The notes under the pieces: generated by a model
Databases searched by the model: none
Told to the model about the DNA's origin: nothing
The model's input: the letters and a program-made list of their open reading frames with translations, nothing else
From: Candidatus Omnitrophota bacterium
GTDB taxonomy: Bacteria; Omnitrophota; Gorgyraeia; 2-02-FULL-51-18
Reading direction: 5' to 3'
Length of the DNA: 64,000 nt
Assembly (NCBI GenBank): GCA_016197155.1
Contig: JACPWF010000019.1
Location: forward strand, 1,485 to 65,484
Shown here: positions 1 through 64,000 of the stretch, in pieces
How the letters are laid out: every line of letters starts with the position of its first letter
Position numbering within the stretch: position 1 is the stretch's first letter
Made by a program: the position numbers and the translations under genes

Positions 1-525
1 AACGGACGGCTTTTTTTTGGGCTGAGAGACGAGCTCCACCGCTGCCCCCGGCCGCAAACCCAGGCGCTTGGCCAGCTCCGATCCGAGGACGATGCCGCCC
101 TCCTTCGCTAAAACTTCGGAGGGTGAACCTTCTTTCAAATAGTCATAAAATTTGGAGACATTCCGCTCGCGCGCCGGGTCAATGCCCCGCACGAGAACCC
201 CGGTCACCGCTTCATTTTTTTGAACGAGGGCCTGCCCCTCCACGAACGGCGACAGGTGCGCCACCCCGGGAACGGACGCGAGCCTTTGGATCACGGATTC
301 GGCGTCGTCAAACACGCCGTCTTTTTCGATCACGATGTGCGCGCGCGTGCCGATGATGCGGTTCTGCAGGTCCTCGTCAAAGCCGTTCATCACGGCCAGC
401 ACCACCAAGAGCGCGGCCACGCCGACGGCGATGCCCAAAACCGAGATCGTGCTGATGACGCCGACGAAAGGATGGCGCCGCTTCGACCAGATGTAGCGTT
501 TGGCGACGAACCACTCGTAGGGCAT
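1..525 (-). CDS. Lipoprotein-releasing system permease LolC/LolE family (FtsX-like), N-terminal 175 aa. The gene continues past the window start.
   Basis: Minus-strand translation from the ATG at 525..523 gives MPYEWFVAKRYIWSKRRHPFVGVISTISVLGIAVGVAALLVVLAVMNGFDEDLQNRIIGTRAHIVIEKDG..., the typical LolC/E N-terminus (TM1 followed by the periplasmic domain). The start overlaps the lysS stop (TAATG). It is absent from the ORF track, probably because it runs off the edge. Confidence 0.65.
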   Translation of the reverse strand, partial: MPYEWFVAKRYIWSKRRHPFVGVISTISVLGIAVGVAALLVVLAVMNGFDEDLQNRIIGTRAHIVIEKDGVFDDAESVIQRLASVPGVAHLSPFVEGQALVQKNEAVTGVLVRGIDPARERNVSKFYDYLKEGSPSEVLAKEGGIVLGSELAKRLGLRPGAAVELVSQPKKKPSV

Positions 526-1961
526 TATTTTTCGCGCTTCATCTGCGGAAATAAAATCACGTCCCGAATCGACGGCTGTCCCGTCAGGACCATGACGAGC
601 CGGTCGACCCCGATCCCCAGCCCCCCGGCCGGCGGCATGCCGTATTCGAGCGCGGTCAAAAAATCCTCGTCGATTTCCCCCGAGGCCGCCTCTTTGCCCT
701 TCTCGCGCAGGTCCTCGAGAAAGCGCTCGCGCTGTTCGATGGGATTGTTCAGCTCGGAGTAGCCGTTGGCGATCTCCATACCGCCGATGTAAAGCTCAAA
801 CCGCTCGCTTAAAAGAGGGTTCGATTTATTTTTTTTCGCCAGAGGGCAGAGCTCGGTGAAATAATCCGTCACGAAAACCGGATGGCTTTCTTTTTTCGAA
901 CGGCCGGCGCCGGGCTCCAAAAGTTCGCCCACGATGTTGATGAGCTGTGTGCGCGACAGCGCCTTGCCTTCGATCCCGACGCCTTTTTTCTTTAATTTTT
1001 CCGTCCAGACCTCGAGCGGGTCGTCGGGTTTGATGCCGAATGAGTCCTTCATGAGGTCGGCGAACGACACCCGCTCCCACCGGGACAGATCCGCGTCCGT
1101 CTTGGCCTCAGCGGCGGCCGCTTGAATGATCTCCCCGGTCAGGTCCATCACGTCGTTCACGTCGGCGTACGCGGTGTACACCTCGAGCATCGTGAACTCG
1201 GGATTGTGGCGCGTAGAAACGCCCTCGTTGCGGAAACTTTTGTTGATCTCGTAAACTTTGTCGAAACCGCCCACGAGAAGCCTTTTCAAATAAAGCTCGG
1301 GCGCCACGCGCAGGTACAGGTCCGCGTCGAGCGATTCGTGATGCGTCTTAAACGGCTTGCCCGCCGCGCCCCCCGGGATCGGGTGCATCATCGGCGTTTC
1401 GACTTCGAGATAATTTTTGTCGTCGAGGGTTTTCCGGATCGAGCGGATGACGAGCGAGCGCTTTTTAAAAATCGCCTTCACTTCGTCATTGGCGACCAGG
1501 TCCAGATACCGCTGGCGGTAGCGCGTCTCGACATCCTTCAGGCCGTGCCATTTCTCGGGGAGAGGCCGGAGGCTTTTGGCGAGAATCGTCAGTTTTTCGA
1601 CGCGAATGGAGATCTCGCCGGTCTTGGTCTTAAAAAGTTCGCCCTCCGCGCCGAGGATGTCGCCGATGTCGAGCGCCTCGAAAAGTTTCAGCCCCTCGGG
1701 CCCGATCGTTTCGCTTTTCACGAAAAGCTGGATGCGGCCGGTCTCGTCCTTTAGGTCGCAGAACGCGGTCTTTCCCATGAGCCGCACCGCGCTCAGGCGC
1801 CCGGCCGTGCGCGCGCGCTTTCTCTCCTCAAAACCCGCGACGATGGCCCCGATCGCCGCGTCCTTGGGGAATTTCCCCCCGAAAGGGTCCATCCCCAGGG
1901 CCTCGACGGCCTTCAATTTCTTCAGGCGTTCCCGCAGAAGGTCGCTCGTTTCGTCTGTCAT
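525..1961 (-). CDS. lysS: Lysine--tRNA ligase, class II
   Basis: 478-aa ORF with LysRS motifs (anticodon-binding N-domain, class II catalytic core ...FRNEGVSTRHNPEFTMLEVY...GGLGIGVDRLVM...). Confidence 0.95.
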   Translation of the reverse strand: MTDETSDLLRERLKKLKAVEALGMDPFGGKFPKDAAIGAIVAGFEERKRARTAGRLSAVRLMGKTAFCDLKDETGRIQLFVKSETIGPEGLKLFEALDIGDILGAEGELFKTKTGEISIRVEKLTILAKSLRPLPEKWHGLKDVETRYRQRYLDLVANDEVKAIFKKRSLVIRSIRKTLDDKNYLEVETPMMHPIPGGAAGKPFKTHHESLDADLYLRVAPELYLKRLLVGGFDKVYEINKSFRNEGVSTRHNPEFTMLEVYTAYADVNDVMDLTGEIIQAAAAEAKTDADLSRWERVSFADLMKDSFGIKPDDPLEVWTEKLKKKGVGIEGKALSRTQLINIVGELLEPGAGRSKKESHPVFVTDYFTELCPLAKKNKSNPLLSERFELYIGGMEIANGYSELNNPIEQRERFLEDLREKGKEAASGEIDEDFLTALEYGMPPAGGLGIGVDRLVMVLTGQPSIRDVILFPQMKREK

Positions 1962-2050
1962 AACTTGTTGATTCTCTGAATGTTAATAACCGAATGAAAG
2001 GGCATTATATCGGGCGGGAATGGGGATGTCAAACCGGGGGGAAATGCGGC

Positions 2051-2320
2051 CTATTCGAACAAATCTGAATGAGTGCCGGCGCGGACAAAATGGATCTCGG
2101 ACGGCGTGGATTTATAGATGAGTAGCCAGTCGGGCTCTATGTGACATTCGCGATAACGCTCAAACTCGCCGCGGAGCGGATGGTCCTTATATTTTTCGGA
2201 CAGGGCGTGGCCCTCCACCAGCTGGGTCATGATCCGCTTGAGGACACCGATGTCTTTCCCGCGCCTCTGGGCAAGCCTTAGGTCTTTCTTAAATTGACGG
2301 GTGTAATGAGGGACTTTCAA
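2051..2320 (-). CDS. yafQ: Type II toxin, YafQ/RelE family mRNA interferase
   Basis: 89 aa with ...DHPLRGEFERYRECHIEPDWLLIY..., the YafQ signature. Stop is TAG. Confidence 0.8.
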   Translation of the reverse strand: MKVPHYTRQFKKDLRLAQRRGKDIGVLKRIMTQLVEGHALSEKYKDHPLRGEFERYRECHIEPDWLLIYKSTPSEIHFVRAGTHSDLFE

Positions 2321-2323
2321 AAG

Positions 2324-2602
2324 CTATATTCCAAGCTTGTTGAACAGGTCGTTCAGGTCCTTCGCTTTTACGGATTTTCTTTCCTCGACTTCTTTCATCG
2401 CCTTCAGCGTCGTTCTGCCCGGAAGAAGGACGTCGAACGGGATTCCCTTTTTGAGCGTGACTTGCGCGAAGAATAAATTGATGGCCTCGGAACACGAAAG
2501 CCCCAATTTGTGAAAGATCCTCTCGACCTCGGTCTTGAGACCGGGCTCCGTTCGCGCCCGGATCATCGCGGATCTGGCCATGGTTATTCCCTCCTGAGAC
2601 AA
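2324..2602 (-). CDS. dinJ: Type II antitoxin, DinJ/RelB family
   Basis: 92-aa ORF immediately upstream of the yafQ-like gene (3-nt gap), RHH-type DinJ-like sequence. Confidence 0.7.
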   Translation of the reverse strand: MSQEGITMARSAMIRARTEPGLKTEVERIFHKLGLSCSEAINLFFAQVTLKKGIPFDVLLPGRTTLKAMKEVEERKSVKAKDLNDLFNKLGI

Positions 2603-2634
2603 GTGTACCCTATTTGGGATACAATTTCAAGTAT

Positions 2635-4263
2635 CTAATCGGCCTTCACGTACGCGTTTTGCCTGGATCTTTCCCTAAAGGCGAGGAAGGCGAGCAAGGC
2701 CGGCACCAGCAGAAAAACGTCCCCGAAGCGCGTGTAAAAGGTCCTGTCCTTTTTCAGCGCGAGGTCATGGCCCTGATGGCCCGTGACGAAGATCTCGCTC
2801 CCCTTGTCGTTCACGGTGGCGAGGATCCGGCCCTCGGGCGAGATAAAACAGGACAGCCCCGTGTTCGTCGCGCGCACGACGTTCACGCGGTTCTCGACCG
2901 CGCGGAACACCGAGGCTTGGGCGTGCTGGTAGGGAGCCGCCGTTTTTCCGAACCACGCGTCGTTGGTGATGTTCACCAGAAAATCGGCGCCGTCGCGGCA
3001 GAAACCCCGCACGAGCCCCGGAAAAATATCTTCGTAACAGATGAGCGCGCCGAATTTCACCGTGACCTTATTTTTCCGGTAGCGGGAGGAGATTTGAAAA
3101 ATGGTGCGCTCGGCGCCGGGGCTGAAGCGGCCGATCTCGACAAAGTGCCGGATGAAACCGAACAGGGGCTCGAACGGCACGTACTCGCCGAACGGGACCA
3201 GGTGCAGTTTACTGTAGCGCCTGACCTCTTCGCCGACGGGGTTGTACAGAATGGCGCTGTTGAAAAACTTTAGACCCCGGTCGAGGTCGCCCAGGGTCGG
3301 CGCGCCCACGAGGACCCAGGTCTGCGACTGCCGGATGACACTGCGAAGCTCGGCGGCCATCACCGGCTCGTCCTCGAGGTATCCCGGAAACGAGGTCTCG
3401 GGCCAAACGATGAGGTCCGATTTTTCGACCGCGCTCATGAACGTGAGGCGTTTGTATTTTTCAAAAATGATGTCCTTGATCTGGGCGTTCCATTTCTGGT
3501 CCTGCGGAATATTTCCCTGAACGACCGACACGCGCAAAACGGATTTCCGGTCGGGATCCTTCCGGTCAAAAGAATCCCTTAGGGAAAGATTCGCCCAGCC
3601 GTAAGCGCCGAGCGCAAAGATGAGCCCGGCCAAAACCCAAAACAGGCGCGACACGTATCGCCGCGAATAAGCGGCCTCCTCCGGCAGGGCGGCCGCGGCC
3701 CGGGTCTTCGCCAAAAGGGCTTTTAAAATTTTAAACACCAGGACGTTCACGGCCATCACGAAAAAAGAGACGCCGTACGGCCCGACGAGGTCCGCGATCT
3801 GGATGAACGGAATATTTTTCCATTGGGTATACGCCAAAAGCGCCCACGGGATGCCGCCGATGAGCCAGCCTCTCAAATATTCCAAAAGCGCCCACACCGA
3901 CGCGGTGAAAAAAACCGATTTCATATTTTTGGGGAAAAGGGCGCCCGCGAACTCAACGGAGGGATTCAAAAATCCGGCCGCGTAATGGCCGAACACGCCG
4001 AAGTAAAGCGCCAGGTACAGCGTCATGAGCGCGAAACCCAAAACCGAGACGTGGGTGAGCCAGTAGCCCAGGAAAATATAAAAAAGCGAGCCGAATAAAA
4101 AAGAATGGGTGAAGACGCCCAGGGGCGGGCGATTCCCGAGCGAGAAAAAATAAGGCACGAACGCGAAAAACGCGAGCGGCCAGCAGGCGCCGATGTGGTA
4201 GGGCAGGACCAAAAGAGCGGCGGATAAAAAAACTAAAAGAAAACTGCGGGCACGTCTAAACAT
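2635..4263 (-). CDS. lnt: Apolipoprotein N-acyltransferase
   Basis: 542 aa with a multi-TM N-terminus followed by a CN-hydrolase domain (WPETSFPGYL, LICYEDIFPGL). Confidence 0.9.
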   Translation of the reverse strand: MFRRARSFLLVFLSAALLVLPYHIGACWPLAFFAFVPYFFSLGNRPPLGVFTHSFLFGSLFYIFLGYWLTHVSVLGFALMTLYLALYFGVFGHYAAGFLNPSVEFAGALFPKNMKSVFFTASVWALLEYLRGWLIGGIPWALLAYTQWKNIPFIQIADLVGPYGVSFFVMAVNVLVFKILKALLAKTRAAAALPEEAAYSRRYVSRLFWVLAGLIFALGAYGWANLSLRDSFDRKDPDRKSVLRVSVVQGNIPQDQKWNAQIKDIIFEKYKRLTFMSAVEKSDLIVWPETSFPGYLEDEPVMAAELRSVIRQSQTWVLVGAPTLGDLDRGLKFFNSAILYNPVGEEVRRYSKLHLVPFGEYVPFEPLFGFIRHFVEIGRFSPGAERTIFQISSRYRKNKVTVKFGALICYEDIFPGLVRGFCRDGADFLVNITNDAWFGKTAAPYQHAQASVFRAVENRVNVVRATNTGLSCFISPEGRILATVNDKGSEIFVTGHQGHDLALKKDRTFYTRFGDVFLLVPALLAFLAFRERSRQNAYVKAD

Positions 4264-4269
4264 TCCGAG

Positions 4270-6834
4270 TTATTTTCCGTGGCACTTTTTATACTTTTTC
4301 CCGCTGCCGCAGGGACAGGGTTCATTGCGGCCGACTTTATGACCGGCGCCATGGGCAGGCGTGTCATTCCCGCGAATGCGGGAATCGAGGCTGATCCCCG
4401 CCTGCGCGGGGATGACAGGGCTCGACTCCAAGACCGACCCGGCCTCCGGATGAAGAAACTGGAGGGGCGTCTCTTTTCTGGCGACCGGCGCGGGCGGGGC
4501 TTCTGTGGAAGCGGCCGGCTGAACGCGGAAGATAAAGGAAAGCGCGTCTTCTTTGATGACCTGAATCATTTCCTGAAACGCCTCAAAGGCCTCGCGTTTG
4601 TATTCGACGAGCGGGTCCTTCTGGCCGTAGGCGCGGAGCCCGATCCCCTCTCTCAGATTGTCCATACTGCGCAGGTGATCCTTCCATTTCGAATCCACCA
4701 CGTCGAGAAGGATCATCCTTTCCAGCGGCCTCAAAAATTCGGCGCCGATCGCTTTTTCTTTTTCCTCGTAGGCCCGGCGCGCGCGGTCAATCAGCGCGTC
4801 GATGAAAGTCTCCCCCGCCTGTCCCTCAAGCCCCTCAAGTGAAATCGGAAAAATTTTCCTCACGACTTCGGAAAGTTCCTTGAATGATTCGTCGCTGTAG
4901 GAATACCCCTGCGCGAGACTGTCGAGCGATTCCTCGATCATTCCCAAATAATGCTCGCGCAGGTCCTCGCCCTCCAAAACTTTTCGCCGCTCGGCGTAGA
5001 TCACCTCGCGCTGGCGGTTCATCACGTTGTCGTATTCGAGGAGTTGTTTGCGGATTTCAAAATTACGCCCCTCGACCCGCGTCTGCGCGGTCTCGATGGC
5101 CTTACTGACCAGCGGGTGCTCGATCTCCTGGCCTTCCTCCATGCCCATTTTCTGCATCAGCCCCGAGATGCGCTCGGAACCGAAGATCCGCATGAGGTCG
5201 TCCTCCATCGCCAGATAAAACCGCGACGAGCCGGGGTCGCCCTGGCGGCCCGAGCGGCCGCGAAGCTGATTGTCGATGCGCCGCGCCTCGTGCCTCTCGG
5301 TGCCGAGGACGTGCAGACCGCCGAGATCCTTCACGCCCTCTCCGAGCACGATGTCCGTGCCGCGGCCGGCCATGTTCGTCGCGATCGTGACCGCGGCGCG
5401 TTGGCCGGCTTGTTTAATGATCTCGGCCTCCATCTCGTGGTACTTGGCGTTCAACACGTTGTGCAGGACATTCGCCCGCCTGAGAAGCGAGCTCAGGTGT
5501 TCGGATTTTTCAATCGAGACCGTGCCGACGAGCACCGGCTGGCCGCGCTTGTGGCATTCGGCGATCTCGTTCACGACCGCGGCGTACTTTTCTTTTTCGG
5601 TGCGGTAGACGCGGTCGGGATGATTTTTGCGGTTCATCGGACGGTTCGTGGGAACCGACACGACGCCGAGCTTGTAGATTTCGTGAAATTCCTGCGCCTC
5701 GGTCGAGGCGGTGCCGGTCATGCCGGCCAGTTTTTCGTACATTCGGAAATAATTTTGAAACGTGATCGTGGCGAGCGTCTGATTTTCCTCCTCGACCTTG
5801 ACGCTCTCCTTGGCCTCGAGCGCCTGGTGAAGCCCGTCGGAGTAACGCCGTCCCGGCATGAGGCGCCCCGTGAATTCGTCGACGATGAGGACCTCATTGT
5901 CCTTGACGACGTAGTCCACGTCTTTTTTGAAAAGCGTGTGCGCGCGCAGGGCCTGGTTCACGTGATGCACGAGCTCGACGTTCGACGGGTCGTAAAGATT
6001 TTCGACCGCGAGCGAAGCCTCCGCTTTTTTCACGCCCTTGTCCGTCAGCGCGACGGTGCGCGTTTTTTCCTCGATCTGATAATCCTCGTCTTTTTGCAGG
6101 CGCGGAATGATCTTGTCGATCACGTGATATTTGTCGGTGGACTCCTCGCTCGGCCCGGAAATGATGAGCGGGGTGCGCGCCTCGTCGATCAGGATGCTGT
6201 CGACCTCGTCCACGATGGCGTAATGAAGCGGCCGCTGGACGCGGAAGCCGATGTGGCGGACCATGTTGTCGCGCAGGAAATCAAAACCGAATTCGTTGTT
6301 CGTGCCGTAGGTGATGTCGCTGGCGTACGCGAGCTTGCGGTCCTCGGGAGTCGAGCCGTGCTGGATGACCCCGATCGACAGGCCCAGGAATTCGTAGATC
6401 GGCCCCATCCATTCGCGGTCACGCTTGGCCAGGTAATCGTTCACGGTCACGACATGGACGCCCTTGCCGGTGAGCGCGTTGAGATAAACGGGAAGCGTCG
6501 CCACAAGCGTCTTGCCTTCGCCGGTGGCCATCTCGGCAATTTTACCCTCGTGCAAAACGATGCCGCCGACCATCTGAACATCGAAGTGGCGCATGTTGAG
6601 GACGCGCTTGCTCGTCTCGCGCACCACGGCGAAGGCCTCCGGCAAAAGCGCGTCGATTGTTTCGCCGTTTTTCAGGCGCTGGCGGAAATGGGGGGTTTTG
6701 GCTTTGAGTTCGTCATCGCTGAGCTTGGCCATTTCCGGCTCAAAGGCGTTCACCCGCCCGGCCAGCGGCCGCATGCGGCGGAGTGTGCGCTCATTCTGCG
6801 TGCCGATCAGTTTTTTTAGGATCCAGCCGATCAT
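4270..6834 (-). CDS. secA: Preprotein translocase ATPase SecA
   Basis: 854 aa with DEAD-motor motifs and the C-terminal zinc-binding tail [15 protein letters not shown]. Confidence 0.95.
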
Positions 6835-7932
6835 GACGGCATCGCCCGCTGTTTTAAAACCGCCTCCAAAAATTCATTCAGATCCCCGTTCAAAACGCCG
6901 GTCGTGTCGGAGGTCTCAAAATCCGTCCGGTGGTCCTTCACCAGATTGTAAGGATGCAAAACGTAGGAGCGGATCTGACTGCCCCAGGCGATTTCCTGTT
7001 TCTCCCCGTAACTTTTCTTTTGCTCGGCCAGGCGCTTATTCATTTCCTGTTCATAAAGCCGGCTTTTCAAAACTTTCATCGCGGTGGCCTTGTTCTTCAA
7101 CTGCGAGCGCTCGTTCTGGCACTGGACGACGATGCCCGTCGGCAGATGCGTGATGCGGACGGCCGAGTCGGTGGTGTTCACCCCCTGCCCGCCTTTCCCG
7201 CCCGAACGAAAAACGTCGATGCGGATCTCCTCGGGCTTCACGTCAATCCGGATGTCCTCCTCCACCTCGGGGATCACGTCGACCGACGCGAACGACGTGT
7301 GGCGCCTTTTATTGGAATCAAAGGGCGAGATCCTCACCAGGCGGTGCACGCCCTTTTCGCATTTCAAATAACCGTACGCGAAATTCCCCTCGACGAGTAG
7401 CGTGACGTTTTTGACGCCGGCCTCTTCGCCGGGAAGGATGTCGATGATCTCGGCCTTGTATTTTTGGTCCTCGGCCCAGCGGCTGTACATCCGGAGCAGC
7501 ATCGACACCCAGTCGCAGGATTCGGTGCCGCCGGCGCCGGCGTTGATGCTCAGGATCGCGCTATTCGGATCGTTTGGCCCGCCGAGCAGTTTTTGAAATT
7601 CCAGATCGTCAATTTTTTTGGCAAGCTTCGCCATTTCCTCCGCCAAATGCCGGACCGACGCCGTGTCGCCTTCCTCGACGATCGACAAAAGGTCGCCGAT
7701 CTCGCGGCATCCGTCCTTCAGTTTGAGATAAGGGTCGAGCCGGCCTTTTAAACTTTTCAGTTCATGGATCACGGGATTTTTTTTATCGGAGTGGGTCCAA
7801 AAATCGGGACGGGCTACCTGGTCTTCGAGCGCTCGGATGCGGGTCTCGAGAGTGGGGACGTCAAAGAGTCCTCCCCAAAGCGGCGAGCTTTTCTTCGGAG
7901 GCTTTCAATTGTTCGTACAGTTCGCGTTTCAT
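6831..7932 (-). CDS. prfB: Peptide chain release factor 2, requires programmed +1 frameshift
   Basis: ORF0 (ATG 7932..7930) encodes [23 protein letters not shown], ending at an in-frame TGA at 7863..7861 within CTT TGA C. GGGGAGG lies 3 nt upstream. The +1 frame continues in-frame into track ORF 6831..7772 (GGQ motif, [16 protein letters not shown]). Confidence 0.9.
7857..7877 (-). other. Programmed +1 ribosomal frameshift site of prfB (SD-like GGGGAGG - ACU - CUU UGA C)
   Basis: mRNA sense reads UUGGGGAGGACUCUUUGACG. This is the same architecture as the E. coli prfB site AGGGGGUAUCUUUGAC. Confidence 0.85.
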
Positions 7933-8108
7933 TTTTTTCCTGAAAATATCTCCGCATGATAACACAGATGTCACAAACGCGCTAGTAGGGCGACGGGTCC
8001 TGCCGCTGCGGACAGCCCAAATATTTTATGAGATTCTCATCATAAAATATTTAGGCGCCCGTCCTCCGCGTCACCCCTCGCTAGTATTACCGCATTTGTA
8101 GCGGTTGC

Positions 8109-9341
8109 CTACTTGAAAAGCCCCTCTTTTTTGCGCAAGTGCCGGTGATAGCGGATCGCGAACCGGTGCGCCTCGTCCCGAAGCCGCTGGACGAGCTGTA
8201 GAATCGGCGAACTCTGCGGAAAAATAAACGGCGCCTCGCGGCCGGGCTTGAAGAGGTGCTCATGCTGTTTGGCAATGGAAATAACCGGCAGATTTTTTAA
8301 TCCCAATTCATCCAGCACATTTTTCGCCGCGGACAGATGCCCCTTTCCCCCGTCGATCACGACCAGGTCCGGCAGTGTTTTTTTTTCATTCAAGAGCCGC
8401 GCGTAGCGGCGGCGCACCACCTCCCGCATCATGCGGTAATCGTCGATCCCCGTGACCGTGCGGATCCGAAAGCGCCGGTACCCGGACCGCGCAGGCTCGC
8501 CCGAGACGAACACCACCATCGAGCCCACGGCCTCTTCGCCGAAAATGTTCGAAATGTCAAAACACTCGATCCGCTCAGGGATGACCGAGAGCCCCAGCGC
8601 CTCTTTCAACTGACGCAAAACACCGGGCCAATCGCGCAGAACGGGGTTCGGCACCGATTCGAGCGCGCGGATCTCTTCGTAAAGGGTTTTCGCCTTTTCG
8701 TATTCCCTTTTTTCGGCGTGCTGTTTCATGCGGCGTAATAAACTTTTCACGACCGCGTCGCGGCGGCCCAAGAGAAAATTTTCAAGGTCCTTCACGATCC
8801 GGTCGTACGCGGGTTTGCCGATGTAGCCCACGCACGGCGCGTGGCACTGGCCGATGTGGTACATGAGGCAGACTTTTTTCGGCAATTGTTTACAGGTGCG
8901 CATCGGAAATTCGCGCCGGAGCATCCGCACGGCCTGCCGCAGAAGCCGCACGTTCGTGTAGGGACCGAAAATTTTTCCGCCGTCGGGTTTCCGCGCGCGG
9001 GTGATGAGAAGCCTTGGAAATTCCTCCGCGGTGATTTTCAAAAACGGGTAGCTCTTGTCGTCTTTCAGCTCCTGATTGTACTTGGGCAGGAATTCCTTGA
9101 CGAGGCTCGCCTCCAAAAGAAGCGCCTCGGCCTCGTTCGGCGTCTCGATGAAATCGATCGCCGAAGTTTCGCGGAGGAGTTTCCCCTCTTTGGAAAAAGG
9201 CTCCCCAAAAAACCGGTAATGGCCCCTGACGCGCTTCCGGATCGACAGGGCCTTGCCGATGTAGATCGTTTTTTTGTGGCGGTCTTTGAAAAAATACACG
9301 CCGGGGCCGTTCGGCAGTCCGTCGAAGTTGGGTTTAATCAC
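8109..9341 (-). CDS. uvrC: Excinuclease ABC subunit C, short form (GIY-YIG + Cys-rich + UVR + RNase H-like endonuclease domains, no C-terminal HhH)
   Basis: GIY-YIG N-terminus (GVYFFKDRHKKTIYIGKA), CX..C motif (CKQLPKKVCLMYHIGQCHAPC), C-terminal endonuclease region. Only 410 aa. Confidence 0.8.
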   Translation of the reverse strand: MIKPNFDGLPNGPGVYFFKDRHKKTIYIGKALSIRKRVRGHYRFFGEPFSKEGKLLRETSAIDFIETPNEAEALLLEASLVKEFLPKYNQELKDDKSYPFLKITAEEFPRLLITRARKPDGGKIFGPYTNVRLLRQAVRMLRREFPMRTCKQLPKKVCLMYHIGQCHAPCVGYIGKPAYDRIVKDLENFLLGRRDAVVKSLLRRMKQHAEKREYEKAKTLYEEIRALESVPNPVLRDWPGVLRQLKEALGLSVIPERIECFDISNIFGEEAVGSMVVFVSGEPARSGYRRFRIRTVTGIDDYRMMREVVRRRYARLLNEKKTLPDLVVIDGGKGHLSAAKNVLDELGLKNLPVISIAKQHEHLFKPGREAPFIFPQSSPILQLVQRLRDEAHRFAIRYHRHLRKKEGLFK

Positions 9342-10923
9342 GGAAAAATAATTTTTTCAATTCTTCGATCTTGAGCGCGAAGGCCGCCGCAAAATACACG
9401 GCAAGCGCCAACAGGATGCCGGTGAGCAAATAAAGCGACTGCCCGAGCCGCGAATCCGACAGATGCGCCCCGAGCACCGCGCGGTCGTAAAACCACGCGG
9501 CCGCGCCCATGAGAAGGGCCGCGGCGGCAATTTTAAGGAGGCTCGACAAAATTTTTTTCTCATCGAGCGGGCCGATTTTTTTCCGGAGGGCGATGAATAA
9601 AAGCGCCGCGTTCACCGTCGCCGAGAGGCTCGAGGCCAGCGTCAGGCCGCCGATCTTGAGCGGCCGCATCAAAATGAGGCTCAGGGCCACATTCAAAAAA
9701 ACAGCCACGGCCATGGCCTTCACGGGGGTGCGCGTGTCCCGCATCGCGTAAAAGGCGTTCACCAAAATTTTAATGAAACAGCAGGACAAAAGGCCGAACG
9801 CGTAAAAAAAGAGCGCGTTTGACGTGATCGCGGTCGAGGCCGCGTCAAAACGCCCGTGCTGAAAAATGATCCGCACGATCGGGCGAGACAGGACGACCAG
9901 GCCCACGGAGGCGGGCACGACGGCGAGGGCCAGCGAGCGCAGGGCCAGGGACAGCGTCTCCTTGAGACGCGAAATTTCGCCGTTCACCGCCTGCGCGGAA
10001 AAGGTGGGGAGGATCGCCTGCGACAGGGCGATCCCGAAGACCGCCAGCGGCAATTGAAAAAGCCGGTTCGAATAATAAAGCGCCGACTGCCCGCCCGTCC
10101 CCACGAAAGATTCGAAAGACGCCAGGATCGAATCGACAAACACGTTGATTTGATAAAGCGCCGATCCGAGCGCGCGCGGCAAAAGAAGCCGTCCCATTTG
10201 GGCGACGGCCGGATGCCTGAACGAAGGTTTTGAAAAATGAAAACCCTTGGCCAGAAGCGGCCTGACCTGAAAACTCAACTGTAAAACCCCGCCGGCCAAG
10301 ACGCCAAAGGCCAGCGCGAACGGCCCGTAGGTTTTTTCAAAAAAAATTCCGGCCAGGATCATGCAGACATTGAGGAGCGCGGGGCCCAGGGCGGAGCTTG
10401 TGAATTCTTTGAGCGCGTTCAACACGCCCATCGCCAGCGCCGAGAGGCTGATGAGAAAGATGTAGGGAAATAAAACGCGCGTGAGCCGGACCGCCAGCGG
10501 AAATTTATCGGGATCCGAAGAGCTCAGGAACCCCGGCGCGAGGAGCGCCACCACCTGCGGCGCGAAGAGCACGCCCGCCAGGCACAAAAGCGCCAGCGCC
10601 ATCACCAGAAGATAAAAAAAAGTGGAAACGAGCGTCCAGAACTCGTGCCTTTTCTTCTCCCAGGCCTCGGTGAGAACGGGCACGAGCGCGGCATTCGCGG
10701 CCCCTTCGCCCACGAGGTCGCGCAGGGTATTGGGGATCCGGAAGCTCACGACAAAGGCCTCGGCGTTTACCCCGGTCCCGAACGCCGCGGCGATGACCAG
10801 GTCCCGGACAAAACCCAGGACGCGGCTCACGCCGGTTAGGACGCCGATGATGCCCGCGGATCTGGCCAAATGACGATGGGTTGACATCTCAAACTCTTTT
10901 TTGTAGAATACGGGCTCTTTCAA
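9334..10923 (-). CDS. murJ: Lipid II flippase MurJ (MviN)
   Basis: 529 aa polytopic membrane protein. N-terminus ...GFVRDLVIAAAFGTGVNAEAFVVSFRIPNTLR... is diagnostic for MurJ. Confidence 0.85.
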   Translation of the reverse strand: MKEPVFYKKEFEMSTHRHLARSAGIIGVLTGVSRVLGFVRDLVIAAAFGTGVNAEAFVVSFRIPNTLRDLVGEGAANAALVPVLTEAWEKKRHEFWTLVSTFFYLLVMALALLCLAGVLFAPQVVALLAPGFLSSSDPDKFPLAVRLTRVLFPYIFLISLSALAMGVLNALKEFTSSALGPALLNVCMILAGIFFEKTYGPFALAFGVLAGGVLQLSFQVRPLLAKGFHFSKPSFRHPAVAQMGRLLLPRALGSALYQINVFVDSILASFESFVGTGGQSALYYSNRLFQLPLAVFGIALSQAILPTFSAQAVNGEISRLKETLSLALRSLALAVVPASVGLVVLSRPIVRIIFQHGRFDAASTAITSNALFFYAFGLLSCCFIKILVNAFYAMRDTRTPVKAMAVAVFLNVALSLILMRPLKIGGLTLASSLSATVNAALLFIALRKKIGPLDEKKILSSLLKIAAAALLMGAAAWFYDRAVLGAHLSDSRLGQSLYLLTGILLALAVYFAAAFALKIEELKKLFFRD

Positions 10924-10934
10924 AAAGGAACGTT

Positions 10935-11201
10935 ATGGCTCATCGCCGGTCATCCATCAAAAAAATCCGCACCGACAAGCGGCGCCGCATTCAAAACGTG
11001 CGGGTCATTTCGGAACTGCGGACATTCGCGCGCAAAGTGGGCGCCCTCATTTCCGAGAAAAAAGTCGCGGAGGTGGCATCCGCCTCGCGTGATTTTTTTT
11101 CGAGGCTCGACAGGGCCGTCAAAAAAGGCGTCGTTCACAAAAACCGCGCCTCCCGTCAAAAGTCGCGGCTTCAGCTCAAGATCAATTCCCTAAAGAAGTA
11201 A
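10935..11201 (+). CDS. rpsT: 30S ribosomal protein S20
   Basis: Internal ATG at 10935 preceded by AAAGGAA gives MAHRRSSIKKIRTDKRRR..., the canonical bS20 start. It is the only confident plus-strand housekeeping gene. Confidence 0.85.
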   Translation: MAHRRSSIKKIRTDKRRRIQNVRVISELRTFARKVGALISEKKVAEVASASRDFFSRLDRAVKKGVVHKNRASRQKSRLQLKINSLKK

Positions 11202-12153
11202 CCCGGATCAAAAACCGCTCGAGCGCCAGGCGCTCGCCTAAAGCGCCGGTCTTCAGCGCCTCATCGCAAATCAAAAGCTCGCGCAGGACCCCGCCGACTT
11301 TTTCCGCGCTCACGCGGCGGGCCTGAGCCAGCAATTTCTCCGCGAAAAAGGGATGGAGTTTGAGACGCGCGGTGATCTGCTCGGCGGAGAGCCCTTCGGC
11401 CGTGAGCCGGGCCGCCTGTTTCAGGCGGTCCAGACTCCCGGCGAGCACCGCCACGATCTCGAACGCCCTTGTCCCCTCGTCCAGCAAATGGACGGTCATT
11501 TGAATCAGCCGCGCAAAATTTTTCTCGATCCATAAATCCACGAGGCTAAACGCGTCCGCGGCGAGCGACCTTCCGAACAAGGCCTCGATGTCCCGTGTCT
11601 GAATCCCCGCTTTGTCGGCGGTAAAAATGGCGGCCTGCTCGATCGCGGGCGCGAGCGTCGAGGTCTGGCCGCCCACGCGCTCCATTAAAAGAAACGCGGC
11701 CTGCCTTTCAAGGGATTTGCCGTGACGTTTGGCGCGCGCGGCGATCCATTGCGGGAGATCCTTTTCGAAAGGCGGATGGCAGGGCACGACCCGGCAGTGC
11801 CCGGACAGCTCCCGCACGAACGCGTTTTTTTTCGTGTTCGTCTCCTCCGAGGCGATCACGAGAACGCTCGAGGAGAGAAGCCCGGCGTCCAGCCTCGCGG
11901 GGAGCGTTTTTTTCTCATCCTCCGCCAGGGCGCCGGCGTCCCACAAAACGGCCAGTCGTTTTTCACTCAGAAAAGGGACGGTGTCCAAAAAATCGAGGAC
12001 TGACCGGAGCGGGTGCTCGCCCGCGGTGAATTCCTGGAAATTGATCCCGGAATCGGAACGGCCGGGGAAATAGCGGTCGCGGAGGCCTTGAATAAATTCT
12101 TTCTTTAAAAAAGAATCTTTGCCGATGAGAAGGTAGGTTTCGGGGGCTACCAC
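11182..12153 (-). CDS. holA: DNA polymerase III subunit delta
   Basis: 323 aa delta-subunit-like. It sits in the conserved lptE-holA arrangement. Confidence 0.75.
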   Translation of the reverse strand: MVAPETYLLIGKDSFLKKEFIQGLRDRYFPGRSDSGINFQEFTAGEHPLRSVLDFLDTVPFLSEKRLAVLWDAGALAEDEKKTLPARLDAGLLSSSVLVIASEETNTKKNAFVRELSGHCRVVPCHPPFEKDLPQWIAARAKRHGKSLERQAAFLLMERVGGQTSTLAPAIEQAAIFTADKAGIQTRDIEALFGRSLAADAFSLVDLWIEKNFARLIQMTVHLLDEGTRAFEIVAVLAGSLDRLKQAARLTAEGLSAEQITARLKLHPFFAEKLLAQARRVSAEKVGGVLRELLICDEALKTGALGERLALERFLIRVTSLGN

Positions 12154-12692
12154 AATTCGATCGTTTTTTCGACCACGCGGCGCGCCAGGTCCTCGACGGC
12201 CTTCGCGGCGGCCTCATCCTCGCTCAGCGCGTGCGCGCCCGAAAGAAAAAAGGACGTGTCCCCCGTCAGGCCCTGCTCCCGCCAGAGGATCTTGTGGTCG
12301 CGCGCGCGGGTGACCGCGACATTGACCACCAGGCTCAAGCGGTATTCCTGCACGTCGTCCCCCTCGCTGTAGCGGAGCGGGTCGCGGCGGTAATCCGTGA
12401 GCTTGGCCTCCACGATCGCGTCGGCTTTTTCCGGAGAAGTGACTTTTAAATTTCCGTCAAAGATAAAACGGTTGATGATCGCGTTCGTCAGGTCCGCCTC
12501 GACGCCCGGGCGGTACGTGTGGAAGCGCGTGCGGTCGTCCGTCTCGTTCGACAGGTCAATGGCGTTTTTCACCGGCAAAATACTGATCGTTTGGATGTCC
12601 GCCGGCAGAAGCGATTTTTGCGTGTAGCCACAGCCGCCGGCATCGAAAAGGGCCGCGAGCGCAAACATTAAGAAAAAAAATTTTTTTGTCAT
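12147..12692 (-). CDS. lptE: LPS-assembly lipoprotein LptE-like (signal peptide + lipobox Cys)
   Basis: 181 aa with signal peptide ...ALFDAGGCGY (lipobox), located upstream of holA as in the conserved leuS-lptE-holA context. Confidence 0.55.
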   Translation of the reverse strand: MTKKFFFLMFALAALFDAGGCGYTQKSLLPADIQTISILPVKNAIDLSNETDDRTRFHTYRPGVEADLTNAIINRFIFDGNLKVTSPEKADAIVEAKLTDYRRDPLRYSEGDDVQEYRLSLVVNVAVTRARDHKILWREQGLTGDTSFFLSGAHALSEDEAAAKAVEDLARRVVEKTIELW

Positions 12693-13642
12693 TTGCCTTC
12701 TTTCACGATCCCGTCCAGCCGCTTCCGGGCCTCGGCAGACGCCGGAGTCTCGGGGTATTGGGTGATGAGGTCCTGGTAATAAACCCTGGCGCTGGCGAAT
12801 TTATTTTGCTTCTCATAAAAATCCGCGACGTCAAGCTGGGTCATCGCTTTTTTATTCCTCAGGGCCTTGATGGCCTCCTCGGCCTCCACCGACTGCTTGC
12901 TCGCGGGGAAATTTTCCTTAAACCCCTGAAATTCCTCGATCGCGCGGTCGGCATAGGTTTCGTTGTACTGGGATTTTTTCGAGGCCTGCATCGAGGAATA
13001 GGCGATCTGATAACGCGCTTGCGCCACGAGCGTGGAGCTGGGGTATTCGTCGACCACGGTCTGAAACGCCTTTTGGGCCTCTTCGTACTCGCCCTGCGAT
13101 TTGTAAAGCTCGCCGATCTTGAATTGGGCCTGGTCGCCGTAAGTGCCGAACGGCGCGTTCTTCACGATGTGTTTGTAAAGCTCAAGCGCCTTTTCCTGGC
13201 CCGGCAGGGCCGGCACGCCCAGGACTTTCAGCTTTCCGCCCGCGGCGAATTCATTGGCGATGTCGAACTCGCGTTTGACCGCGTCCTTGATCCGGTCGCT
13301 GTACGGGTAACGGTCGATGAGTTTTTGGTAGGCGTCGGCGGCCTTGGCGGTGTCCTGTTTTTGTTCCCACGAAAGCCCGGTGTAGTAGACGGCCTCGGCG
13401 GCCAGGCGTGAATTGGGAAACGCCCCCGGCAGTTTTTCAAACTCCTCGATCGCGCGGTCCCAGTCTTTTTTCTGATAGAAATCCTGGGCCCAGGCGAACT
13501 GCTCCTCGGGCGTGTCCTTGGCCGCCTTTTTGGGATTGATCCATTTTCCGATGTCGGGACTCCACATCCAGGAGGCCTGGGAAGTCCCGGCGGCGCCGAG
13601 CAGAATCAAAAAGACGAATAAAACGACGGGTCTCTTTTTCAT
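12689..13642 (-). CDS. bamD: Outer-membrane assembly TPR protein BamD-like (YfiO family)
   Basis: TPR-rich secreted protein. The probable start is MKKRPVVLFVFLILLGAAG at 13642, so the track ORF N-extension was trimmed. Confidence 0.55.
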   Translation of the reverse strand: MKKRPVVLFVFLILLGAAGTSQASWMWSPDIGKWINPKKAAKDTPEEQFAWAQDFYQKKDWDRAIEEFEKLPGAFPNSRLAAEAVYYTGLSWEQKQDTAKAADAYQKLIDRYPYSDRIKDAVKREFDIANEFAAGGKLKVLGVPALPGQEKALELYKHIVKNAPFGTYGDQAQFKIGELYKSQGEYEEAQKAFQTVVDEYPSSTLVAQARYQIAYSSMQASKKSQYNETYADRAIEEFQGFKENFPASKQSVEAEEAIKALRNKKAMTQLDVADFYEKQNKFASARVYYQDLITQYPETPASAEARKRLDGIVKEGK

Positions 13643-13658
13643 GGGAATTGAACAGGTA

Positions 13659-14240
13659 TTATACAAGATTCTTTCTTTTTTTCGGTACACTTTTCGCGGG
13701 CCTGTCCGCCTCGAGGTTCACGCGGTCCCGGACCCGGAGATCCCCCAGATTGGTCCTGGCCAGCGTGAGCGGCACGGCGTGCGCCCAAAACGCGCCGGCC
13801 CGGACCTTCCCCACCGTGAGACTGACGCCGTTCAGGGCGATCGAGCCTTTTTCGCGAATGAAGCGGCGAGTGTCGGCCGGCGGGCGGATGAGGAAACTTT
13901 TTTCGCTCCGGGTGGTTTTGATTTCCAGCACGCGGCCCGTGCCGTCCACATGGCCCGGCACAAAATGGCCGCCCACCCGCCCCTTCCATTTGAGCGGGCG
14001 CTCCAGGTTCACCCGCTCCCCGGCGCCGAGGCGCGCGAGGTTTGTCCGAAGCCGGGTTTCTTTCAATAAATAAAAAAAGAGCCGCCCGCCTTTTTTCTTT
14101 GAAACCGTCAGACAAGCGCCGTTCACGGACAAACTGGCGCCGATCGGCAGACGCCGCATGCGCGCGGGAACTTTGATTTCCAAAAGAGACTTGCCGGGAC
14201 GCGCGACAACGCCCAAATCCTCGATGATCCCCGTGAACAT
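13659..14240 (-). CDS. ribE: Riboflavin synthase alpha subunit
   Basis: [12 protein letters not shown]... and GASLSVNGACLTV lumazine-binding repeats. The ATG at 14240 overlaps the ribD stop. Confidence 0.85.
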   Translation of the reverse strand: MFTGIIEDLGVVARPGKSLLEIKVPARMRRLPIGASLSVNGACLTVSKKKGGRLFFYLLKETRLRTNLARLGAGERVNLERPLKWKGRVGGHFVPGHVDGTGRVLEIKTTRSEKSFLIRPPADTRRFIREKGSIALNGVSLTVGKVRAGAFWAHAVPLTLARTNLGDLRVRDRVNLEADRPAKSVPKKRKNLV

Positions 14241-15307
14241 CAGAGCGACCCGTGAATCAATAAATCCCGCCCGATCCATTTCGTGCAAAGCCCCCGCACG
14301 CGGAAGGCGTCACACGCCGCTCCGGACCCGCCAATAATTTGCGGGGCCACGAAAAAATAAACCTCCTGAACGGCCTTTTCCTTAAAAAAACTTCCCAGCA
14401 CCTCAGCGCCTCCCTCCACCAGAAGCCGCGCGATCCCCCTTTGGCCCAGGAGACGAAGGAGGGACCGGATGTCCACCCTCCCCTTTTTTTCCGGCACCAA
14501 AAGCAGATCCGCTTTGCCGCGGAATTTTTCCCATTTCCGGCGCGGGGCCGCGCGCGTGACCGCGATCCAGACGGGCGCCGGGGATTTTTGGGAGAAGATT
14601 TTCGCGTTCACGGGTGTCCGCAGACGGCTGTCCAAAACGATTTTCACGGGATTTTTCCGGGTCTTGGCGTGCCGGACGCTTAAGAGCGGGTCGTCTTTTA
14701 AAACGGTGTTGATCCCCACGAGGATCGCGTCGGCGTGCGCGCGAAGCTCGTGTCCGAAACGCCTGGCCGGCAGGCCCGTGATCCAACGCGGCGCGCCGCG
14801 CGGAGGCTGGGTCTTTCCGTCCAGGCTCTGCGCGACTTTCGCGACCACGTAAGGGGTCCGGCGGCGGACCCAGTGGCTGAAATCCTTGTTGAGCGCCTCG
14901 GCCTCCGCGCGGCGCACGCCGGCAATCACGCGGACCCCCGCCTTTTGAAGCGCGCGGATACCCCGCCCGTGAATCAGGGGATTGGCGTCCAAACACGCGA
15001 TCACGACTTTTTTCACGCCGGCCTCGATGATCCGCCTGACACAGGGCGGCGTTTTGCCGGTGTGCGTGCAGGGCTCGAGCGTGCAGTAGAGCGTCGCATC
15101 CGGAGGGACCGTTCGAAATTTGGAAAGGGCGTTGATTTCCGCGTGAGGGCCGCCGAACCACTCGTGGGCCCCCTCGGCGATGATTTTATTCCGGCGGACG
15201 AGAAGCGCGCCCACGAGCGGATTGGGGTGGACGCCCCCGATGCCGCGCCGCGCCAGCTCCAGCGCCCGCGCCATAAAAAAATCGTGTCTGGAATTTATTT
15301 TTTGCAT
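14240..15307 (-). CDS. ribD: Bifunctional diaminohydroxyphosphoribosylaminopyrimidine deaminase / 5-amino-6-(5-phosphoribosylamino)uracil reductase
   Basis: CMP/dCMP deaminase zinc motif (HAEINAL ... [15 protein letters not shown]) plus a C-terminal reductase domain. Confidence 0.9.
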
Positions 15308-15756
15308 TCGGTCTTGGCAATCCGGTCGAGAATCCCGTTCACGAATTTGGACGAATCGGCTTCCCCGTACCGTTTGGCCAGCTCCACCGCCTCGTTGATC
15401 GCGACCTTCACGGGAATTTCGTCCGTCAGATAAAGGATCTCATAGCCGGCCAGCCTCAAAACATTCCGGTCGACGATCCCCATGCGTTTGATCTCCCAAT
15501 TCTCGGCGAAACGCTCGATGACCTTGTCTATTTCCGTCAATTTTTCCAAAACGCCGCGCGTGAGCTTCTCGGCGTACCGGCGCACCTCGGCGTCTTTTTT
15601 GTCGTTCTCCACCGCGCGCTTCTCCCCGTCGGAAAGGGCCAGGTCCGTGCGGTCGAGCCAAAAATCCTCCAAGACCTCCCCGACGGGATGACGCGTGATA
15701 TCCACTTCGTAGAGCACCTGAAGCGCGAACTCGCGACTGCGCGTGCGCTTACGCAT
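15295..15756 (-). CDS. nusB: Transcription antitermination factor NusB
   Basis: 153 aa, [19 protein letters not shown]... NusB fold, embedded in the rib operon as in many bacteria. Confidence 0.85.
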
Positions 15757-16237
15757 GGGCGAGGGATCTTTTGGACAAACGGCGCATCACATTCGCCATT
15801 TGAATGGCTGAAAGCGCCCACTCGCGGCCTTTATTCATCTGTTTTAATCCGACGCGCGCGACGGCCTGTTCGGCCGAGCGCGCCGAAACCATTCCGAGAA
15901 TGACGGGCACCTCGGACTTCATCGACAGTTCGCGGATGCCGCGCGCGGCCTCCATCACCACCTGATCAAAGTGCTTGGTCTCCCCTTTGATCACAACGGC
16001 CAGCGCAATCAGCGCGTCCCATTTCCCGGCCTTCAAAAGTTTTTTCGCCGCCAGCGGCAATTCAAAAGCGCCCGGCACCCAGACCACCGACAGGTCCTTC
16101 TCCCGCGCGCCGTGCCCGCGAAGCGTCTCGAGCGTTCCCTCGAGCAGCCGGCCGGTCAAATATTCGTTGAACTCGGAAACGACGATGCCGAATTTTTTCC
16201 CGCGCGCCGAAAAATGGCCCTTTATTTTTCTAACCAT
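15749..16237 (-). CDS. ribH: 6,7-dimethyl-8-ribityllumazine synthase
   Basis: 162 aa, ...[21 protein letters not shown]...[10 protein letters not shown]... Confidence 0.9.
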
Positions 16238-17444
16238 GACGCTTCAAATCCAGAAAATGGCCGAGCTTGGTTTTTTTTGTGTGCAGGTATTTTTGATTGT
16301 GCCGTCCGGGCGGGATCTCGAGCGGCACGCGCTCGACGACCTCGAGGCCGTAACCTTCGAGGCCCACGATCTTCTTCGGATTGTTCGTCAAAAGGCGGAT
16401 CTTTTTGATCCCGAGATCCGCGAGGATCTGCGCGCCGACGCCGTAATGCCGCAGGTCCGCCGCGAAGCCCAGGCGCTCGTTGGCCTCCACGGTGTCGAGG
16501 CCCTCGTCCTGCAGTTGATAGGCCTTCAATTTATTCAAAAGCCCGATCCCGCGGCCCTCCTGCCTCATGTAAAGAAGGACTCCCGTTTTTTCGCGCGCGA
16601 TGAGCGCGAGCGCGTTGCGGAGTTGTTCGCCGCAGTCACAGCGCCGCGATCCCAAAACGTCCCCGGTAAAACATTCCGAATGGACGCGCACGAGGATATT
16701 TTTTTTCGGATTCAGCTCTCCCATCACCAGGGCGATGTGATAGTCCTTGTCGACGGCGGATTCATAGGCCACGAGCCTGAAGTCGCCGAAGGGGTTCGTC
16801 AGGCGCGTCTCGACGGCCTTCGAAACCAGTTTCTCTTTTTTGCGGCGGGTTTCAATGAGGTCCCGGATCGCGCAGATTTTGAGTTTGTGTTTTTTTGAAA
16901 ATTGAATGAGATCCGGCGTGCGCGCCATGCTCCCGTCGTCGTTCATGATCTCGCAGATGGCCCCCGCCGGATACAGCCCCGCCAATTTCATGAGATCGAC
17001 GCACGCCTCCGTGTGCCCGGCGCGAACGAGCACCCCGCCTTCGCGCGCGCGAAGCGGGAAAATGTGGCCCGGCCGCACGAGGTCGTCTTTGGTCGTTTTG
17101 GGATCAATTAAAACTTTAATGGTTTTCGCGCGGTCGTACGCCGAGATGCCGGTGGTGATGCCGTGCCGGGCGTCGATGGAAACCGTCCAGGCGGTTTTGA
17201 ATTCATCCACGTTCCGGTCGGAGACCATCGGATCGACGCCGAGCGTCTCCAGACGCCCGGCCTCCATCGGCACGCAGATGATCCCGCGCCCGTGCTTGGC
17301 CATGAAATTGACGTGATGCGGCGTGGCGTGCGCGGCGGCGACCACCAGGTCCCCCTCATTCTCGCGGTCGGCGTCGTCCACCACGATGATGAGCTTTCCT
17401 TTTTTCAGATCCGATAAAATTTCGGGAATCGAGCTGAATTTCAT
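16230..17444 (-). CDS. ribBA: Bifunctional 3,4-dihydroxy-2-butanone-4-phosphate synthase / GTP cyclohydrolase II
   Basis: 404 aa with an N-terminal DHBP synthase and a C-terminal GTP cyclohydrolase II (CxxC...C zinc motif RRCDCGEQL). Confidence 0.9.
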
Positions 17445-17454
17445 TTGTTTCGCC

Positions 17455-18471
17455 TCAAAAATATTCCTGCATGAAAGCGGTCACGCGCTCCTGAACGCTC
17501 GCGAACGCGTGCCGTCCCCGGGACGTGCGGGGCCTTTGTTTTTCGAGTTCATCCGCCACGTGAAGCAGTCCCGCAAGCGACGCGTATTTCGCTTCGCCGA
17601 GTTTCGCCGGCCCCAAAGGCAGGGCGACGCGCGCCGGGACAGGGATCGCCGGTTGGATAAGGTCCGCGAGATTTTTGTCCGCCGCCAGGTCTCCCGTCAC
17701 CAGGATCTCCGCCGGGGACCCATTTTTTTCCCAAAACGCCTTGATGCGGGACGGTGCGTTTTCGTCCGTCAACCAAAGGGCGTGATCCCGGATCGCGCCG
17801 TCCTCAAACAGGATCCCATTCAAAAAATCCTTTCCCCAATCGAAGATGAGCGACCTTTTCCGCCGGTCTTCCTTCGGGAGAATACCATAGGCCGTGGACC
17901 ACGCCGACACCACCGGGATCGCGTGCGGCACCTGGCACCGGTAAAAAAGTTTCTGCCACATCCCGAAATGTTCGGCGCCGGCCACGAGCAGATGCATCGA
18001 CACGCCGAGCTTCCTTCCGAAAACGCCGACGGGGCTGGCCACCAGGTCGCGGTCATCGATGAGAAAACCGGTCTCTCTGGCGTAGACGACGCTTTTGTCG
18101 AAATGGGCGGCCAGGCGCAGCGCGGTGTGCCGCGCGCGGCGGACATCCGAACGCCGGATCTCGCCCTCTCCGGAAATGGATTGGGAACCCTGGGCGCGCA
18201 CGCTCTCCATTCCGGGGTCATCCAAATTGTAATAGACCGCGCGGAATTTCACGCCGGATGATTTTTCCGCCTTCCGGATCGCCTCGTGGACGCATTCGAC
18301 CGCGTCGCCCAGATGGACGATCCGGCCCCGCTCGACGCCGTCGGCGGCCACTTCCCCGCCGCCCAGAAGATGAAAAGAGCCGTCCGCTTTTTTCTCCGCG
18401 CAGACGGCGATCACGGTTTCGGCGCCGAAGTCCGTCACGCAGAGAGTCTTCCGGGAAAACAATCGGTTCAC
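17455..18471 (-). CDS. ftsA: FtsA-like actin-family cell-division protein, divergent and short (338 aa)
   Basis: Aligns with E. coli FtsA subdomain 1C ([40 protein letters not shown]) and the C-terminal 2A region ([18 protein letters not shown]...). Part of 2B and the C-terminal amphipathic helix are missing. It lies directly after ftsQ. Confidence 0.6.
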
Positions 18472-19280
18472 CTGGGGCCGATCACCACATCGTCAAAACG
18501 CAAATCGATGTATCGGATCTTGGAAGGGTCCAGCACCACCGAGCGAAGCGTCTGGTCGAGGACTTTGAGGCGTTCGGTGAAATGATTGCCGCCGATCCGG
18601 ATTTCCATTTCGGAATCCACGAACAGGTTGATGTTGTTCGGGTCCGTGATGTCCACCTTCGTCAGCAGGTGCTTTTGCAGGACGCGCGAACGCTTCACCA
18701 TTTCAATGAGCCACATCGCCTTTTTGGTGGCCCGGTCCGAAACGGCCTCGCCGACGTAAAGACCCGCGGCCGGTTTCGGCGACCCCTGGATCACGGTCAG
18801 ATTTTTGAACGGCGCGGGGCTCGAGGCCGGCAGGAGGATCAGGTCCTTGTCGATCTGCACGTAGCGCGAAAACGCCACCTGGGCGGCGGGCGTCCTGCGC
18901 CGGAGCAGAATTTCGATGCGGTTCGGAAGGACCCGTCTCACGCACACCTCTTTAAACTCGGGGTGCTTTCTTTTGATGACCTCCTGGACGTTCACCAGAT
19001 CCAGCGTGATCAGATTTTCCCCGCGGCGCAATTCGCAGAATCCAAACGCCTGGTCGCTCGTCAGCGTCCCGATATTCAAAATCTTCACTTCCGTCAGCTC
19101 GAACGTCGAAGAGTTCACCGCGTAGGCGATCACCCCTCCGAACAAGATTCCCACCAGCGACAGCGACAAAACATACGGGAGGGAAACGATCAAAAATTTC
19201 CGCGACAGATTCACGAGCCTGACGGGAAATTTGGAATCGGCGCCGGAGCGCTTTCTAGGACTTTTTGACCACCTGGCCAC
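18468..19280 (-). CDS. ftsQ: Cell division protein FtsQ/DivIB (single TM + POTRA)
   Basis: 270 aa with an N-terminal TM segment and a POTRA-like region, in the dcw position between ddl and ftsA. Confidence 0.7.
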   Translation of the reverse strand: MARWSKSPRKRSGADSKFPVRLVNLSRKFLIVSLPYVLSLSLVGILFGGVIAYAVNSSTFELTEVKILNIGTLTSDQAFGFCELRRGENLITLDLVNVQEVIKRKHPEFKEVCVRRVLPNRIEILLRRRTPAAQVAFSRYVQIDKDLILLPASSPAPFKNLTVIQGSPKPAAGLYVGEAVSDRATKKAMWLIEMVKRSRVLQKHLLTKVDITDPNNINLFVDSEMEIRIGGNHFTERLKVLDQTLRSVVLDPSKIRYIDLRFDDVVIGPR

Positions 19281-20199
19281 TGGACACCTTCCTTTTGGAT
19301 AAGTCTAAAATTTTAACACAAAGCCCGGGGAAATCGAGGCCCCTGGCCTCGGCCGCTTTGGGCAACAGGCTCTTGCCCGTGAGGCCCGGGATCGTGTTCA
19401 CCTCGAGCACGTAGGGCCTCTCGTCACGGCCCCATATTATATCCACTCGGCCCATCACTTCACAACCTAAACACGCGTAGGCCTCGCGCGCGGCGCGGCG
19501 GACTTTTTCGGCGCTTTCCCCGTCCAATCTCGCCGGAAACTCGTAGCGCGTGCCGGTGTCCCTGTATTTGGCGGCGTAGTCGTAAAATTTTCTTCCGGGG
19601 ATCACTTCCACGATCGGCAAAACCTCATCCCCCAAAATCCCCACCGTGAGCTCGCGTCCGGAAATGTATTCCTCGGCCAGCGCCAGATCGGAATAACGGA
19701 AGGCCTCCTCGCGCGCTTTTTCAAAATCCGCCTCCCGGGTGACGATCGTCACGCCCACGCTCGACCCCGAGGACGCGGGCTTCACGACAAAAGGGGCAGA
19801 AAAAGGGGCGGGGGCCCGGTCCGTTTTTTCTTTGCTCAATATTTTAAAGGCCGGCACTAAAATCCCCGCTTTTTGAAAAGCGCCTTGCGCGATCGATTTG
19901 TCAAACGCGTTCCGGCTCGCCAAAACGCCCGATCCCGTGTAAGAAATTTCGGCCTCTTCCAAAAGGGCCTGCGCCGCGCCGTCTTCGCCGAACGTGCCGT
20001 GGAGCGCGATGAACGCCGTGGAAATTTTCCCGCGTTTCAGCGCCGAAATAAAATCATTTTCTTTCGGATCGACCTTTACGGCGTCCATTCCGAGCCCCGA
20101 CAGCGCCTCAAACACCGCCTGCCCGGAAATGAGGGATATCTCTCTCTCGCAGGACGGCCCGCCGCAGAGGACCGCGATTTTTTCACGGCCGTTTTTCAT
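19255..20199 (-). CDS. ddl: D-alanine--D-alanine ligase
   Basis: 314 aa ATP-grasp, MKNGREKIAVLCGGPSCEREISLISG... Confidence 0.9.
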   Translation of the reverse strand: MKNGREKIAVLCGGPSCEREISLISGQAVFEALSGLGMDAVKVDPKENDFISALKRGKISTAFIALHGTFGEDGAAQALLEEAEISYTGSGVLASRNAFDKSIAQGAFQKAGILVPAFKILSKEKTDRAPAPFSAPFVVKPASSGSSVGVTIVTREADFEKAREEAFRYSDLALAEEYISGRELTVGILGDEVLPIVEVIPGRKFYDYAAKYRDTGTRYEFPARLDGESAEKVRRAAREAYACLGCEVMGRVDIIWGRDERPYVLEVNTIPGLTGKSLLPKAAEARGLDFPGLCVKILDLSKRKVSSGQVVKKS

Positions 20200-22517
20200 A
20201 AAATTTTAACCTCCGTCTCCAAATCGACTCCGGCTTTTTCGCGAACCCTCCGGCGGACCGCTTCGATGAGGGCCGTCACGTCCTTGGCGGAGGCCCCGCC
20301 CAAATTGATGAGGAAATTGGCGTGCACCGTCGAAACCTGCGCGCGGCCGACCGTGAGCCCCTTGAGGCCCGCCTCGTCGATCAGTTTTCCGCTGGAGCGC
20401 GCGCCCTCGGCCGGATTTTTGAAGAGACACCCGGCGCTGGGGTGCTTCAGGTCCTGCGTGTTCATCCGGTGCGCGTGATACTCGTCCAATTTTTTCTGAA
20501 CCGTTTCGCGCGCGCGGCGCGGCAGGCGAAACACGGCCTCCACGATGACGCCGTCCCGGATGCCGGAGGAGCGGTAGCCAAAACCGATTTCGCTTTTTTT
20601 TAATTTTTTAAATTCCCCCTCAAACGTGAGAAGCGTGATTTCTTCCAAAATCGAATCCATGGACTGGCCGTGACTGCCCGCGTTCATCGCGACGGCGCCG
20701 CCCAGATTTCCCGGGATGCCGGAAAGAAATTCACAGCCGCCGAAACCATTTTCCAGGGCCAGCTGAATGAAAAGCGAGTTCGGCACGCCGGCCCGCGCGG
20801 TGATCGTTTCCTTTTCCACGCGCGCTTCCTTGAAATAAGCCGCGCCCAAGTGGATCACGGCCCCTTTCAATCCTTCGTCCGGCGCGAGGACGTTGCTCCC
20901 CGCTCCAAAAATGTGGATCGGAAGGTTTTTCCCGCGGCAGATGAGGACCGCCCGCCTCAGATCCTCCGCGTCCGCGGGCTCGATCCAAAACTCCGCCGGT
21001 CCCCCGATCCTGAGAGACGTGTGTTTGGCCAGCCCCTCCGAGGGGACCACCTTTCCGCGGACTTCGCGGAATAAATTCAGATGCGCCGCCAGTTCCCAGG
21101 CCACTTCCTCGATGTCCCCCGCGCCGAGCACCATCACCAGATCCCCCGGCCGGATCTCATTTTCCAAAGCCGCGTAAACTTCCGGGCGCGGCACAAACGC
21201 GGCGTCGGCATGCCCCGACTCGCGCACCGCGCGGCAAAAACCCTCGCCGCTCACGCCCGGAATGGGTGTCTCGCTCGCGGCGTAAATGTCGGTGACGATG
21301 AGTTTGTCCGCGGCTGAAAAACTCGACGCGAAATCCTTCAAAAAAAATTGGGTGCGCGTGAAACGGTGCGGCTGAAAAACGGCGAAGAGCCGTTTGGGCC
21401 CGAGCGCCCGGGCCGCGGCGAGGGTTTTGTGGATCTCCGTCGGGTGATGGGCGTAATCATCGACGATCTAAAACCTGCCGTCTTCGTATTGGACGCCGAA
21501 CCGGCGGCCCGCGCCTTCGTATTTTCCGAGTGCGGCGGCGATCACGGAAAAAGAGACGCCCAATTTCAATCCGACGGCGGCCGCCCCCAGCGCGTTCAGC
21601 ACGTTGTGAACGCCCAAAAGATTCAGGCGCACGGGGCCGAGACACCGGCCCTTTTCCCACATCTTGAACGCGACCGCGCGCGCGTTTTGCGGGCACTCCA
21701 CGATGTCCGTCGCGTAAAACTCGTTTTTGGGATCGAGGCCGTAAAGGCGCGCGGGCCGGATATTTTCCCGTGCCAGGCGCAAAACGCGCGCGTCTTCGGC
21801 ACAGCCGATCCATTCGGCATCCGCCGGCAGGCGCCGCAGGAAATCGCGGTAGGCGTCTTCCACGCGGCCGATCGTTTCAAAATGTTCCATGTGATCGGCC
21901 TCGATGTTGGTGATGACCTCGATGGCGGGTGAAAATTTGAGAAAGGAAGAATCGCTCTCGTCCGCTTCGATCACGATCTCGGACCCGCCGCCGAGGCAGG
22001 CGTTGCCCCCGAACGCGCCGACGACGCCGCCGACCACGATCGACGGGTCGCGGCGGGCCTCTTTCAAGATCATTCCGATGAGCGCGGTGGTCGTGGTTTT
22101 TCCGTGCGTGCCGGTCACGGCGATCGTGGTTTTGCCTTCACAAATTTCGGCGAGCGCCTCGGCGCGGTGAAGGAGCCTCGCCCCTTTTCGCGCGGCCTCG
22201 AGCCGCTCGGGGTGATCGCGCGAAATCGAGGTGGAATAAACCACGGTGCCGGCGCCGTTCACATGAGACGCGTCGTGCCCCATCAACACCCTCGCGCCGG
22301 CCTTTTCAAGCCCGCGCAGGACCTCGTTCATTTTGAGGTCACTGCCCTGCACGGCGTATCCCAGTGACAGGTAGATGCGCGCGAGGCCGCTCATCCCGAT
22401 CCCGCCGATTCCGATGAGGTGAATGGTTTTCTGTGAATTCACGAGGCAAGCTCTTCGATGAAATTGGCCAGCCGCGAGCGCGACGAATCCGCGGCCGGGT
22501 GGTCCCCCGGCGGCCAT
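20196..22517 (-). CDS. murC-murB: UDP-N-acetylmuramate--L-alanine ligase fused in-frame to UDP-N-acetylenolpyruvoylglucosamine reductase (MurC-MurB). The reading frame is interrupted by a single in-frame TAG at 21468..21470.
   Basis: Track ORF 21468..22517 is the MurC N- and central domains (GIGGIGMSGLA...). After one TAG codon the same frame continues (IVDDYAHHPTEIHKTLAAARALGPKRLFAVFQPHRFTRTQFF...) into track ORF 20196..21341, which starts on TTG. That ORF holds the MurC C-terminal domain joined without a stop to type-II MurB (...LAKHTSLRIGGPAEFWIEP...). Confidence 0.75.
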
Positions 22518-23542
22518 CCGTTATTTTTCTTTTCGGTGATTTTTTGAAAATATTGCGCAAGAAGCTCCGCCAATTTTTTCGGATCAATTTTCAATTCATC
22601 GAGCACCGCCGCGTCGTGGGTCCGGCTAAACACGCGGGCGTTGACCTTCTGGTGGCCGTTGCCGTGAGGGTACGGCACGAGGATCGCGGGAATTTTTTTC
22701 GCCGCGATCTCGGCGAGGAACGTCGCGCCCGAACGGCCGAGCGCCAGGTCCGCGGCGGCGTAGGCGAGGTCCATTCTTTCGAAAAAGGCGTACGCGCGGC
22801 AGTTCATTCCGGCGTCGCGGCAGGTTTTTTCCGACTCAAACGGGGGCATCTTTCCCGAGAGGTGCAGGATCTGGACACGCCCGCGCCAATCCTCCGGCAG
22901 AAATTTGAGGGCGCGGAAAAAAAGCGCATTGATGGATTCGGCGCCCTGACTGCCGCCGAGAAGAAGGAGCGTCATTTTCCCGGCGTCAAAACCAAAATAG
23001 CCGAGCGCCTCCTCGCGGTTCCCTTTCTCAATGGACGCGCGGATGGGGTTGCCCGTGACACGCACGTCTTTTGCCTTTTTTGGGAGAGCGCCCTTCGTCT
23101 CGGCGAAACTGAGCGCGGTCCCGTCCGTCCAGCGGCTTAAAAAACGGTTGGCGACTCCCGGCACCACGTTCTGTTCATGGATCAAGGTCCGTACCCCCAT
23201 GAGCCTCGCGGTCAAAACCACCGGAAACGAAAAATAACCCCCGAACCCGACCACGACATCCGGCTTTTCCGCCCCAAGCGCCCGCGCGCTCCCCAGGATC
23301 CCCGCGGCCAATTTTATCAGAAACCGCGCGTCCCATAAAGAGCGCCGCCCGAGAAACGGCGCGCTCGCGATGGAGATGACTTTTTCGTTTTCGAGGGGAC
23401 GGAAGATCTCGCGCTCGATGCCCTTATTCCCGCAGACATAAACGATCCGGCAATCCGGCCGGCGCTTTTTCAATTCTTCCGCCACGCTGAACGCCGGAAA
23501 AATATGCCCGCCGCTTCCCCCGCACGCGAGGACGATCTTCAT
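22439..23542 (-). CDS. murG: Undecaprenyldiphospho-muramoylpentapeptide beta-N-acetylglucosaminyltransferase
   Basis: MKIVLACGGSGGHIFPAFSVAEEL... The ATG at 23542 overlaps the ftsW stop (ATGA). The track ORF 5' extension was rejected. Confidence 0.9.
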   Translation of the reverse strand: MKIVLACGGSGGHIFPAFSVAEELKKRRPDCRIVYVCGNKGIEREIFRPLENEKVISIASAPFLGRRSLWDARFLIKLAAGILGSARALGAEKPDVVVGFGGYFSFPVVLTARLMGVRTLIHEQNVVPGVANRFLSRWTDGTALSFAETKGALPKKAKDVRVTGNPIRASIEKGNREEALGYFGFDAGKMTLLLLGGSQGAESINALFFRALKFLPEDWRGRVQILHLSGKMPPFESEKTCRDAGMNCRAYAFFERMDLAYAAADLALGRSGATFLAEIAAKKIPAILVPYPHGNGHQKVNARVFSRTHDAAVLDELKIDPKKLAELLAQYFQKITEKKNNGWPPGDHPAADSSRSRLANFIEELAS

Positions 23543-24645
23543 CCGCTTTCTCCCGGCCTTTCTTTGGAAAGAGTCCACAAAAGCCCCACGCCCGCCAGGT
23601 TCGCCAGGAGCGCCGACCCGCCGTAGCTGATAAAAGGAAGCGAGAGCCCCTTGGTCGGCAGGGCGCCGATGCTGACGCCGATATTGATCACCGCCTCGAG
23701 GCCGATCAGCGAAACGAGGCCCAATCCCAAAAGCTGGGGGAAAAAATGATGGGAACGGAACACGATCACCATTCCGGCGAATAAAAATAAAATGAATAAA
23801 ATGACGACGGCGCTCGTGCCCACAAATCCCAGCTCTTCCCCGATGATCGAAAAAATAAAATCCGTGTGCGATTCGGGAAGATAAAAAAGTTTCTGCTGGG
23901 ACTGCCCGAGCCCCACGCCGAAAAACCCGCCCGAGCCCAGCGCCAAAAAAGACTGGATGATCTGAAACCCGACGCCGCGCGGGTCCTCCCACGGATGAAA
24001 AAAAGCCAAAAGCCGTTTGCGCCGGTAGGGCCTGGAGAGGGCCGCGTACACGACCACCGGCGCCGCCAGGAGGACCGCGGTCAATAGAGTGGAGACCCTG
24101 AACCCGGCCGCGAAAAAAAGAATGAAGATCACCAGCGCCACCGTGACCGCCGTCCCGAAGTCCGGCTGTTTGAACACCAGGCCCACCGACAAACCCAAAA
24201 TGAAAAGAGCCGGCAGGACGGTGCGTTTCAGATCGTGAAGCGATTCTCTCCTGCGGTCGAGGAAATCGGCCATGTAAAAAATGAGCGCCAATTTTAAAAA
24301 TTCAGAAGGCTGAAAACTGAATCCCAAAATTTTAAACCAGCGCCGCGCGCCGCCCATGGAATGGCCCACGTGAGGAACCAGAACCATCGCGAGCAGTGCC
24401 AGCGCGGCGATGAGAATTCCCTTGGCGTGCCTTCGAAGTCTTTGAATATTCACCAAAGCGGCCAACCACGCCAAAACGCCGCCCAGCGCCAGATACGCCA
24501 AATGGCGTTTCAAATAATACGCGCTGTCCTTCATCTGGTCGAGCGCGTAAATGGCGCTGGCGCTGTAAATCATCACGGCCCCCAGCGCCAGGAGGACCAG
24601 CGTCGAACCCAGGAGGATCGCCCGCGCTTTTTTCAGGGATTCCAT
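23539..24645 (-). CDS. ftsW: Peptidoglycan glycosyltransferase FtsW (SEDS family)
   Basis: 368 aa polytopic SEDS protein between murD and murG. Confidence 0.85.
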   Translation of the reverse strand: MESLKKARAILLGSTLVLLALGAVMIYSASAIYALDQMKDSAYYLKRHLAYLALGGVLAWLAALVNIQRLRRHAKGILIAALALLAMVLVPHVGHSMGGARRWFKILGFSFQPSEFLKLALIFYMADFLDRRRESLHDLKRTVLPALFILGLSVGLVFKQPDFGTAVTVALVIFILFFAAGFRVSTLLTAVLLAAPVVVYAALSRPYRRKRLLAFFHPWEDPRGVGFQIIQSFLALGSGGFFGVGLGQSQQKLFYLPESHTDFIFSIIGEELGFVGTSAVVILFILFLFAGMVIVFRSHHFFPQLLGLGLVSLIGLEAVINIGVSIGALPTKGLSLPFISYGGSALLANLAGVGLLWTLSKERPGESG

Positions 24646-26003
24646 CAGGAGACGGCCAGTTCCGCGAAAATTTTCTTAAAGGTCTCTCCGCGGTGTTCGA
24701 AAGAATGAAATTGGTCAAAGCTCGCGCACATCGGCGATAAAAGGAGCGCGTCGCCCGGCCCCGCGAGCCGGTAGGCCAGGCGCGCGGCCGCGGAAAAATC
24801 TTTTTGAATGTGAAAACGCCTGAACGATCTCCAGGATCCGGCGATCTTTCCGGCGGCCTCGCCGTACAAAACGGCTTCCTTCACTTTATCCTCGATCACG
24901 TCTTCGATGGATCCGAAATCCGCGCCCTTGTCGCGCCCGCCGGCCACGAGCACGATCGGCCCGTCCGTCGCGAGGATCGCCGCCCGGGTGCTGCCCACCG
25001 TCGTTGACTTGGAATCGTTCACAAAACGCACGCCGCCGATCTCCCCGACGGGTTCGATCCGGTGCTCGAGCGCGCGGAACGCGCGAAGCGTCTTTTGAAG
25101 TTGCGCGGGGGACACGCCGAAAACGTCCGCCGCCGCGACGGCCGCCAGAATGTTTTCCAGGTTGTGATCGCCTTTTAACGGAAAATCCTCTTTTTGAAAA
25201 AAACGGCGCGCGTGTCTCGCGTCTTTTTTCACGATCCAGCCGTCTTCGACGCAAAAACCGGCGGGGATCGGATGCCGGCTAAAAAAAATGACGCGCGAGC
25301 GCGCCCTTTTGGCCATTCGCCGCACGGCGGGGTCGGCGAAATTGAGGATGAGCACGTCGCCCGGCTTTTGGTTGGCGAAAATTTTTTCCTTCGCGCGGAC
25401 GTAATTTTGAAACGTCCCGTGCCGGTCGAGGTGATTGGGCATGACGTTTAAAACCACCGCCGCGCGCGGCTTGAGGTGCGGGCTGTCCTCGAGTTGAAAG
25501 GAGCTCGTCTCGAGCACCACGCGCGTTTTCGCGCCGATCGACGCGAGCGCGTCCAAAAAAGAAAACCCGACGTTGCCGCACAACACGCTCTTTTGCCCCG
25601 CCTCGACGAAAAAGCGATGGAGGAGGTGGCTCGTCGTCGTCTTGCCGTTCGACCCCGTGACCGCCACGATCGGCCCTTCGCAGAAAAGCGAGGCCAGGTC
25701 CACTTCGCTCATAACCGGGATCTTTTTTTTCTTCGCGAACACAAGCGGCAGGCTTGTTTTCGGCACGCCGGGGCTCGTCACGACGAGCTCGCTTCCCAAT
25801 AGAAATTTCCCGGTGTGCCCGCCGGTCTCGACGCGGACGCCGAGGCCTTTTAAAAGGGCCGCGTTTCGAAGCGCGCCTTTTTTATCCGAGGCCTCCGTGA
25901 CGCGCACGCCGGCTTTTTGCGCGGCGAGGAACTTTGCCGCGGCCAGGCCGCTCCGGCCCAGTCCCACCACCGCGATTTTCTTGCCTTTTAATTTGAGCGT
26001 CAT
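24645..26003 (-). CDS. murD: UDP-N-acetylmuramoylalanine--D-glutamate ligase
   Basis: True start at MTLKLKGKKIAVVGLGRSG (about 26003). The track ORF carries a 193-aa spurious N-extension overlapping mraY. Confidence 0.85.
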   Translation of the reverse strand: MTLKLKGKKIAVVGLGRSGLAAAKFLAAQKAGVRVTEASDKKGALRNAALLKGLGVRVETGGHTGKFLLGSELVVTSPGVPKTSLPLVFAKKKKIPVMSEVDLASLFCEGPIVAVTGSNGKTTTSHLLHRFFVEAGQKSVLCGNVGFSFLDALASIGAKTRVVLETSSFQLEDSPHLKPRAAVVLNVMPNHLDRHGTFQNYVRAKEKIFANQKPGDVLILNFADPAVRRMAKRARSRVIFFSRHPIPAGFCVEDGWIVKKDARHARRFFQKEDFPLKGDHNLENILAAVAAADVFGVSPAQLQKTLRAFRALEHRIEPVGEIGGVRFVNDSKSTTVGSTRAAILATDGPIVLVAGGRDKGADFGSIEDVIEDKVKEAVLYGEAAGKIAGSWRSFRRFHIQKDFSAAARLAYRLAGPGDALLLSPMCASFDQFHSFEHRGETFKKIFAELAVS

Positions 26004-27088
26004 TGGAGTTTCAGCGAAGACAGCCCCGCCAGAGCGAGGATGATCGAAATGATCCAGAAGCGGATGACGACCTTTGATTCCGCGAGTCCTTTCAATTGAA
26101 AATGATGATGGACCGGCGCCATTAAAAAAATTCTTTTTTTTCGGAATTTGTAACTGGCCACCTGCAGCATGACGGACACGGCCTCCGCGACAAAAATCCC
26201 GCCGACGACCAAAAGTAACAGCTCTTTTTTGATCAGGACCGCGACCACTCCGAGCGCCCCGCCGAGGCCCAGCGACCCCACGTCCCCCATGAACACGCTC
26301 GCCGGATGCGAATTGAACCACAAAAAACCCAGGCCCGCGCCAAAAAGCGCCGCGCAAAAAACGGCCAGCTCGCCCGCGCCCGCCACGAACGGGATTTGCA
26401 GGTACTGGCTGAATTTCGCGTGCCCCGTGACGTAGCTCAAAATGCCGTAGGTGAGCGCGATCATGAGCGTGGAGCCCACGGCCAAACCGTCCAGGCCGTC
26501 GGTGAGATTCACCGCGTTCGAGGCGCCCGCGATCACGAGCGCGACGAATAAAATATAAAACGGCCCGATGAGGATCGCCCAATCCTTCAAAAACGGCACG
26601 TGGATTTTCTGCCAGCCCGGCGAATCCCAGTACAAAAAAGCGCCGAGAATGAGCCCCACCGCCACTTGTCCCGCCAGCTTGTTCGCCGCGGCGAGCCCTT
26701 TTGAATTTTTTCTCGACAGTTTCAAATAATCATCGACAAGTCCCACGCCCCCCAGCCACAGCACGACCGCGAGGGTCAGAACGACATAACGGTTCGTCAG
26801 GTCCGACCATAAAAGCGTCGAAGCCGTGACCGCGCCCAGGATCAAAAGGCCGCCCATCGTCGGGATCTTTTCCTTTCCCGCGTGCGCGCCGTAGAGCGCC
26901 GAGAAACCCGCGCGTTCGATGGTCTGTTTGAAATCGAGCCGCGAAAGAAAACGGATCACCGCCGGCCCGAGCCACACGCTCACGCCAAACGCCGTGAGAC
27001 TCGCCATCGCGGCGCGAAACGTGATGTAGCGGAAAACGTTGAAGCCGAAGAAAAAATCCCTTAACGGGTAAAGGAAGTGATAAAGCAC
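26000..27088 (-). CDS. mraY: Phospho-N-acetylmuramoyl-pentapeptide-transferase
   Basis: A GTG start at about 27088 gives MLYHFLYPLRDFFFGFNVFRYITFR..., matching the E. coli MraY N-terminus. It overlaps the murF end. Confidence 0.85.
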   Translation of the reverse strand: MLYHFLYPLRDFFFGFNVFRYITFRAAMASLTAFGVSVWLGPAVIRFLSRLDFKQTIERAGFSALYGAHAGKEKIPTMGGLLILGAVTASTLLWSDLTNRYVVLTLAVVLWLGGVGLVDDYLKLSRKNSKGLAAANKLAGQVAVGLILGAFLYWDSPGWQKIHVPFLKDWAILIGPFYILFVALVIAGASNAVNLTDGLDGLAVGSTLMIALTYGILSYVTGHAKFSQYLQIPFVAGAGELAVFCAALFGAGLGFLWFNSHPASVFMGDVGSLGLGGALGVVAVLIKKELLLLVVGGIFVAEAVSVMLQVASYKFRKKRIFLMAPVHHHFQLKGLAESKVVIRFWIISIILALAGLSSLKLQ

Positions 27089-28335
27089 TCGAAGACCTTT
27101 TCCATTTTCATTCCCCGCGAACCCTTCACCAGGACCCGGTCGCCCGCCGACGCCCATTCGCGGCAGAGCGCTCCGGCGTCCTCGGCGTTTTTCACGTGCC
27201 GGATCCTCGATGAGTCAAACCCATTTTTCACGGCCTCGTCCACAAGCGCCGCGGACAGGGGACCCGCCGCGATCACAAAATCAAATAAAAATTCCGCCAG
27301 AAGCAAACCCATCCGCCGGTGCAGGGCCCCGGCCTGTCCGCCGAGTTCCAGCATATCCCCGCACACCACGCCTTTTTTTCCGCGCGTCTCGAGACTTTGA
27401 AGCGCCTCGAGCGCGGCCTTGAACGAGACGGGGTTGGAATTGTACGTGTCATTGATGAAATGGATCCCGGCGATTTCTTTTTCCTCGAGCCGGCCTTTGA
27501 CGGGCTCGAAAGAACCCAGGCCCTCGCGGACAGTCCCTTCATCGATGCCAAGCTCCGTCGCCGCGGCCGCCGCCAAAAGACCGTTCAGCCGGTTGTCGCG
27601 GCCGATGAGCCGCATCGGATAACGGTCAGAAAAGGACACGCGCAGAATGCGGTGGCGTGCGCTTTTGATTTCTTTCAATGAAGGATCTTCGCCGTTTACA
27701 ATAAATATCCCGCCGGCCGCGAGCCCCTTCAAAATGCCCAGCTTTTCTTCCCTGACGCCTTCCAAATTATTCAATCCTTCCAGATGCGAGTGCCCGACCC
27801 GCGTGAGAATGGCGAGCGTCGGCGAGGCCATGCGCGACAACCGCCCGATTTCTCCCGGCCGGTTCGTCCCCATTTCCAACACCAGGACCTCATGCCCCCT
27901 CCGAAGCCGGAGGATAGTCTTGGGCACGCCCACCAGATTATTTTCGGTGCCTTCATTTTTCAACACGTTCAATTTTTTTTTCAAAAGATGCGCGAGGAGC
28001 TCTTTCACGGTGGTCTTTCCCACGCTCCCCGTCACGGCGACGACGGGGATCTTAAATTGTCCGCGGTAAACTTTGGCGAGCTCCCCGTAGGCCTTGAGCG
28101 TGTCGCGGACTTTCAGAAAACCCGCGGATTTTTCAAATTTTGAATGAATCTTTTTCGAATCGGAAAAAACAACGCGCCACGCGCCCTTCGCGACGGCCTC
28201 TTCGATAAAATCATGGCCGTCAAAACGCGGCCCCTTGAGCGCGAAAAAAATATCGCCCTGTTTTAACGTGCGCGTGTCCGTGGAAACGCCGCGTCCGGGC
28301 AGTTCGAGCGCCAATTGTCGAAGATCAGTTTCCAC
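27061..28335 (-). CDS. murF: UDP-N-acetylmuramoyl-tripeptide--D-alanyl-D-alanine ligase
   Basis: 424 aa Mur ligase (VAVTGSVGKTT P-loop). Confidence 0.9.
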   Translation of the reverse strand: METDLRQLALELPGRGVSTDTRTLKQGDIFFALKGPRFDGHDFIEEAVAKGAWRVVFSDSKKIHSKFEKSAGFLKVRDTLKAYGELAKVYRGQFKIPVVAVTGSVGKTTVKELLAHLLKKKLNVLKNEGTENNLVGVPKTILRLRRGHEVLVLEMGTNRPGEIGRLSRMASPTLAILTRVGHSHLEGLNNLEGVREEKLGILKGLAAGGIFIVNGEDPSLKEIKSARHRILRVSFSDRYPMRLIGRDNRLNGLLAAAAATELGIDEGTVREGLGSFEPVKGRLEEKEIAGIHFINDTYNSNPVSFKAALEALQSLETRGKKGVVCGDMLELGGQAGALHRRMGLLLAEFLFDFVIAAGPLSAALVDEAVKNGFDSSRIRHVKNAEDAGALCREWASAGDRVLVKGSRGMKMEKVFECFITSFTR

Positions 28336-29788
28336 GAAGCACCCTCTCGGCCTCTTCGCGGTCGCTGAACGGGATCCGCTCCCGGCCGATCACCTGCTCC
28401 CGCTCGTGCCCCTTTCCGGCCAGAAGGACGATGTCTCCCCGCCGCGCGGACAAAAGCGCCTGCCGGATCGCTTTTTTTCTGTCCAGGACGACCGAATATT
28501 TTTTAAAATCCGCCGGGAAACCCGCGCAAACTTCCCCGGCGATTTCTTTTGGATCTTCCGAACGCGGGTTGTCGGAGGTCACGATCACGCTGTCCGAATA
28601 CTCGGCGGCGATCCGCCCCATCCGGGGCCGTTTCCCCGTGTCGCGCTCCCCGCCGCATCCGAAAACGGTGATGAGTTTGGCGGTTTTATAAGGGGCGAGA
28701 CTCCGCAGGACATTTTCGAGACCGTCCGGCGTGTGGGCAAAATCCACAAAGACGGCGAAATCCTGCCCGCCGTCCACCGCCTCGAGCCGGCCCGGCACGC
28801 CTTCAAAATACCGGAGGCTCTCGGCGCATTTTTTAACGTCGAGTCCCATCGCCGAGGCCACGGCCAAACTGCCCAGCGCATTGTACACGTTGTGCAGTCC
28901 CAAAAGCGGCGACACGACCTCGAGCCGGCCTTCGGGATAGGAGAGAGAAAATTTCGTGTCCTTCAGACCCGCCGCGATCTCGCGCGCCCTGAAATCCGCC
29001 TGTTCCTTCACCGCGTAAGTGAGGTCGCGTGACCGGATCTTTTTTTTTAATTTTTGACCCCAGGGGTCGTCGCCGTTGATGACGGAAAATTGACCGGGCG
29101 ACAGTCCCGTGAAAAGCCGCGACTTGGCTTCAAAATAGGCCTCGAGCGTTTTGTGATAATCCAGATGGTCCTGCGTCAAATTCGTGAAAAGCGCGGCCGC
29201 AAAATCGATCCCCGACACGCGCCCCTGGTCAAGCGCATGGGACGAAACTTCCATCACCGCGTATGGCAAGCCCGCGCTCACCATTTCGGAAAAAATGGAC
29301 TGAAGCCGCAGAGGCCCGGGCGTGGTTTCGGAGGCGGGGATTTGGCGCCCGGCAAAGCGGGTGTTGACAGTCCCGATCACACCCACCTCGCGGCCGCTTG
29401 TTTTTAAAAAGTGTTCGACGAGATAACTGCAGGTGGTTTTGCCGTTGGTGCCCGTGATCCCGATGACCTGCAAATGTCTGGCCGGATGCCGGTAAAAAGA
29501 GCCCGCGAGCCGGGAGGCGGCCTCGCGGCACCCGGGAACCAAAATAAAAGGAATGGCGCCGGGCAGATCCAAAGGCCGCTCACCGGCCACCGCCGAGGCC
29601 CCGCGCTCGATCGCCTCGCGGACAAAATCCCCGCCGTCCTGTTTGACGCCCCGGACCGCGAGAAACAGAAAATCTTTTCCGACTTTCCGCGAATCGCATT
29701 CGAGGCCCCGGATTTCCAGGTCCGGCAATGAAGAAAATTCCCGCCGCTCCGGATACGCCTCCTCGAAAAGCGCCTTTAGGGAAATCAT
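28325..29788 (-). CDS. murE: UDP-N-acetylmuramoyl-L-alanyl-D-glutamate--2,6-diaminopimelate ligase
   Basis: 487 aa Mur ligase (IGITGTNGKTT). Confidence 0.9.
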   Translation of the reverse strand: MISLKALFEEAYPERREFSSLPDLEIRGLECDSRKVGKDFLFLAVRGVKQDGGDFVREAIERGASAVAGERPLDLPGAIPFILVPGCREAASRLAGSFYRHPARHLQVIGITGTNGKTTCSYLVEHFLKTSGREVGVIGTVNTRFAGRQIPASETTPGPLRLQSIFSEMVSAGLPYAVMEVSSHALDQGRVSGIDFAAALFTNLTQDHLDYHKTLEAYFEAKSRLFTGLSPGQFSVINGDDPWGQKLKKKIRSRDLTYAVKEQADFRAREIAAGLKDTKFSLSYPEGRLEVVSPLLGLHNVYNALGSLAVASAMGLDVKKCAESLRYFEGVPGRLEAVDGGQDFAVFVDFAHTPDGLENVLRSLAPYKTAKLITVFGCGGERDTGKRPRMGRIAAEYSDSVIVTSDNPRSEDPKEIAGEVCAGFPADFKKYSVVLDRKKAIRQALLSARRGDIVLLAGKGHEREQVIGRERIPFSDREEAERVLRGN

Positions 29789-31542
29789 TCGACGGCGGCC
29801 GCGCGCAGGCCGGATGTTTTCACGAGAGATGCCCCGGGCCGGATCACTTCGCGCGGCGCTTCGGTTTTGTCAATCTGCCAATAAGACAAAACGCCCGAGG
29901 CGATCCTCGAAAAAGCGGGTGCGGCGACGTCGCCGCCGTAGTACACCGGGTGCGGCTCATCGACGCTGACGGCGATCACGACCCTGGGCTCGTCGTAGGG
30001 AACAAAACCCGCGAACGACGCGACAAACTGGTCGTGCGAATACGTGCCGTTCGGTAAAATTTTCTGCGCGGTTCCCGTTTTTCCCGCGGCTTTAAAACCG
30101 GGCACCGCGGCCTTTTTGCCGGTCCCGCGGCTCACGACGCTCTCGAGCACCGTGCGCACCTGAAGGGCCGTCTCTTTTGAGATCACGCGGCGGACCGTTT
30201 CGGGTTGAAAATCTTGAACGACCTTGCCGTCCGCGTCGTCGATGCGCGTCAAAATCCGGGGCTTCATTAAAATCCCGTTGTTGGCGATCGCGCCAAATGC
30301 CGCGGCCAACTGGAGCGACGTCACCGCCACCCCCTGGCCGATGGGAATGTTGATGATCGAACTGCGCGACCAGTTTTTCGGATTCGGCACGATCCCCCCC
30401 ACTTCACCGGCCAGGCCAATGCCGGTTCGTTCCCCAAAACCGAAAAGACGGATCGTCTGGTACAGCTTTTCCCCGCCCAGCCGCAGGGCGCCCTTCACCG
30501 TGCCGATGTTGCTCGACTTTTCAATGATCTCCCGGAACGGCATCACGCCATGCCGCGTGTGGTCGTGAAGCACCTTTCCCGCGACGGCCCAGGAGCCGTT
30601 TTCGCAGTCAAATTTTTCATTGAGGCTGAACGCCTTATTTTCCACGATGGACGAGAGCGTGAAGGTCTTGAAAACGCTTCCCGGCTCGAAGATATCCGTG
30701 ACGGCGCGGTTGCGTTTTTCCTCGGCGGAGGCCTTTTTGGAGTGGTTCAAATCGTAGAGCGGAAAATTCGCCATCGCCAAGATGTCGCCGGTCCCGGGAT
30801 CCAAAACGATCGCCGAACCCCCGCGCGCGTTAAATTTTTTGCAGACCTCGGCCAGCTCTTTTTCCGCCAGCGACTGGATCACCTCGTCGATGGCCAGGTG
30901 GATGTTGTACCCGTCCACGGGCGAGACCATCTCGACCTCGCGGGAAACCAGTTCCCGGCGCTTGGCGTCCTTTTGGGCCAACCGCCAGCCCGGCACGCCT
31001 TTCAGGAAACTGTTGTAATGAAGCTCGATGCCCTCGAGCCCCTCGTTGTCGATGTCGGTGAATCCGACCAGATGGCAGGCCGTGTCCCCCTTGGGATACA
31101 CCCGCTGGGATTCTTTCACAAATTCCAGCTCTTCGATTTTGAGGCGTTTGACCGCCTCGGCCTTGGCGGGCGAAATTTTCCGCGCGACCCACACAAAAAG
31201 TTTATCGCGGTCGAGGCGGTTGAAAATTTCCCCGCGGCCTATCCCCAGGATCCGGGAAAGCGCGGCGGAGACGGCGTCCTTATTTTTAATTTCGCGGGAG
31301 ACCGCGTAGAGAGAGTCGAGGCGGATGTCGAGCGCCAGATCCCGGCCTTTTGAATCGACGATCCTTCCGCGGGCCGGCTGCATCTCGATAATGGCGCGGG
31401 ATTGATTGCGCGCGAGCGATTGGTATTTCGAGGACTTCCAGATCTGGAGGAATCCCAGGCGGAGAAGAAGACAGAAAAGGAATAAAAGAAACAGAAAAAA
31501 GATAAAGAACAGGCGCGTCTTTGAAAGAGAGGAATCGGCCAA
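29785..31542 (-). CDS. ftsI: Peptidoglycan D,D-transpeptidase FtsI (PBP3 class)
   Basis: 585 aa with an N-terminal TM segment, PBP dimerisation domain, and transpeptidase motifs (SxxK ...). Confidence 0.85.
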   Translation of the reverse strand: MADSSLSKTRLFFIFFLFLLFLFCLLLRLGFLQIWKSSKYQSLARNQSRAIIEMQPARGRIVDSKGRDLALDIRLDSLYAVSREIKNKDAVSAALSRILGIGRGEIFNRLDRDKLFVWVARKISPAKAEAVKRLKIEELEFVKESQRVYPKGDTACHLVGFTDIDNEGLEGIELHYNSFLKGVPGWRLAQKDAKRRELVSREVEMVSPVDGYNIHLAIDEVIQSLAEKELAEVCKKFNARGGSAIVLDPGTGDILAMANFPLYDLNHSKKASAEEKRNRAVTDIFEPGSVFKTFTLSSIVENKAFSLNEKFDCENGSWAVAGKVLHDHTRHGVMPFREIIEKSSNIGTVKGALRLGGEKLYQTIRLFGFGERTGIGLAGEVGGIVPNPKNWSRSSIINIPIGQGVAVTSLQLAAAFGAIANNGILMKPRILTRIDDADGKVVQDFQPETVRRVISKETALQVRTVLESVVSRGTGKKAAVPGFKAAGKTGTAQKILPNGTYSHDQFVASFAGFVPYDEPRVVIAVSVDEPHPVYYGGDVAAPAFSRIASGVLSYWQIDKTEAPREVIRPGASLVKTSGLRAAAVE

Positions 31543-31610
31543 AGGGTTTCCCTAAAGTTTTATTTTATTATAGGCGCCGCTTGTGCCGAATACAATAACG
31601 TTCGTGCTTC

Positions 31611-31982
31611 TTAATCCGATTCCCTGGCTTCCGCCTGCGCGGTCCCCACAAAAAATTTGGCGACAAAGGGCACGCGGATGGCCGGCGACGTCCCGGCCAT
31701 CTCGGAAGCCCGAGGCCCCCCGGCCCCCGGCATCACGAGCGTCTGCCAGGATTTCGGGGAGGCAAGCGTGATGTGCTGTGCGAGGAGTTTTCTCTCCAGA
31801 TTGTGCGGCGCTTTCAAATTGGCGATGCTGAACTTGAGCGCGCGGCCCCGGTCCAAAAGCAGGGTCTTGGCCTCTTCCTGCCTGCGGATCGCGTAGCCGG
31901 TCTTGACGGCCTCGACCTCTTCATAAACGTAAACGAGCGCGGCGAGCGTCACGACGGTTAAACAGGCCGCGAAGCGCCTCAT
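31611..31982 (-). CDS. ftsL: Cell division protein FtsL-like
   Basis: 123 aa single-TM protein between rsmH and ftsI. Confidence 0.6.
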   Translation of the reverse strand: MRRFAACLTVVTLAALVYVYEEVEAVKTGYAIRRQEEAKTLLLDRGRALKFSIANLKAPHNLERKLLAQHITLASPKSWQTLVMPGAGGPRASEMAGTSPAIRVPFVAKFFVGTAQAEARESD

Positions 31983-32881
31983 GAATGCTCCTCCGCAATT
32001 TTTAGAAACGCGCGGAGCTTGGCGCTTCGGGAACGGGGGTTCCGGCTCATTTCCGCCTCGGACGGAGTGACCGGTTTTTTGGTGAGGATCTTTCCCTCGC
32101 CGGCTTTTTGAAAATTTCTGAACGCGTTTTTCACGATCCGGTCCTCAAGCGAATGAAAGGAAATGATGACGAGCCTCGCCCCTTCATCGAGACCATCCGT
32201 CACCGACGAAAGAAACTCTTCCAGAGAGCGAAGCTCTTCGTTCACGGCGATCCGGAGCGCCTGAAACGTGCGCGTCGCCGGATGGATGCGCCCGTAGCGA
32301 TAGGACGCGGGAACGCTCGATATGACGAGGGCCGCCAATTCAAAGGTACTGCGGATCTTTTTTTTCCGGCGGGTCTCGACGATCCGGCCCACAATCTTTC
32401 TGGCAAAGCGCTCCTCGCCCCATTTCCACAAAAGTTCCCGCAATTCCTCTTCTCTATAACCATTCACAATGTCCGCCGCGGAGGGCCCCTCCGAAGGGTC
32501 CATGCGCATGTCGAGCGGGCCGTCGGTTTTAAAACTGAATCCTCTGCCGGGTTCATCCAACTGCAGGGATGAAAGTCCCAGGTCGAGCAGCATCCCCTGC
32601 ACCCTGCCGATGCCAAACTCGGCGATCCGATTCCGCACGTTTTTAAAATTATCGTGAATGACCATCACGCGCTCTCCAAAACCGGCCAAAACCCTCCGCG
32701 CTTCCCGGATCGCGCCGGGGTCGCGGTCAAACCCGACGAGCCGCCCGTCCGGCGCGCTTTTTTCGAGAATGCGCCGGGCATGTCCCCCTCCGCCCAGGGT
32801 CCCGTCCACGATCACCCCGTTCGGGCGCGGCGCAAGCCACTCGACGGCTTCCTCCAGCAAAACACTTTCGTGTGCCGCCAC
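31979..32881 (-). CDS. rsmH: 16S rRNA (cytosine1402-N4)-methyltransferase
   Basis: 300 aa, ...VDGTLGGGGHARRILE... SAM-MTase, MraW family. Confidence 0.9.
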   Translation of the reverse strand: MAAHESVLLEEAVEWLAPRPNGVIVDGTLGGGGHARRILEKSAPDGRLVGFDRDPGAIREARRVLAGFGERVMVIHDNFKNVRNRIAEFGIGRVQGMLLDLGLSSLQLDEPGRGFSFKTDGPLDMRMDPSEGPSAADIVNGYREEELRELLWKWGEERFARKIVGRIVETRRKKKIRSTFELAALVISSVPASYRYGRIHPATRTFQALRIAVNEELRSLEEFLSSVTDGLDEGARLVIISFHSLEDRIVKNAFRNFQKAGEGKILTKKPVTPSEAEMSRNPRSRSAKLRAFLKIAEEHS

Positions 32882-33082
32882 GTTTTCTTTCTAAACGAAA
32901 CTAACGGTGTTTCGCGTCGTTTTTTGAAATAAAAATAACCTCGCGGGTCTTTTGACGCTGAACGAGCCGGTCAAAAAATCGCGAGTGCGCCTCCAGCCAC
33001 GACAAAGGCGAAAGCGCGCGCCGGCGTTTAAAATTCTCCACGCTGTCTTCCGCCCAGGACCCCGAATAAGCCGCCTGATTCC

Positions 33083-33532
33083 TCATGGATTCTCCGCGTT
33101 CCCGAAAATATTCTCGGCGATCTTCTCAAAAGAATCTTTGGTGTTCTTGTAAAACTGCCCCCAATTTTCCTTGCTCCAGATCTCCATGCGATTGGAGATG
33201 CCCACAACCACCACGTCACGCTTCACCTGAGCGAAATCCTTCAGGTATTGAGGGACCAGGATCCGGCCTTGGCGGTCGCAGGTGACTTCGCACGCGCCCG
33301 AGAAATAAAGCCGGTTAAAGTGCCGGCTCTGGGCATTCGTGAAGGGCAGAGATTTGAATCGGGACTCCTGTTTCTTCCACTCCTCTTCGGTAAAGACGAA
33401 GAGACACGTATCCAGGCCCCGAGTAACAAAAAATCGTTCCACATAGTTTTCTTTGAATGCCTCTCTGAATTTGGCGGGAATGATGAGGCGGCCCTTGCGG
33501 TCGATGCTGTGCTCATGCTCTCCATAGAACAT
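33083..33532 (-). CDS. mraZ: Transcriptional regulator MraZ
   Basis: 149 aa with a duplicated MraZ domain (MFYGEHEHSIDRKGRLIIPAKFRE...). Confidence 0.9.
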   Translation of the reverse strand: MFYGEHEHSIDRKGRLIIPAKFREAFKENYVERFFVTRGLDTCLFVFTEEEWKKQESRFKSLPFTNAQSRHFNRLYFSGACEVTCDRQGRILVPQYLKDFAQVKRDVVVVGISNRMEIWSKENWGQFYKNTKDSFEKIAENIFGNAENP

Positions 33533-33578
33533 TTTGGCCTGTCTCCACTTTCCCCCACTTTTTGGGATATTATGGGAA

Positions 33579-33607
33579 GAGTATACCCCGGAGACCCCCT
33601 CAAGTCA
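33579..33607 (-). promoter_or_regulatory. Sigma-70-type promoter of the dcw cluster (TTGACT-17-TATACT) upstream of mraZ
   Basis: The minus-strand sequence reads cTTGACTtgagggggtctccggggTATACTc, located 45-75 nt upstream of the mraZ ATG. Confidence 0.5.
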
Positions 33608-33617
33608 AGGGGTGGTT

Positions 33618-34058
33618 TCATTTTTTCAACTCCCTCTCCCGGAGGCGGGCGGCCATGTCGTTGATCCCGTCGGCCAGGTCTTTCAGTTCGTCGTGTTTTC
33701 TCAAAATAATTTTTACGTCAAAGCGGCCCTCGCCGATGGATTTTAGGGCCTGATAAATTTTGGGCAGAGGCCCCGCGATGCGGTGGGAAAAAACGATCGA
33801 CCCGTAAAAAATAAGCGGCAGGATGACGAGCATGTCCACGAGGAGCGCCGTGTGCGCGGAGCGGAATATTTGCAGGACGCGGCCTTGCGGGTACACGTCC
33901 GCGAGGCGCTCGCCCAGCATCATGAACGTCGTGTAAAACGTCGTGAGCCCCGTGAGAACCGAGGCGATGAAAACGTAGAGAATGACAAACCGCGCGAAGC
34001 GAAGCTGAAGGCCTCTCTCGACAAAATATTTTTTCCGGCGAATCCCGACGAAAGCCAT
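33618..34058 (-). CDS. Small membrane protein with HAMP domain, no output domain
   Basis: 146 aa with two TM segments followed by a HAMP-like helix-loop-helix (GPLPKIYQALKSIGEGRFDVKIILRKHDELKDLADGINDMAARL). Confidence 0.55.
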   Translation of the reverse strand: MAFVGIRRKKYFVERGLQLRFARFVILYVFIASVLTGLTTFYTTFMMLGERLADVYPQGRVLQIFRSAHTALLVDMLVILPLIFYGSIVFSHRIAGPLPKIYQALKSIGEGRFDVKIILRKHDELKDLADGINDMAARLRERELKK

Positions 34059-34059
34059 T

Positions 34060-35061
34060 TTATCTCCTGGTTAAAAGCGCACTGCGCCGGATCGTGAAGA
34101 TCGTTCTCTCCTCGGACGAGCGCTCGACGAGTTGAACCACTTCCTTCAAAGGCATGTACCGCGTGGCGGCGCCGTCCACCTCGACAATGAAGTCATCCTC
34201 CCGGATCCCCGCCGCGGCGGCCGCGCTTTCCTTTTTCACCTTTTTTACCTTGAGGCCCTCGTATTCCCATTTGAATTCCAGGCCCATCCGGTCCGGGCGC
34301 ATGCCCCAATCGCCCCCGCCCTTGTGCACATAACAATCCCTTTCGAACTCAAGCATGAAACTGGAAAAGCGCGGCGAGAGCATTTTTTTCCTGACGGCGT
34401 CCGCGCCGAGATAGCGGAGCGACTCGCCGTCAATGGAAACCAGGCGGTCATTTTTTTTGAGGCCCGCCAGCGCCGCGTCCTTGCGCGGGTCCACGAATTC
34501 CAGACGCGCCCAATCGCCTTTTTTCTCCAAAGTGACGCCCAAATTTTTCTGAAGCGCTTTGGTCTCTTCGAGCGCTTCGCTTTTGATCGCGTCCTCGATG
34601 GGCCTGCCCTGACCCCACGAGTCGTACAGCGCCTGCTGTTTTTCGATTTCGCTCACGGGGCCCTCGGTCGCCATCGCCCAAAAACGATTGCGCGCGCCCG
34701 CCGCGGCGTCTTTGGCTTCCTCCAGATGCGGGTTCAGCTCCAGCGCCTTTTCGTAGTAGGCCAGGGCCTCGCCCATTTTTTTCCGGGCCTCAAATTCTTT
34801 TCCGGCTTCAAAAAAATTCTGCGCGGGGTCGTCGTAGCGGATATTTTTAATGCCCGTCAAAAGAATGGGGACCTCCCCTTTCTCGGTGCTCAGGATCACC
34901 CGGTCGGCGTGTTTTTCAACGACCACTCCTTTTAATTCCTTGTCCGTTTTCAAAACCACCGTGTCGGCGAAGGCGTTTGAGAAAAAAAGAAAAAGGGAGG
35001 GCAAAAGACACCCTCCCGTCCGAAAAAAATTTCTAAAAAAACCGCCTGCGGCCCTGGCCAT
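34060..35061 (-). CDS. Secreted PDZ-domain protein
   Basis: 333 aa with a signal peptide, a TPR-like segment (ALAYYEKALELNPHLEEA), and two PDZ-like segments (GLKKNDRLVSIDGESL; GIREDDFIVEVDGAA). Confidence 0.5.
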   Translation of the reverse strand: MARAAGGFFRNFFRTGGCLLPSLFLFFSNAFADTVVLKTDKELKGVVVEKHADRVILSTEKGEVPILLTGIKNIRYDDPAQNFFEAGKEFEARKKMGEALAYYEKALELNPHLEEAKDAAAGARNRFWAMATEGPVSEIEKQQALYDSWGQGRPIEDAIKSEALEETKALQKNLGVTLEKKGDWARLEFVDPRKDAALAGLKKNDRLVSIDGESLRYLGADAVRKKMLSPRFSSFMLEFERDCYVHKGGGDWGMRPDRMGLEFKWEYEGLKVKKVKKESAAAAAGIREDDFIVEVDGAATRYMPLKEVVQLVERSSEERTIFTIRRSALLTRR

Positions 35062-35156
35062 GAATAAATAGTTATAGGTCGTCCCCGATTAGCTCATACT
35101 ATATGTAGTATGCTAACAAAACGGGTCATGCGACGCAAGGTCTTTAAAGCGATGGG

Positions 35157-35435
35157 CTACTGATTGTCTGGCGGGGAAGCGGGCTTTCGGCGATCGGGAT
35201 CGCCCGCGTGATAGTGGTTGGATTTACTCGTTTGCTCGGGACGGGTGAAACCGGTGTCCACCTGACCCGAAATCCGGTTCAGTCCTTCGTCCACGTCATT
35301 TTCGTCCGTGTCCAAAGCGTAAAGCGGCGTCTTGTCCGCGGCGCAAACGCGGCTGGGGCACAACAAAAGAGCCAGCAAACAGAAGCCAGCCGTCAAAGAG
35401 AAAGACTTTTTTGATTTTCCCTGACTACTGACCAC
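35157..35435 (-). CDS. Small secreted or lipoprotein hypothetical (92 aa)
   Basis: Signal-peptide-like N-terminus KKSFSLTAGFCLLALLLCPSRVCAAD. The ORF begins with GTG inside the dispersed-repeat fragment. The start is uncertain. Confidence 0.35.
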   Translation of the reverse strand: MVSSQGKSKKSFSLTAGFCLLALLLCPSRVCAADKTPLYALDTDENDVDEGLNRISGQVDTGFTRPEQTSKSNHYHAGDPDRRKPASPPDNQ

Positions 35436-35453
35436 TGCCTACTGACTCCTGTT
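35414..35453. repeat. Partial copy (about 40 nt) of the dispersed CTGACT-rich repeat family that also occurs inside the giant ORF
   Basis: gattttccCTGACTACTGaccactgcCTACTGACTCCTGT aligns with R2/R3 ...gggattttctcgcccttcgCTGACTACTGtcttctgtcCACTGACTCCTGTctc. Confidence 0.5.
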
Positions 35454-35878
35454 TTTTCTGCAGACCTATAAGCCGGGTTCTGTCTTCGCCCAAGGGCGAA
35501 GGATGATCATCCATCTAGCCCTGACATTGCTGGCAGGGTCAAGCGGTTCACCCGGGAATGTTGACGAGCGAGTGTGCTCGATTCTTCCCCTATTTAACCT
35601 TGCTCCGCGTGGAGATTGCTCGTTTCACCCCTTCGACGAATCGAAGGACTCGTCTCTGTAGCTCTCCCGCCAAAAATCGCGGCGGGCCGCCTTGCGGCGG
35701 GATCCTATCTGCCGGTCACGCATTTCGACCGACAAACGATGGGCGTTACCCACCACGCTCACTCGTGGAGCCCGGACTTTCCTCTTCGCCTCACGGCGCA
35801 ACGCGCCGTGTGGACGAATCCGCCGACGCTCTGGTGGCGGATCGCCCGGTGGCTCAGCGACCATCCGGTCTACAAAAA
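35452..35878 (-). ncRNA. rnpB: RNase P RNA (bacterial type A, M1 RNA)
   Basis: The minus strand carries both universally conserved P4 strands: GGAAAGUCCGGGCUCCA (plus-strand tggagcccggactttcc near 35768-35784) and ACAGAACCCGGCUUA (plus tataagccgggttctgt at 35467-35483). P1 is formed by 5' UUUUUUGUAGACC and 3' GGUCUGCAGAAAAAA. Length is about 425 nt. Confidence 0.85.
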
Positions 35879-36274
35879 AAGATTGCCTCCGTCCAGGGCC
35901 TTGTTGGCCTGGGCATCCGCGAGTTTATTTTCCTCCCGCGGGATGTGTTTGACAAGAATTTTTTTAAAGCCCTTTTTCAAATGAACCGCCAAAAGATAAA
36001 GGGTCTTGAGCGAGGCCTCTTTGATCTTGTATTCGCCGTTAAACTGCCGCGCGACGAGCTCGCTGTCCGTGAAGACCTCGACTTCCGCCGCGCCCATCAT
36101 GAGCGCCTCCTGAAGCGCCAAGATGAGGGCGCAATATTCCGCCGTGTTGTTCGTCGCGATCCCGATCGCCTGCGAAAGGGATTTGAGAACTTTTCCCCTG
36201 GCGTCCTGAAAAACCGCCCCGGCCGCCGCCGGACCCGGATTGCCGCGCGAAGCCCCGTCTATAAAAATTTTCAT
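35870..36274 (-). CDS. rnhA: Ribonuclease HI
   Basis: MKIFIDGASRGNPGPAAAGAVF ... TNNTAEYCALILAL ... VFTDSELVARQ ... HIPREENKLADAQANKA. The ATG at 36274 overlaps the upstream stop (ATGA). Confidence 0.85.
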   Translation of the reverse strand: MKIFIDGASRGNPGPAAAGAVFQDARGKVLKSLSQAIGIATNNTAEYCALILALQEALMMGAAEVEVFTDSELVARQFNGEYKIKEASLKTLYLLAVHLKKGFKKILVKHIPREENKLADAQANKALDGGNLFL

Positions 36275-36987
36275 TCGGCCCAGTAAAGGATCCGCGCGCA
36301 GGTTTCGCACACGATCATCTTTTCCCCGAGCCGGACTTCGTGAAGGACTTGAGGCGGCAGTCCCATGTGGCATCCGCCGCAGGCGTTGTTTTTCACGGGC
36401 ACCAGCGCCAGGCCCTCGCGGCTTTTCAGGATCCGCTCGTACTGCGAAAGAAGCCGCGGCTCGATATTCGGCGCGTAGGCCTTTCTCTTTTCCTCGAGCG
36501 CGGCGATTTGCGAGGCCAGTTCTTCGGACGTTTTCTTTGAGGCCTCGATGGCTTCTTTAAATTTTTTTTCCTCCCCGGCCAGCGATTCCTTTTCTTTGGC
36601 GGCGCGCGCCTTGGCGGTTTCCACGGCGTCCAACAGCCGGAGAATGTCCTCTTCCAAAAGCGACTGGTCCGCCTTCGAACCCTTGATCTCGAGCTCCATG
36701 GCCGAGTATTCCTTGTTGCTCTTTAGCTGGTAAAGCTGGGCCTGGAGTTTTTTGACTCTTTCCTCACGGGTCTGGAGCTCCATCTCTTTTTCTTTTTGCT
36801 TCAGTTGAAAATTTTTGAGCTCGGCCTCGGCGGATTTTAAGCCGTTTTTTGACCGCTCAAAATCCTCCTCGTATTTTTTTTGCAAAAGCGGTTGGGCGCT
36901 CAGCTCTTTTCTTAATTTATAAATTTCGCCGTCGATCTTTTGAAGCTCGGCCAGAATTTTAATTTGTTCGTGAATGGCTGTGGGCAT
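36271..36987 (-). CDS. Coiled-coil protein with C-terminal C4 zinc ribbon (COG1579 family)
   Basis: 238 aa. A long coiled coil precedes ...ACGGCHMGLPPQVLHEV...CETCARILY. Confidence 0.65.
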   Translation of the reverse strand: MPTAIHEQIKILAELQKIDGEIYKLRKELSAQPLLQKKYEEDFERSKNGLKSAEAELKNFQLKQKEKEMELQTREERVKKLQAQLYQLKSNKEYSAMELEIKGSKADQSLLEEDILRLLDAVETAKARAAKEKESLAGEEKKFKEAIEASKKTSEELASQIAALEEKRKAYAPNIEPRLLSQYERILKSREGLALVPVKNNACGGCHMGLPPQVLHEVRLGEKMIVCETCARILYWAE

Positions 36988-36990
36988 TTT

Positions 36991-37236
36991 TTATAATTTA
37001 TTCATCCGGGTGATGATTTTTTTCTTGGAGACAGAAAACGGCGAAAATATTTTTTGAAGGCCGTCCAAATAAGCGATAAATTCATCCAAGGATCGGGACG
37101 GCCGTTTCGGCGGCGGGCATGCGAACGCGTCCCTTCGCTTTCGGCTCTGACCGTCTTCCCGCATTTCCCTCTTTTCTTCTTCACTCAACATCGCCGGTCC
37201 CATCCAATAATTTTTCCAATTCTTTCTGCCTTCCAA
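36991..37236 (-). CDS. Hypothetical small ORF (81 aa). It overlaps the 3' end of the nucleotidyltransferase gene and may be spurious.
   Basis: Open frame only. Confidence 0.2.
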   Translation of the reverse strand: MEGRKNWKNYWMGPAMLSEEEKREMREDGQSRKRRDAFACPPPKRPSRSLDEFIAYLDGLQKIFSPFSVSKKKIITRMNKL

Positions 37237-37732
37237 ACAGACCGAAATATTCCTTCAACAGCGTGACGTCAAGTTTTCCCCGATGGGCCTTCATCAGTTC
37301 CTCGATGTCGGCCATGTCCCGATGGTAGCGGGCCGGATCGTTGGAACTGGATTGGACCTTGAGACCGATCAGATCCTCGGGCGTCACCACTTTGATCCTG
37401 ATCCTTCCGCCGAAGACGTTCCGTTCGACCGCCCTTTCCAGCATGGCCCTTGTGTATTTCCGATGAGCATGCAAAAAATCCACGCGCCCCAGCTGGGACA
37501 AGCGGCTGACAAAGGTGGAAACGTCTTCGCTCTCATGGATCGCCTCGTAGCCATGGGCCAGGAGAATGCCTTTTACCTTGGGCATGTCTTCTTTGGCCGA
37601 TAAAAAATCAATGTCTTCCGACGCCCTTGTGTACCCCGACGCCTGCAGGGCGAAGCCGCCTATCAACGCGAAACGAATGTTGTGCTTCTGGAAATTTTCA
37701 ACGAGCAGTTTGAGTACCGCCTCAAAATTCAA
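37181..37732 (-). CDS. Nucleotidyltransferase-fold protein (minimal NTase / AbiEii-like family)
   Basis: A TTG start at 37732 preceded by AAGGGAG (8-nt spacer) gives MNFEAVLKLLVENFQKHNIRFALIGGFALQASGYTRASEDIDFL..., i.e. a G[GS]x9-13Dx[DE] NTase motif. The upstream 95 aa of the track ORF are translated tRNA-like repeats and were rejected. Confidence 0.55.
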   Translation of the reverse strand: MNFEAVLKLLVENFQKHNIRFALIGGFALQASGYTRASEDIDFLSAKEDMPKVKGILLAHGYEAIHESEDVSTFVSRLSQLGRVDFLHAHRKYTRAMLERAVERNVFGGRIRIKVVTPEDLIGLKVQSSSNDPARYHRDMADIEELMKAHRGKLDVTLLKEYFGLFGRQKELEKLLDGTGDVE

Positions 37733-37778
37733 TTTGGATACTCCCTTCGAGTCCCGGGGCTCACCGGGCACAAAAACA

Positions 37779-38056
37779 TGGTGGGCAATACAGGACTCGC
37801 CCGCCAGAGGCGGGTCCGCCTTCGGCGGAAACCTTGTGACCTCTTCGATGTGAACGAAGCGTCCGCCATCAAAGCATCGGCGGACGCCCGCCAAAGTTCC
37901 AGTGGCGGGCGCTCCAACCCACTGACTCGCCCGCCAGAGGCGGGTCCGCCTTCGGCGGAAACCTTGTGACCTTTTCCATGTCAAGGAAACGTCCGCCATC
38001 AAAGCATCGGCGGACGCCCGCCAAAGTTCCAGTGGCGGGCGCTCTAACCCACTGCT
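37779..38056 (-). repeat. Tandem pair (about 129-130 nt period) of tRNA-Val-derived structured elements with GC-hairpin insertions. The proximal copy ends with a full tRNA-Val 3' terminus including encoded ACCA.
   Basis: Each unit has, in order: a D-loop-like AGUGGGUU(A/G)GAGCG, two GC hairpins, a complete anticodon arm, the variable region, and a T-arm interrupted by two more GC hairpins. Copy 1 has a CAC anticodon, 30/31 nt identical to the adjacent tRNA-Val gene. Copy 2 has a GAC anticodon with a covarying stem. The 3'-most 17 nt are identical to the tRNA-Val 3' end. Confidence 0.7.
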
Positions 38057-38091
38057 TGTCATCCTTCAATCACTATACATCATAATTTAAA

Positions 38092-38165
<74 letters not shown>

Positions 38166-38174
38166 CGAAATCCC

Positions 38175-38248
38175 TGGGTCCGCCTGGACTCGAACCAGGG
38201 ACCGGCTGATTATGAGTCAGCTGCTCTAACCGACTGAGCTACGGACCC
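38175..38248 (-). tRNA. tRNA-Met (anticodon CAT, elongator-type anticodon stem; could also be tRNA-Ile2 if lysidinylated)
   Basis: GGGUCCG UA GCUC AGUCGGUUA GAGC A GCUGA CUCAUAA UCAGC CGGUC CCUGG UUCGAGU CCAGG CGGACCC A. Confidence 0.85.
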
Positions 38249-38292
38249 CAAATACAAAGCAAGAAATTGTAGCACAGGCCCGATTCACCCGC

Positions 38293-38320
38293 AAAACAAA
38301 ACCCCGCCTGGTGGGCGGGG
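38293..38320 (-). terminator. Rho-independent terminator after rpoD
   Basis: Minus-strand stem CCCCGCC-CACCAG-GCGGGG followed by UUUUGUUUU. It is followed by a candidate TTGCGG-17-CTACAAT promoter for the tRNA pair. Confidence 0.6.
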
Positions 38321-38343
38321 TTTGGCGACGGTCAGAGAGCGGA

Positions 38344-40137
38344 TTAAAATTCGGATTCTTCCCCCACTCCCAGCTCGAGAAAAGTTTTGAGCTTCCGCGA
38401 ACGGGTCGGGTGGCGGAGTTTCCGAAGCGCCTTGGCCTCGATCTGCCGGACTCTTTCGCGGGTCACGTTGAAAATGGATCCGACTTCCTCCAGCGTGCGC
38501 GGGTAGCCGTCGTTCACGCCGAAGCGCAGTTTGAGCACCTTGCGCTCTCTCTCGGTGAGCGTCGAGAGCACCTCGTCCATCTGCTCTTTCAGCATCGCGT
38601 AGGTCGTCGCGCTCGAGGGAGAAACCGCGCGCTTGTCCTCGATGAAATCGCCGAAATGCGTGTCGCCCTCGTCGCCGATCGGCGTCTGGAGCGAAATGGG
38701 CTCCTGCGCGATCTTCAAGATCTCACGCACTTTTTCGACGCCCATGCGCATGCGCTGGCCGATCTCTTCGGGCGTGGGTTCTTTGCCGGTCTCCTGAACG
38801 AGCGTGCGCGACACGCGGATGAGCTTGTTGATGGTCTCGGTCATGTGCACGGGAATGCGGATCGTGCGCGCCTGATCGGCGATCGAACGCGTCACCGCCT
38901 GCCGGATCCACCAGGTCGCGTAGGTGCTGAATTTGTAGCCGCGGCGGTATTCAAATTTATCGACGGCCTTCATGAGGCCGATATTGCCTTCCTGGATCAA
39001 ATCCAGAAACGACAGGCCGCGGTTGGTGTACTTCTTGGCGATGCTCACCACCAAACGCAGATTCGCTTCGACGAGTTCTTTCTTGGCCCTTTGATATTTA
39101 TTTTCCTTGCGGCGGATGCCCGCGTAGCGTTCCTTCAGGGCCTCATAATTTTTTTCGCCGAACGTCTCCAAAAGGTGGCGGCGTTCCTTCAGAAGCCTGC
39201 CGATTTCGAGGCGTTCTCTCCGGCGGCGGTGCCTCTCGATTTCGCGATCGATGCGGTCGATGCGCGTCACGGCGTCGCGGATGTCGTGAAAGATGTCCTC
39301 CACGATGCGCGCGCTAACGCGAAACTCCAAAAGAAGATTGAGCGTGTTGGTCGTGCGCTTGGCGCCGCGCAGACGCCGGGCCAGGATCTTGAGGCGCCGC
39401 AGGGTGCGCGGCGCGTTTTCGCGGAACTGGAGCTCCTCGTCGATGTATTCCTCGATCGTGTACTCCCGCTTCAAAAGTTTGTTGGTGAATTCCAGAATGT
39501 AGATGCGGGAATAAGAACACTCGAACACCGTTTTCCGGAACTCCAGCTCATCGGCCTCGATGCGCTTGGCCAGTTCCAATTCCTGCTCCCGCGTGAGGAG
39601 CGAAATCTGGCCCATCTGACGGAGATACATCCGCACCGGGTCATCCATCTGCTCGAGCCTGACCGGCGAAACGGCGGGGGCCTCTTCTTCCTTTTTGGCT
39701 TCGGGCCCGGCCTCCGAGAGCTCTTCGACTTCCCCGTCCTTGTCGCTTTCGGCGTCGGACGACTCCCCGTCTTTGGCCAAAGACTGCTCGGAATCCACCA
39801 CGTCGATCGACTGGCTCGTGAGCGTCACGAGCACGTCGTCGATCTCATCCGAGGAAGTGACATGGCTGGGCAGGATCTTGTTGATGTCGTCGTAGGTCAG
39901 AAAGCCTTTTTCTTTGCCCAGCGCGATGAGCTGGTCCACGCTTTTAGACTTCAGGCGCGTCCGGGTCTCCGGATCGGTCTCGGCGGAGACGGCCTCCCCC
40001 ACCAAAACCGCCGATTCCCTTTTCTCGACTGCCGGCTTCTTCGGGGAACGCAGAGGCTTCCTCGAAACTTTGCGGCGGACGGATTTTAGCCGGCGGCTTT
40101 TTTTCGCTTTGATTTTTTTCTTTTTATTTTTTTTCAT
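38344..40137 (-). CDS. rpoD: RNA polymerase sigma factor RpoD (sigma-70)
   Basis: 597 aa with regions 1.2-4.2 ([27 protein letters not shown]; rpoD box) and a lysine-rich N-terminus. Confidence 0.95.
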
Positions 40138-41893
40138 TGGTTTTTCTCATTCCTTTATTCAATTCATCCAGTTCTCTCAAAAGTTTTCCGATCCGGTTTT
40201 GGTCACCCTGGCGCCCGGCCGACGAAATCTCGGAACGCAGGCCCTCGCGGCGCGTCTTCATGCGCGAAGCCCGCACCCACGCCAGGCAATCCTCAAAAGC
40301 TTTTTGTTTGTCCACCAGCGTCTCGGCCTCGGCGGAGGCGAGCGTGATCACCTGCGCCGACTCGGGGTCGTCTTTGTAAAAATTGACGGCCGCGGCCGCG
40401 GTGAGACCCGGCCCCTCCTCCGTCTTTTCCATTAAAAGTTCGGCGACCAAACGGCGCGCCACCGGGTGTTTGAAATCGGCCGCGGTGATTTCAGCGCGCG
40501 CCCTCCGCACAAAATCAAGATCGTCGAGCAAAAGGCCGACGAGCAGGCACTCGGCCGACGGCAGTTCCTTCTCCGGCAAAACCGGCGCGGCGGCGCGGAC
40601 ACCGCTTCTGGGGCCCTCTCTGGCCTTCCGGAGCTCGGCCAAAACCGCTTCTTCGGAAACGGAAAGCTCGCGCGCGAGCTCCTTGGTCCACGCCGCTCTC
40701 AAAACTTCGTTCGACACTTTGGAGAAGAGGGCCACCATCTCGCCGGCGATCTTCACCTTGCCTTCGACGGAGCGCGCGTCAAAGCGATCCTTTAAAAGCG
40801 ACAACTTGTAATCAAAGAGCGTTTGGGCGCGCGCCAGCGCCTCATTCAACTTCCCAGCGCCGAACCCGCGGATAAACGAATCGGGGTCATGCCCGCGCTC
40901 GAGGCGCACGATCTTGACCTCGAGACCTTCTTCCAGAAAAACCTCAAGCCCCCGCAGGGTCGCCATCTCGCCCGCCTTGTCGGCGTCGTAGAGGATCGTC
41001 ACATTCTGCGTGTGGCGTTTCAAAAGCCGCGCCTGATCCGGCGTGAGGGCCGTCCCGAGCGACGCCACCACGTGCGTGACGCCGGCCTGATGACAGGCCA
41101 GGAGGTCCATGTACCCTTCGACCACGATCACCGCGTCACGCTCGCGGATGGACTTTCTCGCCTGAAAAAGGCCGTAGAGATGACGGCCCTTCGTGTAAAT
41201 CTCCGTTTCGGGAGAATTTAAATATTTCGGCAGTGAATCGTCGAGCACCCGCCCGCCGAACGCGACGCAAATGCCCTTCGCGTCCAAAATCGGAAAAATG
41301 ATTCTCTGGCGGAACCGGTCGTAATGGCCCTCTTCTTTGCGCGGAATGACCAGGCCCGCGCGTTCCAGAACCGCCGCGGGAATTTCCGTCCTGAGCGCCC
41401 GGCTGAGCGCGTCCCACGAGTCCGAGGCCCAGCCGATTTTAAAATTTTGAATCGTCTCCGCCGAGATCCCGCGCTTTTCCAAATAGGCTCTCGCCCGCTC
41501 GGAATCTTTCCCGCCGAGAAGCGCCTTGTGATAAAACTCGAGCGCCCGCTGATTAGCCTTGAGGAGCAGGCTCGTCTTCTCCGACGCGGCGGCGAAGGCC
41601 TTGTCCTTCGGAATCTCGACGCCCGTTTTCTCCGCGAGCGTCTCGACCGCCTCCACAAAATCTTTTTTCTCGATCTTCATGAGAAATCCGAAAACGTTGC
41701 CGCCCGCGCCGCAACCGAAGCAGTGAAAAATCTGCTTGTCCGGACTCACCATGAACGACGGCGTTTTTTCCTGGTGGAACGGGCACGGCGCCTTAAAATT
41801 CCGCCCCGCGCGGCGAAGCGGCACGTACGCCGAGACCAGCTCCACGATGTCCACGCGGTCCTGGATTTGAGCGAGAACGCTGTCCGGGATCAT
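40124..41893 (-). CDS. dnaG: DNA primase
   Basis: 589 aa with a zinc-binding domain ([34 protein letters not shown]) followed by a TOPRIM domain. Confidence 0.9.
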
Positions 41894-41898
41894 GCCCG

Positions 41899-42354
41899 CT
41901 ATTTAGGAACCGAAAGCTGTGGCGACAATTTCGACAAAAAGTCGAACAGGAGCGGCGCGATCTGCGAAACCTTTTGGCCTGTCAAAGAACGCTCGTGGAT
42001 GTCGGATTTGAGAGACGCCATCGGCAGATACCCAATCCACATGAAAATCAAACTCAAAAGAACGACCCACCGGCACGCGCCGACGGCCGCACCCAGGATC
42101 CGGTAAAAAAATCCGCCCTCGCCCACTTTCAAAAGTTTGAGGACCAGCATCGTCAGGAGCTTCGTGACCAGAAACACCGCGATCAGAAGCCCGCCGAAGG
42201 CCGCCGCCTCGGCCGTCGTCTCGTTCAAAAAGGTTTTGAGCGTCAAAAACTGCGCGAGCGATTCATGAAAATGAAACGTGACGATCACCGTGACCAGATA
42301 CGAAAAAATTCTCAAAAGCTCCGGAAAAAAACCGGACCGGTAACCCACGTACAA
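41899..42354 (-). CDS. cvpA: CvpA-family membrane protein
   Basis: 151 aa, 4 TM, CvpA-like. Confidence 0.55.
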   Translation of the reverse strand: MYVGYRSGFFPELLRIFSYLVTVIVTFHFHESLAQFLTLKTFLNETTAEAAAFGGLLIAVFLVTKLLTMLVLKLLKVGEGGFFYRILGAAVGACRWVVLLSLIFMWIGYLPMASLKSDIHERSLTGQKVSQIAPLLFDFLSKLSPQLSVPK

Positions 42355-42483
42355 CCCGCGCAGGACCGCGACGAAGGCGATATAATCCGCCCACGTGAGT
42401 TTGGCGACCAGCTCTTTTAAATTTGAAATGGCGCACCCGCTTTTACTTGAGAATTAAATCGCGAAGGGTCAAACGACAGTCGG

Positions 42484-42512
42484 AGTATAGCATCGAAAGT
42501 GGGGTTTGTCAA
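42484..42512 (-). promoter_or_regulatory. Consensus sigma-70 promoter (TTGACA-17-TATACT) upstream of cvpA-dnaG-rpoD
   Basis: The minus strand reads aaTTTGACAaaccccactttcgatgcTATACTccg within the AT-rich 200-bp intergenic region. Confidence 0.5.
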
Positions 42513-42559
42513 ATTGTTAATCGATATAAATATTAAGTTTAAACAAACACGCCCCCATT

Positions 42560-43306
42560 TTATTCCCCAGTTTTAAGGGGAGAGTAGAAAAAATTAAGCG
42601 CCGACAACACAAACATCGCCGCGGTCTCACTGCGGAGAATGAGCGGCCCCAGGCTCACGGCCTTCGCGCCTTTCGCGAGCGCAAGTTTGGTTTCTCCCGG
42701 CGTGAAATCACCTTCGGGGCCGATAAAAAGAATCACTCTCTTCGCCGGATGATTTTGGAGGACGCTTTTCAGGCTCTGGGTTTTCACGGCGAGCGTCGGA
42801 AAAAGGACGAGGGCCTCGCCGCCGAGATTTCGCGTAAAATCCCCGAAAGGCCGCGCGGGATGGACGGCCGGCACGAGCGTTTGCCCGCATTGCTTACAGC
42901 TTTCCGCGGCGATCTTTTGCCAGCGCGCGAGCTTGGCCGCCCAGCGCTCTTTGGAAAGTTTGACCACACTGCGTTCGCACAAAAGCGGCTGGATCGAGGC
43001 GGCGCCGAGCTCCGCGGCCTTTTGGATGAGGAGGTCCATCGCGGCGGGTTTGAGGACGGAAACGGCCAGGCAAATGGGCACACCGGTTTCTAAAATTTTT
43101 CCGGAATCGTTTAAAATTTTCACGAACACGCGGCCCGATTTTATTTCGGAAACGAAACCGGAAAACTTTTTTCCTTTGCCGTCCAAAAGTTCGACGGCCT
43201 CGCCCGGCGCCAGGCGCAAAACCGAAAGCGCATGGCGGCTCTCTTTGGGATCGAGCGCGGCGAAACCGTTTTGAATGGACGCCTGATCAACCAGAAACCG
43301 GGGCAT
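42560..43306 (-). CDS. rsmE: 16S rRNA (uracil1498-N3)-methyltransferase
   Basis: Start at MPRFLVDQASIQ... An N-terminal PUA-like domain is followed by a SPOUT domain (VLFIGPEGDFTPGE). Confidence 0.8.
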   Translation of the reverse strand: MPRFLVDQASIQNGFAALDPKESRHALSVLRLAPGEAVELLDGKGKKFSGFVSEIKSGRVFVKILNDSGKILETGVPICLAVSVLKPAAMDLLIQKAAELGAASIQPLLCERSVVKLSKERWAAKLARWQKIAAESCKQCGQTLVPAVHPARPFGDFTRNLGGEALVLFPTLAVKTQSLKSVLQNHPAKRVILFIGPEGDFTPGETKLALAKGAKAVSLGPLILRSETAAMFVLSALNFFYSPLKTGE

Positions 43307-44204
43307 GGTCTGAAAAACAATCCGAGGCGAGCGCTTCTTTGAGGGCCTGGCCCGAATCCTCACCCGGCGGAAAACGCCAGTCGGCTTCCTTGTCGACATT
43401 GAAAAGCACGAAGGCCTTTATTTCCTTCATCCGGCAGATCGTTTTCATCGCTTCGCGGATCCAACGGGCCTTCATGCCGGGCGCGCCGGAGGCCGAGCCG
43501 AATTCCGAAATCATGACGGGTTTTCCATACCGGAGAACGACGTCCCGGTATCGGCGCGCGAAGATCCGTTCAAAACTCACCCACCGGTTTTTTCCCCAAT
43601 TGTAGCCGTCAATCCCGACCAGATCCACGTAGCGGGCGCCGGGATAATAAAGGGAAAAATGGTTCTTTCCGGGCGCATCTTCCCAATTCACCGAAAAAAC
43701 CCATCGCGCGTTATCGACGCCGCGCGCCCTGAAGAAATCGACCACGTGGCGGTAAAGCGCGATGTATCGATCCCTTCCGACGGCGGGCCCCGACCAGGGG
43801 TACCAGTCTCCGTTGGCCTCGTGCGCGAAACGGATGTACACCTCGCCGGGCGCCGATTTCACGCGCGCGGCGAACGCCGCCAGATACGCGTCGTCCGCGC
43901 CGGCGAGAACCCGGCCGTAATCGATCCCTTTTTTGTCGGCGGTTGTCCACGGTTCCCAGGTCAGAAAAAGCCGTGACCCTTCCGCGTAAATATCGCGGAG
44001 CGATTCTCTGTCCGGCAGGGCATTCCAATCCAAAAAAACCATGACCAGCGCCGGTTTTTTTCCGTAATCTTCTTTAAACTTTTGAATGTCCGAGCGGCCG
44101 GGCCGGTCCGCCAAAAACGCGCCCGTGAGACAGGCCCGCTCGGAGGCGGCGGAGGCGCCCGAAAAAAGCAAGAAAACGGACAGCAGAAAAAGGTTTCGTC
44201 TCAA
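43287..44204 (-). CDS. Secreted glycoside hydrolase family 26 (beta-mannanase-like)
   Basis: Signal peptide, then catalytic-glutamate motifs FAHEANGDWYPW and MISEFG typical of GH26. Confidence 0.7.
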   Translation of the reverse strand: MRRNLFLLSVFLLFSGASAASERACLTGAFLADRPGRSDIQKFKEDYGKKPALVMVFLDWNALPDRESLRDIYAEGSRLFLTWEPWTTADKKGIDYGRVLAGADDAYLAAFAARVKSAPGEVYIRFAHEANGDWYPWSGPAVGRDRYIALYRHVVDFFRARGVDNARWVFSVNWEDAPGKNHFSLYYPGARYVDLVGIDGYNWGKNRWVSFERIFARRYRDVVLRYGKPVMISEFGSASGAPGMKARWIREAMKTICRMKEIKAFVLFNVDKEADWRFPPGEDSGQALKEALASDCFSDHAPVSG

Positions 44205-44593
44205 CCGATCAATGCCTTGATCTTGACCAGGAGCAGATTCAAATCGAAGGGTTTGATGAAATAGGCGTCGGCGCCGTACTGCTGGATTTTTTCCCTGTCC
44301 TGCTGTTGGTGCAGGGCCGAGAGAACGATGATGGGCAGATTTTTAAACGCGCCGTCAAACTTGAGCATCCGGCAGACTTCAAAACCGTTGATCTTGGGAA
44401 GCATGAGATCGAGGATCACCAGATCCGGTTTTTCTTTTTTGACCTTTTGCAGGGCCTCCTCCCCGTCCTTGGCCAGGATCACTTCATAGCCGTTGACTTC
44501 CAAACGCACGGCCAGGACATTGGCGATATCCTGCTCGTCCTCGACGAGGAGGATTTTTTTCAGAAGAGTTTCTCTTTTTCTTGTTTCAGCCAT
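44201..44593 (-). CDS. Single-domain response regulator (CheY-like receiver)
   Basis: KILLVEDEQDIANVL...DLVILDLMLPKINGFEV... Confidence 0.85.
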   Translation of the reverse strand: MAETRKRETLLKKILLVEDEQDIANVLAVRLEVNGYEVILAKDGEEALQKVKKEKPDLVILDLMLPKINGFEVCRMLKFDGAFKNLPIIVLSALHQQQDREKIQQYGADAYFIKPFDLNLLLVKIKALIG

Positions 44594-44754
44594 CGAAAGG
44601 CCTCCATGTTTTCGGTCATGAGCGGCAGGAGCTTGTTGCGGAGCGAGCGGTCATGGACCTCATTCAAAAGATCCGTGTGGATCACCAGCGTCTCTTTTAA
44701 AAGACCCTCCAGCTCCCCAAAATAATTTTTAAAATCTTCCTTAGTAAACATCGC
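44560..44754 (-). CDS. Hypothetical small protein (about 64 aa from MFTKEDF...). It could be the frameshifted continuation of 44741..44980.
   Basis: The protein-like sequence begins at an internal Met. The upstream part of the track ORF has a non-protein-like composition. Confidence 0.2.
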   Translation of the reverse strand, partial: AMFTKEDFKNYFGELEGLLKETLVIHTDLLNEVHDRSLRNKLLPLMTENMEAFRWLKQEKEKLF

Positions 44755-44980
44755 TTCGGCCGCCCTGCGCCTCTTTTTTGATTTCGCCGATGGCGTTCGC
44801 GTGTTTGGTCTGGATGACGGCGCGCGCCTGAAAATACTCGAGGATTTTCCGGCGGTCGGCCTCTCCGAGACCGCCAAAGGAAAGAGACGAGGCCATGTCG
44901 CGGTGAAAAAGCACGGCCAGACGTTTTTCAAGTTCAATGAGCGAGTCGAGAGCGAGGATCAGTTTTTCTTTTTGAATCAT
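44741..44980 (-). CDS. Hypothetical small protein (79 aa)
   Basis: Open frame abutting the GT2 synthase gene. No recognisable domain. Confidence 0.25.
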   Translation of the reverse strand: MIQKEKLILALDSLIELEKRLAVLFHRDMASSLSFGGLGEADRRKILEYFQARAVIQTKHANAIGEIKKEAQGGRSDVY

Positions 44981-46800
44981 GGTTCGATTAGGCTTTCCAG
45001 TTGTCGCCGCTCTTCGCCGGCGATGGTCACGACGCCGATTTTGGTTTCCACGCGGCCGTCGCGTTTGCGGGCGCCGTGCGAAAAAATCTGCCCGTCAAAC
45101 ACCAGCGACCGTCCGTCTTTCAGAAGGACTTTGCACATGAGAAGCGCGCCGACCGGCGGCGGGCCGGACAAAAAAACGCCGAACCGCGTCACCCACGCCG
45201 ACGGATCGAGGTCCGCGTAGGCGCCGTTCTCAAGAATCTTGTAATCAAAACCGGCGCGCGGCCGAAGGCATCCCGTCCGCGCTCCCGGATCGGCTTCTTC
45301 ATTGAAATAGAACACACTGCCAAGAAGCAGAAAATGATAAAACGCCCAAAAGGCGTTTATCAATATAGCAGGCTGTCTCTCGTAAAGATACCGATTCGCG
45401 GCCCACACCACACCCGCGAAATTCAAAAACAGCATGCCCATCTGCGGCCACAGCGCCCGGTACGGCAGGGCCGCGGTCTTGGATTTGTCCGTGACGACAA
45501 ATTCCGCCTTCAGCCCCAATAGGGCGCGGAACGCCGCCCGGACGTAAACCGGAAACGCGACCACCCCCAGAAACTGGCCGACGGCCAAGTCTCTTATTCT
45601 ATAATTTCTCCGGCCAAGCGCAACGTAAAAAACAGCCAGCGGAAAAATCGCGTAGGGCAGAAAGGCGAAGAGATAAACGCTGGTGGGCAAATAGGAAGTC
45701 GGGATTCTGAAAAATAAATAGGCCAGCGGACAAAGCATGAGCACAAAATAGACGAATCCCACCAGATAATAGGACCCCGAGAGCGTGTATTCCCACATCT
45801 GGACGGGGCGCAGGCGGCAGCGGCCCAGAAAAATATCCAGCATCATTTTTCTGAAAACCGTGAGGGTCCCCATCGCCCAGCGGAACTGCTGTTTGAAAAA
45901 CCCGACGAGGTTTTCAGGCCCCAGGCCGAACGTCGAAACGTGCGCGTAATACAACGATTTCCAGCCGCGGTTGTGGAGCAGATAGGACGTCGAAAAATCT
46001 TCGGTGATCGTGGACTCGTCGAGACCGCCGACTTCCAGGAGCGCGGCGCGGCGAAAAATGACGTTCGTGCCACAGCTGAAAACCGCGTCGCGGCTGTTTT
46101 TGCCTTCGCAGATGTATTCGTAAAAAACCGCCTGCTCAAACGCGGCCCCGCGCGCGATCCGGCTGGCGTTCAAATTGGAATAAAATTGCGGCGTCTGGAC
46201 AAACGCCAGCCTGTCCGCCCCTTTAAAGAGCGGGACGAGCGTTTTCAAAAATGACGAGATCGGCCGCTGGTCCGCGTCAAAAATCGCCACGAAATCCTCC
46301 TTGAGGGTTTCCAGGCAGTCGTTCACGATCCCCGCCTTGGCCCCGTGGCGCGGCCGGGTCCGGCGGAACAGGACCAGGCCAAATTCGCGGCAGAGTCTTT
46401 CGGCCTCCTCTTTGTATTTTTCGTCGGAGCTGTCGTCGAGAAAATAAACGGTTTTGCGGGGGTAGTCGAGGCCCTTCAACGCGCTGAACGTCTCGCGCAG
46501 GACGGCCTCCGGCTCATGGCGCGCCGCCACTAAAACCGCGACGGACGGCGCGCCGAGCGGGTCCGCGTCGGCCGCGGGCGGGTCCGCGCGGGGCTCATCG
46601 ATCACCCGAAAGACGTTGATCACGTATCCGAAGGCGTGAACGAAAAGAAAAACTTCGCAGGCGACAAGCAGAAAGGAGAAAATTTTGTCCGGCGTGCGAT
46701 AGGACGCGAGAAAAAAACTCCCCGCTTTGGCGATGACGTAGACGAGGGCCGCCATCAAAAACAGGACCGTTGCCAAAAGGGACGAGGGCCTTCTCTTCAT
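44977..46800 (-). CDS. Processive family-2 glycosyltransferase with C-terminal PilZ domain (cellulose-synthase BcsA-like)
   Basis: D, DxD and QxxRW motifs (FDADQRP..., QQFRWAMGTL), 7-8 TM segments, and a C-terminal PilZ-like region (RxxxR ... DGSLVFDG). The probable start is MKRRPSS at 46800. Confidence 0.8.
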   Translation of the reverse strand: MKRRPSSLLATVLFLMAALVYVIAKAGSFFLASYRTPDKIFSFLLVACEVFLFVHAFGYVINVFRVIDEPRADPPAADADPLGAPSVAVLVAARHEPEAVLRETFSALKGLDYPRKTVYFLDDSSDEKYKEEAERLCREFGLVLFRRTRPRHGAKAGIVNDCLETLKEDFVAIFDADQRPISSFLKTLVPLFKGADRLAFVQTPQFYSNLNASRIARGAAFEQAVFYEYICEGKNSRDAVFSCGTNVIFRRAALLEVGGLDESTITEDFSTSYLLHNRGWKSLYYAHVSTFGLGPENLVGFFKQQFRWAMGTLTVFRKMMLDIFLGRCRLRPVQMWEYTLSGSYYLVGFVYFVLMLCPLAYLFFRIPTSYLPTSVYLFAFLPYAIFPLAVFYVALGRRNYRIRDLAVGQFLGVVAFPVYVRAAFRALLGLKAEFVVTDKSKTAALPYRALWPQMGMLFLNFAGVVWAANRYLYERQPAILINAFWAFYHFLLLGSVFYFNEEADPGARTGCLRPRAGFDYKILENGAYADLDPSAWVTRFGVFLSGPPPVGALLMCKVLLKDGRSLVFDGQIFSHGARKRDGRVETKIGVVTIAGEERRQLESLIEP

Positions 46801-46808
46801 GAGCGCCG

Positions 46809-48371
46809 CTAGAAAATCTTGTCCATCAAAAGCTCGACGCTTTTGTCGTGGTACACGTCGGCGCTGGCGCGCGTGAGCGTCCCCCGCAGGGACCAATAAA
46901 AATCACGGTCAAGCTCCCAGTGAATCTCCGCCATCAGGTGATGGCCGACGATGTCCTGTGAATCGAGCGATCCCTCGTAGCGAATCTCCGTGTAGAGGTC
47001 CTTGGCGCCGAAATGCAGTTCCTCCCTGTTCCAGTATTGCCTCCAGGCCAGCGCCAGAGAATGCGTCCACAGACCCGAGGGTGAAAAATAATCGGGAACG
47101 CGGTCGTCAAAACCGAGGGATGCCGAGCGGTAGGTCAAAGACACGCGGCTTGGCTCAAAGGAAAAAAAGTAGGTGGCGTCCCAGCCCGGGCTTTGTTTTT
47201 CGTTGTCGTCCGAGATCTTTGAGAAAAGATAATCCACGCCCCACTCCAGACGCTGGCCCGCGCGTCCCTCCAGGCGGACTTTGAAATCATCGCCGGTCAG
47301 GCCTTTTCGAATAACGCCGCCGGCGTTGTCCAGGCGGTTGTGCCCGTACGAAAACAGGACCGTCGCCGCGTCGGACAAACGTTTTTCGAGACTGACTCCG
47401 AAAAGATCGCGCGAGGGAACATCGCGGTTGGCGGTGACGGCGGCAAAAAACGCGTCGAGGCGGTACCGGGGCGCGTCGGCGTAGGAAAACCAGATCCGAT
47501 TTTCATTTTCCGTGATCCGCCTGAAATCCGAGAAAAACCGGCGGCCCACCTCGTCTCGCACGCCCAGCGTCAATTGATCGTCCACGGGAACGCGGAGCGC
47601 GTTGAAAAAAACACCGCGGTGGACGTCGCTCTGGCGGCTTCTGCTTCTGGCCTCGAGAAAATAAGCGCCGGATGTCCAGGCCGGGCGCTCGCTGACCAAC
47701 TTCGCCTTCTCAAGGCCTTCCTGAGCCTGAACGTGGCGCGGCAGGGTTTTCAGAATTTTTTCGTATTCGCTCTTGGCCTCGGGCCACATCGAATGGCCGG
47801 CATACAGCTCTCCCAGGTCAAAGCGCGCCTCAAAATTTTCCGGGTCTTCTTTCACGAGCGCTTCGTAAGCGCCCATGGCCCGGATCCCCTGGCGGCGCCA
47901 ATAGAACTGTTTGGCCTCGAGCTCACGCTCAACTTTTTTGTCCGGCGATTCTCCGAGAATTTTTTTGTATTCGGCCTCGGAGGCCTCATACCGCCTGGCC
48001 CAGCTGAGGATGCGGGCTTTTTGCAGGCGGATCCCAGGCTCTTCCTTTTTTTCCAAAATCTCATCGTACAGCCTCAGCGATTCGTCGTATCGGCGGGTGT
48101 AGGCGCAGAGGATCGCGAGCTTATTCTTGGCCTCGAGATTCTCCGGCTCTTCGGTTAAAATTTCTTGATACGTGCGGATCGCCTTGCCGTATTCCCCGCC
48201 GGACAGCTGGGTCTCCGCCAAAAGCGCGCGGGCTTCCCGGGCCTGGGCCTTCACGTCGATTTTCTGCTCAAAGGCAAAGGCCTCATCCTCCTGAATCTCG
48301 CAAAAAGCGGGCCGGGCCGCGAGAACCCCCGCCGCCGCCGCCAAAAATAAAATCACGCCCCGGGTCTTCAA
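46809..48371 (-). CDS. TPR + C-terminal beta-barrel exopolysaccharide export protein (BcsC / PgaA-like)
   Basis: Signal peptide, N-terminal TPR repeats, and a C-terminal beta-rich half with alternating aromatic strands. Confidence 0.55.
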   Translation of the reverse strand: MKTRGVILFLAAAAGVLAARPAFCEIQEDEAFAFEQKIDVKAQAREARALLAETQLSGGEYGKAIRTYQEILTEEPENLEAKNKLAILCAYTRRYDESLRLYDEILEKKEEPGIRLQKARILSWARRYEASEAEYKKILGESPDKKVERELEAKQFYWRRQGIRAMGAYEALVKEDPENFEARFDLGELYAGHSMWPEAKSEYEKILKTLPRHVQAQEGLEKAKLVSERPAWTSGAYFLEARSRSRQSDVHRGVFFNALRVPVDDQLTLGVRDEVGRRFFSDFRRITENENRIWFSYADAPRYRLDAFFAAVTANRDVPSRDLFGVSLEKRLSDAATVLFSYGHNRLDNAGGVIRKGLTGDDFKVRLEGRAGQRLEWGVDYLFSKISDDNEKQSPGWDATYFFSFEPSRVSLTYRSASLGFDDRVPDYFSPSGLWTHSLALAWRQYWNREELHFGAKDLYTEIRYEGSLDSQDIVGHHLMAEIHWELDRDFYWSLRGTLTRASADVYHDKSVELLMDKIF

Positions 48372-49279
48372 TCGATCTCCTTCAGGAGGGCCTCAGCCAA
48401 CTCCTTCGACTCCTCGGTTTTTCCCGAATAGTGATAGGCCCGCGCCAGCATGAGTTTGGCCGCGGTGTCCGACGGATTTTCGGCCAGGACCTCTTTCAAA
48501 AGGACTTCCGCCTTTTCATATTCACGGTCCATCAAATAAGTTTTGGCGATATTTCTTTTCAAAATATTCCGCGAGGCGGCGCTCCATTTTTTCCCATTCG
48601 CCAAAAGATCCCCGTAAAGCGCGCGGGCTTCCTCGGTCCTGCCGCCGTTGGCGGCCATCTCCGCCAGGAGCGCTTTTGCCTTCGAATTCCCCGGGTCTTC
48701 TTCAAGGGCCCTTCTCATCGCCTCTTCGGCGGGTCCGCTCTTTCCGGAAAAATAAAGGGCCTCGGCGCGCAGAAACTCGAGATTCGCGTCGGGCTTCACC
48801 GACAGGCCCTGTTCAAGCGTCTCGATCGCTTCGTCGTAGCGCTTCCGGCGGATCAGGACCTCGCCCAGCGAGGCGCGGATTTCCGCGTCTCCGGGATGGT
48901 CCTTCAAAAGATTTTTGAAAGCATCCTCGGCCTCCTGCAGTCGCCCCGCCCAGAGATAAACACCCGCGAGTTTTTGCCGGGCCCGCTCATTGTCCGGCTC
49001 GGCGTCCAACACTTTTTGGTACTGCGCGATCGACTCGTCGTAACGCCCCTGCCAGCTCAGGATCTCCGCAAGCGAGAGCCGGGCCTCGACGCGGGAGGGC
49101 TCGGCATCGAGCGTTTCCTCATAGAGGGGCGCGGCCTTTTCAAAATCCCCCTTCGAGGAATAGTCGCGGCCCTTCGAATAGGCGATGTCCGCCCGGTGCG
49201 AAAAACGGTAGAACGCGGTGAGGAATACCGCCAGAACCGCAAAGAGCGTGATGAATCCGGCGCGGCGCGCGCGGCTCAT
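48368..49279 (-). CDS. TPR-repeat protein
   Basis: 303 aa with an N-terminal TM anchor and at least six TPR motifs. Confidence 0.7.
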   Translation of the reverse strand: MSRARRAGFITLFAVLAVFLTAFYRFSHRADIAYSKGRDYSSKGDFEKAAPLYEETLDAEPSRVEARLSLAEILSWQGRYDESIAQYQKVLDAEPDNERARQKLAGVYLWAGRLQEAEDAFKNLLKDHPGDAEIRASLGEVLIRRKRYDEAIETLEQGLSVKPDANLEFLRAEALYFSGKSGPAEEAMRRALEEDPGNSKAKALLAEMAANGGRTEEARALYGDLLANGKKWSAASRNILKRNIAKTYLMDREYEKAEVLLKEVLAENPSDTAAKLMLARAYHYSGKTEESKELAEALLKEID

Positions 49280-50748
49280 GTCCGCCGCTCCGGGATGGGC
49301 AAAACAAAATAAAAAGTCGAGCCTTTTCCGTAAACGGATTGCACGCCGATTTTTCCCTGATGGCCCCGGATGATGCGGTCCGAAATGGCCAGCCCGAGGC
49401 CGGACCCCGCCTCCGCGCGCTCGGATCCGTCCGGGACCTGCGAAAAACTTTTGAAGAGCTTGGGGACATCCTCTTCGCGGATGCCGACGCCTTCGTCAAT
49501 CACCCCCACCTGCGCGGCCATGCGGGCGTACACCGTGCGGACGAGGATCCGCCCCCGTTTGGAAAATTTGATGGCGTTGGTCAAAAAGTTCGCCAGCACC
49601 TGCGCGATTTTGTCCTTGTCGCAGGTGACAAGCGGCAGGGCCTTGTCCAAATCCGTTTCAATTTTAAGCCCTTTTTTCCCGGCGACGAGGTCAAATCCCT
49701 TTTTGACTTCGAGGATCAGGGCGTTCAGGTCGTGGGGCGCCAGGTGAAACTGCGACTCGTGCGAGCCGACCTTCTGATAATCCAGGACCTTGTTGATGAA
49801 GCGGCCCAGACGTTCGACATTGCGCATCGCGCTTTCCAGGAAATGTTTTTGGCGGGTGTTGACGGGTCCGACCGTGCCGTCCTCGACGACCGCCACGCTC
49901 TCCTTGATCGCGGTGAGCGGCGTGCGAAGCTCATGCGACACCATGTTGATGAAGTCGTCCTTCAGGCGCTCGAGTTTCTTGCGTTCGGTGATGTCGTGCA
50001 CAAAGGCGCTGAAACTGCAGGAGGTCCCGGACCGCGTGGGCCAGGACGCGATCTCGGCGGGGAATTCACGGCCGTCGTGATGCGCGAGGACCATTTCGGT
50101 TCGTTTATCCAGAAAAAAACTTTCCCCCGTCTCTACAAATCGCGCGATGTCTTCTTTCACGGACTGCTTTTGGCTTGCCGGGACAATGAGGTCCCAAACG
50201 GGCCTGCCGAGGGCCTCCTCTTTTCCGAAACCGAAAAGGACCTCCGCCTGGCGGTTCCAGTCCGTGACGCGCCCGTTCTCGTCCATCGCGAAAAAAGCGT
50301 CCCCCGCGCTTTCGATGATGATGCGCGTGCGCTCGCGGCTCTCTTTGAGCGCCTCGTCCGATCGCTTGCGCTCGATCGCGTACCGAATGACGCGCGCGAG
50401 CATGCGCGGGTTCACGACCCCTTTCACCAGATAGTCCTGCGCGCCCTTTTTCACCGCCTCGAGCGCGAGCGCGTCGTCGTCCGAGCGCGCCACGATCACG
50501 ATGGGCAGGTGACGGGCCTTGGCATTCAGCCTGAGGAAAGTTTCGAGGCCAGAGCTGTCGGGCAGTTCGAGCTCGAGGAGCACCACCTCGCATTCCTCAC
50601 AAGCCACGAACCGCAGGGCCTCCGACAGCCGGTCCACATGAACGAGGTCAAACCGCGCGTCTTTTTTGTCCACGGCGGCCAACATGTCCGTAATCAGACC
50701 TACGTCCTGGGGATTGTTCTCGACGAGGAGAACTCGGGTCGCGTCCAT
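49276..50748 (-). CDS. Hybrid sensor: N-terminal receiver domain - PAS - HisKA - HATPase_c histidine kinase
   Basis: Start at MDATRVLLVENN (TTG upstream in the track). Motifs: receiver D, PAS, H-box SHELRTPL, and G1/G2 boxes (GSGLGLAI). Confidence 0.85.
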   Translation of the reverse strand: MDATRVLLVENNPQDVGLITDMLAAVDKKDARFDLVHVDRLSEALRFVACEECEVVLLELELPDSSGLETFLRLNAKARHLPIVIVARSDDDALALEAVKKGAQDYLVKGVVNPRMLARVIRYAIERKRSDEALKESRERTRIIIESAGDAFFAMDENGRVTDWNRQAEVLFGFGKEEALGRPVWDLIVPASQKQSVKEDIARFVETGESFFLDKRTEMVLAHHDGREFPAEIASWPTRSGTSCSFSAFVHDITERKKLERLKDDFINMVSHELRTPLTAIKESVAVVEDGTVGPVNTRQKHFLESAMRNVERLGRFINKVLDYQKVGSHESQFHLAPHDLNALILEVKKGFDLVAGKKGLKIETDLDKALPLVTCDKDKIAQVLANFLTNAIKFSKRGRILVRTVYARMAAQVGVIDEGVGIREEDVPKLFKSFSQVPDGSERAEAGSGLGLAISDRIIRGHQGKIGVQSVYGKGSTFYFVLPIPERRT

Positions 50749-50773
50749 AATATTTTTAATCAATTATAAGCAA

Positions 50774-50802
50774 TTTATAACACTTTTAACAAAAGGTGTC
50801 AA
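50774..50802 (-). promoter_or_regulatory. Candidate promoter TTGACA-17-TATAAA upstream of the kinase/EPS operon
   Basis: The minus strand reads cgcTTGACAccttttgttaaaagtgtTATAAAttg. Confidence 0.4.
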
Positions 50803-50843
50803 GCGAAAGGCAGGAACGAAGCGATTAAAGTGAGTTTGGGGAT

Positions 50844-52064
50844 TTAGATCGCCGTCCAGGGAACGGCGTAAACGTTGGAGGCCGCGGGATAAACCTTGCG
50901 GCCGGCGTAAATGATGATGCCTTTTGGCGCCTCCGGATGCGCTTTAAGAAATTCCCGCATGGGCCTGGTGTCCCTAAACGTGATATCTTCGGAAGATTTG
51001 ACCTCCACCCCCAAAACTTTGTTGTCGTGACGAACGACAAAATCCACTTCTGATTCTCCGGCTTTTTGTTTCCAATAAAAAATTTCGGGCATGGTCAGCC
51101 GCAATGACGCCCAAGACAAAATTTGCTGGTAAATAAAATTTTCAAAATACCTGCCCCTGACGGAGGGGCCCTTCAAATCATCCGCCCGGCGAATACCGGC
51201 CAGAAAACACGCTGATCCCGAATCAAACCAGAAATATTTTGATTGTTTGTAGACATTTTCACTTTTGACGGCGTATCCTTTGACGTCGTGCAAAAGATGG
51301 GTTTCCTTCAGCAAACTCATGTACCGGCTGACATTGGTTCTGGTTTCGCCGCAAATTTTTGACAGCTCCTCCTGCACGGATTCCCATCCGGCCGCCCGCG
51401 CGAGGGCTTCCATGAGACGCCTGAAATTCTGAGGATGCCGGATATTGACGAGATCCTGGATGTCTCTCTGAATATAGGTATCGACATAACTGCTGATCCG
51501 TTCGAGAGCGATTTTTTCGTTGGAAGCCAGGACAACACCGGGCAGAGAGCCTCTCCATACGACTTGAGGGAGGTCGGGGCTATGCTTCACGGCGGAATCC
51601 CTCAGTTCCCGCTCCGTCCAGATTTCATCAAGCAGTCCGCGCGCGGAGAGTCCTTGAATTTCCCTAAATCCAAAACCCGTCAAATGCAGATACTTCGCGC
51701 GACCCGCCAGGGTTTCGCGCGGCGCCCTGCGGAGCGAAACGTTCCCGGAACCGGAAAGAATGAAGTTTCTTTTACGCTCGGTTTTGTCCACCAGATATTT
51801 GACCGTGACAAGCAGATCGGGACACCGCTGAACTTCGTCGATGATCGTGGGTTTGTCTTCCCGCAACAGGCCTTTGGGGTCTTCTTTGGCCTGTTCAAGC
51901 GCGTCGGCATCATCCAAAGTGACATAGCGCCAGTCTTTCAAAAATTCCGCATGTTTGAGGAGCGTGCTTTTGCCCACCTGCCGCGGGCCCGTGAGAATGA
52001 CAACCGGATGCGACTCAAACGCATCTTTAAGTCTCGCCTCGAGCCATCTTGGAATATACTTCAT
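50844..52064 (-). CDS. AAA+ ATPase, DUF4143 / COG1373 family
   Basis: Walker A (GPRQVGKST), Walker B (IIDEVQ), and a C-terminal DUF4143-like region. Confidence 0.75.
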   Translation of the reverse strand: MKYIPRWLEARLKDAFESHPVVILTGPRQVGKSTLLKHAEFLKDWRYVTLDDADALEQAKEDPKGLLREDKPTIIDEVQRCPDLLVTVKYLVDKTERKRNFILSGSGNVSLRRAPRETLAGRAKYLHLTGFGFREIQGLSARGLLDEIWTERELRDSAVKHSPDLPQVVWRGSLPGVVLASNEKIALERISSYVDTYIQRDIQDLVNIRHPQNFRRLMEALARAAGWESVQEELSKICGETRTNVSRYMSLLKETHLLHDVKGYAVKSENVYKQSKYFWFDSGSACFLAGIRRADDLKGPSVRGRYFENFIYQQILSWASLRLTMPEIFYWKQKAGESEVDFVVRHDNKVLGVEVKSSEDITFRDTRPMREFLKAHPEAPKGIIIYAGRKVYPAASNVYAVPWTAI

Positions 52065-52183
52065 ATTCCCCCTCCCCTCAAAAAAGAGTATACCATAAAA
52101 TCATGCACAAAATACAATCAATTTGTGCACATATCATAACAAAAATTTGCACAGAATGAAAATCCGGAACAAACGATGAGGGT

Positions 52184-55100
52184 TTAAACCGCCTGAGCGG
52201 CCATGCGGGCGGCGAAGGCAAAGGCCCGCATTTGGGCTCCGACGGGGACCGGGCGCGGGAGGTACAAATAGAGGGCGATGATCCGAGGATCATTCGTCTG
52301 CCCCAAAATAACCAGAAGAAGTTGGGGCAGGTTATTAACGGGAAATCCGGCCGCCCTGGCCCATTCCACGAAAACGGGATTGGAGGCGGCCATGTCCGAA
52401 GCGGCGAAACGCGATTCGGTCAAGGCGGCGCGCAGGATAAAGTTGAGATTGGGAAGGCCGGGTGATTTGAGATTCACGTAAAAATAACGCTCGCCGGCCC
52501 GGGGCGCGAAGGGCCGATTCACGTCGGTGATTTTGACGGGACTCATTCCCCGAGGCGCTTGGTCGAGAATCGCCTCTGCCGCGCCAAGGCCGGTCGTCAT
52601 TTTTTTAATGGCCTCTACTCTTGCCGAATCACCGCGGAGCACAAATCGGGCGAGCGGGTCTCTCCTGGATTCAAAAACGATCGTGTAAGCCAGCATCGCC
52701 GTCATGTAGGGCGAGCTCTCGCGGGTGTAAAAATCGTCGACGTTCAGCTCGGCCGCTCCGGCCATTTTACTTAAATCTTCGTGCGCGGCGGTGAAGCGAT
52801 CGATCCGCATGAGCTCAGCGCCGAGGGCCTCTTTCAAATCGGCTTGAGAAATCTGGATCCCGGATGGGATTTGAGCGGTGGCGGTTGACGAGGCCTGATG
52901 TCTGGCCTGATACAATAAAAACGGATAATCTTTGCGCTCAATTCTGACGGCGGCCCCTCCTGTCCCGAGAACAAAAAGCGAGCCGTCTTCACTCAGCCTG
53001 ATCTCGAGCACTCTGCCGTCGAGCGCAATCAGGCCGGTTTTTCGTTGGGCATCGTAAACGAGAACGGTGAATTGGAGGAGCGATTGATCGTTTATTTGAT
53101 CAATAATTTTCTGAGAAACCGACGTAGCGAACTTGGGGTCTGACCCCGCCAAGATCCGTCGTTCTTTCCGCGCGCTGTCGGTGACCGCCAGCCTCGCGGC
53201 GCGGACTGCAGAGGACGATTTTTTCGGGCCAAAAACCCACAGGTCGACATAATTGTAGGATTGGGGGCCATTATCGAGGCCTGTAATAATCGAGCTCACG
53301 CGTGTTCGATAGCCCTCTTCGGAGTGCGCTCCTCTAACCTCATCCGCCACTTTCCTTATTTCCGCTCGGATCATTCGCCCCGCCCATTCTGGAAACAGCC
53401 CGCCATGCTCGAGGATAAAGCGGACATGCGCCAAAGTGCCGGGGGACTTTTTGCCATTGACAGCATGCGGCGCCAACTTGAATCTCAAATACCTGTCGTC
53501 AGGACTCGTTACCTCCGGACGTTTTTCCAGAAGTTCAGCTTGAATGCTCTGCCCTTCCGCCAGCCGCGCGCCGCGTGGCGCTTCCGTCGTCAAAACAAGG
53601 TTCGAGCCGTCTCCGTAAAAATGGTTTTCCGCAAACAGCCTGAGGCCAAACGTCCATAGATAGCGTGCGGATGGAATTTTGACGATCCTGTATTCCTCGT
53701 CGGTTCGCGTGTCTCTGAGAACCAATCGCGAATCTGCCCCGGCGGCATCAAATGCCTCTTCTATCGCCTTCAGCTTCAAAGCCAAAAGTTCCTGTCTTTT
53801 CGAAAGCAGTCCACTCAAAATATCGCGCGCGATGGGATTCTGACCGGCCCGTTCGATCCAGTCCCGGAGAGTGTCAGGCACACTCTCCCATCCGGCCGCC
53901 TCACTCGCAAGAGACCGCAAAAAGCGCGCAGTTTGTTGATAAACTGGGGCCTGCGCCTTGGCCATCGTCGAGGGGGACTGCGCGAAAAGCGAATAGTTTC
54001 TGTCAGCCTCAGAAACAGCGTTGTTCAAAAGCTCGACGGCCTCGTCTCTCCCCATCAAAATTCTTTGTGTTTCGGGACCATCCCCTGCCAGCCTCGCGGC
54101 CGCCGGCCGTGCGCGGCGTTCATCCGGCTGGATTTGTGCCCGTGGTTTATTGACTCCTCCAATATTGTATTTCCTCGCCACATTCAGCAAAGGTTCCGCC
54201 AGTGGATTCTTAAAATTTTCCAGATTTTTAAAAATATCCCGCAGAAGGTCTTCATTCGCGAAATTTCCAGTGTCAAAAAAAGCGTTGTATGCCTTCAAAA
54301 AATCATCTGTCAAGCGAAGCCGTCTTTTTGACCCCGCGGGAATCTTATCCAGCATGCCCAAGGCCAAGGCGGCATAATCGTTTGTGTCTTCTCCTTCCCA
54401 AGCCCCTGCGTGAGGTGTTTGACTTTTCCGATTTGCCTGTTGTTTAACGAAAGAATCGAAATAAATGGGCAATCCACGATTAAAGCTGTCCCTGGTTTGC
54501 AAATCACCGAACCAATGGTAAATCCGAACGACAACACCCCGTATCCTTGTCGCCATCCGCGCCCCCCTCGACTGCGCTCGGGACAAGCCTCGACGCGTCT
54601 CGTTGCGCTCGACTTGCTCGGGACTGGTTGGCCCTTCGCCGCGGAAGCCCTGAGCAAGGCCCGAAGGGCCGCGTCGAAGGGCCAGCCTCGCCCCAGCGCT
54701 CTCTTCCGGGCGCGCTATGAACCGAATGAAGCCCCTCTCGCAATCACTCTCAGAATAGATCCCCAAGCTCCCGGAAACCATCACAACGTCTACTAGGGCT
54801 CCATTGATTCTTCGTTTGAGCCGCCTCAGTATCTGTCCGCGGTTAACAATCTTTCTGCCCGTGAAAGTTCCAACGGTGGTCACTTCAACTATATCACCGG
54901 CCTGCCACCGGTCAAACGGCAGGGGATTTTGCGGTAAACCGACCGGAGAAATTCCTCCTTTTGAAGCATTGCTTCGAGCGGAAAGCCTCGCCCCCTGCGA
55001 AGAGTCAGAGACGGGTGACGAAATAAAATAAACAATCAGTCCCAACACCAATCCCGACGCCAGGCCAAGGAGAATATTCTCGAAGATCAAACCAAACAAC

Positions 55101-58100
55101 GCCCCAACCGCCATGCCGGAGGCTATGAATCCCGCAAGCCACATCCGGTTTGAATCCGCCAGCCGCGCGGCGGAAGAGCCGCTTGTAGTTTCGGTAAAAA
55201 TTTGAATCGCCCGGGTTTCCATCTCTACCGCGTCATTAAATGCGCGTCGGAGCGCTTCCCCGGGAAAGCCGGCAAAACCGACGCCGACGTTGATCGTGCC
55301 GTGATTGGCCAACAAAAGTTCGTTGACGCGAACGATCTTTTTGCCGACTTCCGCCGCCAGAGGGTCTCCGGGAAAGGTGTAATGGATGCTCACAATCGGC
55401 TCCTCGCCCTCACGAAGTCGAAAAGTGTGCCCAACGTTTCCGCTTGAGGCAAAACCCGTCGCCACGGGCGAATGGACATGAACCACCGCCTGCGCATCGC
55501 GCCGCGCGCGATAAATCGCCAGATGAAAAGCGGTTTCAGAGCTGGGCTTCAGATTTTCCCCAAGCCCCTTCACGCGGTGTCCCGCTTCAAGATCCACACC
55601 CACATATTCTTCCGGCCGCATGTCTTCAAAGGCTTTTCCGCTGGCTTTGATCAGGATAATATCTCTTTCGCCATTCGAAGTTTGGAGACGGACTCGGACG
55701 CTGGTGTTGCCTCCCGGTCCCACGACCAGTCTTTTCTGGGCAATTTGCCTGCCAACCGCTGTCAAAACCTCCCGCGCGCTTGCAATCGCATGGTCACTGG
55801 CCAAATTTTCGCCCAAATCCATCACTTCGGCTTTTGTTTCAACCGGTTTTCCTTCCAGCTCCGCCTGACGGTCCAACTCAATGGGCGATCCCAAGAGATC
55901 ATTCGCCTCCTCCTCACTCAGCCCCGTAGGCCTTCCGAGAATTTCCGACACCATCCTCGTCCGAATCGAATCCACTTCAACCATCGCGCGGAAAAGAGCT
56001 TCCCTTGAATTGGTGCCGACAGCGATGAGGCCGTGACGCGTGGTCATCACAACGGTATGCCCCGTCATGGCCTCGGCGATTTTCGGGTCCTCATCAACCA
56101 GCAAAAGCGGCCCTCTTTCTTTCGGCAAGGCGATATGGTCCGGCGTCACCAGAGGCAGAAGCGTTTCCGGAGCATTCCATTCATTCTCGTCAAACCGTTT
56201 TGCCAAAAGCGCCTGCGCGGCGGCGGGCCTTGACTGCACGATGAATTGGACTTTTTTATTTTTTTCATAAATAGCCCGGTGAATTTGCTCAATTTCTTCC
56301 GTCGCCTCCCCCGCAAAAATAACACTCTCACCCACGCGCATGCTGACCACCGCGTAATCGAGCCCCTCTTCTTGACAGCGCGCCAGTAAAGGTTGAAGCT
56401 CTCCCCGTAGCCACTGCGCTTCGCTAGTCAGCGCCGTCCGGGCGGCAGATTCGATCAGCCTGTTGACTTCTCTCAGAAACCGGCCGGGATATTCAGGATT
56501 TTCGAAACTCCGCATTTCCCTTTGTTCGATGGCCGCAATACCCTTTTGCTCCGCGCGGCCGAGAGTGTCCGTATAACCACTGACGATCAAGATACGAGAC
56601 TTATCAATATGTGCCTCCTGAAGAGAAGTTAAGATCTCCAAGAGAACCGTCGGATTGCTTCCGCTATACACGGCGATCACCAGATCCGGAGGGTTTCCAT
56701 CCGATTTCAGAAACGCTGGCACAGTGTCGAACGAATCGACATGATATTGGCCTGACAAGGCCGCCATCTCTTTCTCCGTAGATCGTGCGTCACCGATTAC
56801 CACAACGTGGGGGAGTTGCGCCGCCAAACCCGCTAGCCGCGCCCCCGGTATTTCCGGCGTGAAAATTTCCCGGCGGCCTCTTTGAGCCCAGACATTTCCC
56901 TTCAGTCCCGACATGGCCTCAACCTTCGGAGAAGGCAGTCCAAACCGGTCCGCGGTAAGTTCGCCTATCAGGACGGCGATGGCAAAACCGTACTCGATTG
57001 CCGCTTGAAAATAGTCCGAGGCCCCCGGAGTCCGGTTCGTAAAAAAGTAGGTGTTGTACCCGCCCGCCCACGGCGCCAGATAATCGATCTCGATCATATC
57101 CTTTTCAGAATCGAGCCCAACCTCCTTCCCCGCCTCCAAAAACGCCCTGCGGAAAAGTTTTGTTGTCGTCCGGTGATGCGGATGGCTGTCCTCTTCGTGC
57201 GGAAGGATGTAAATAAATGGAGTGCCGCGCGCTTTGGCGGTTAAAATTGCATACCGATTGGCTTTGAAATACGCCCGCGCGATCCCGAGCGCCGTCGGAT
57301 ATTCCTCATCCCACAACCACTCCGGAGGACCGCCGACCCGGTGCGCGTAGGCGGGGAGCAACAAATCAAGCCACTTGACCTCGAGCGGCTTCGGCATTCC
57401 CTCTGAAAGAATCGAGGAAGCCTTTTCCACTTCCAGGCGCCGGATAACGCGCCGCGCGACCTGTTCGAGGCCGACGGACATTTCCTTTCCCGCAGTCCAA
57501 TGGGAAACTTCGAGTTTTAGATTCTCAACTTCGCCAAACGTCGTGTACCGCGTCTCAAAATCTCTTCGAGCATCGCCCGGGAGTTTCTCCAAATCAAGCT
57601 CCGAAATAACCCGCCGATACACCCCGTGTTCTCTTTGAATTCTCTCCCAAAACGCGCGCGCCTCTTCCTCGTTCAAACTTTTTAGGTACCCGATCGCAGC
57701 CGCCACCTGATCATCGCTCAAACGAGCCACCCCGCTGTCTCCCGCGCCGGCCACCCAGTTTTGAACCGAAATGCCCGCCCTGAGCGAATTAAGAATAAGG
57801 CCCGCCAGCGCGATCACGTCATCGTCCGGATGCGGAGATAAAATGACGAGCGGGTACGCACGACTTATTTTTCCCAAAATATTTTTTGCCTGTTCCGGAG
57901 TAACCGGGGTCGCGTTTCCTTCGGCATCATAATGCATCACCGTGACGGGATTGGCATGCCCGGCCGAATCCTCCAGAAGACCTCTGATCTTGCCCATCGA
58001 GGCCCCGTATTTTGCCAGCCACTTCAGCACCGCTTCATAACCCGTTCTAAAAAGCTGCGTCAAATGAGCGCGAAGCGCCGAAAGGGCCTTTTCCAAATCC

Positions 58101-61100
58101 TCCTGTCCCTTTCCGAAAGGAATGTACGCATTGACGGGGTTGGCGATCCGCGGAGGAACCGATTCATAAAAAATCACCTCGACCGGACGGCGGGCCCGGT
58201 TGACGTATTCTTGAACGGCCCGCCTCACAAAGCGTTCCTCGGGTTTGTTAAAACCGTCGTTCGGCACAATGAGAATCCGGGGGTCAAATCCGTTTAAATT
58301 ATTTGAAAGATCTTCCAAAGAAAAATGACGGACGGTATTTTTGTAGGCCAGCTTTTCAAATTCTCCGATCACCTCGCCAAAAAATGGCGCGGAATCGCCC
58401 TCTTCCAGCTCCACGACCGCAATCCCGGCATCTCTCGGAAGCGCGCCGTACTTTACTCCTTTGGCTTGCTCGTCCTGTGGAAGATTTGACAAAATCACGC
58501 CGCCCGCTTCCGGAAGCGGGAGAAACTGCCTCGCACCGGCCAGCCGGGCGGCAGGGGCAGGCATGGAGGGTTTTCCCGGCTTTTCGAACTCCCGGTAGAC
58601 CTCAACCATTAAAGTTAAAGGGGTCAAATCTTTCTTTGACTGCATGTTCCCCGCCAACCGCGCGGCGAGAGCGACAGGATTATTTCCAAAAATAAAAGGA
58701 TGTGTTATACTCTCCGCAATGCTCACGAAAAATTTCTGGACGGAGAAAAGGCTCGATGCGGTGGGCAAGACCTCTCTGACACTGTTCCAAGCGTTTTTGA
58801 TCGCCGCGGCGCTGGGAGGAATATTCGGTAAAATCGAGTCCGGTTGGCATAAGGCCCTGTTTGTCGCGGCAACCGTGATATTTTTGGCTTTGGGCATCAC
58901 TCTTTCGGATAACAAGCCAAAGGAGAAATAAAATGTTCGGACTAATAACTGCCATCGTGATCGGGCTGGTTCTATCCATCTGGATAGCCATTGAGCGGTA
59001 CCAGCAGAAACACCGGCATTCGCATTAATTCTTCCGCAATTCCACCCTTCCCTTCCCGCCTGATTTCCGTCTCCTGACAACTGTGTTAAAGGGGTCAAAT
59101 CTTTCTTTGACTGCATGTTCCCCGCCAATCGGGCGGCGCTGGGATTTTCTCGCCCTTCGCTGACTACTGTCTTCTGTCCACTGACTCCTGTCTCTTCTCC
59201 CGCCAGCCGCCCGCCACTAGGGCGTTGGCGCCCGTCCGCCGGATCTGTAGTGGCGGAGGCAGGCGCGGCGTTCGGGCTTATAGAGAAATAACGGTAGCGG
59301 TCTGCGCTCGAAGGATTTCCGGTTTGAATGAAACTGCAATTGTAATCTTTATCCGTAAAAAGCCTCCTAATCTTATCCAGCCGTTTATTGATCGCTTGAA
59401 GGTCCTCGGTATTTGTATTTGGTGGATAGGAAATACACACGCGCCATTCGCCGTCTGCCTCGGTTAAGACTGCGTCGTGATATTCCTGCGGTACTCCTCT
59501 GGCAAACTCAAGCATCTTGGAGGTATCCCCGGCAGTAAACCCCGCCAGGCGGGCCTGCCCGTCCGCCAGGCGCGCCCCCTGCCCTGAGCCTGCCGAAGGG
59601 GTGGCGCGGCGGGTAGCAAGAATACGGAGAATGCTTTCTTTCTCCGCCTCGTAATTTTTACCATGTTTGCCGGAAAGGGCTACCGCCTCCGAAAGCCCGG
59701 CGTCAAGATTCTCCTCGTTTTGGGCAAACCAGTTGACGCTTCGCACGGGCCCAAATGCTGGGGCGTCCGGACGCCCTCGCGTTTGAAGATAGGTCCGGAT
59801 CTTATGCATGATCTGATTGTTATCTCTGATAGTATCCGTTTGCGCCGGCCCATCCACCGTGATGACTGACTCCGCAATGAAGTCCTCGTCCACTCCGCTT
59901 CGTATTAGCAAAGCGATCAGGAGGAGTTTGAACTCTTTTCTCCTTTCACCAAATAAAATAGGGACTCTCTCTTGTTCTGCCTGGGCGGGATCCCTTTCGT
60001 TTTTTTGTCTTCCTCTGATTACCGCCCACCGGTTTCCGCCCACTACCCTTCCCCCCGCCAGGCGAGCGGCGGAAATGTCACTATGGGAGCGCAGTGGGTT
60101 TGGATAAGAGACCAGCGCTGACGGGAGAAGTTCATCGTCACTTTTTTCACCGGAAATTTTAAAGTCGGGTATTGTCTGCCTTGTCTCCAGATCAAAAGCG
60201 CTGAGCGAGCCGTTCCAATCCCTAATCACAACAAGCCGGGAGTCCTGAGAGATTTTGTAGGAGTAGACCGTTTTGGCTTCCAGGCCTGCTATTTTTTCTC
60301 CCGTGCTGAGATCAAAAACGTTGAGCGATTCGCCGGGCCAGCCGTGAATCACGATGAATTTGGAGTCCGGGGAAATCCGGAAGGAGTGGACGTCGGGGAT
60401 CGGGTTTCCTATTTTCTGTCCCGTTTTGAGATTAAAGATATCCAGCGAGTAATCGGCCGTGTACCAAACCACAACGAACCGGGAGTCCGGGGAAATGTCG
60501 AAAGATTCGACATTTTTAGAAGTTCTCAGAACGGGCGCTTCCTCTCCCGTGTTGAGATTGAAAGCGGCTAATGAGCCGTCGTTGTACAAAATCACAACGA
60601 ACTGACTGTCCCGAGAGAAAACGCGGGTAATTTCGTCGGCGCGGGCATTCACCACGAGCGCCATGGATCCGGAACTGCCGCTTATCGAAAAGGCCGTCCG
60701 CGGCGGGATCGAGATCGAATCTCCTTTGCGCAGAAAGATGCTCGGATACCCGTCCGTTTTCAGGTAGACACCGCCCTGCCCTTCCCCCACAAAAATTTGA
60801 GTTTCGTCCGGACGCGCCTCAAAGGATTGTTCGGTCGCGCCGTCCTCATAAAAGTAGCGGCGGAATTCAAGGTCGCCCTCCAGGATTTGCCGGAAAAGAG
60901 GTTCTTTTTTATCGGCAACGCGAACGATGCCCAAATCTTCGCGCGTGGTCCTGCCGTCCCGCTCCGAACGGACCTTGGCGGCATTATTTTTTCTGCGAAC
61001 ATAGGGCAGGCTGGTCATAAAAATAAGGTGCAGATCCCCGTCGCCGGTCGAGGTGATCGAGTGCATCGCCCCCGCCGGAATCATGAAAAAATCTCCGGCC

Positions 61101-64000
61101 TCAACTTCGATGGATCTTCTCCCGATGTGAACGACGCCCTTGCCCTCGCGGATATAATAAAATTCGGGATGCTTTCTTTGCCCGACATGGTGTTTGTGCT
61201 TGGGGAGGCGGCTTTCGCCGGTCAGGGAGGCGGTGTTCATCAAAACGCCGGGGCCTTTCTGCATGCGTCCCAATCGAATGCGCACCGAAGGATTCATGGG
61301 GGCGCGCTTAACGGCCGTCCCGAAACTCACGATTCGCCCGATCTTGCTCACCGTGGGATCTGTCAAAACAGTCGAAATCGCCCGCTCAAACCGCTCCTGC
61401 AAACTGACACCGGCCGTTTCTTTCAAATCCAGAAAGTTCCCGGCGATCGCCTTCGCCAAAGCGTAAGGGTGATAGCCTCCAGTGGCGCCTTCGACCACGA
61501 CTTGAAACGGGGAGTCCCTGCCAGGCCCTCGAGGGTTTACTTTCACAGTCAAGCGGCGCCCTTTAAAATCCGCCTCGACCGACTCTATTCCCGCTTTTGT
61601 TAATTCAGCGTCCGTGTACGCATTGTCACTCAATCGCGCGGCGGATTCACTCGAAGGCTTGAAAGGCTCGATCACGATCCTGCCGTGGACATGATCGACC
61701 GTTAAAGTAAATCGCTGATCAAAAGATCCGGCGGGCAACCGCTCTGTAATCATACGATCCAAATGGTTAGTTATGTTCGTTGTTTGTTTACCATCTCTAA
61801 GCGTCGGTAAATAAATGCTGTCGATGAACACGTCATTTCCTTTGTCTGAATAAAAGACCTGGACAAAGCCTGTGGGCGACACTGATTCCCAATGGGACAG
61901 GATGGACATAGCCTCCCTCACTAAATTACTCTCCCGAACCACCATCGGGTCGGCGGTGCGAGGCCCATGCTGTTCAGCTAAAGGGGTCAAATCTTTCTTT
62001 GACTGCATTTTCCCCGCCAACCGCGCGGCACTGGGATTTTCTCGCCCTTCGCTGACTACTGTCTTCTGTCTACTGACTTCTGTCTCTTCCCCTGCCAACC
62101 GCGCCGCTTTATACGTTCGTAGTTTTTCTGCTATCAACACCGGCCGCATGCCGTCCTTTAATTCTAAATCCCGAAATTCACGCACCAACATTAGTGAGCG
62201 ACGGTCATTTGGACGGAACATCGTTTTTGGAGATTGATACCCGGAGAATCTCCTTTCGTGAAAGAAAATATTGTACGCTTCAAAACGTTCGATTTCCTGG
62301 CTGGAAAAAGGCTGTCCGTCTTTACGTGTAACGGATAAACGAATAGTCCATGTCTCGGACGTCTTACAAATACCAATGGTCATCAGGTAGGGCCCGTGTT
62401 TTATTGACAACTCGTCTCTAAAATTACTCCGAGGGGGCCGCTCGTCACGAGCTTTCTTCACAGCGCCGACGATGAAGCCGGTAATTTGTTCCCGTTTATT
62501 TTCAAATATAAACCTGAGAAAACTGTCAACGAAAACTCCAAAACTCCGGTAGTTCAATAAATAGTAGATATAGTTAACAAAACTAAACATGGGAGAAAAG
62601 CCGATACTTGTCCCTAATTGTAAAATTTTATAGGGATAGCTAAAAAGTAAACCACCCAACACAAACAGCCATGGAAGAAATATTCCGTATCTAGAAAACT
62701 TCCATAGCCCATAGGTTACGGGTTTCCAATCGCTCTCTTTTGCAGGCATTTTGTTTTCCAGACTCGCCAGCCGCGCGGCAGATGCAGGCGAGGCGTGCCT
62801 TCTCGCCTCTTTCAAAAGTCTGTTGATTTCTCGGCCTTGCCGCGTTTGACCCCAACGTCTTTCTATGTTTCCTTCCTCAATGAAAGCTCTATGAGGATTC
62901 CCAGGAGACAAGCGAAAGAAATGCCTCGGGTCTATACGACCGGCCGCTTCATCCGCGACCACAAGAACGGCGTTCTGCGCCAGATGCATCCAGGAAGCCG
63001 TGGCGCTTGAATTAGGCGGCATCGCCCAAGAACGCCGGAGCGCTTCGGCTTTATGCGGACCGGCGACCATGAACAAATTGACCGAGTCTGGATTATTCGT
63101 GCGAAGCATAATGTCGCCGGTGCCCTGGGTGAAAGCGTACCTTGGAGTGACATCGTAATTGTCTAACGCATATTGAAAAGCCTCTTGAAAATGTTCGAGC
63201 GATGCAAACTGGTATTTTGTTTCCGGATAATGCCCGGCCAATTTGTCGAAAGTAATCTCTTCCAGCATCCCGGCCAAAATCTCGATCAAGTCCAAAAGAT
63301 GCGCGATGCCGCTGTCTCCCATAAAACGCAGGAAAAACGGATGAAAGGCTGGGCCGAAATGACCACGATTTTGCACTTGAGTGGCTTCCACCACTTGAGT
63401 CAAATGATCCGGCCTCAAAACTCTTAGAGACTGAGGAACTCTTTCCAGGGAATCGGGAATACGCAATCCGGGAAAGTGCTTCGCGGGGTCGCCTCTCCTT
63501 AGGTCTGGTGAAGGTAGGAGGAAAGGATCATTAAACGCATCATGTCCGGTTGTTCCAACGCCGTGAAGTTGAAGCAAAATCCTTTCTGCAGCTTCCATAA
63601 ATATAGCCATAAGCCTGACATAATTAACACTACTATCGACCCATGGAGATACAAAAACAGGCGGCGATAAAAACTGTCCTTTGATATGCTCAATCGGGAA
63701 TTTTCTTCCCAATAAATTGACCAACATCATGTAAAGCTGTTCTTCGCGGTAACTGGACAAAGCGTACACTTGCGGATCAGTGACCATCTTTTCACCGTCC
63801 ATAGGCGGCCAGAAATAATCATCCAACGTGGTCCATCGCTTGGCTTTGTCAAAAGCCTTTAAAGTAAATTGACCTGGAAACGCCTGTCCAATCAGGTTCC
63901 AAAGTCCCAAGGCTTTTCGCAGGCTTTCGGTGGTTCCACCGGTGGCCAGACCAAAATTGAACTGCTCCTCGGCCGCATGAACGAGAGCCAAAACAAGGTG
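52184..64000 (-). CDS. Giant modular ORF (>3935 aa, N-terminus beyond the window). It consists of heterogeneous enzyme-like and membrane modules joined by linkers carrying a recurrent (A/G)ARLA(G) motif.
   Basis: 11.8 kb with no stop codon in one frame, and no long ORF on the opposite strand. The minus frame carries recognisable domains: a cupin (about 61000-61200), a 4-bladed beta-propeller/WD-like repeat (about 60150-60650), an LmbE/PIG-L deacetylase (SPHPDDD, about 57800), tandem class II aldolase/adducin domains (GGNTSVR...HVHSP, about 55200-56300), and TM segments. Confidence 0.75.
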   Translation of the reverse strand, partial: HLVLALVHAAEEQFNFGLATGGTTESLRKALGLWNLIGQAFPGQFTLKAFDKAKRWTTLDDYFWPPMDGEKMVTDPQVYALSSYREEQLYMMLVNLLGRKFPIEHIKGQFLSPPVFVSPWVDSSVNYVRLMAIFMEAAERILLQLHGVGTTGHDAFNDPFLLPSPDLRRGDPAKHFPGLRIPDSLERVPQSLRVLRPDHLTQVVEATQVQNRGHFGPAFHPFFLRFMGDSGIAHLLDLIEILAGMLEEITFDKLAGHYPETKYQFASLEHFQEAFQYALDNYDVTPRYAFTQGTGDIMLRTNNPDSVNLFMVAGPHKAEALRRSWAMPPNSSATASWMHLAQNAVLVVADEAAGRIDPRHFFRLSPGNPHRAFIEEGNIERRWGQTRQGREINRLLKEARRHASPASAARLASLENKMPAKESDWKPVTYGLWKFSRYGIFLPWLFVLGGLLFSYPYKILQLGTSIGFSPMFSFVNYIYYLLNYRSFGVFVDSFLRFIFENKREQITGFIVGAVKKARDERPPRSNFRDELSIKHGPYLMTIGICKTSETWTIRLSVTRKDGQPFSSQEIERFEAYNIFFHERRFSGYQSPKTMFRPNDRRSLMLVREFRDLELKDGMRPVLIAEKLRTYKAARLAGEETEVSRQKTVVSEGRENPSAARLAGKMQSKKDLTPLAEQHGPRTADPMVVRESNLVREAMSILSHWESVSPTGFVQVFYSDKGNDVFIDSIYLPTLRDGKQTTNITNHLDRMITERLPAGSFDQRFTLTVDHVHGRIVIEPFKPSSESAARLSDNAYTDAELTKAGIESVEADFKGRRLTVKVNPRGPGRDSPFQVVVEGATGGYHPYALAKAIAGNFLDLKETAGVSLQERFERAISTVLTDPTVSKIGRIVSFGTAVKRAPMNPSVRIRLGRMQKGPGVLMNTASLTGESRLPKHKHHVGQRKHPEFYYIREGKGVVHIGRRSIEVEAGDFFMIPAGAMHSITSTGDGDLHLIFMTSLPYVRRKNNAAKVRSERDGRTTREDLGIVRVADKKEPLFRQILEGDLEFRRYFYEDGATEQSFEARPDETQIFVGEGQGGVYLKTDGYPSIFLRKGDSISIPPRTAFSISGSSGSMALVVNARADEITRVFSRDSQFVVILYNDGSLAAFNLNTGEEAPVLRTSKNVESFDISPDSRFVVVWYTADYSLDIFNLKTGQKIGNPIPDVHSFRISPDSKFIVIHGWPGESLNVFDLSTGEKIAGLEAKTVYSYKISQDSRLVVIRDWNGSLSAFDLETRQTIPDFKISGEKSDDELLPSALVSYPNPLRSHSDISAARLAGGRVVGGNRWAVIRGRQKNERDPAQAEQERVPILFGERRKEFKLLLIALLIRSGVDEDFIAESVITVDGPAQTDTIRDNNQIMHKIRTYLQTRGRPDAPAFGPVRSVNWFAQNEENLDAGLSEAVALSGKHGKNYEAEKESILRILATRRATPSAGSGQGARLADGQARLAGFTAGDTSKMLEFARGVPQEYHDAVLTEADGEWRVCISYPPNTNTEDLQAINKRLDKIRRLFTDKDYNCSFIQTGNPSSADRYRYFSISPNAAPASATTDPADGRQRPSGGRLAGEETGVSGQKTVVSEGRENPSAARLAGNMQSKKDLTPLTQLSGDGNQAGREGWNCGRINANAGVSAGTAQWLSRWIEPARSRWQLLVRTFYFSFGLLSERVMPKAKNITVAATNRALCQPDSILPNIPPSAAAIKNAWNSVREVLPTASSLFSVQKFFVSIAESITHPFIFGNNPVALAARLAGNMQSKKDLTPLTLMVEVYREFEKPGKPSMPAPAARLAGARQFLPLPEAGGVILSNLPQDEQAKGVKYGALPRDAGIAVVELEEGDSAPFFGEVIGEFEKLAYKNTVRHFSLEDLSNNLNGFDPRILIVPNDGFNKPEERFVRRAVQEYVNRARRPVEVIFYESVPPRIANPVNAYIPFGKGQEDLEKALSALRAHLTQLFRTGYEAVLKWLAKYGASMGKIRGLLEDSAGHANPVTVMHYDAEGNATPVTPEQAKNILGKISRAYPLVILSPHPDDDVIALAGLILNSLRAGISVQNWVAGAGDSGVARLSDDQVAAAIGYLKSLNEEEARAFWERIQREHGVYRRVISELDLEKLPGDARRDFETRYTTFGEVENLKLEVSHWTAGKEMSVGLEQVARRVIRRLEVEKASSILSEGMPKPLEVKWLDLLLPAYAHRVGGPPEWLWDEEYPTALGIARAYFKANRYAILTAKARGTPFIYILPHEEDSHPHHRTTTKLFRRAFLEAGKEVGLDSEKDMIEIDYLAPWAGGYNTYFFTNRTPGASDYFQAAIEYGFAIAVLIGELTADRFGLPSPKVEAMSGLKGNVWAQRGRREIFTPEIPGARLAGLAAQLPHVVVIGDARSTEKEMAALSGQYHVDSFDTVPAFLKSDGNPPDLVIAVYSGSNPTVLLEILTSLQEAHIDKSRILIVSGYTDTLGRAEQKGIAAIEQREMRSFENPEYPGRFLREVNRLIESAARTALTSEAQWLRGELQPLLARCQEEGLDYAVVSMRVGESVIFAGEATEEIEQIHRAIYEKNKKVQFIVQSRPAAAQALLAKRFDENEWNAPETLLPLVTPDHIALPKERGPLLLVDEDPKIAEAMTGHTVVMTTRHGLIAVGTNSREALFRAMVEVDSIRTRMVSEILGRPTGLSEEEANDLLGSPIELDRQAELEGKPVETKAEVMDLGENLASDHAIASAREVLTAVGRQIAQKRLVVGPGGNTSVRVRLQTSNGERDIILIKASGKAFEDMRPEEYVGVDLEAGHRVKGLGENLKPSSETAFHLAIYRARRDAQAVVHVHSPVATGFASSGNVGHTFRLREGEEPIVSIHYTFPGDPLAAEVGKKIVRVNELLLANHGTINVGVGFAGFPGEALRRAFNDAVEMETRAIQIFTETTSGSSAARLADSNRMWLAGFIASGMAVGALFGLIFENILLGLASGLVLGLIVYFISSPVSDSSQGARLSARSNASKGGISPVGLPQNPLPFDRWQAGDIVEVTTVGTFTGRKIVNRGQILRRLKRRINGALVDVVMVSGSLGIYSESDCERGFIRFIARPEESAGARLALRRGPSGLAQGFRGEGPTSPEQVERNETRRGLSRAQSRGARMATRIRGVVVRIYHWFGDLQTRDSFNRGLPIYFDSFVKQQANRKSQTPHAGAWEGEDTNDYAALALGMLDKIPAGSKRRLRLTDDFLKAYNAFFDTGNFANEDLLRDIFKNLENFKNPLAEPLLNVARKYNIGGVNKPRAQIQPDERRARPAAARLAGDGPETQRILMGRDEAVELLNNAVSEADRNYSLFAQSPSTMAKAQAPVYQQTARFLRSLASEAAGWESVPDTLRDWIERAGQNPIARDILSGLLSKRQELLALKLKAIEEAFDAAGADSRLVLRDTRTDEEYRIVKIPSARYLWTFGLRLFAENHFYGDGSNLVLTTEAPRGARLAEGQSIQAELLEKRPEVTSPDDRYLRFKLAPHAVNGKKSPGTLAHVRFILEHGGLFPEWAGRMIRAEIRKVADEVRGAHSEEGYRTRVSSIITGLDNGPQSYNYVDLWVFGPKKSSSAVRAARLAVTDSARKERRILAGSDPKFATSVSQKIIDQINDQSLLQFTVLVYDAQRKTGLIALDGRVLEIRLSEDGSLFVLGTGGAAVRIERKDYPFLLYQARHQASSTATAQIPSGIQISQADLKEALGAELMRIDRFTAAHEDLSKMAGAAELNVDDFYTRESSPYMTAMLAYTIVFESRRDPLARFVLRGDSARVEAIKKMTTGLGAAEAILDQAPRGMSPVKITDVNRPFAPRAGERYFYVNLKSPGLPNLNFILRAALTESRFAASDMAASNPVFVEWARAAGFPVNNLPQLLLVILGQTNDPRIIALYLYLPRPVPVGAQMRAFAFAARMAAQAV
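58612..58667. repeat. Dispersed repeat R1 (short form, 56 nt) lying in-frame within the giant ORF
   Basis: ttaaaGGGGTCAAATCTTTCTTTGACTGCATGTTCCCCGCCAACCGCGCGGCG. It contains the hairpin GGGGTCAAA..TTTGAC..CCCC and encodes AARLAGNMQSKKDLTPL on the minus frame. Confidence 0.7.
58719..58931 (+). CDS. Small membrane protein (70 aa, 2 TM), encoded antisense inside the giant ORF
   Basis: MLTKNFWTEKRLDAVGKTSLTLFQAFLIAAALGGIFGKIESGWHKALFVAATVIFLALGITLSDNKPKEK. TATACT lies 7 nt upstream of the ATG, suggesting a possibly leaderless transcript. Confidence 0.4.
   Translation: MLTKNFWTEKRLDAVGKTSLTLFQAFLIAAALGGIFGKIESGWHKALFVAATVIFLALGITLSDNKPKEK
58933..59028 (+). CDS. Small hydrophobic peptide (31 aa, single TM, type-I-toxin-like architecture), encoded antisense inside the giant ORF
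   Basis: MFGLITAIVIGLVLSIWIAIERYQQKHRHSH, preceded by a perfect SD AAAGGAGAAA with 6-nt spacing, 2 nt after the stop of the upstream small gene. Confidence 0.5.
   Translation: MFGLITAIVIGLVLSIWIAIERYQQKHRHSH
59086..59216. repeat. Dispersed repeat R2 (long form, about 131 nt) lying in-frame within the giant ORF
   Basis: Same 5' part as R1, plus the CTGACT-rich 3' part. It is almost identical to R3. Confidence 0.7.
61978..62108. repeat. Dispersed repeat R3 (long form, about 131 nt) lying in-frame within the giant ORF
   Basis: Near-identical to R2 over about 130 nt. Confidence 0.7.

Follow-up and report, generated by a model that had tools for sequence, protein, structure and literature searches.

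The window, i.e. the whole 64-kb stretch of DNA that was analysed, contains a string of dcw and peptidoglycan genes in which a murC–murB fusion gene lies directly between murG and ddl (Table 1). From ATG 22517 to TGA 20196 (minus strand), the frame comprises 774 codons, with a TAG as its sole internal stop. This agrees with the original prediction of a MurC frame that is open from about 22500 to 20196 except for one amber codon. A start at ATG 22517 would overlap murG by 78 nt. GTG 22442 overlaps the stop codon of murG as GTGA, matches the lengths of the homologs and is also the GenBank start of the 324-residue piece described below. Thus, GTG 22442 is the likelier start and a gene of 748 codons is preferred, with the TAG at codon 325. 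The plus strand reads CTA at this site.

Table 1. Features of the murC–murB locus and of other parts of the window, in positions of the window.
Feature	Position	Strand	Remarks
murG	22439..23542	minus	directly upstream, intact; full-length matches to the N- and C-terminal Glyco_transf_28 profiles
murC part 5' of the TAG	21471..22442	minus	Mur ligase domains 1 and 2, with the first strand of domain 3
Amber codon TAG	21468..21470	minus	frame translation and homolog alignment column
Rest of MurC domain 3, 3' of the TAG	21093..21467	minus	DDYAHHPTE and FQPHRFTRT motifs
MurB domain, type II	20199..21071	minus	residues ~458–748, FAD_binding_4 and MurB_C; Pfam, NCBIfam, PDB
murC–murB stop codon TGA	20196..20198	minus	overlaps the ddl start codon (ATGA)
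ddl	19255..20199	minus	directly downstream, intact, terminator TAG; MBI3252315.1
GenBank CDS MBI3252317.1	21468..22442	minus	324 aa, position includes the TAG; 'hypothetical protein', HYZ52_03210
GenBank CDS MBI3252316.1	20196..21341	minus	381 aa, from TTG 21341; 'UDP-N-acetylmuramate dehydrogenase'
ftsA	17455..18471	minus	SHS2_FTSA domain; MBI3252313.1
ftsA, ribBA, ribH and nusB	15295..18471	minus	directly consecutive
UvrC-like gene	8109..9341	minus	410 aa
prfB	6831..7932	minus	release factor 2
prfB shift site	~7859–7874	minus	programmed +1 frameshift
RelB antitoxin/YafQ toxin pair	2051..2602	minus	both genes TAG-terminated
Giant ORF	52184..63991	minus	at least 3935 aa, open nearly to the end of the window

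The codons around the stop are GGC AGG TTT TAG ATC GTC GAT GAT TAC GCC CAT CAC CCG, which translate to GRF, stop, IVDDYAHHP. YEDGRF precedes the amber codon and IVDDYAHHPTEIHK follows it. Codon, frame and motifs are as described earlier, with the amber codon behind GVQYEDGRF, in MurC domain 3 and upstream of DDYAHHP. The MurC portion ends at about residue 450 of 748 and aligns to Haemophilus influenzae MurC (1GQQ) through residue 470. The junction to MurB (residues 450–458) is open and the sole stop sits inside MurC. The window was scanned for isolated stops with at least 120 open codons on either side. The amber codon is the only such case within a recognisable gene; the remaining stops lie between neighbouring genes or in non-coding frames.

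The domains found by Pfam are, in this order, Mur_ligase, Mur_ligase_M, Mur_ligase_C, FAD_binding_4 and MurB_C. All three Mur ligase families (PF01225, PF08245 and PF02875) are present and the match to PF02875 spans the TAG. In the numbering of the 773-residue translation, the NCBIfam profile of murC (TIGR01082) matches residues 32–475 with 465 bits (cut-off 335.1) and the MurB profile NF010480 matches residues 483–773 with 325.5 bits (cut-off 259). The profile of the E. coli-type MurB (NF000755) reaches 119 with a cut-off of 277. Among structures in the PDB, the short type-II enzymes 1HSK and 2GQT are full-length matches to the MurB part, and 4PYT and 3TX1 match as well. Structures of the E. 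coli/Pseudomonas type (4JAY and 7ORZ) give partial matches only. The MurC motifs, i.e. the P-loop GTHGKTTTT, DDYAHHP and PHRxTR, are present in columns that are invariant across 30 orthologs. Judged by its domains, the full-length product would be a MurC–MurB bifunctional enzyme for which both activities are predicted. The NCBIfam and PDB matches support the earlier assignment of a MurC that runs in frame, through an open junction, into a type-II MurB.

The fusion itself had been called uncommon, which does not hold for this lineage. More than 100 clusters of MurC–MurB fusions over the full length were obtained from a search of 5.8 billion proteins. These belong to Omnitrophota wherever the source names an organism, and a chimera from Verrucomicrobia is known. 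Judged by these sequences, the fusion is of an already known kind and is the rule in Omnitrophota; it is indeed present in related genomes, where it is the norm rather than an exception. Fusions from Omnitrophota (e.g. P0001–P0072) share 54–66% identity with the window copy over 94–97% of its length and have the same architecture. All of them are uninterrupted, unlike the window copy. Some are named 'UDP-N-acetylmuramate--L-alanine ligase/UDP-N-acetylenolpyruvoylglucosamine reductase' by JGI. In two relatives (L085 and L086) the gene order mraY-murD-ftsW-murG-murC/B-ddl-ftsQ-ftsA-ribBA is identical to that of the window.

The MurB/C chimera of Verrucomicrobium spinosum (770 aa) complements murB and murC mutants of E. 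coli (PMC4803751), and MurB/C is also found in other Verrucomicrobiales and in Methylacidiphilales (Naqvi et al. 2016, PMC4803751). The Omnitrophota gene resembles it in the order of the parts (MurC N-terminal, MurB C-terminal), in the five Pfam domains, in size (748 versus 770 aa) and in the gene order ftsW-murG-murB/C-ddl-ftsQ (PMC4803751). It differs in that it belongs to another phylum, shares only ~41% identity, carries the TAG and has putative enzyme activities. In a Verrucomicrobium MAG a continuous ORF of 775 aa aligns with 41% identity to query residues 7–748. That locus was the only useful result of a motif search of genome contigs derived from the ortholog alignment, in which the motifs were generic (GTHGKTTTT and VIEADESD); the matches listed came from distant phyla and included no Omnitrophota. 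Among Mur chimeras, MurC–MurB belongs to the five major types and accounts for 11% of the chimeras in UniProt, mostly from Verrucomicrobia (PMC10214165). This survey left out unidentified species and hence did not cover Omnitrophota (Shirakawa et al. 2023, PMC10214165).

The original prediction had also pointed to the orthologues at the amber site, and these have a sense codon throughout. In a MAFFT alignment of 120 listed homologs, the column under the TAG contains Leu (65), Met (44), Ile (5), Trp (3), Gln (1), Thr (1) and Cys (1), i.e. Leu or Met in 109 of 120, and none of the aligned homologs has a stop there. None of 249 retrieved proteins terminates at the site, including those from a search with the 324-residue fragment alone. 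Short matches to this fragment either extend past DDYxHHP or end sooner, which is consistent with partial sequences. At the DNA level, the site reads CTG, CTT and CTT in three of the closest relatives (61–66% identity), whose genes contain no internal stops. At the aligned position, the H. influenzae enzyme (1GQQ) carries Arg. Thus, the residue at the amber site is not catalytic.

TAG is one substitution away from TTG (Leu), TGG (Trp) and CAG (Gln). TTG accounts for 314 of 1627 Leu codons (19%) in the genes of the window and for 14 of 71 in murC–murB. The closest relatives have CTN codons instead of TTG, which counts against an origin from TTG; at a protein divergence of ~35%, however, these codons say little about the ancestral one. 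The nearest fusion among the matches listed has 66% identity and is thus too distant for a relative from the same strain or species. The exact DNA pattern across the codon, with the stop replaced by NNN, had no matches in genome contigs and none in metagenome contigs. Accordingly, there is no second copy of the strain in the contig collections searched.

By exact sequence matches, the window lies on a contig of 72,072 bp. In GenBank, the source MAG ('Candidatus Omnitrophica bacterium', locus tags HYZ52_*) has murC–murB deposited as two CDSs. The TAG is thus already in the public record and cannot be put down to the window itself. The uninterrupted frame expected for MurC is broken in the deposited sequence at codon 325. 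The first in-frame start past the TAG is TTG 21341, 42 codons on and beyond the DDYAHHP and FQPHRFTRT motifs, and the ORF of 381 aa that begins there contains neither DDYAHHP nor PHRFTR. A MurC that is made in two pieces was therefore rejected: MurC domain 3 with both motifs could not be made as a separate piece. Taken literally, the deposited sequence would give a MurC fragment of 324 aa in which domain 3 is largely missing; MurB would be made only after an internal restart of translation. Pathway surveys that go by product names could overlook murC in this MAG. FtsA is likewise labelled 'hypothetical protein' in the same record. Directly after its gene come ribBA, ribH and nusB instead of ftsZ, and the adjacency of ftsA and ribBA is also found in the relatives L085 and L086.

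The gene is not decaying. Across 30 sequences, one of which is the query, about 100 columns past the TAG are invariant, among them DDY-HHPTE, PHR..R and the MurB motifs. The ratio of downstream to upstream identity, determined against 29 orthologs, is 0.929 for the query and 0.894–0.988 for intact orthologs. No second lesion is present in the 423 codons after the TAG. The invariant residues are kept and the identity ratio is within the range of the orthologs; on an evolutionary scale, the stop is instantaneous. The other peptidoglycan genes of the cluster had been described as intact, and matches to Pfam profiles or Logan gene calls confirm their full length (rsmH, ftsL-like, ftsI, murE, murF, mraY, murD, ftsW, murG, ddl, ftsQ, ftsA and murJ). 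Among complete genomes of Omnitrophota, 176 of 176 contain murB and likewise 176 of 176 contain murC (bioRxiv 10.64898/2026.06.07.730766). Given this universal occurrence and the intact pathway in the rest of the window, murC–murB is considered indispensable in Omnitrophota, and a null allele in the majority of cells is implausible.

The stop codons of greedily selected, non-overlapping ORFs of the window are TGA (21), TAA (19) and TAG (11, including the amber codon of murC–murB). The 10 other ORFs that end with TAG include ddl, ribBA, YafQ, relB, lptE, lnt, cvpA and the UvrC-like gene, and ddl and ribBA belong to the same gene string as murC–murB. The Pfam matches of YafQ (88/88, up to the last residue) and RelB (82/82) reach the end of the profile at the TAG. 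That TAG is a genuine terminator elsewhere, as proposed for the yafQ-like gene, was thus verified. In this antitoxin/toxin pair, both genes have the profile end and the TAG in common.

The UvrC-like gene was considered as a second case of an in-frame TAG (8109) and was rejected because more stops follow within 25 codons, so that this TAG is a true terminator. Its product has a GIY-YIG and a UvrC RNase H domain and lacks the C-terminal helix-hairpin-helix; a non-coding gap of 337 bp follows. No other conserved gene in the 64 kb contains an in-frame TAG.

A recoding event of a different kind occurs in prfB. The short frame that starts with ATG 7932 ends with GGG AGG ACT CTT TGA C, and the main ORF in the +1 frame contains the SPF and GGQ motifs. 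The +1 frameshift of prfB is a classical, well-known recoding event.

An independent assembly of run SRR12113391 (Logan) provides contigs that are 100% identical to both flanks of the locus. L082 corresponds to window positions 33126..23574 and L001 to 21272..17297. Together they comprise 13,529 bases with 0 mismatches. The Logan assembly is broken over an interval of 2.3 kb in which the TAG lies together with murG and the 5' portion of murC. This break fits low coverage or heterogeneity and is a weak sign in favour of a lesion in the consensus only, although there are other possible causes. Exact look-ups of the Logan products expected from the interval (MurG of 367 and 379 aa; MurC of 349, 324 and 308 aa) returned none; for the MurC piece of 324 aa, NCBI is the only source in the protein collection. 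An exact look-up of FtsW for a spanning Logan contig gave no match. Guessed cut products in which the site was filled with L, W, Q, K, E, S, Y or M were unmatched. The known cut product of L001, used as a control, was equally absent, which means that cut products are not indexed and that the missing matches carry no weight. A literature search for the run accession found nothing. Among ~30 genes that were checked with Pfam or Logan gene calls, no other broken gene was found. With 0 mismatches over 13.5 kb and ~30 full-length genes, the assembly is generally clean and random consensus errors are rare here, which counts against an artefact.

A reassignment of TAG to a sense codon in the host has the amber codon of murC–murB as the one observation in its favour. 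Ten other ORFs end in TAG and family profiles end there, stops follow within 25 codons of the UvrC-like TAG, and the 64 kb hold no further in-frame TAG. Reassignment is therefore excluded for practical purposes and has the lowest probability of all explanations; the earlier view that a global reassignment is unlikely is upheld by these counts. A programmed decoding of UAG, either by pyrrolysine, by a dedicated suppressor tRNA or by stimulated readthrough, would give a regulated full-length enzyme. Its sole support is the intact downstream frame. The stop is conserved in no homolog, the predicted RNA fold of 151 nt that surround and follow the stop is no better than that of shuffled sequences (z = -0.9), and Rfam gave no match over 19000..24000 even at E <= 1. 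ARAGORN found only tRNA-Val(CAC) and tRNA-Met(CAT) in the 64-kb window, with no suppressor tRNA and no CUA anticodon; pyl genes are likewise absent from these 64 kb, and TAG is common as a terminator. Furthermore, the site is a plain hydrophobic one (Leu or Met, with Arg in H. influenzae), which suggests no need for a special residue. Programmed decoding is thus very improbable. Of the three options raised originally (sequencing or assembly error, recent nonsense mutation, programmed readthrough or suppression), this is the one that has no support, as the stop is neither conserved nor accompanied by a structure or by a suppressor tRNA in the window. Slightly less probable still is a scenario in which the majority of the population truly has the amber codon and translates it in vivo, with the help of a natural amber-suppressor tRNA or through efficient readthrough. 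If so, an essential cell-wall enzyme of Omnitrophota would depend on the suppression of a stop codon.

Two readings with an ordinary mutation or error have to be weighed against each other. Most likely, the TAG is a consensus error or a minor allele, with a real nonsense allele of very recent origin as the less likely alternative. We consider it probable that a non-programmed single-base lesion is present in the deposited consensus only, either as a base-call or assembly error or as a rare allele taken by the assembler. By the simplest route, TTG (Leu) would have changed to TAG by one T>A on the coding strand (plus-strand position 21469), at a codon for Leu or Met in every close relative, and the living population would carry an intact bifunctional enzyme of 748 aa. 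Alternatively, the nonsense mutation may be the majority allele of the sampled population, with MurC–MurB truncated; this is a doubtful but clearly better candidate than any form of recoding. It is favoured by the presence of the TAG in the consensus of an otherwise clean assembly. The base after the TAG is A, a candidate context for suppression; an A following the stop reportedly favours amber suppression in E. coli (attributed to Bossi, 1983). In addition, an SD-like GGGGGA ~10 nt before the in-frame ATG 21134 could allow translation to restart upstream of the MurB domain. If the allele were real, cells might survive by near-cognate readthrough at a low level, by a chance suppressor tRNA or by a second copy of murC/murB elsewhere, or the lineage may be nearing extinction. 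The universal presence of murC and murB in Omnitrophota (bioRxiv 10.64898/2026.06.07.730766), the intact partner genes and the constraint that is not relaxed past the stop argue against a nonsense allele, as do the lack of an in-frame start before TTG 21341 and of a suppressor tRNA in the window. Since the gene that is hit is expected to be essential, an artefact is favoured over a real null allele, and we infer an artefactual lesion or a minor allele rather than the majority allele.

The case resembles ordinary pseudogene calls in MAGs in that a single, substitution-type stop led the annotator to split the gene into two CDSs. It differs in that the gene hit should be an essential one. With an artefact or a rare allele, the practical consequence is a correction of the annotation, with MBI3252317.1 and MBI3252316.1 as the halves of one MurC–MurB gene. 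The amber codon would be of biological interest only if it were fixed, as an essential gene would then hinge on suppression; otherwise the feature is ordinary.

Two further observations concern large proteins. The giant ORF has only scattered Pfam matches (Aldolase_II twice, Cupin_2 and PIG-L), and its size is in line with the 'very long proteins' described in Omnitrophota (bioRxiv 10.64898/2026.06.07.730766). Some Omnitrophota relatives have triple MurC–MurB–Ddl fusions of 1060–1099 aa (P0022, P0034, P0038, P0046, P0048, P0055, P0059, P0062, P0063 and P0068). The word 'triple' is absent from the text of the Mur chimera survey (PMC10214165). The fusion context is mildly useful, with the chimera as the rule in Omnitrophota and its extension to Ddl in some relatives. 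In the window, the overlap of the murC–murB stop with the ddl start (20196..20199, ATGA) is one base away from such a triple fusion.

Follow-up and report, generated by a model that had tools for sequence, protein, structure and literature searches.

A recurrent, lineage-variable punctuation motif marks the module borders of a 5,823-residue multi-enzyme protein in Omnitrophota

How is a single bacterial reading frame to be understood that runs for kilobases through unrelated enzymes and membrane segments, with one short peptide recurring between them? We addressed this question for the minus strand of a 64,000-nt window (the whole stretch of DNA that was analysed), in which the frame at 52187-64000 holds 3,938 sense codons and not a single stop, while the other two frames of the strand hold 156 and 162. 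Together with its TAA stop codon (52184-52186) this C-terminal portion occupies 52184-64000 (-) and, as an earlier sequence-only reading had claimed, the frame continues past the window edge. Its translation agrees throughout (100% identity, 100% query coverage) with the C-terminal portion of MBI3252348.1, a deposited protein of 5,823 residues from a 72 kb contig of a Candidatus Omnitrophota MAG (source organism Candidatus Omnitrophica/Omnitrophota according to NCBI), hereafter P0001. The window portion amounts to approximately the last two-thirds of this protein; the N-terminal 1,885 codons lie outside the window and the corresponding residues are known from the protein record only. That record answers part of what had been proposed as a follow-up, namely to look upstream for the N-terminus, a signal peptide and a protease: it supplies the full length, and in it we found neither an N-terminal signal peptide nor a protease.

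P0001 is a genuine, chromosomally encoded Omnitrophota gene. We regard it as very improbable that an assembly chimera, overlooked frameshifts or stops, or a non-standard code has fused several ordinary genes. The source is indeed a metagenome-assembled genome, and neither the contig nor the neighbouring gene has an exact-sequence entry in the contig index, but 11.8 kb pass without any stop where the other frames are rich in them, and the adjacent genes are ordinary housekeeping genes of a cellular chromosome (cell-wall synthesis, rpoD, dnaG, secA) with normal stops. Furthermore, the same kind of ORF architecture occurs in at least eight independent assemblies, and a chimera would not be expected to carry a single in-frame motif all along its length. 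Stop-codon reassignment was rejected because none of the three stops occurs in the frame and the window encodes RF2. An RNA explanation (a ribozyme or structured element) was also rejected, no Rfam family being found in the ORF.

P0001 is built from about 20 modules of 60-570 residues each, concatenated without stops, and many distinct enzyme families tile it, none of them dominant. The recognised modules are a histidine-kinase-type ATPase, HEAT repeats, a NagB-like deaminase, a Cupin_2 domain, a propeller, a PIG-L deacetylase, two Aldolase_II domains and two membrane hairpins, of which the HATPase_c-type module and the HEAT repeats lie upstream of the window; about ten modules are orphans. 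Splitting the chain at the motif, as had been suggested, and searching Pfam at E 0.05 left 11 of the 19 motif-delimited modules without a match and one more with a sub-threshold match only, and a PDB sequence search with the window part returned the aldolase, the cupin and a weak propeller match and nothing else. Judged by their family assignments, those enzymes that could be recognised suggest a role in amino-sugar and sugar-phosphate metabolism.

Within the window, where all features lie on the minus strand and residues are counted from the window edge, the chain opens with the last ~400 of ~490 residues of a divergent NagB-like (glucosamine-6-phosphate deaminase) module (62801-64000), previously described in general terms as an N-terminal carbohydrate-enzyme-like domain. 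This module has no Pfam match and its AlphaFold model, based on six sequences, is too poor for a fold search (pLDDT 46); a profile of six homologues matches PDB NagB chains with E 9e-11, over ~85 C-terminal positions only. Residues 430-500 (62501-62713), starting ~25 residues past a motif site, form a hydrophobic stretch that is probably membrane-spanning but tentative, because it stays below the strict 1.6 Kyte-Doolittle cut-off. The cupin (residues 931-994; 61019-61210; Pfam Cupin_2, E 4e-15), the PIG-L/LmbE-type de-N-acetylase (residues 2053-2286; 57143-57844; E 1.4e-8) and the two class II aldolase/adducin domains named by the sequence-only reading were all recovered by Pfam. The first aldolase domain (approximately residues 2520-2705, with approximate borders; 55886-56443) is homologous to residues 1685-2152 of the relative P0002, and the second (residues 2746-2931; 55208-55765) is fuculose-phosphate-aldolase-like (PDB 6btd_A, E 1e-12). 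For the proposed four-bladed propeller, the four ~41-residue repeats are real and form a DNA repeat family at ~123-nt spacing, and the Pfam matches are sub-threshold only, so that we describe residues 1123-1290 (60131-60634) as beta-propeller-like. Of the membrane segments put forward earlier, the one at residues 2955-2994 (55019-55138) holds as a two-helix hairpin within a 58-residue mini-module that has the motif on either side; on a hydropathy scan only, the hairpins of the full protein fall at residues 712-767 and 4840-4879. Five orphan modules of 99-336 residues each (52187-54979) close the chain, with no family or homologue found, and the C-terminal ~1,000 residues have no homologue at E 0.001 among 8,000 candidates.

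The linkers between these modules are rich in Ser, Pro, Gly, Ala and Arg and close with [S/G]-[A/G]-A-R-L-A-[G]. The window part contains 15 copies of ARLA, where 0.31 are expected from composition, together with three ARLS, one GRLA and two ARMA, and full-length P0001 contains 19 ARLA against 0.49 expected; the earlier impression of an excess far above chance is therefore correct, and all 18 motif positions then listed are real, with a numbering offset of three residues. Reading from the NagB-like module towards the stop codon, the sites are SAARLAS at residue 409 (62765-62776; nine residues past the end of that module), KAARLAG at 633 (62093-62104), SAARLAG at 659 (62015-62026), the variant SAARLSD at 788 (61628-61639), SAARLAG at 1312 (60056-60067; 22 residues past the propeller), the tandem pair GARLAD at 1476 (59564-59575) and QARLAG at 1483 (59543-59554), the variant GGRLAG at 1597 (59201-59212), SAARLAG at 1623 (59123-59134), LAARLAG at 1780 (58652-58663), PAARLAG at 1818 (58538-58549), PGARLAG at 2387 (56831-56842), SAARLAD at 2945 (55157-55168; 14 residues past the aldolase domain), the variant QGARLSA at 3004 (54980-54991), AGARLAL at 3104 (54680-54691), the variant RGARMAT at 3147 (54551-54562), AAARLAG at 3302 (54086-54097), RGARLAE at 3478 (53558-53569), RAARLAV at 3602 (53186-53197) and the variant FAARMAA (52199-52210), four residues ahead of the stop codon. 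An ARLS at residue 2092 (57716-57727), inside the PIG-L domain, is probably a chance match. Searched as DNA with at most three mismatches, the consensus GCCGCGCGGCTGGCGGGG has 12 matches where 0.37 are expected, all of them in the P0001 ORF, in its reading frame and on its coding strand.

The motif marks module borders, at the natural ends of domains. None of the 28 motif sites of P0001 lies inside a domain envelope, although these envelopes cover 30% of the protein (P ~ 5e-5), and the ends of HATPase, NagB-like, aldolase and propeller domains have sites at distances of 5, 6, 9, 14 and 22 residues. The eleven residues before the motif show, like flexible linkers, an excess of S, P, G, A and R and a deficit of L, V, Y and W. 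In the remaining 52 kb of the window ARLA occurs only four times in all six frames, and the sole occurrence in a real gene is inside the C-terminal domain of MurD. The association with borders of unrelated modules that was noticed at the outset is thus upheld, and within the window the motif is neither common elsewhere nor scattered relative to the modules.

Relatives of P0001 carry the same punctuation, in part with other words. The NagB-like module is the one module common to all relatives found; in an all-against-all BLAST it alone was widely shared, and the HATPase, HEAT and aldolase modules were each shared with one relative. Module order varies, and the NagB-like module lies at residue 632, 863, 1803, 2866 or 3216 across relatives. 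P0003, from another MAG and 47% identical to P0001 in the common module, has the ARLA motif, and its HD domain (2692-2860) is flanked by motif sites at 2655 and 2884; P0116 has AARLAG, GGRLA and GSRLA after its N-terminal module. Other Omnitrophota lineages have A[AS]SLG (8-10 copies), KPASSDLG and variants (8 copies), PASAI[ND] or RSExR (25 copies in the 7,248-residue P0017, 14 in L005) at the same module borders. Ahead of the NagB-like module the sequence reads, depending on the lineage, [SRLA]RNILP, [ARMA]QNILP, [RSEIR]SNILP, [SSLG]..ILP or [SSDL]G..IL, and within 0-17 residues after it follows [ARLA], [SSDL], [RSEIR], [A/S SLG] or [ASSPG]. The motif is confined to multi-module ORFs, including a second such ORF that adjoins P0003, and ordinary flanking genes are without it. 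It had been suggested to look in relatives for the linker and for homologous modules in separate genes; besides the linkers just described, P0016 is a stand-alone homologue and terminates where the giants bear the motif. Some long relatives (L004, at least 6,329 residues; P0005) show no recurrent motif.

Several observations demonstrate that the core of the motif is selected as a peptide. Among the copies detected at the DNA level, the four core codons differ from the consensus by 14 synonymous changes and one non-synonymous change, when chance alone would make 39% of them synonymous (binomial P = 1.7e-5). GARLA is mostly written GGC GCC CGG CTC GCC in P0003, and the core mostly GCG CGG CTG GCG in the window; the RSExR copies of P0017 use CGC, CGT and AGG for the first Arg, CGN and AGR for the second and TCN and AGC for Ser, with the fourth position free. 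On this codon evidence a DNA motif was rejected as the explanation for the core. The earlier statement that the motif is conserved as a peptide and not as a DNA repeat accordingly stands for the core and is incomplete for some linkers: a linker cassette of 124 nt (xxRLAG-EETxVSxQKTVVSEGRENPSA-ARLAG-xMQSKKDLTPL) is present in two copies of 93% identity at 61979-62102 (-) and 59087-59210 (-), and a 54-nt repeat has three copies in the ORF, the third (58614-58667) containing the site at residue 1780. Likewise, the variety of Arg and Leu codons noted before is real, with third positions leaning to one consensus (GCG 72% against a background of 42%, GGG 70% against 26%). Because of this lean, and because some linkers are recent DNA duplicates, the similarity of the motif copies reflects in part common ancestry rather than selection.

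These repeats raise the question of whether the linkers are scars of recombination or duplication, that is, paralogous cassettes of DNA that travel with inserted and shuffled modules, or bring this insertion and shuffling about, and evolve in concert without a protein-level function. The near-identical cassettes, the triplicated 54-nt repeat, more linker peptides that recur in the first third of P0001, the skewed third positions and the differing module order among relatives all fit such an origin, and recombination may well use the linkers. It leaves the constraint on the peptide unexplained, and we consider it improbable as a full account, given the 14:1 ratio in the core, the other codons with which P0003 spells the same peptide, the use of both Arg and both Ser codon families in RSExR, and the fact that the motif always occupies one frame and one strand.

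Processing or recognition site on the one hand and giant multi-enzyme scaffold on the other, the two alternatives originally offered, are still the leading readings. In our judgement the chances are about even that the motif is a recognition site peculiar to its lineage, in the simplest case one for proteolytic processing, which would make P0001 a bacterial polyprotein. We infer a co-evolving reader of the motif that differs between lineages, most simply an endopeptidase that would cut the precursor at the linkers, during or after translation, into separate enzymes and membrane anchors; cutting at the linkers would therefore release equimolar products from one ORF, like a viral polyprotein or a MARTX toxin. 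A candidate scissile bond lies between Leu and a small residue (L-A or L-G), which would fit ARLA, SSLG, SSDLG and ASAI[ND] but not RSExR. Against cleavage stands that no peptidase domain was found in P0001 or its modules (Pfam, PDB sequence) or in the 52 kb flanking it in the window, nor a hidden protease in the flanks of relatives, and that the ARLAG and RSExR classes would need quite distinct protease specificities. The absence of a recurrent motif from some long relatives points the same way. Some relatives begin with a TIKI/TraB-fold hydrolase module, which is a candidate protease; it is absent from P0001, its window and several motif-bearing relatives (e.g. P0002, P0004), which also speaks against cleavage. 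The TIKI/TraB fold also covers esterases and haem-binding proteins. Among signal-peptidase AXA, lipobox, sortase/exosortase, Tat and 2A-skipping motifs, we know of none that suits all sites.

A rival to the processing site is that P0001 remains an uncleaved, membrane-anchored multi-enzyme scaffold in which the motif serves as a docking site or hinge and the chain folds into a compact metabolon; its putative binders would be, for example, the HEAT or propeller modules of P0001 itself, a chaperone or an assembly factor. HEAT repeats and propellers are both classical peptide-binding folds, with HEAT modules recurring in P0005 and P0017, the two hairpins would hold all modules on one side of a membrane, tandem motif copies fit avidity, the protease search came back empty, and a 2026 preprint takes such proteins as membrane-anchored enzyme arrays (10.64898/2026.06.07.730766). 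We nevertheless think it rather unlikely, since the motif sits exactly at module ends and not anywhere along the linkers, and one variant stands just four residues before the end of the chain, a place useless for a hinge. Lineages also swap the motif wholesale while its positions are kept, for which a co-evolving reader is needed; as this need holds equally for a binder and a protease, it weakens the scaffold only slightly. Where sites crowd together (ARLAGARLA, ARLADGQARLA and a pair separated by 26 residues), avidity in binding accounts for them as readily as redundant cleavage does.

With less confidence than for a recognition site as such, we tentatively extend the processing reading to Omnitrophota as true cellular polyproteins, in which central carbohydrate and amino-sugar enzymes, membrane anchors and regulators would be made as a single giant precursor and cut by a co-evolving protease at a genome-specific site of 5-6 residues (AARLAG; ASSLG, KPASSDLG or RSExR elsewhere). 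In some lineages the precursor may itself carry this protease, as its N-terminal TIKI-fold module. On the polyprotein reading, the motifs would show where all giant proteins of Omnitrophota are cut, a map that has long been missing. If cleavage were confirmed, a cellular organism would be using polyproteins to express its core metabolism, which would bear on regulatory economy in ultra-small, host-dependent bacteria; were cleavage excluded, the motif would still be a conserved recognition element in a poorly understood protein class. The motif map indicates where to split giants for structure prediction, which neo-termini to look for and which co-evolving enzyme to seek.

The type of gene is already known, and the punctuation motif with its lineage-specific variants is new relative to the papers that describe it. 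The sequence-only reading could match the gene to no described system and held that reported giants are usually adhesin-like rather than strings of enzymes; the first point is not supported and the second is out of date, as giant or long multi-enzyme ORFs are a described Omnitrophota trait (West-Roberts 2023, bioRxiv 10.1101/2023.11.21.568195; Seymour 2023, PMC10066038; 2026 preprint 10.64898/2026.06.07.730766), with 'multi-enzyme metabolic clusters' as class 1 of the 2026 preprint. All eight genome loci carrying the NagB-like module belong to Omnitrophota MAGs. Proteolytic processing was already suspected by the authors of the West-Roberts 2023 and 2026 preprints; the describing papers ask whether a single chain or cut products exist, and information on cleavage points was lacking, which also hindered structure prediction by parts (West-Roberts 2023). 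The motif and its variants are not described in any of these three papers. P0001 resembles these giants ('Archaeovorin' type, 'multi-enzyme metabolic clusters') in phylum, in its unrelated divergent enzyme domains with a flavour of sugar metabolism, and in its transmembrane helices, many unannotated stretches and housekeeping context. At 5,823 residues it falls far short of both size classes of the describing papers (>30,000 or at least 10,000 residues), so that by their measure it is a small relative and does not count as a giant. It differs from the 'Archaeovorin' type in lacking C39/S8 peptidase, SecA-like, glycosyl transferase/hydrolase, methyltransferase and NUDIX domains (Pfam, all modules); no dockerin domain was detected either, and P0001 has no N-terminal signal peptide.

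Comparable architectures are known elsewhere. In MARTX and clostridial toxin cleavage the residue after the P1 Leu is small. The protease domains of these toxins cleave behind a Leu, within the unstructured stretches that separate the effectors (PMC2900308, PMC2780291). Like P0001, the toxins (3.5-5.2 kaa) combine unrelated modules in one chain, and the Leu in the linker motifs ARLA, SSLG and SDLG would match their P1 pattern; the MARTX effector RRSP moreover has the TIKI fold seen in P0001 relatives. P0001 differs in having no Peptidase_C80 (inositol-hexakisphosphate-activated cysteine protease) by Pfam or PDB sequence, no glycine-rich RTX repeats and no type I secretion genes among its housekeeping neighbours, in that its modules are metabolic enzymes and not toxins, and in that the RSExR class lacks Leu. 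Viral polyproteins (picorna-, flavi-, alpha- and coronaviruses) yield many products from one ORF through a 4-6 residue site with a small P1' at each junction, and this site varies by lineage and co-evolves with the protease, a pattern that the motif classes resemble; P0001 shares with them a short conserved site at its junctions, outside domains and in several cases 5-22 residues from domain ends. Unlike them, it resides on a cellular chromosome, has no recognised protease in the ORF and has some sites in tandem or 5-26 residues apart. No carrier-protein, ketosynthase, condensation or adenylation domains link it to PKS, NRPS or FAS megasynthases (Pfam). Multi-core RiPP precursors (cyanobactin PatE) and pro-hormones have repeated short recognition sequences flanking each cassette; their cassettes are peptides of 6-30 residues, whereas P0001 has folded enzymes of 100-570 residues in this place. 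Rickettsia palindromic elements are DNA repeats of ~100-150 nt that lie in frame within coding sequences, and the 124-nt linker cassette resembles them in staying in frame. In contrast to these elements, only two or three P0001 linkers are repeats of this kind, the window shows no copies outside the gene, and the four-residue core is kept across genomes with differing codons.

The minus strand of positions 52187-64000 holds one open frame of 3,938 sense codons, which is closed by a TAA stop at 52184-52186, and the other two minus-strand frames over the same stretch contain 156 and 162 stops. Its translation is 100% identical over its full length to the C-terminal portion of MBI3252348.1 (hereafter P0001), a protein of 5,823 aa deposited as 'class II aldolase/adducin family protein' from a 72 kb contig of a Candidatus Omnitrophica/Omnitrophota MAG; the gene therefore starts 1,885 codons outside the window. 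The single long stop-free ORF reported in the sequence-only reading thus stands, and an artefact can hardly be the source of the apparent giant ORF. The finding as a whole is real and was well described by that reading, but it was wrong to see no match among described systems. The literature already presents giant ORFs as a hallmark of Omnitrophota (PMC10066038; bioRxiv 10.1101/2023.11.21.568195), and one class set out explicitly in a 2026 preprint is that of 'multi-enzyme metabolic clusters', which contain sugar-metabolism domains (10.64898/2026.06.07.730766). The P0001 gene is a small relative of these multi-enzyme giants, with which it shares the phylum, the multi-enzyme make-up and membrane segments, but it falls below their size thresholds and has none of the domains (peptidase, SecA-like, glycosyl-hydrolase) that 'Archaeovorins' carry. 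The three Omnitrophota papers suspect processing, give the cleavage points as unknown, and make no mention of polyprotein, linker or ARLA in the present sense; nor was Omnitrophota found in combination with polyprotein in the literature searched. Hence the gene is not new as a kind, while its punctuation motif and the lineage-specific variants described below appear to be new within that literature. The ORF itself is what one expects of Omnitrophota; the motif makes it directly testable by experiment whether such a protein is cut, and where.

Pfam and PDB sequence searches of the window part recognized a Cupin_2 domain (aa 931-994, window-part numbering), a PIG-L/LmbE de-N-acetylase (aa 2053-2286) and a pair of class II aldolase domains (about aa 2520-2705 and aa 2746-2931), of which the latter resembles fuculose-phosphate aldolase. 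A propeller-like region of four repeats of about 41 aa (aa 1123-1290) is marked by sub-threshold Pfam matches and a DNA repeat family. The window part opens with the last ~400 residues of a module of about 490 residues that has no Pfam match and that we call NagB-like, since its profile matches solved glucosamine-6-phosphate deaminases (E 9e-11), in the C-terminal part only. Upstream of the window, P0001 carries a histidine-kinase-type ATPase and a HEAT-repeat module, and a hydropathy scan placed two-helix hairpins at P0001 712-767 and 4840-4879 (window aa 2955-2994), the latter a 58-residue mini-module with the motif on either side. Pfam found no match at all in 11 of the 19 motif-delimited modules and a sub-threshold match only in one more, and a homologue search with the last ~1,000 residues of P0001 found none. 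Going by family names, the combination of deacetylase, deaminase, aldolase and cupin suggests a role in amino-sugar and sugar-phosphate metabolism. Where the HEAT-repeat module begins, in a part of P0001 upstream of the window (residues 988-1020), the segment NRGRRFFGIKLLLAALLVTATTRPAGAFQ starts three residues past an ARLA site. It resembles a signal peptide whose n-region is twin-arginine-like, and it would be functional as a signal only if a new N-terminus arose there.

The recurrent linker peptide is far more frequent than chance allows, with 15 ARLA in the window part, where 0.31 are expected, and 19 in full P0001, where 0.49 are. All 18 positions listed in the sequence-only reading were recovered, and the inclusion of the variants ARLS, GRLA, SRLA, ARLP and ARMA brings the linker-like sites of P0001 to 28. 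A DNA consensus, GCCGCGCGGCTGGCGGGG, has 12 matches at up to 3 mismatches (0.37 expected), every one of them within the studied ORF, on its coding strand and in frame. The remaining 52 kb of the window contain four ARLA in six frames; just one of these ARLA belongs to a real gene, where it is part of the C-terminal domain of MurD. Domain envelopes cover 30% of P0001, and all 28 sites lie outside them (P about 5e-5). Measured from domain borders, a site follows the ATPase domain at 5 residues, the NagB-like module at 9, the propeller at 22 and the second aldolase domain at 14, and another precedes the NagB-like module by 6. In the eleven residues ahead of the motif, Ser, Pro, Gly, Ala and Arg are over-represented, and Leu, Val, Tyr and Trp under-represented. 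Some domain boundaries carry no motif: a receiver-like segment shares one module with the two aldolase domains, and the cupin shares another with the propeller; the motif thus bounds protein-sized units, not folds. The protein itself ends in a motif variant (FAARMAAQAV-stop; ARMAAQAV at window 52187-52216). Many relatives have similar amphipathic tails that close on Ala-Ala or x-Ala (AFWSAA, AILRAA, ALAAA, ALQAA, FIYAA and LISA, among P0002, P0004-P0009, P0014, P0015, P0019 and P0021), and such tails might act as C-terminal sorting, degradation or recognition signals.

The motif had been described as conserved at the peptide level and not just as a DNA repeat; this holds for its four-residue core, whereas some linkers are recent DNA duplicates. 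A 124-nt linker cassette, encoding GEETxVSxQKTVVSEGRENPSAARLAGxMQSKKDLTPL, occurs twice on the minus strand at 93% identity (window 59087-59210 and 61979-62102), a 54-nt linker repeat has three copies, and the third codon positions of motif sites lean to one consensus. Whole linkers, beyond the motif itself, are likewise duplicated between P0001 residues ~560-590 and 3455-3485 and between ~1403-1450 and 4990-5020; AAPASATTxPADGRxRxSGGRLA and RRGPSGLAQGFRGEGPTSPEQVERNETRRG are further examples of duplicated sequence. Nevertheless, it is the peptide that is constrained in the core: for the copies detected at the DNA level, core codons differ from the consensus by 14 synonymous changes against 1 non-synonymous, with 39% synonymous expected by chance (binomial P = 1.7e-5, for copies that are not fully independent). 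P0003, a homologue from another MAG whose shared module is only 47% identical, carries nine G-A-R-L/M-A sites written mostly as GGC GCC CGG CTC GCC, where the window mostly uses GCG CGG CTG GCG, and a third independent sequence, P0116, carries AARLAG, GGRLA and GSRLA directly past its N-terminal module. A 1,453-aa multi-module gene that adjoins P0003 contains two further GARLA sites, so that several punctuated genes exist in one genome; this gene (locus L001, 92-4453, plus strand) also has a GHMP-kinase-like GAGGGGF motif and ends in IGAAA.

Most informative is the comparison with relatives, in which other motifs occupy the same alignment positions. The NagB-like module is the only part common to all relatives found, and the eight genome loci in which it is encoded all come from Omnitrophota. 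The recurrent peptide is A[AS]SLG in P0006, P0008 and P0009 (8-10 copies), KPASSDLG in P0004 (8), PASAI[ND] in P0002 (6) and (A)RSExR in P0017, a protein of 7,248 aa (25), and at loci L005 (14) and L010 (6). Directly ahead of the NagB-like module the alignment reads SRLA-RNILP, ARMA-QNILP, RSEIR-SNILP or SSLG-...-ILP, and 0-17 residues past its conserved end (W..T.EGRRI..LL) follow ARLA, SSDL, RSEIR, SSLG or ASSPG; the stand-alone homologue P0016 (540 aa) stops where the others carry this second motif. In every locus the motif is limited to multi-module ORFs, with none in ordinary flanking genes. No recurrent motif was found in the long relatives L004, P0005 and P0007, and punctuation is therefore common, not universal. 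A mere DNA repeat is excluded for the RSExR sites of P0017 by their mixed codons (CGC/CGT/AGG for the first Arg, CGN and AGR for the second, TCN and AGC for Ser) and free fourth position.

Because the observed motif is under selection, sits at unit ends in flexible linkers, is confined to multi-module ORFs and is replaced by lineage, it behaves as a site that is read by a co-evolving partner, and we infer recognition in trans. The simplest such partner would be an endopeptidase, whose cutting at the motif would make the gene a polyprotein; we give cleavage at these sites an even chance, and if they are cut, the GEETxVS... cassette would yield a 26-residue peptide twice. ARL-A, SSL-G, SDL-G and SAI-N/D place a hydrophobic residue before a small one, a pattern that resembles the sites of MARTX and clostridial toxin protease domains, which cut past Leu in unstructured inter-effector segments (PMC2900308, PMC2780291). 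RSExR departs from this pattern, so that specificities would differ between lineages. In the main rival reading, which we regard as rather unlikely, the scaffold stays uncleaved and the motif serves for docking, for instance of the HEAT or propeller modules; this too would involve a partner that reads the motif. The linkers probably do serve module shuffling, as the duplicated cassettes would fit, but a pure recombination scar as the sole cause is improbable given the constraint on the core peptide.

For cleavage, relatives offer a candidate enzyme. Six relatives with complete N-termini, namely P0003 (ARLA class), P0006 and P0008 (ASSLG), P0017 (RSExR), P0011 and P0013, carry a conserved module of about 480 residues directly past a signal-peptide-like start. 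It has no Pfam or PDB sequence match, and its alignment shows an invariant His with a nearly invariant Asp two residues ahead of it; a Glu 28 residues past the His is likewise invariant, and GGFH follows further on. The His-Glu spacing equals that of His85/Glu113 in Bcr135 and His3902/Glu3930 in RRSP (PMC6254334), a MARTX effector with the TIKI/TraB fold. From these residues, a hydrolase and candidate processing enzyme is plausible, in a fold that also takes in esterases and a haem-binding protein. The module was not found in P0001, in the window or in several motif-bearing relatives, and is a lead, not evidence for the P0001 gene itself.

The remainder of the window is ordinary bacterial chromosome, with no mobile-element or secretion-system context seen in it. 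No peptidase was found among the window genes scanned with Pfam, which lie outside 34060-52064, where gene names were read from translations. The genes encode a class II aminoacyl-tRNA synthetase, Lnt, SecA, RF2, UvrC, MurJ, HolA, a BamD-like protein, RibD, RibBA, RpoD, DnaG, a cellulose-synthase-like glycosyltransferase, TPR proteins, a histidine kinase and an AAA ATPase. A cell-wall and division cluster (FtsA, Ddl, MurB, MurC, MurG, MurD, MurF, MurE, FtsI, RsmH) occupies 17455-32881 on the minus strand. Under crude ORF picks, MurD and MurG have N-terminal extensions of 150-200 residues, and neither MraY nor FtsW came out as a gene of its own, although an open stretch of 404 codons (26003-27214) overlaps with the extension of MurD. 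Also on the minus strand are a class A bacterial RNase P RNA (35453-35876, 177 bits) and, just downstream of rpoD, tRNA-Val(CAC) and tRNA-Met(CAT) (38092-38165 and 38175-38248). The RF2 gene (PCRF and RF-1 domains; 6831-7904, minus strand) has a late start in its ORF. Just upstream, on the minus strand as well, stands the classical prfB +1 frameshift heptamer CTTTGAC (7860-7866), which points to programmed frameshifting of the usual kind, with UGA as a standard stop.

Follow-up and report, generated by a model that had tools for sequence, protein, structure and literature searches.

A predicted two-gene operon nested antisense in a stop-free module of an Omnitrophota giant gene

The giant multi-enzyme gene in the stretch of 64,000 nucleotides analysed here (the window) contains a 471-nt module that is bounded by two copies of the gene's own inter-module junction, and the real information of this module is probably encoded on the opposite strand. 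Two small plus-strand genes (58719-59028) lie wholly inside the giant ORF, which occupies the minus strand from 52184 to beyond 64000. They are situated in a unique 417-nt island (58668-59084) between the junction repeats R1 and R2, where the giant frame provides 139 codons of stop-free, non-protein-like filler.

The giant frame is open throughout and continues past the window end. Its full product, P0001, has 5,823 residues, of which the C-terminal 3,935 are encoded inside the window, and the remaining 5.7 kb of the gene are known as protein sequence alone. The identical sequence is found at NCBI as a MAG protein with the record name 'Candidatus Omnitrophica bacterium', and with a single ORF of more than 5,000 aa and many unrelated Pfam domains (HATPase_c, HEAT, Cupin_2, PIG-L, and Aldolase_II) P0001 belongs to the multi-enzyme giant proteins. 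The Cupin_2 (61019-61210), PIG-L (57143-57844), and Aldolase_II (55208-55765) domains are encoded in one frame, placing Pfam domains on either side of the island. A close orthologue of the giant gene was not found in the databases searched, the matches being P0001 itself and three distant giants. The codon score is positive over most of the giant ORF but the codon-usage support for this frame drops sharply between about 58630 and about 59380, in agreement with the low quality of the translation noticed in the sequence-only reading of this DNA. Several long plus-strand ORFs occur antisense within the giant gene in the window. Apart from the two genes described here, nine of these were considered, gave zero Pfam matches, and were treated as mirror-frame ORFs. 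A mirror frame with coinciding wobble positions frequently obtains a good codon score.

The island reads like a compact plus-strand transcription unit. A sigma-70-like promoter with a TG extension (TTTCCA-17-TATACT, 58683-58711) is separated by 7 nt from the downstream ATG of gene 1 (58719-58931), which codes for a 70-aa protein with two hydrophobic segments that belongs to a conserved uncharacterised family, as judged from its homologues and hydropathy. Within the end of gene 1 there is a Shine-Dalgarno site (AAGGAG, 58920-58925) 7 nt in front of the ATG of gene 2 (58933-59028), whose start overlaps the stop of gene 1 in the sequence TAAAATG and which codes for a 31-aa peptide with a single transmembrane segment and a basic, His-rich tail. 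The coordinates of both genes, the TATACT hexamer, and the ribosome binding site had all been given correctly in the sequence-only reading. The codon-usage score of the two small genes is not clearly positive, and an Rfam scan of 58000-59700 at E <= 1 gave no match. Together, gene 1 and gene 2 are predicted to form a self-contained operon of a promoter, a two-TM protein, and a translationally coupled one-TM peptide.

That the two plus-strand ORFs are real genes is the conclusion we draw from comparing related loci (L001 to L014), several of which carry the submitter label Planctomycetia. Homologues of gene 1 were found with a best E-value of 1.5e-19, and a profile search extended them to 31 clusters. 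Gene 2 follows gene 1 in every locus with sequence at this place, and the gene pair, the gene lengths, the Shine-Dalgarno site, and the TAAAATG overlap are kept across the loci, with an AAGGAGG-type site in the Shine-Dalgarno position of gene 2 in other loci as well. Sites of the form TTGACx-17-TAnnnT lie upstream of gene 1 in L001, L003, L005, L007, L008, and L009, and strong terminators lie 3' of gene 2 in L007 (z = -5.0) and L008; in the window the sequence from the gene-2 stop into R2 folds with z = +0.15. In L005, L012, and L013 the gene pair is free-standing, with no giant ORF antisense to it, the L012 copy standing first in a nuo (Complex I) operon. The conservation of the DNA across the loci is limited to the two ORFs. 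The plus-strand protein has 59% identity between loci, compared with 45% when its bases are translated antisense, and the variability at the three plus codon positions is 0.23, 0.13, and 0.48, which indicates that the plus frame is under purifying selection at the protein level. The 70-aa protein obtained only sub-threshold matches (MscL, MFS, and holin, E about 0.003 or weaker) against Pfam, NCBIfam, PHROGs, and PDB sequences, and a tblastn search of plasmids and phages with gene 1 gave no match.

The opposite view would be that the segment simply codes for a further module of the giant protein, of low complexity or disordered, and that the plus-strand ORFs are accidental products of the mirror frame. 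Long antisense ORFs are indeed common in the giant gene, as shown by the nine others without Pfam match, and a wobble-coincident mirror frame often scores high. However, accidental ORFs would not be expected to have a conserved family that includes free-standing genes, to retain start, Shine-Dalgarno site, stop/start overlap, and stop in all loci, to be better conserved in the plus frame than the same bases are in the giant frame, or to come with promoters and terminators. This view is already largely refuted and we regard it as highly improbable.

If the plus-strand genes are real, the giant frame across them needs its own explanation. There are ten distinct loci in which the pair is embedded in an antisense frame (the window, L001-L004, L006-L009, and L010/L011, which count as one), and the open stretch of this frame ranges from 275 to more than 4,600 codons. 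All ten have the identical relative phase without a single stop, while the other two antisense phases contain 1-14 stops. In the free-standing copies the same phase is interrupted by four stops in L005, four in L012, and two in L013, so that these copies constitute a natural control for stop avoidance. The same is seen at the level of codon choice: synonyms that would create an antisense stop are used at none of the 58 codons at risk in the embedded loci but at 8 of the 12 in the free-standing L005. Examples from the window are TTC instead of TTT at 58785 and ATA instead of ATT or ATC at 58945. The probability of finding the giant frame open across the window segment is 0.0008 for shuffled sequence and 0.0015-0.006 given the two small proteins. 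Per locus the probability given the proteins is 0.0002-0.04, although the loci are not fully independent because of shared ancestry, and the codons of gene 2 avoid antisense stops with P = 0.003-0.02. Both frames are thus under selection, the plus frame for its protein and the minus frame against stop codons only. The shared antisense phase could be the outcome of selection and not of common descent. The persistence of the segment had been ascribed to its lack of stops and its length divisible by three, and this part of the sequence-only reading is borne out by the avoidance of stops in the ten embedded loci and their presence in the free-standing copies.

These data also bear on the question of whether the giant ORF is a single gene. 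It could be two genes separated by a functional intergenic spacer, the island, with a frame that is open by coincidence or through an assembly artefact, and in L010, L013, and L014 gene callers do break the giant gene up or cut it short at the island. However, the open frame is repeated in ten distinct loci next to antisense phases with stops, the stop-making synonyms are avoided at every one of the 58 risk codons, and the free-standing copies with their stops show what the unconstrained state looks like. In addition, Pfam domains are encoded in frame downstream of the island in L004 and L006. Two separate genes are thus very unlikely. The nested operon with a giant frame reading through it appears, from the sequence comparisons, to be a rare and well-supported case of two-strand coding.

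The island is delimited by R1 (58614-58667) and R2 (59085-59215), both read in the minus-strand giant frame. R1 is the short form and encodes AARLAG-NMQSKKDLTPL, with its ARLA codons at 58652-58666. R2 is the long form, encodes (G)RLAG-EETGVSGQKTVVSEGRENPSA-ARLAG-NMQSKKDLTPL, and aligns to R1 with its 54-nt core (59085-59138). The two cores are identical at 52 of 54 nt, with a 44-nt identical run at 58614-58657 and two mismatches, and one stretch of the core reads GCCAACCGCGCGGCG in R1 and GCCAATCGGGCGGCG in R2. From start to start the repeats are 471 nt or 157 codons apart, a multiple of three without a stop in the giant frame. A third copy, R3 (61977-62107, minus strand), is located at a different module boundary and is again of the long form. 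It matches R1 at 51 of 54 nt and is the real partner of the long R2 (118 of 131 nt), which R1 is not. The 24-mer AAAGGGGTCAAATCTTTCTTTGAC is present in three copies in the window, compared with 0.00 expected, and an exact search for it in 185,579 representative genomes, a set that does not include the source genome, gave 0 matches. In folding calculations the GTCAAA/TTTGAC hairpin in the core was as stable as in shuffled sequence (z about -0.7 on either strand), and the long form was no better than its shuffles (z = -1.0 to -1.5 on either strand). The observations of the sequence-only reading are therefore confirmed in part. The flanking direct repeats, the small genes, and the open frame stand. 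The repeats are shifted slightly from 58612-58667 and 59086-59216, their spacing is not 474 nt or 158 codons although divisible by three as claimed, their core is not an identical 56 nt, and the hairpin proposed for them is not distinguishable from chance.

The repeats are best understood from the rest of the giant gene. The part of the giant ORF within the window contains about 18 junction sites of the pattern [GAV]AR[LM][AS], and the 11 matches of the strict ARLA motif in the 64 kb are without exception in the giant frame. Going downstream along this frame, R1 is followed after 37 codons by the next ARLAG junction (58538-58552, minus strand). The codons of the ARLA sites differ synonymously between the roughly 18 junctions, which argues for selection on the ARLAG junction at the peptide level. 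Furthermore, one module is common to four giant proteins and has junction peptides exactly at its two ends, the sequences of which are specific to each protein. R is thus one variety of the junction that the giant gene uses between its own modules, belonging to the [GA]ARLA[GDE] peptide family, and not a foreign element. Besides the window, the lineages L004 and L003 have direct repeats on both sides of the island (79 and 119 nt, respectively), which makes three of the about ten embedded loci, while none were found in L002, L006, L007, L008, L009, and L010. The cassette is flanked by the local type of junction in L004, L002, and L008. Two palindromes are evident in the junction repeats of L004, and in one of the copies a different hairpin takes the same shape.

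The sequence-only reading had interpreted the segment as a repeat-flanked cassette inserted into the ORF, in analogy to the palindromic elements of Rickettsia. R would then be a mobile palindromic repeat of the RPE or MITE/REP type that jumped in frame into the gene, either carrying or capturing the cassette. The near-identical copies on both sides of the island, the short inverted repeat within R, the palindromes and the exchanged but equally shaped hairpin in L004, and other linker pieces of P0001 that resemble translated palindromic repeats would all be compatible with such an origin. However, R in the window does not fold better than shuffled sequence, all three copies in the 64 kb belong to the giant gene and follow its frame, R encodes the ARLAG junction peptide with codons that vary synonymously at about 18 sites, and the representative genomes, among which the source genome is not included, do not contain the 24-mer. 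A mobile repeat is therefore improbable and the analogy to the Rickettsia elements is not upheld. Confinement of the copies to this gene had been named beforehand as an argument against the insertion, and it is what we find within the window, but it counts against the mobile repeat only. Of the inserted cassette, the bracketing repeats remain, since they recur in L004 and L003; a one-off insertion does not, given that the same cassette is found in the same phase in many lineages. Two other types of element were considered and dropped: an inversion switch of the shufflon kind because the repeats are direct and not inverted, and an integron attC site because R reads GTTAAAG...GCCAAC, the reverse of RYYYAAC...GTTRRRY, and its folding is not significant. 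A recombinase was not found among the ten ORFs nearest to the giant gene.

A type I toxin-antitoxin-like module had also been suggested, in which the 31-aa peptide is a membrane toxin and the giant mRNA, by its complementarity, keeps it under control. With less than 60 aa, one hydrophobic segment, and a basic tail the peptide does resemble type I toxins, and its gene is fully complementary to a long and presumably expressed mRNA. However, the peptide is always the second member of a coupled pair with the conserved 70-aa protein. In L005, L012, and L013 the pair lacks an antisense giant ORF, and the one in L012 heads the nuo operon. A dedicated antisense RNA thus does not accompany the peptide wherever it occurs, in line with the Rfam scan, and there were no matches to PHROG holins or NCBIfam toxins. 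These findings weaken the toxin interpretation and make it quite improbable. Overall, the earlier interpretation is supported in its nested genes and their stop-free persistence and not in the Rickettsia analogy or the toxin.

Returning to the junction-bounded module, its most probable history and function are as follows. The enzyme modules farther downstream (PIG-L-like, class II aldolase, and others) would be reached only by ribosomes on the giant mRNA that cross the island, and because of this the only constraint on the giant frame in the island would be to have no stop codon. This demand is met by the phase, in which the wobble positions of gene 1 coincide with those of the giant frame, and by the synonymous codons used in gene 1 and gene 2. 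R1 and R2, two copies of the inter-module junction, would serve as linkers or processing sites, with the filler peptide as a separable spacer. Recombination between junction copies could have brought the island in and could also remove it. Finally, convergent transcription might set the expression of the operon against that of the full-length giant mRNA. It is tempting to extend this to the giant multi-enzyme genes of Omnitrophota and their relatives in general, which could be in-frame cassette arrays, but at present we consider so broad a claim rather unlikely. Lineage-specific junction peptides (GARLA, RSEVR..., KPASSDLG, and ...ASAG) would delimit the modules, acting as polyprotein processing sites in the protein and as recombination points in the DNA. 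Such a junction might accept any DNA in either orientation as long as no stop codon is added, so that whole functional genes could come to lie antisense in giant genes, examples being the small operon of the window and, in L003, a CopG antitoxin. The nonsense translation of the antisense genes would be excised as a spacer, and nested operon and giant mRNA might regulate each other by convergent transcription.

To our knowledge, convincing cases of protein genes nested antisense are few in bacteria and are contested, since the majority are based on a single genome and on expression data alone. The strength of the present case is comparative: the same operon is found in the same phase in giant ORFs of at least ten lineages, with codons that avoid antisense stops. 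Genes nested in this way are missed by gene callers, and giant genes become truncated at such islands. A host frame that is mere filler and is nevertheless kept open implies strong selection for uninterrupted translation of the giant gene.

Several known systems share single aspects with this arrangement. Single-crossover integration of a circle leaves direct duplications of the shared host sequence. An island between direct host duplications (54, 79, and 119 nt in three lineages) is what such Campbell-type integration would produce, but no attC-type site was identified, nor a recombinase among the ten ORFs nearest to the giant gene, and the repeats are inside a reading frame and translated, in contrast also to integron cassette arrays. 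The RPEs are dispersed, structured, non-coding repeats that are inserted in frame in Rickettsia ORFs. Extra sequence is tolerated in an ORF in both cases when it is a multiple of three and stop-free, here with 471 nt and 157 codons. However, the stable hairpin of the RPEs is missing from R, what is inserted here is a cassette of genes, and the repeat on its flanks is a host linker that is unstructured in the window and confined to one gene in the 64 kb. Type I toxin-antitoxin systems such as Hok/Sok and TisB/IstR also have a small hydrophobic peptide gene overlapping a complementary RNA, but here the translation of the peptide is coupled to that of another conserved membrane protein, and a dedicated small antisense RNA is absent. 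The 'multi-enzyme metabolic cluster' giants of Omnitrophota (bioRxiv 10.64898/2026.06.07.730766; 10.1101/2023.11.21.568195) are, like P0001, longer than 5,000 aa and combine unrelated enzyme and regulatory domains. Their authors suspect a cleavage into products (bioRxiv 10.64898/2026.06.07.730766; West-Roberts et al. 2023, 10.1101/2023.11.21.568195), with cleavage points described as unknown (West-Roberts et al. 2023, bioRxiv 10.1101/2023.11.21.568195). A term search of the two preprints (bioRxiv 10.64898/2026.06.07.730766 and 10.1101/2023.11.21.568195) found neither recurring junction peptides nor nested genes on the opposite strand mentioned. The recurring junction peptides are the first concrete candidates for these missing points, and such candidate sites would make polyprotein processing amenable to metaproteomic testing. 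The closest relatives are the embedded antisense overlapping genes of E. coli O157:H7 and Pseudomonas aeruginosa (ano and the long P. aeruginosa overlapping genes; PMC5960689, PMC9927249, PMC8850804), in which, as here, an ORF with its own expression signals is situated fully inside an annotated gene of the opposite strand and both strands are constrained. In those examples the host gene is the older and conserved partner, onto which a young ORF has been overprinted. The polarity is the opposite here, where conservation and independent existence belong to the embedded operon and the host frame is stop-free filler in a giant modular gene, an arrangement that recurs in at least ten lineages.

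The giant ORF enclosing the study region stays open on the minus strand from 52184 through to the window's end, and its neighbours are ordinary bacterial chromosome genes, including those for DnaG, RpoD, RsmE and a histidine kinase. The database copy of its protein (P0001, 5,823 aa), from a metagenome-assembled Candidatus Omnitrophica genome, carries 'class II aldolase/adducin family protein' as its sole annotation. Just three relatives (P0002-P0004) were found among 5.8 billion clusters, all of them giants (3,825-5,967 aa) with differing enzyme sets, and the host gene matches the class of Omnitrophota giant proteins termed 'multi-enzyme metabolic cluster' (bioRxiv 10.64898/2026.06.07.730766). 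The only module common to the four proteins is NagB/glucosamine-6-phosphate-deaminase-like (GLATGGTTES...HG.G..GHDAFN...TQGTGD; window about 63000-64000, minus strand). Beta-propeller-like blades (...ISPDSRFVV...DGSL..F(N/D)L.TG...) are encoded at 60217-60616 (-) by a fourfold repeat (period about 120-123 nt) that adjoins a cupin domain and whose Pfam beta-propeller matches are weak.

The sequence-only reading had described two convincing small genes on the opposite strand. Both ORFs, the 70-aa gene 1 (58719-58931) and the 31-aa gene 2 (58933-59028), were found where it placed them, as were the TATACT box and the AAGGAG site, and the pair is real as judged by its homologues, conserved layout, plus-frame conservation and promoter- and terminator-like signals. 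An exhaustive HMMER search with gene 1 returned 12 relatives (best 64% identity, E = 1.5e-19) and a profile search 31 clusters for the family; the comparison set consists of 15 fetched loci (L001-L015), whose taxon labels are the submitters' own. At every locus with complete sequence a peptide of 30-34 aa is encoded 3' of gene 1 (consensus MFxLITALVL...WIAIExYxxKHRxH). Its start lies 1 or 4 nt past the gene-1 stop, mostly as TAAAATG, and its AAGGAGG-type Shine-Dalgarno site is located within the 3' end of gene 1. DNA conservation among the loci is limited to these two ORFs, and mean identity is 59% (BLOSUM 3.03) for the plus-strand protein versus 45% (BLOSUM 1.95) for the antisense translation of the same bases. 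Variability at plus codon positions 1/2/3 is 0.23/0.13/0.48, which at the sequence level is the normal pattern for plus-strand coding. Most loci have a promoter-like TTGACx-17-TAnnnT site ahead of gene 1, and in L007 (about 6340-6370, +) and L008 (about 1334-1385, +) a strong hairpin followed by UUUUGUUUUG lies directly 3' of gene 2 (stability against shuffles z = -5.0 and -2.2, respectively). These intrinsic-terminator-like hairpins are situated inside the giant antisense frame and might attenuate transcription of the giant gene too. By hydropathy gene 1 encodes two hydrophobic segments and gene 2 one; searches of curated families, PHROGs and solved structures gave no match for the small proteins.

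The pair is found in two settings. At 10 distinct loci (the window, L001-L004, L006-L009 and L010/L011) it is embedded in an antisense frame that is open for 275 to >4,600 codons, in several cases over the entire fetched contig, and that has 0 stops in the shared phase, the L010 sequence including a run of N. At three others (L005, L012 and L013) the pair is free-standing, and the antisense frame is not open across the cassette, with 4, 4 and 2 stops in the shared phase. Two ambiguous loci, L014 (truncated at the contig end) and L015 (degraded), were excluded from the stop counts. The relative phase of cassette and host frame is identical throughout, and the other two antisense phases carry 1-14 stops. 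For the island in the window, the unique 417 nt (58668-59084; 139 giant-frame codons) between repeats R1 and R2, the probability of being stop-free in the giant frame is 0.0008 in random sequence of the same composition, and the probability of an open giant frame given both proteins, with synonymous codons resampled, is 0.0015-0.006. The corresponding values per locus are 0.0002-0.04, but they are not independent because the loci share ancestry, although wobble positions are near saturation (0.48 non-consensus). At risk codons, where a synonym would create an antisense stop (in the window for example Phe TTC 58785, Leu CTA 58942, Ile ATA 58945 and Val GTG 58957), stop-making synonyms are used at 0/58 positions in embedded copies versus 8/12 in the free-standing L005. 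The comparison of embedded and free-standing loci carries the argument for a read-through constraint, and with 0 stops at 10 loci against 2-4 it bears out the proposal that the segment survives as stop-free sequence. By their domain and codon content the open host frames are genuine giant coding sequences: Pfam domains flank the window island in frame on either side, L004 and L006 have them downstream of the island, and in the window codon scores favour the giant frame except over about 58630-59380. A functional gene requires its own stops, so an uninterrupted ORF can accommodate one solely in another frame or on the opposite strand. In the observed phase, gene 1 and the giant frame share their wobble positions, the arrangement with the lowest cost.

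The 24-mer core of the flanking repeat R occurs in three copies in the 64 kb versus 0.00 expected. Its earlier description needs correction: the spacing is 471 nt or 157 codons (R1 58614-58667, R2 core 59085-59138) instead of 474 nt or 158 codons, and the supposedly identical 56-nt core matches at 52/54 positions with an identical run of 44 nt. The proposed hairpin, the GTCAAA/TTTGAC inverted repeat, folds no better than shuffles (z about -0.7), and Rfam gave no match for the repeat region. The long form of R2 runs to about 59215 and matches R3 (61977-62107) at 118/131 positions. Read on the minus strand, R codes for ...AARLAG-NMQSKKDLTPL, and the portion of the giant ORF within the window contains the peptide [GAV]AR[LM][AS] at about 18 sites. 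Its strict form, [GA]AR[LM]A[GDE], has 11 matches, 11/11 in the giant frame, and is absent from the region's five other frames and from every frame of the remaining 52 kb; sites of the [GA]ARLA[GDE] type include 62093-62107, 60056-60070, 56831-56845, 55157-55171 and 53558-53572 (all minus strand). The codons vary synonymously (Arg CGG/AGG/CGC/CGA; Leu CTG/TTG/CTA/CTT), therefore the peptide is retained and not the DNA. This junction motif is placed between recognisable domains, for example at residue 2941 after Aldolase_II, which ends at 2928. Each giant relative has its own recurring junction peptide (P0003 GARLA, P0004 KPASSDLG, P0002 ...ASAG), and in all four proteins the NagB-like module starts just after one junction and stops just before the next, the flanking junction sequences differing from protein to protein. 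Because junctions bound this shared module in four giants, R1, R2 and R3, the three copies in the 64 kb, represent a single variant of the delimiter that this gene uses between its modules and not a foreign repeat.

RSEVR... is a further junction peptide at equivalent module boundaries among related giant proteins. The giant ORF also encodes in its own sense, between ARLAD and GARLS junctions, a module of 54 residues with two hydrophobic segments (54992-55153, -); thus, small membrane modules occur in frame in the giant gene too. Two linker pieces, RRGPSGLAQGFRGEGPTSPEQVERNETRRG at 54587-54676 (-) and APASATTxPADGRxRxSGGRLA at 59198-59266 (-), recur in the N-terminal part of P0001 beyond the window, and RRGPSGLAQGFRGEGPTSPEQVERNETRRG with the nearby FDGAQDRTLSRVEG resembles a translated palindromic repeat. 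The junction peptides are candidate polyprotein processing or linker signals. Proteolytic processing of giant proteins has been suspected, with the cleavage points stated to be unknown (West-Roberts et al., bioRxiv 10.1101/2023.11.21.568195). A text search of that study and of bioRxiv 10.64898/2026.06.07.730766 found nothing relevant on antisense or nested genes, linkers, junctions or motifs, and the junction peptides are absent from the searched literature on Omnitrophota giant proteins.

The window island is flanked by 54-nt junction copies that are 96% identical. The L004 cassette lies between 79-nt junction copies (95% identical, 612 nt or 204 codons apart), a third copy elsewhere in L004 having only 67% identity. 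The L003 island has flanking copies of 119 nt (90% identity, spacing 1,326 nt), which duplicate a TM-coding segment of the host ORF. It also holds a bona fide gene for a CopG antitoxin (PF12441; at 43.7 bits it exceeds the Pfam cut-off) together with a fragment of a second copy of gene 1. These two (6489-6758 with 6328-6417, plus strand) are antisense to the giant open frame and likewise stop-free in it (P = 0.019 for CopG). With moderate confidence, the island would have entered by single-crossover integration of a circle sharing host sequence, because such integration leaves direct duplications of host sequence around the insert. Such duplications would also predict precise in-frame loss of the island. 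Bracketing direct repeats were not found in L002 or L006-L010, no recombinase was identified among the ten ORFs nearest the giant gene, and gene 1 was not found on known plasmids or phages.

The local junction peptide is present on both cassette flanks in the window, L004, L002 and L008. In the simplest picture, the nonsense 139-residue giant-frame translation would be a separable spacer 'module', and if junctions were processing sites, it would be excised. Operon and giant gene are convergent, so their transcription must interfere to some degree. The suggested likeness to type I toxins is weakened, since gene 2 is always coupled to the 70-aa gene and the pair persists without an antisense partner. 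In L012 (contig Ga0484001_0000446) the free-standing pair (8001-8412, +) lies immediately upstream of a complete, co-oriented nuoA-B-C-D-E-F-G-H (Complex I) operon, with a second nuo cluster diverging on the opposite strand. The nuo adjacency is the sole functional hint for the pair. Gene callers begin the giant gene at the nested island, or divide it there, in L010 (1-14080), L013 and L014; for L010 the start is called at 3961, although the frame is open over all 14 kb. The small genes are called almost exclusively on contigs <2 kb. Giant and nested genes are probably both systematically mis-annotated.

E. coli and Pseudomonas provide known examples of embedded antisense overlapping genes (PMC5960689, PMC9927249, PMC8850804), in which the young, overprinted member of the pair is the embedded ORF. 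In the Omnitrophota giant gene, in contrast, the embedded operon is the conserved partner and the host frame is filler, and unlike the E. coli and Pseudomonas cases this type of nesting recurs across lineages.

Follow-up and report, generated by a model that had tools for sequence, protein, structure and literature searches.

The 64-kb stretch of DNA analysed here (the window) carries on its minus strand a giant ORF, which corresponds to P0001, a protein of 5823 aa from a Candidatus Omnitrophica MAG. Unrelated Pfam domains follow one another in series along this protein (cupin, beta-propeller, PIG-L, class II aldolase, NagB-like and others), and the peptide motif (A/G)-A-R-L-A-(G/D/E) is found between the enzyme modules, with 25-29 ARLA-type motifs in the giant ORF. 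ARLAG serves as punctuation at the peptide level, since its codon use is mixed (CGG, CGC, CGA and AGG for Arg; CTG, TTG, CTA and CTT for Leu) and the palindromy of its DNA does not exceed that obtained under synonymous recoding (71 vs 70.3 +/- 4.7, P = 0.46). Three copies of a linker cassette, R1 to R3, lie inside the giant ORF, all in one frame and at linker positions (Table 1). The order within the cassette is ARLAG, five degenerate heptads, ARLAG and then a 37-nt hairpin-bearing core, H.

Table 1. Features of the window; coordinates count from its first nucleotide.
Feature	Coordinates	Strand	Remarks
Giant ORF	52184-64000	-	3' 3938 codons, running beyond the window; hosts R1-R3
R3	61978-62108	-	Linker cassette; encodes AARLAG-EETEVSRQKTVVSEGRENPS-AARLAG-KMQSKKDLTPL
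R2	59086-59216	-	Linker cassette; encodes GGRLAG-EETGVSGQKTVVSEGRENPS-AARLAG-NMQSKKDLTPL
R1	58614-58667	-	Short copy, second ARLAG and H core only
AARLAG-coding patches of R3	first 62090-62107, second 62012-62029	-	
AARLAG-coding patches of R2	59198-59215 and 59120-59137	-	
AARLAG-coding patch of R1	58649-58666	-	
Heptad array in R3	62052-62091	-	Degenerate; + strand CTGACTA CTGTCTT CTGTCTA CTGACTT CTGTCTC
Heptad array in R2	59160-59199	-	Degenerate
H core in R3	61981-62017	-	37 nt, GGGGAAAATGCAGTCAAAGAAAGATTTGACCCCTTTA; potential hairpin GTCAAA/TTTGAC
H core in R2	59089-59125	-	
H core in R1	58618-58654	-	
F	35414-35453	-	Five-unit heptad array between the rnpB 3' end and a small signal-peptide-like ORF
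Linker segment	59208-59260	-	Adjoins R2 on its 5' side (mRNA sense); codes for AAPASATTDPADGRQRPSGG
Tandem repeat	37794-38053		Two 130-nt copies, 95% identical, between tRNA-Val and an AbiEii-like nucleotidyltransferase gene

The coordinates of R2 and R3 in the preliminary description were confirmed, whereas the identity it gave, about 95% over about 131 nt, is lower (117/131, 89.3%). The alignment match (59087-59210 against 61979-62102) reaches 93% over 124 nt, and the homologous block comprises 123 nt with nine differences, its 41 codons running from the first motif's R to the L. R1 has 54 nt in common with the other copies at 94-96% identity, and R1, R2 and R3 share an unchanged 26-nt core, GGGGTCAAATCTTTCTTTGACTGCAT, for which shuffles gave no matches. 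The in-frame, stop-free peptide attributed to every copy is encoded by R2 and R3; R1 contributes only AARLAGNMQSKKDLTPL. ARLAG-coding patches bound every homology block: that of R2 and R3 begins at the first motif and that of R1 at the second, all three finishing at ...CCCCTTTA, and a duplicated AAPASATT..GGRLA segment likewise terminates at an ARLA motif. Divergence between R2 and R3 is uneven: the two ARLAG patches, together 36 nt, hold seven of the nine differences, the heptad part has diverged less, and the 30-nt H core has none.

The 7-nt periodicity described earlier is real and rare. CTGNCNN arrays gave nine matches against 0.02 expected, and the window has them at 35421-35453, 59160-59199 and 62052-62091 and nowhere else, always on the + strand; an independent period-7 scan returned arrays only at 35420-35451 and 62051-62086, the R2 array being under its threshold. 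On the mRNA, the units of the R3 array read G(A/U)CAG. Arrays of the form CTG(A/T)CNN are present at more than 120 loci in many phyla, heptamer repeats are over-represented and mainly intergenic (PMC4692102, PMC4679880), and the R heptads are one case of this very common, widespread class. The array F adjoins the rnpB match (35453-35876) at its last base and overlaps the AGGAG and GTG start of the signal-peptide-like ORF (35157-35435, minus strand), and thus, contrary to what had been stated, is not clearly outside any gene. Nor is it established as a fragment of the R family. Between R2 and the 35-nt heptad core of F, identity is 80%, a value equalled or bettered by 19 of 120 unrelated arrays from other phyla, and shared descent of F and R is therefore unproven. 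With its pyrimidine-rich flanks, F is 75% identical to R2 over 56 nt and tops all 120 unrelated arrays (maximum 66%). In our reading, F belongs to this class of heptad repeats independently of R.

The nucleotide-level evidence concerns the non-heptad half of the cassette, H, and not the CTGACT heptads stressed in the preliminary description. First, five intergenic copies of H, 84-95% identical over 33-37 nt (84-92% to the R3 core), were observed in a metagenome contig (L122) that is placed in Omnitrophota by its TyrRS and has 50% G+C vs 57% in the window; three of the five read ATG-TAG, and H is the sole DNA similarity between contig and window. Second, another ARLA-punctuated ORF (L121), whose taxon is inferred from this punctuation only and for which BLASTP found no similarity to other giant proteins, carries a pair of inverted H copies within one linker; they are read as GSNLSLTT and DAVKKRPDPP, that is, in both orientations and in two reading frames other than that of the giant ORF. 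Third, a covariance model of H scored 43-71 bits on these two loci (E 1e-9 to 1e-17), whereas other loci, about 760 kb in all, gave nothing of similar strength. No H was present in the 72 kb that surround tyrS in close relatives of L122, nor at the loci encoding two related giant proteins, and 26 related proteins lacked it as a peptide. The nucleotide sequence of H is conserved between genomes, on either strand and in different reading frames, and protein-level homology is excluded because the copies of H occupy three frames and both strands and include intergenic ones with stop codons. Thus, conservation at the nucleic-acid level holds for H, in line with what was suspected earlier, whereas a nucleic-acid-level function, such as the proposed protein-binding array or mobile-element end, found no support. 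Copies are not always in frame elsewhere, and they are not confined to paralogous protein segments, because those in L122 are intergenic and those in L121 lie in other frames and on both strands.

These results bear on whether the cassette is simply a protein segment duplicated within the gene and unrelated to any other sequence, the rnpB-side and external matches then being due to chance or compositional resemblance. Such a duplication accords with the single ORF, single frame and linker positions of R1-R3, with the unremarkable score of the F core among unrelated arrays, and with the location of H in the window, where all copies lie inside the giant ORF and none outside. For the H core, however, it is already contradicted by the external copies and their covariance-model scores, and the linker beside R2 also argues against it. 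This segment, in inverted orientation, agrees at 40 of 53 positions with a G+C-rich, hairpin-rich tandem repeat next to tRNA-Val (best shuffle, 34), well above shuffles; the repeat is probably non-coding and probably a relative of the linker. We consider plain duplication very unlikely.

Herein, we propose that R1-R3 are copies of an inter-module linker cassette in which repeats of non-coding type came to be incorporated into a tolerant linker, with copying inside the gene afterwards, a reading to which we assign a probability of roughly 0.55. The cassette is composed of the AARLAG punctuation of the lineage, a degenerate heptad tandem repeat and the dispersed, hairpin-capable H of about 37 nt; heptads and H are sequence types found otherwise in non-coding DNA, and the neighbouring linker resembles the probably non-coding repeat of the same window. 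Such repeats may have entered the frame through fusion of adjacent genes or insertion into a tolerant spacer. They would have persisted as the frame used lacks stop codons, like four of the six frames of H, and is predicted to yield a hydrophilic peptide that is probably unstructured. The cassette may then have been duplicated within the gene through recombination or gene conversion in or close to the ARLAG-coding patches; in the gene product, its role would be that of a spacer or of a pair of adjoining punctuation sites. The uneven divergence of R2 and R3 could alternatively mean nucleotide-level constraint or a very recent insertion of H. Within the 64 kb of the source genome that were covered, H shows no dispersal beyond the giant ORF.

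An active MITE, REP or REPIN-like element, inserted three times independently and perhaps preferring ARLAG-coding DNA, would instead attribute the near-identity of the copies to recent transposition rather than intragenic recombination. The identity of H between genomes sharing no other DNA similarity, its patchy distribution and the absence of substitutions in the 30-nt core among R1-R3 are consistent with this possibility, as is the conserved 5' flank of H, GCGG(G/T)GAAC, which in each of the three window copies extends over the AG(N) of ARLAG. In L122 the five copies lie within 10 kb of a mobile/defence island (RAYT-like Y1 transposase, truncated rve transposase, PIN, GmrSD, HNH), the rve remnant abutting one of the copies, and the inverted doublet of L121 resembles a REPIN. 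REPs carry GTAG directly 5' of the hairpin, and so do three of the five L122 copies. However, the boundaries of R showed neither terminal inverted repeats nor target-site duplications, no Y1 transposase homologue was detectable in the window, and plasmids, phages and viral contigs gave no match. Moreover, the RAYT-like gene is flanked by a different palindrome, GGGACCTGGTCCC, and the 123 nt common to R2 and R3, including the heptads and both ARLAG patches, resemble segmental copying rather than insertion of a 37-nt unit. Transposition thus appears unlikely, if less so than duplication alone.

The heptads and H might together form a cis-acting RNA signal, in which a protein that binds single-stranded RNA would recognise an unstructured, purine-rich array followed by an internal AUG. 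The binder would be S1, Csp or a CsrA-like protein, in keeping with the proposal made for TAACTGA repeats; the giant mRNA could then yield the modules that follow R as separate translation products, and F would act likewise for the small ORF beside rnpB. For direct heptamer repeats lying immediately ahead of start codons, a role as binding sites of post-transcriptional regulators has been proposed (PMC4679880). An AUG (MQSKKD...) directly follows the second ARLAG in R, an L122 flank of H reads AGGAG-N8-ATG, F overlaps a putative start region, the three arrays share one orientation relative to transcription, and heptads and H core have diverged less than the ARLAG patches. Nevertheless, the sequence before the AUG in R, GGCGGGGAA(A/C), is a poor Shine-Dalgarno match, R1 has H without heptads, and three of the five L122 copies read ATG-TAG. 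Folding z-scores are weak (-0.5 to -2.1), the H hairpin lacks covariation, and Rfam gave no match. We regard such a signal as improbable.

Two known systems provide a comparison. In the TAACTGA paradigm the forward strand precedes the start codon, whereas the arrays of the window are reversed, a further point against an RNA signal. Linkers made of repeats, as we propose for the cassette, hint at how giant Omnitrophota genes are stitched together, and the Rickettsia palindromic elements, which are read in frame inside genes, provide a precedent for in-frame repeats of the kind proposed for R (PMC10969869).

The positions of R1-R3, the linker repeat copies in the giant ORF (protein P0001), were borne out by a repeat finder (table), and the 7-nt periodicity described for them was also recovered, with CTGNCNN arrays at only three sites in the 64 kb, all on the + strand. 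An identity of about 95% over about 131 nt had been ascribed to R2 and R3 in the preliminary description; the repeat itself stands, but the exact 131 nt are 89.3% identical, and the true homologous block comprises 123 nt, or 41 codons, with 9 differences. All three copies share a core of 26 nt without any change, which was observed in none of the shuffles. The repeat forms a junction in which an ARLAG motif, 20 residues encoded by the heptads, a second ARLAG motif and (K/N)MQSKKDLTPL follow one another, and the peptides encoded by this region include TVVSEGR, ENPSAAR and DLTPLAEQHGPR; a search of the R peptide against a protein word index returned no candidates. Seven of the nine R2/R3 differences fall in the ARLAG-coding patches (six of the seven being synonymous) and none in the core of H, the 37-nt part of R with a potential hairpin. 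This uneven divergence is compatible with short-tract conversion among the patches, nucleotide-level constraint on H, or recent insertion; neither terminal repeats nor a target-site duplication was seen at the boundaries of R.

Coordinates of the features discussed, in the window unless a contig is named
Feature	Position (nt)	Strand	Remarks
Giant ORF	52184-64000	minus	contains R1-R3; runs off the window
R1	58614-58667		linker repeat copy
R2	59086-59216		linker repeat copy
R3	61978-62108		linker repeat copy
R2/R3 pair (repeat finder)	59087-59210 and 61979-62102		93% identical
54-nt family, three copies (repeat finder)	58614, 59085, 61977		94-96% identical
56-nt family, three copies (repeat finder)	35404-35459		joined to both long copies, 73-75%
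F	35414-35453	minus	five-unit heptad array; CTGNCNN read on the + strand
Period-7 arrays (motif-free scan)	35420-35451 and 62051-62086		only sites recovered; R2 array below threshold
RNase P RNA match	35453-35876	minus	last base abutted by F
G+C-rich tandem repeat	37794-38053		130-nt unit, 95% identical
tRNA-Met and tRNA-Val	38092-38248
Linker directly 5' of R2 on the mRNA	59208-59260		encodes AAPASATTDPADGRQRPSGG
Second duplicated linker	about 54580-54690	minus	encodes RRGPSGLAQGFRGEGPTSPEQVERNETRRG; P0001 residues 1423 and 4996; one copy beyond the window
Low-G+C stretch	62001-64000		47.8% G+C, against about 57% in the remainder
Rejected H-model match	49689-49707
L122, Y1_Tnp RAYT-like gene	1604-2182
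L122, GGGACCTGGTCCC-type palindromes	1538-2296		inverted, flanking the Y1 gene; two in tandem on one side
L124 (another Omnitrophota locus), giant gene	17864-27700
L124, (ATACTCA)x4	18008-18051		perfect; in frame in the giant gene

Metagenomes were scanned with DNA able to encode MQSKKDLTP, and two contigs, L121 and L122, were returned; this query demanded ATGCAR, so that copies with ATGTAG could be picked up only through a matching sibling copy, and the pattern freed of the ATGCA constraint is AGTCAARGARAGAYYTGACCCCTT. L122 (50% G+C) belongs to Omnitrophota according to its TyrRS, all named matches of which are from Candidatus Omnitrophica at 58-65% identity. Within 10 kb it holds five intergenic copies of H (...GGAGCGGTGAACATG(C/T)AGTCAA(A/G)GA(A/G)AGA(T/C)TTGACCCCTTATTT), one of them flanked by a 12-nt GACCCCTTATTT direct repeat, and the gaps concerned belong to an island with genes for a RAYT-like Y1 transposase, PIN, a truncated rve transposase, GmrSD and HNH. 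L121 (47% G+C), the taxon of which was judged from architecture alone, carries an ORF of 1668 codons in which ARLA motifs occur seven times, and one linker of this ORF contains two inverted copies of H, read as GSNLSLTT and DAVKKRPDPP. Copies elsewhere are not always in frame as they are in the giant ORF: besides the five intergenic copies, three of which read ATG-TAG, those of L121 use frames other than that of MQSKKDLTP, and copies within the ORFs of the window and L121 occupy three different frames or orientations. The same element is present in non-coding DNA and read through in ORFs. With a covariance model built from ten copies of H, R1-R3 reached 67-69 bits and the copies of L121 and L122 reached 43-71 bits, and nothing in the rest of the window exceeded 14 bits; two marginal matches, one in the window and one inside tyrS, lie within ordinary coding sequence and were rejected as chance. 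Apart from H (84-95% over 33-37 nt), L122 and the window share no DNA similarity. H is a nucleotide-level repeat, the evidence outside the window coming from two metagenome contigs. Plain duplication is contradicted for H, and we give it little probability. Were R a duplicated spacer with no nucleic-acid function, the locus would yield a useful annotation note only. A nucleic-acid-level function had been suggested for the heptads; conservation as nucleic acid holds for the non-heptad half, namely H, across frames, strands and intergenic DNA; the heptads themselves are ordinary members of their class.

The distribution of H is patchy. No copy was found outside the giant ORF in the 64-kb window, at the loci of P0003 and P0005 (two of the proteins recovered with P0001), or in the 72 kb around tyrS in relatives of L122; no H-derived peptide was present in 26 related proteins, and no match was obtained in viral contigs, plasmids or phages. 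This patchy identity across genomes, together with the inverted doublet of L121, might point to an active MITE or REPIN-like element; however, a cognate transposase and insertion footprints were not found, and we regard this explanation as unlikely. The Y1_Tnp RAYT-like gene of L122 is flanked by palindromes of the GGGACCTGGTCCC type, a RAYT gene flanked by H itself was not found, and tblastn detected no homologue of the L122 transposase in the window. The GGGACCTGGTCCC palindrome and the Y1 gene form a REP/RAYT-like pair distinct from H, in an island next to rpsA and tyrS.

A potential stem of 5-6 bp (GTCAAA/TTTGAC) with a 6-nt loop is present in H, preceded 5' by GTAG in three of the five L122 copies and by GCAG elsewhere. 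The proposed examination of RNA structure and covariation yielded no support for a fold. No covariation was detected for the hairpin: three of its pairs do not vary, 414 of 500 shuffles reach an equal or higher score, and the pair nearest the loop is broken as often as it is compensated; the hairpin is possible but unsupported. No Rfam match was obtained at R or F (the heptad array adjoining rnpB) at gathering thresholds, or at the L122 copies of H at E <= 10. Folding z-scores reached only -0.5 to -2.1 on both strands of R2, R3, R1 and F, and in the minimum-energy fold both ARLAG patches pair with each other, a single double change (G-C to C-G) being present between two sequences only. Neither R, F nor the copies of H can be assigned to a structured RNA family by an Rfam match or covariation. 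A cis-acting RNA signal with internal initiation, for which an AGGAG-N8-ATG flank of H in L122 and AGGAG with GTG inside F could be adduced, has against it the weak Shine-Dalgarno context in R and these structure tests, and is in our view highly improbable.

The CTGNCNN pattern gave 9 matches against 0.02 expected, with five units at each of the three sites. At least three to four head-to-tail 7-nt units with a conserved core, as in a heptanucleotide tandem repeat, are present; the intergenic, forward placement just upstream of a start codon is not seen, since two of the three arrays lie inside the giant ORF and the third, F, overlaps a start region in reverse orientation. F had been placed outside any gene, which is not clear, because it overlaps the AGGAG and GTG opening a 92-codon ORF with a signal-peptide-like N-terminus; a promoter and terminator scan around F gave nothing informative. 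It had also been taken for a fragment of R. Membership in a shared heptad class is upheld, but common descent is not: the 35-nt core of F is 80% identical to R2, and 19 of 120 unrelated arrays are as similar. With its pyrimidine-rich flanks, F is 75% identical to R2, against a maximum of 66% among the 120 arrays. These arrays come from a degenerate heptad scan of GTDB genomes that yielded at least 120 loci; among the matches listed, none was from this contig, the hosts were Cyanobacteria, Acidobacteriota, Planctomycetota, Verrucomicrobiota, Chloroflexota, Bacteroidota, Streptomyces and at least three Omnitrophota, and A or T almost always filled the free fourth position of the heptad. As a class, such heptads are ubiquitous. 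Arrays of CTG(A/T)CNN are common across at least eight phyla (L001-L120), and several of them stop a few bases short of a start codon (L011, L113, L118) or of a tRNA gene (L035). In L124, an (ATACTCA)x4 array lies between a signal peptide and a conserved IQDAHASL block, where a slip of one unit would shift the frame, making an on/off switch possible. An excess of heptamer repeats in bacteria, most of them lying between genes, has been reported (PMC4692102). TAACTGA repeats are located just upstream of start codons, and those inside ORFs are found at protein edges or the domain periphery in the stop-free orientation (PMC4679880). The heptads of R and F are an ordinary member of this known class.

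The giant ORF is identical to a 5823-aa Candidatus Omnitrophica MAG protein (72-kb contig, NCBI, 100% match), with class II aldolase (Aldolase_II), cupin, PIG-L and beta-propeller Pfam domains in series. It has few relatives, all of them Omnitrophota proteins as well (2.6-7.2 kaa), which have one NagB-like module in common and differ in their other enzymes; its Omnitrophota origin and many unrelated enzyme domains place it among the multi-enzyme giant proteins of this phylum. The drop in G+C at one end of the window covers the NagB-like module, the sole module common to the other giant proteins. Between modules, (A/G)-A-R-L-A-(G/D/E) recurs about every 40-560 residues, with 19-20 occurrences in the part inside the window and 25-29 in the complete protein, and it is found at the boundaries of modules as well as at the ends of all duplicated linker blocks. 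Because its codons vary synonymously (Arg CGG, CGC, CGA or AGG; Leu CTG, TTG, CTA or CTT), the motif is kept at the peptide level. A reading of ARLAG as a DNA palindrome or hairpin was rejected, since its palindromy (71) equals that of synonymous recodings (70.3 +/- 4.7). The motif is a candidate cleavage or junction signal. Such punctuation is present in P0001, P0003 (as GARLA) and L121; in other recovered proteins the recurrent motifs are A(A/S)SLG (P0006, P0010, P0014), KPASSDLG/KPEAANL (P0004), AMGEGD and PASAI (P0002), RSExR (P0017), ASSSG (P0008) and ASSP (P0025). In these proteins and in P0003, the position of the motifs between modules was judged by eye. According to our own back-translation, RSE(A/T)R may be the opposite-strand reading of DNA coding for A-S-L-G-A.

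Other linkers also resemble non-coding-type repeats. The linker directly 5' of R2, duplicated in the N-terminal part of the protein, matches the G+C-rich tandem repeat in inverted orientation at 40 of 53 positions, whereas shuffled sequences reached at most 34. That repeat, rich in G+C hairpins, lies directly downstream of the two tRNA genes and upstream of an AbiEii-like nucleotidyltransferase domain; as it is upstream of this domain of the neighbouring ORF, it is probably non-coding. The G-G-R-L-A-G of R2 starts inside the last hairpin arm of this repeat. A second duplicated linker, encoding RRGPSGLAQGFRGEGPTSPEQVERNETRRG, resembles the low-complexity pseudo-peptides that arise from translated G+C-rich dispersed repeats.

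Herein, we propose, as the best-supported reading, that the linkers of the giant ORF may be built from non-coding-type repeats that are read through, and that the R cassette would then have been copied within the gene. Every homology block has an ARLAG-coding patch at its start or its end, which is compatible with recombination at about 29 dispersed patches. Joining these points, with a probability of roughly 0.3, Omnitrophota giant ORFs might be strings of cassettes whose junctions carry a lineage-specific peptide punctuation and whose linkers are partly in-frame non-coding repeats (H, heptads, G+C-rich hairpin repeats), the punctuation being either the recognition site of a co-evolving protease, as in a bacterial polyprotein, or the scar or substrate of module-shuffling recombination. 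In such a string, R would count as an "empty" cassette, its two motifs being separated by 20 residues. The match of linker DNA to non-coding repeat families suggests one route by which giant genes grow, namely gene fusion across intergenic DNA rich in repeats or the insertion of repeats into spacers. How Omnitrophota ORFs with lengths from thousands of codons to over 100,000 are built and used is an open question, and in the literature searched we found no description of giant-ORF linkers made from such repeats or of lineage-specific punctuation at module junctions. One paper on such genes states that the cleavage points of these giant proteins are unknown, which blocks module-wise structure prediction (10.1101/2023.11.21.568195). 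The junction motif is a more novel lead than the repeats, directly testable as a cleavage or junction site in metaproteomes; the locus also represents a further case of in-frame "selfish" repeats outside Rickettsia.

Several known systems can be compared with these features. REP sequences are imperfect palindromes of 20-40 nt with a conserved GT(A/G)G 5'. Like REP/REPIN, H has a short potential hairpin with G(T/C)AG 5', several intergenic copies (L122), an inverted doublet (L121) and a RAYT-like gene nearby (L122); unlike them, its stem is short and A+T-rich. The cyanobacterial STRR are heptanucleotide tandem repeats. Together with the TAACTGA direct repeats of Beggiatoaceae, Cyanobacteria and Bacteroidetes (PMC4679880) and the GGGAATC repeats of Xanthomonas (PMC4692102), they share with the present arrays head-to-tail 7-nt units, a conserved core (here CTG(A/T)C, containing an ACTGA-like core) and a wide spread across phyla, whereas the present arrays are degenerate, with five different units, mostly intragenic and, in F, reversed relative to the downstream start codon. 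"Archaeovorin"-type proteins (10.1101/2023.11.21.568195) and the "multi-enzyme metabolic cluster" (10.64898/2026.06.07.730766) resemble the host protein, which is likewise of Omnitrophota origin, strings together many enzyme domains unrelated to one another, contains HEAT and HATPase regions and has transmembrane-looking hydrophobic stretches; at 5.8 kaa it is under their 10-kaa and 30-kaa thresholds, and term searches of both papers found no mention of recurrent punctuation motifs or of linkers made of non-coding-type repeats. The closest analogue of H is the Rickettsia palindromic elements (RPE), described as in-frame intragenic repeats (Ogata et al. 2000, as reviewed in PMC10969869). Like RPE and other intragenic repeats of the MITE/ERIC type, H is one small nucleotide repeat present in non-coding DNA and in ORFs, and like RPE it is read through stop-free and adds a peptide segment where the protein tolerates it. 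However, H measures about 37 nt rather than about 100-150 bp, its potential stem spans just 5-6 bp, and three or more frames or orientations are used to read it; within ORFs it occurs only in the linkers of giant modular ORFs, and it forms a combination with heptamer repeats and peptide punctuation.
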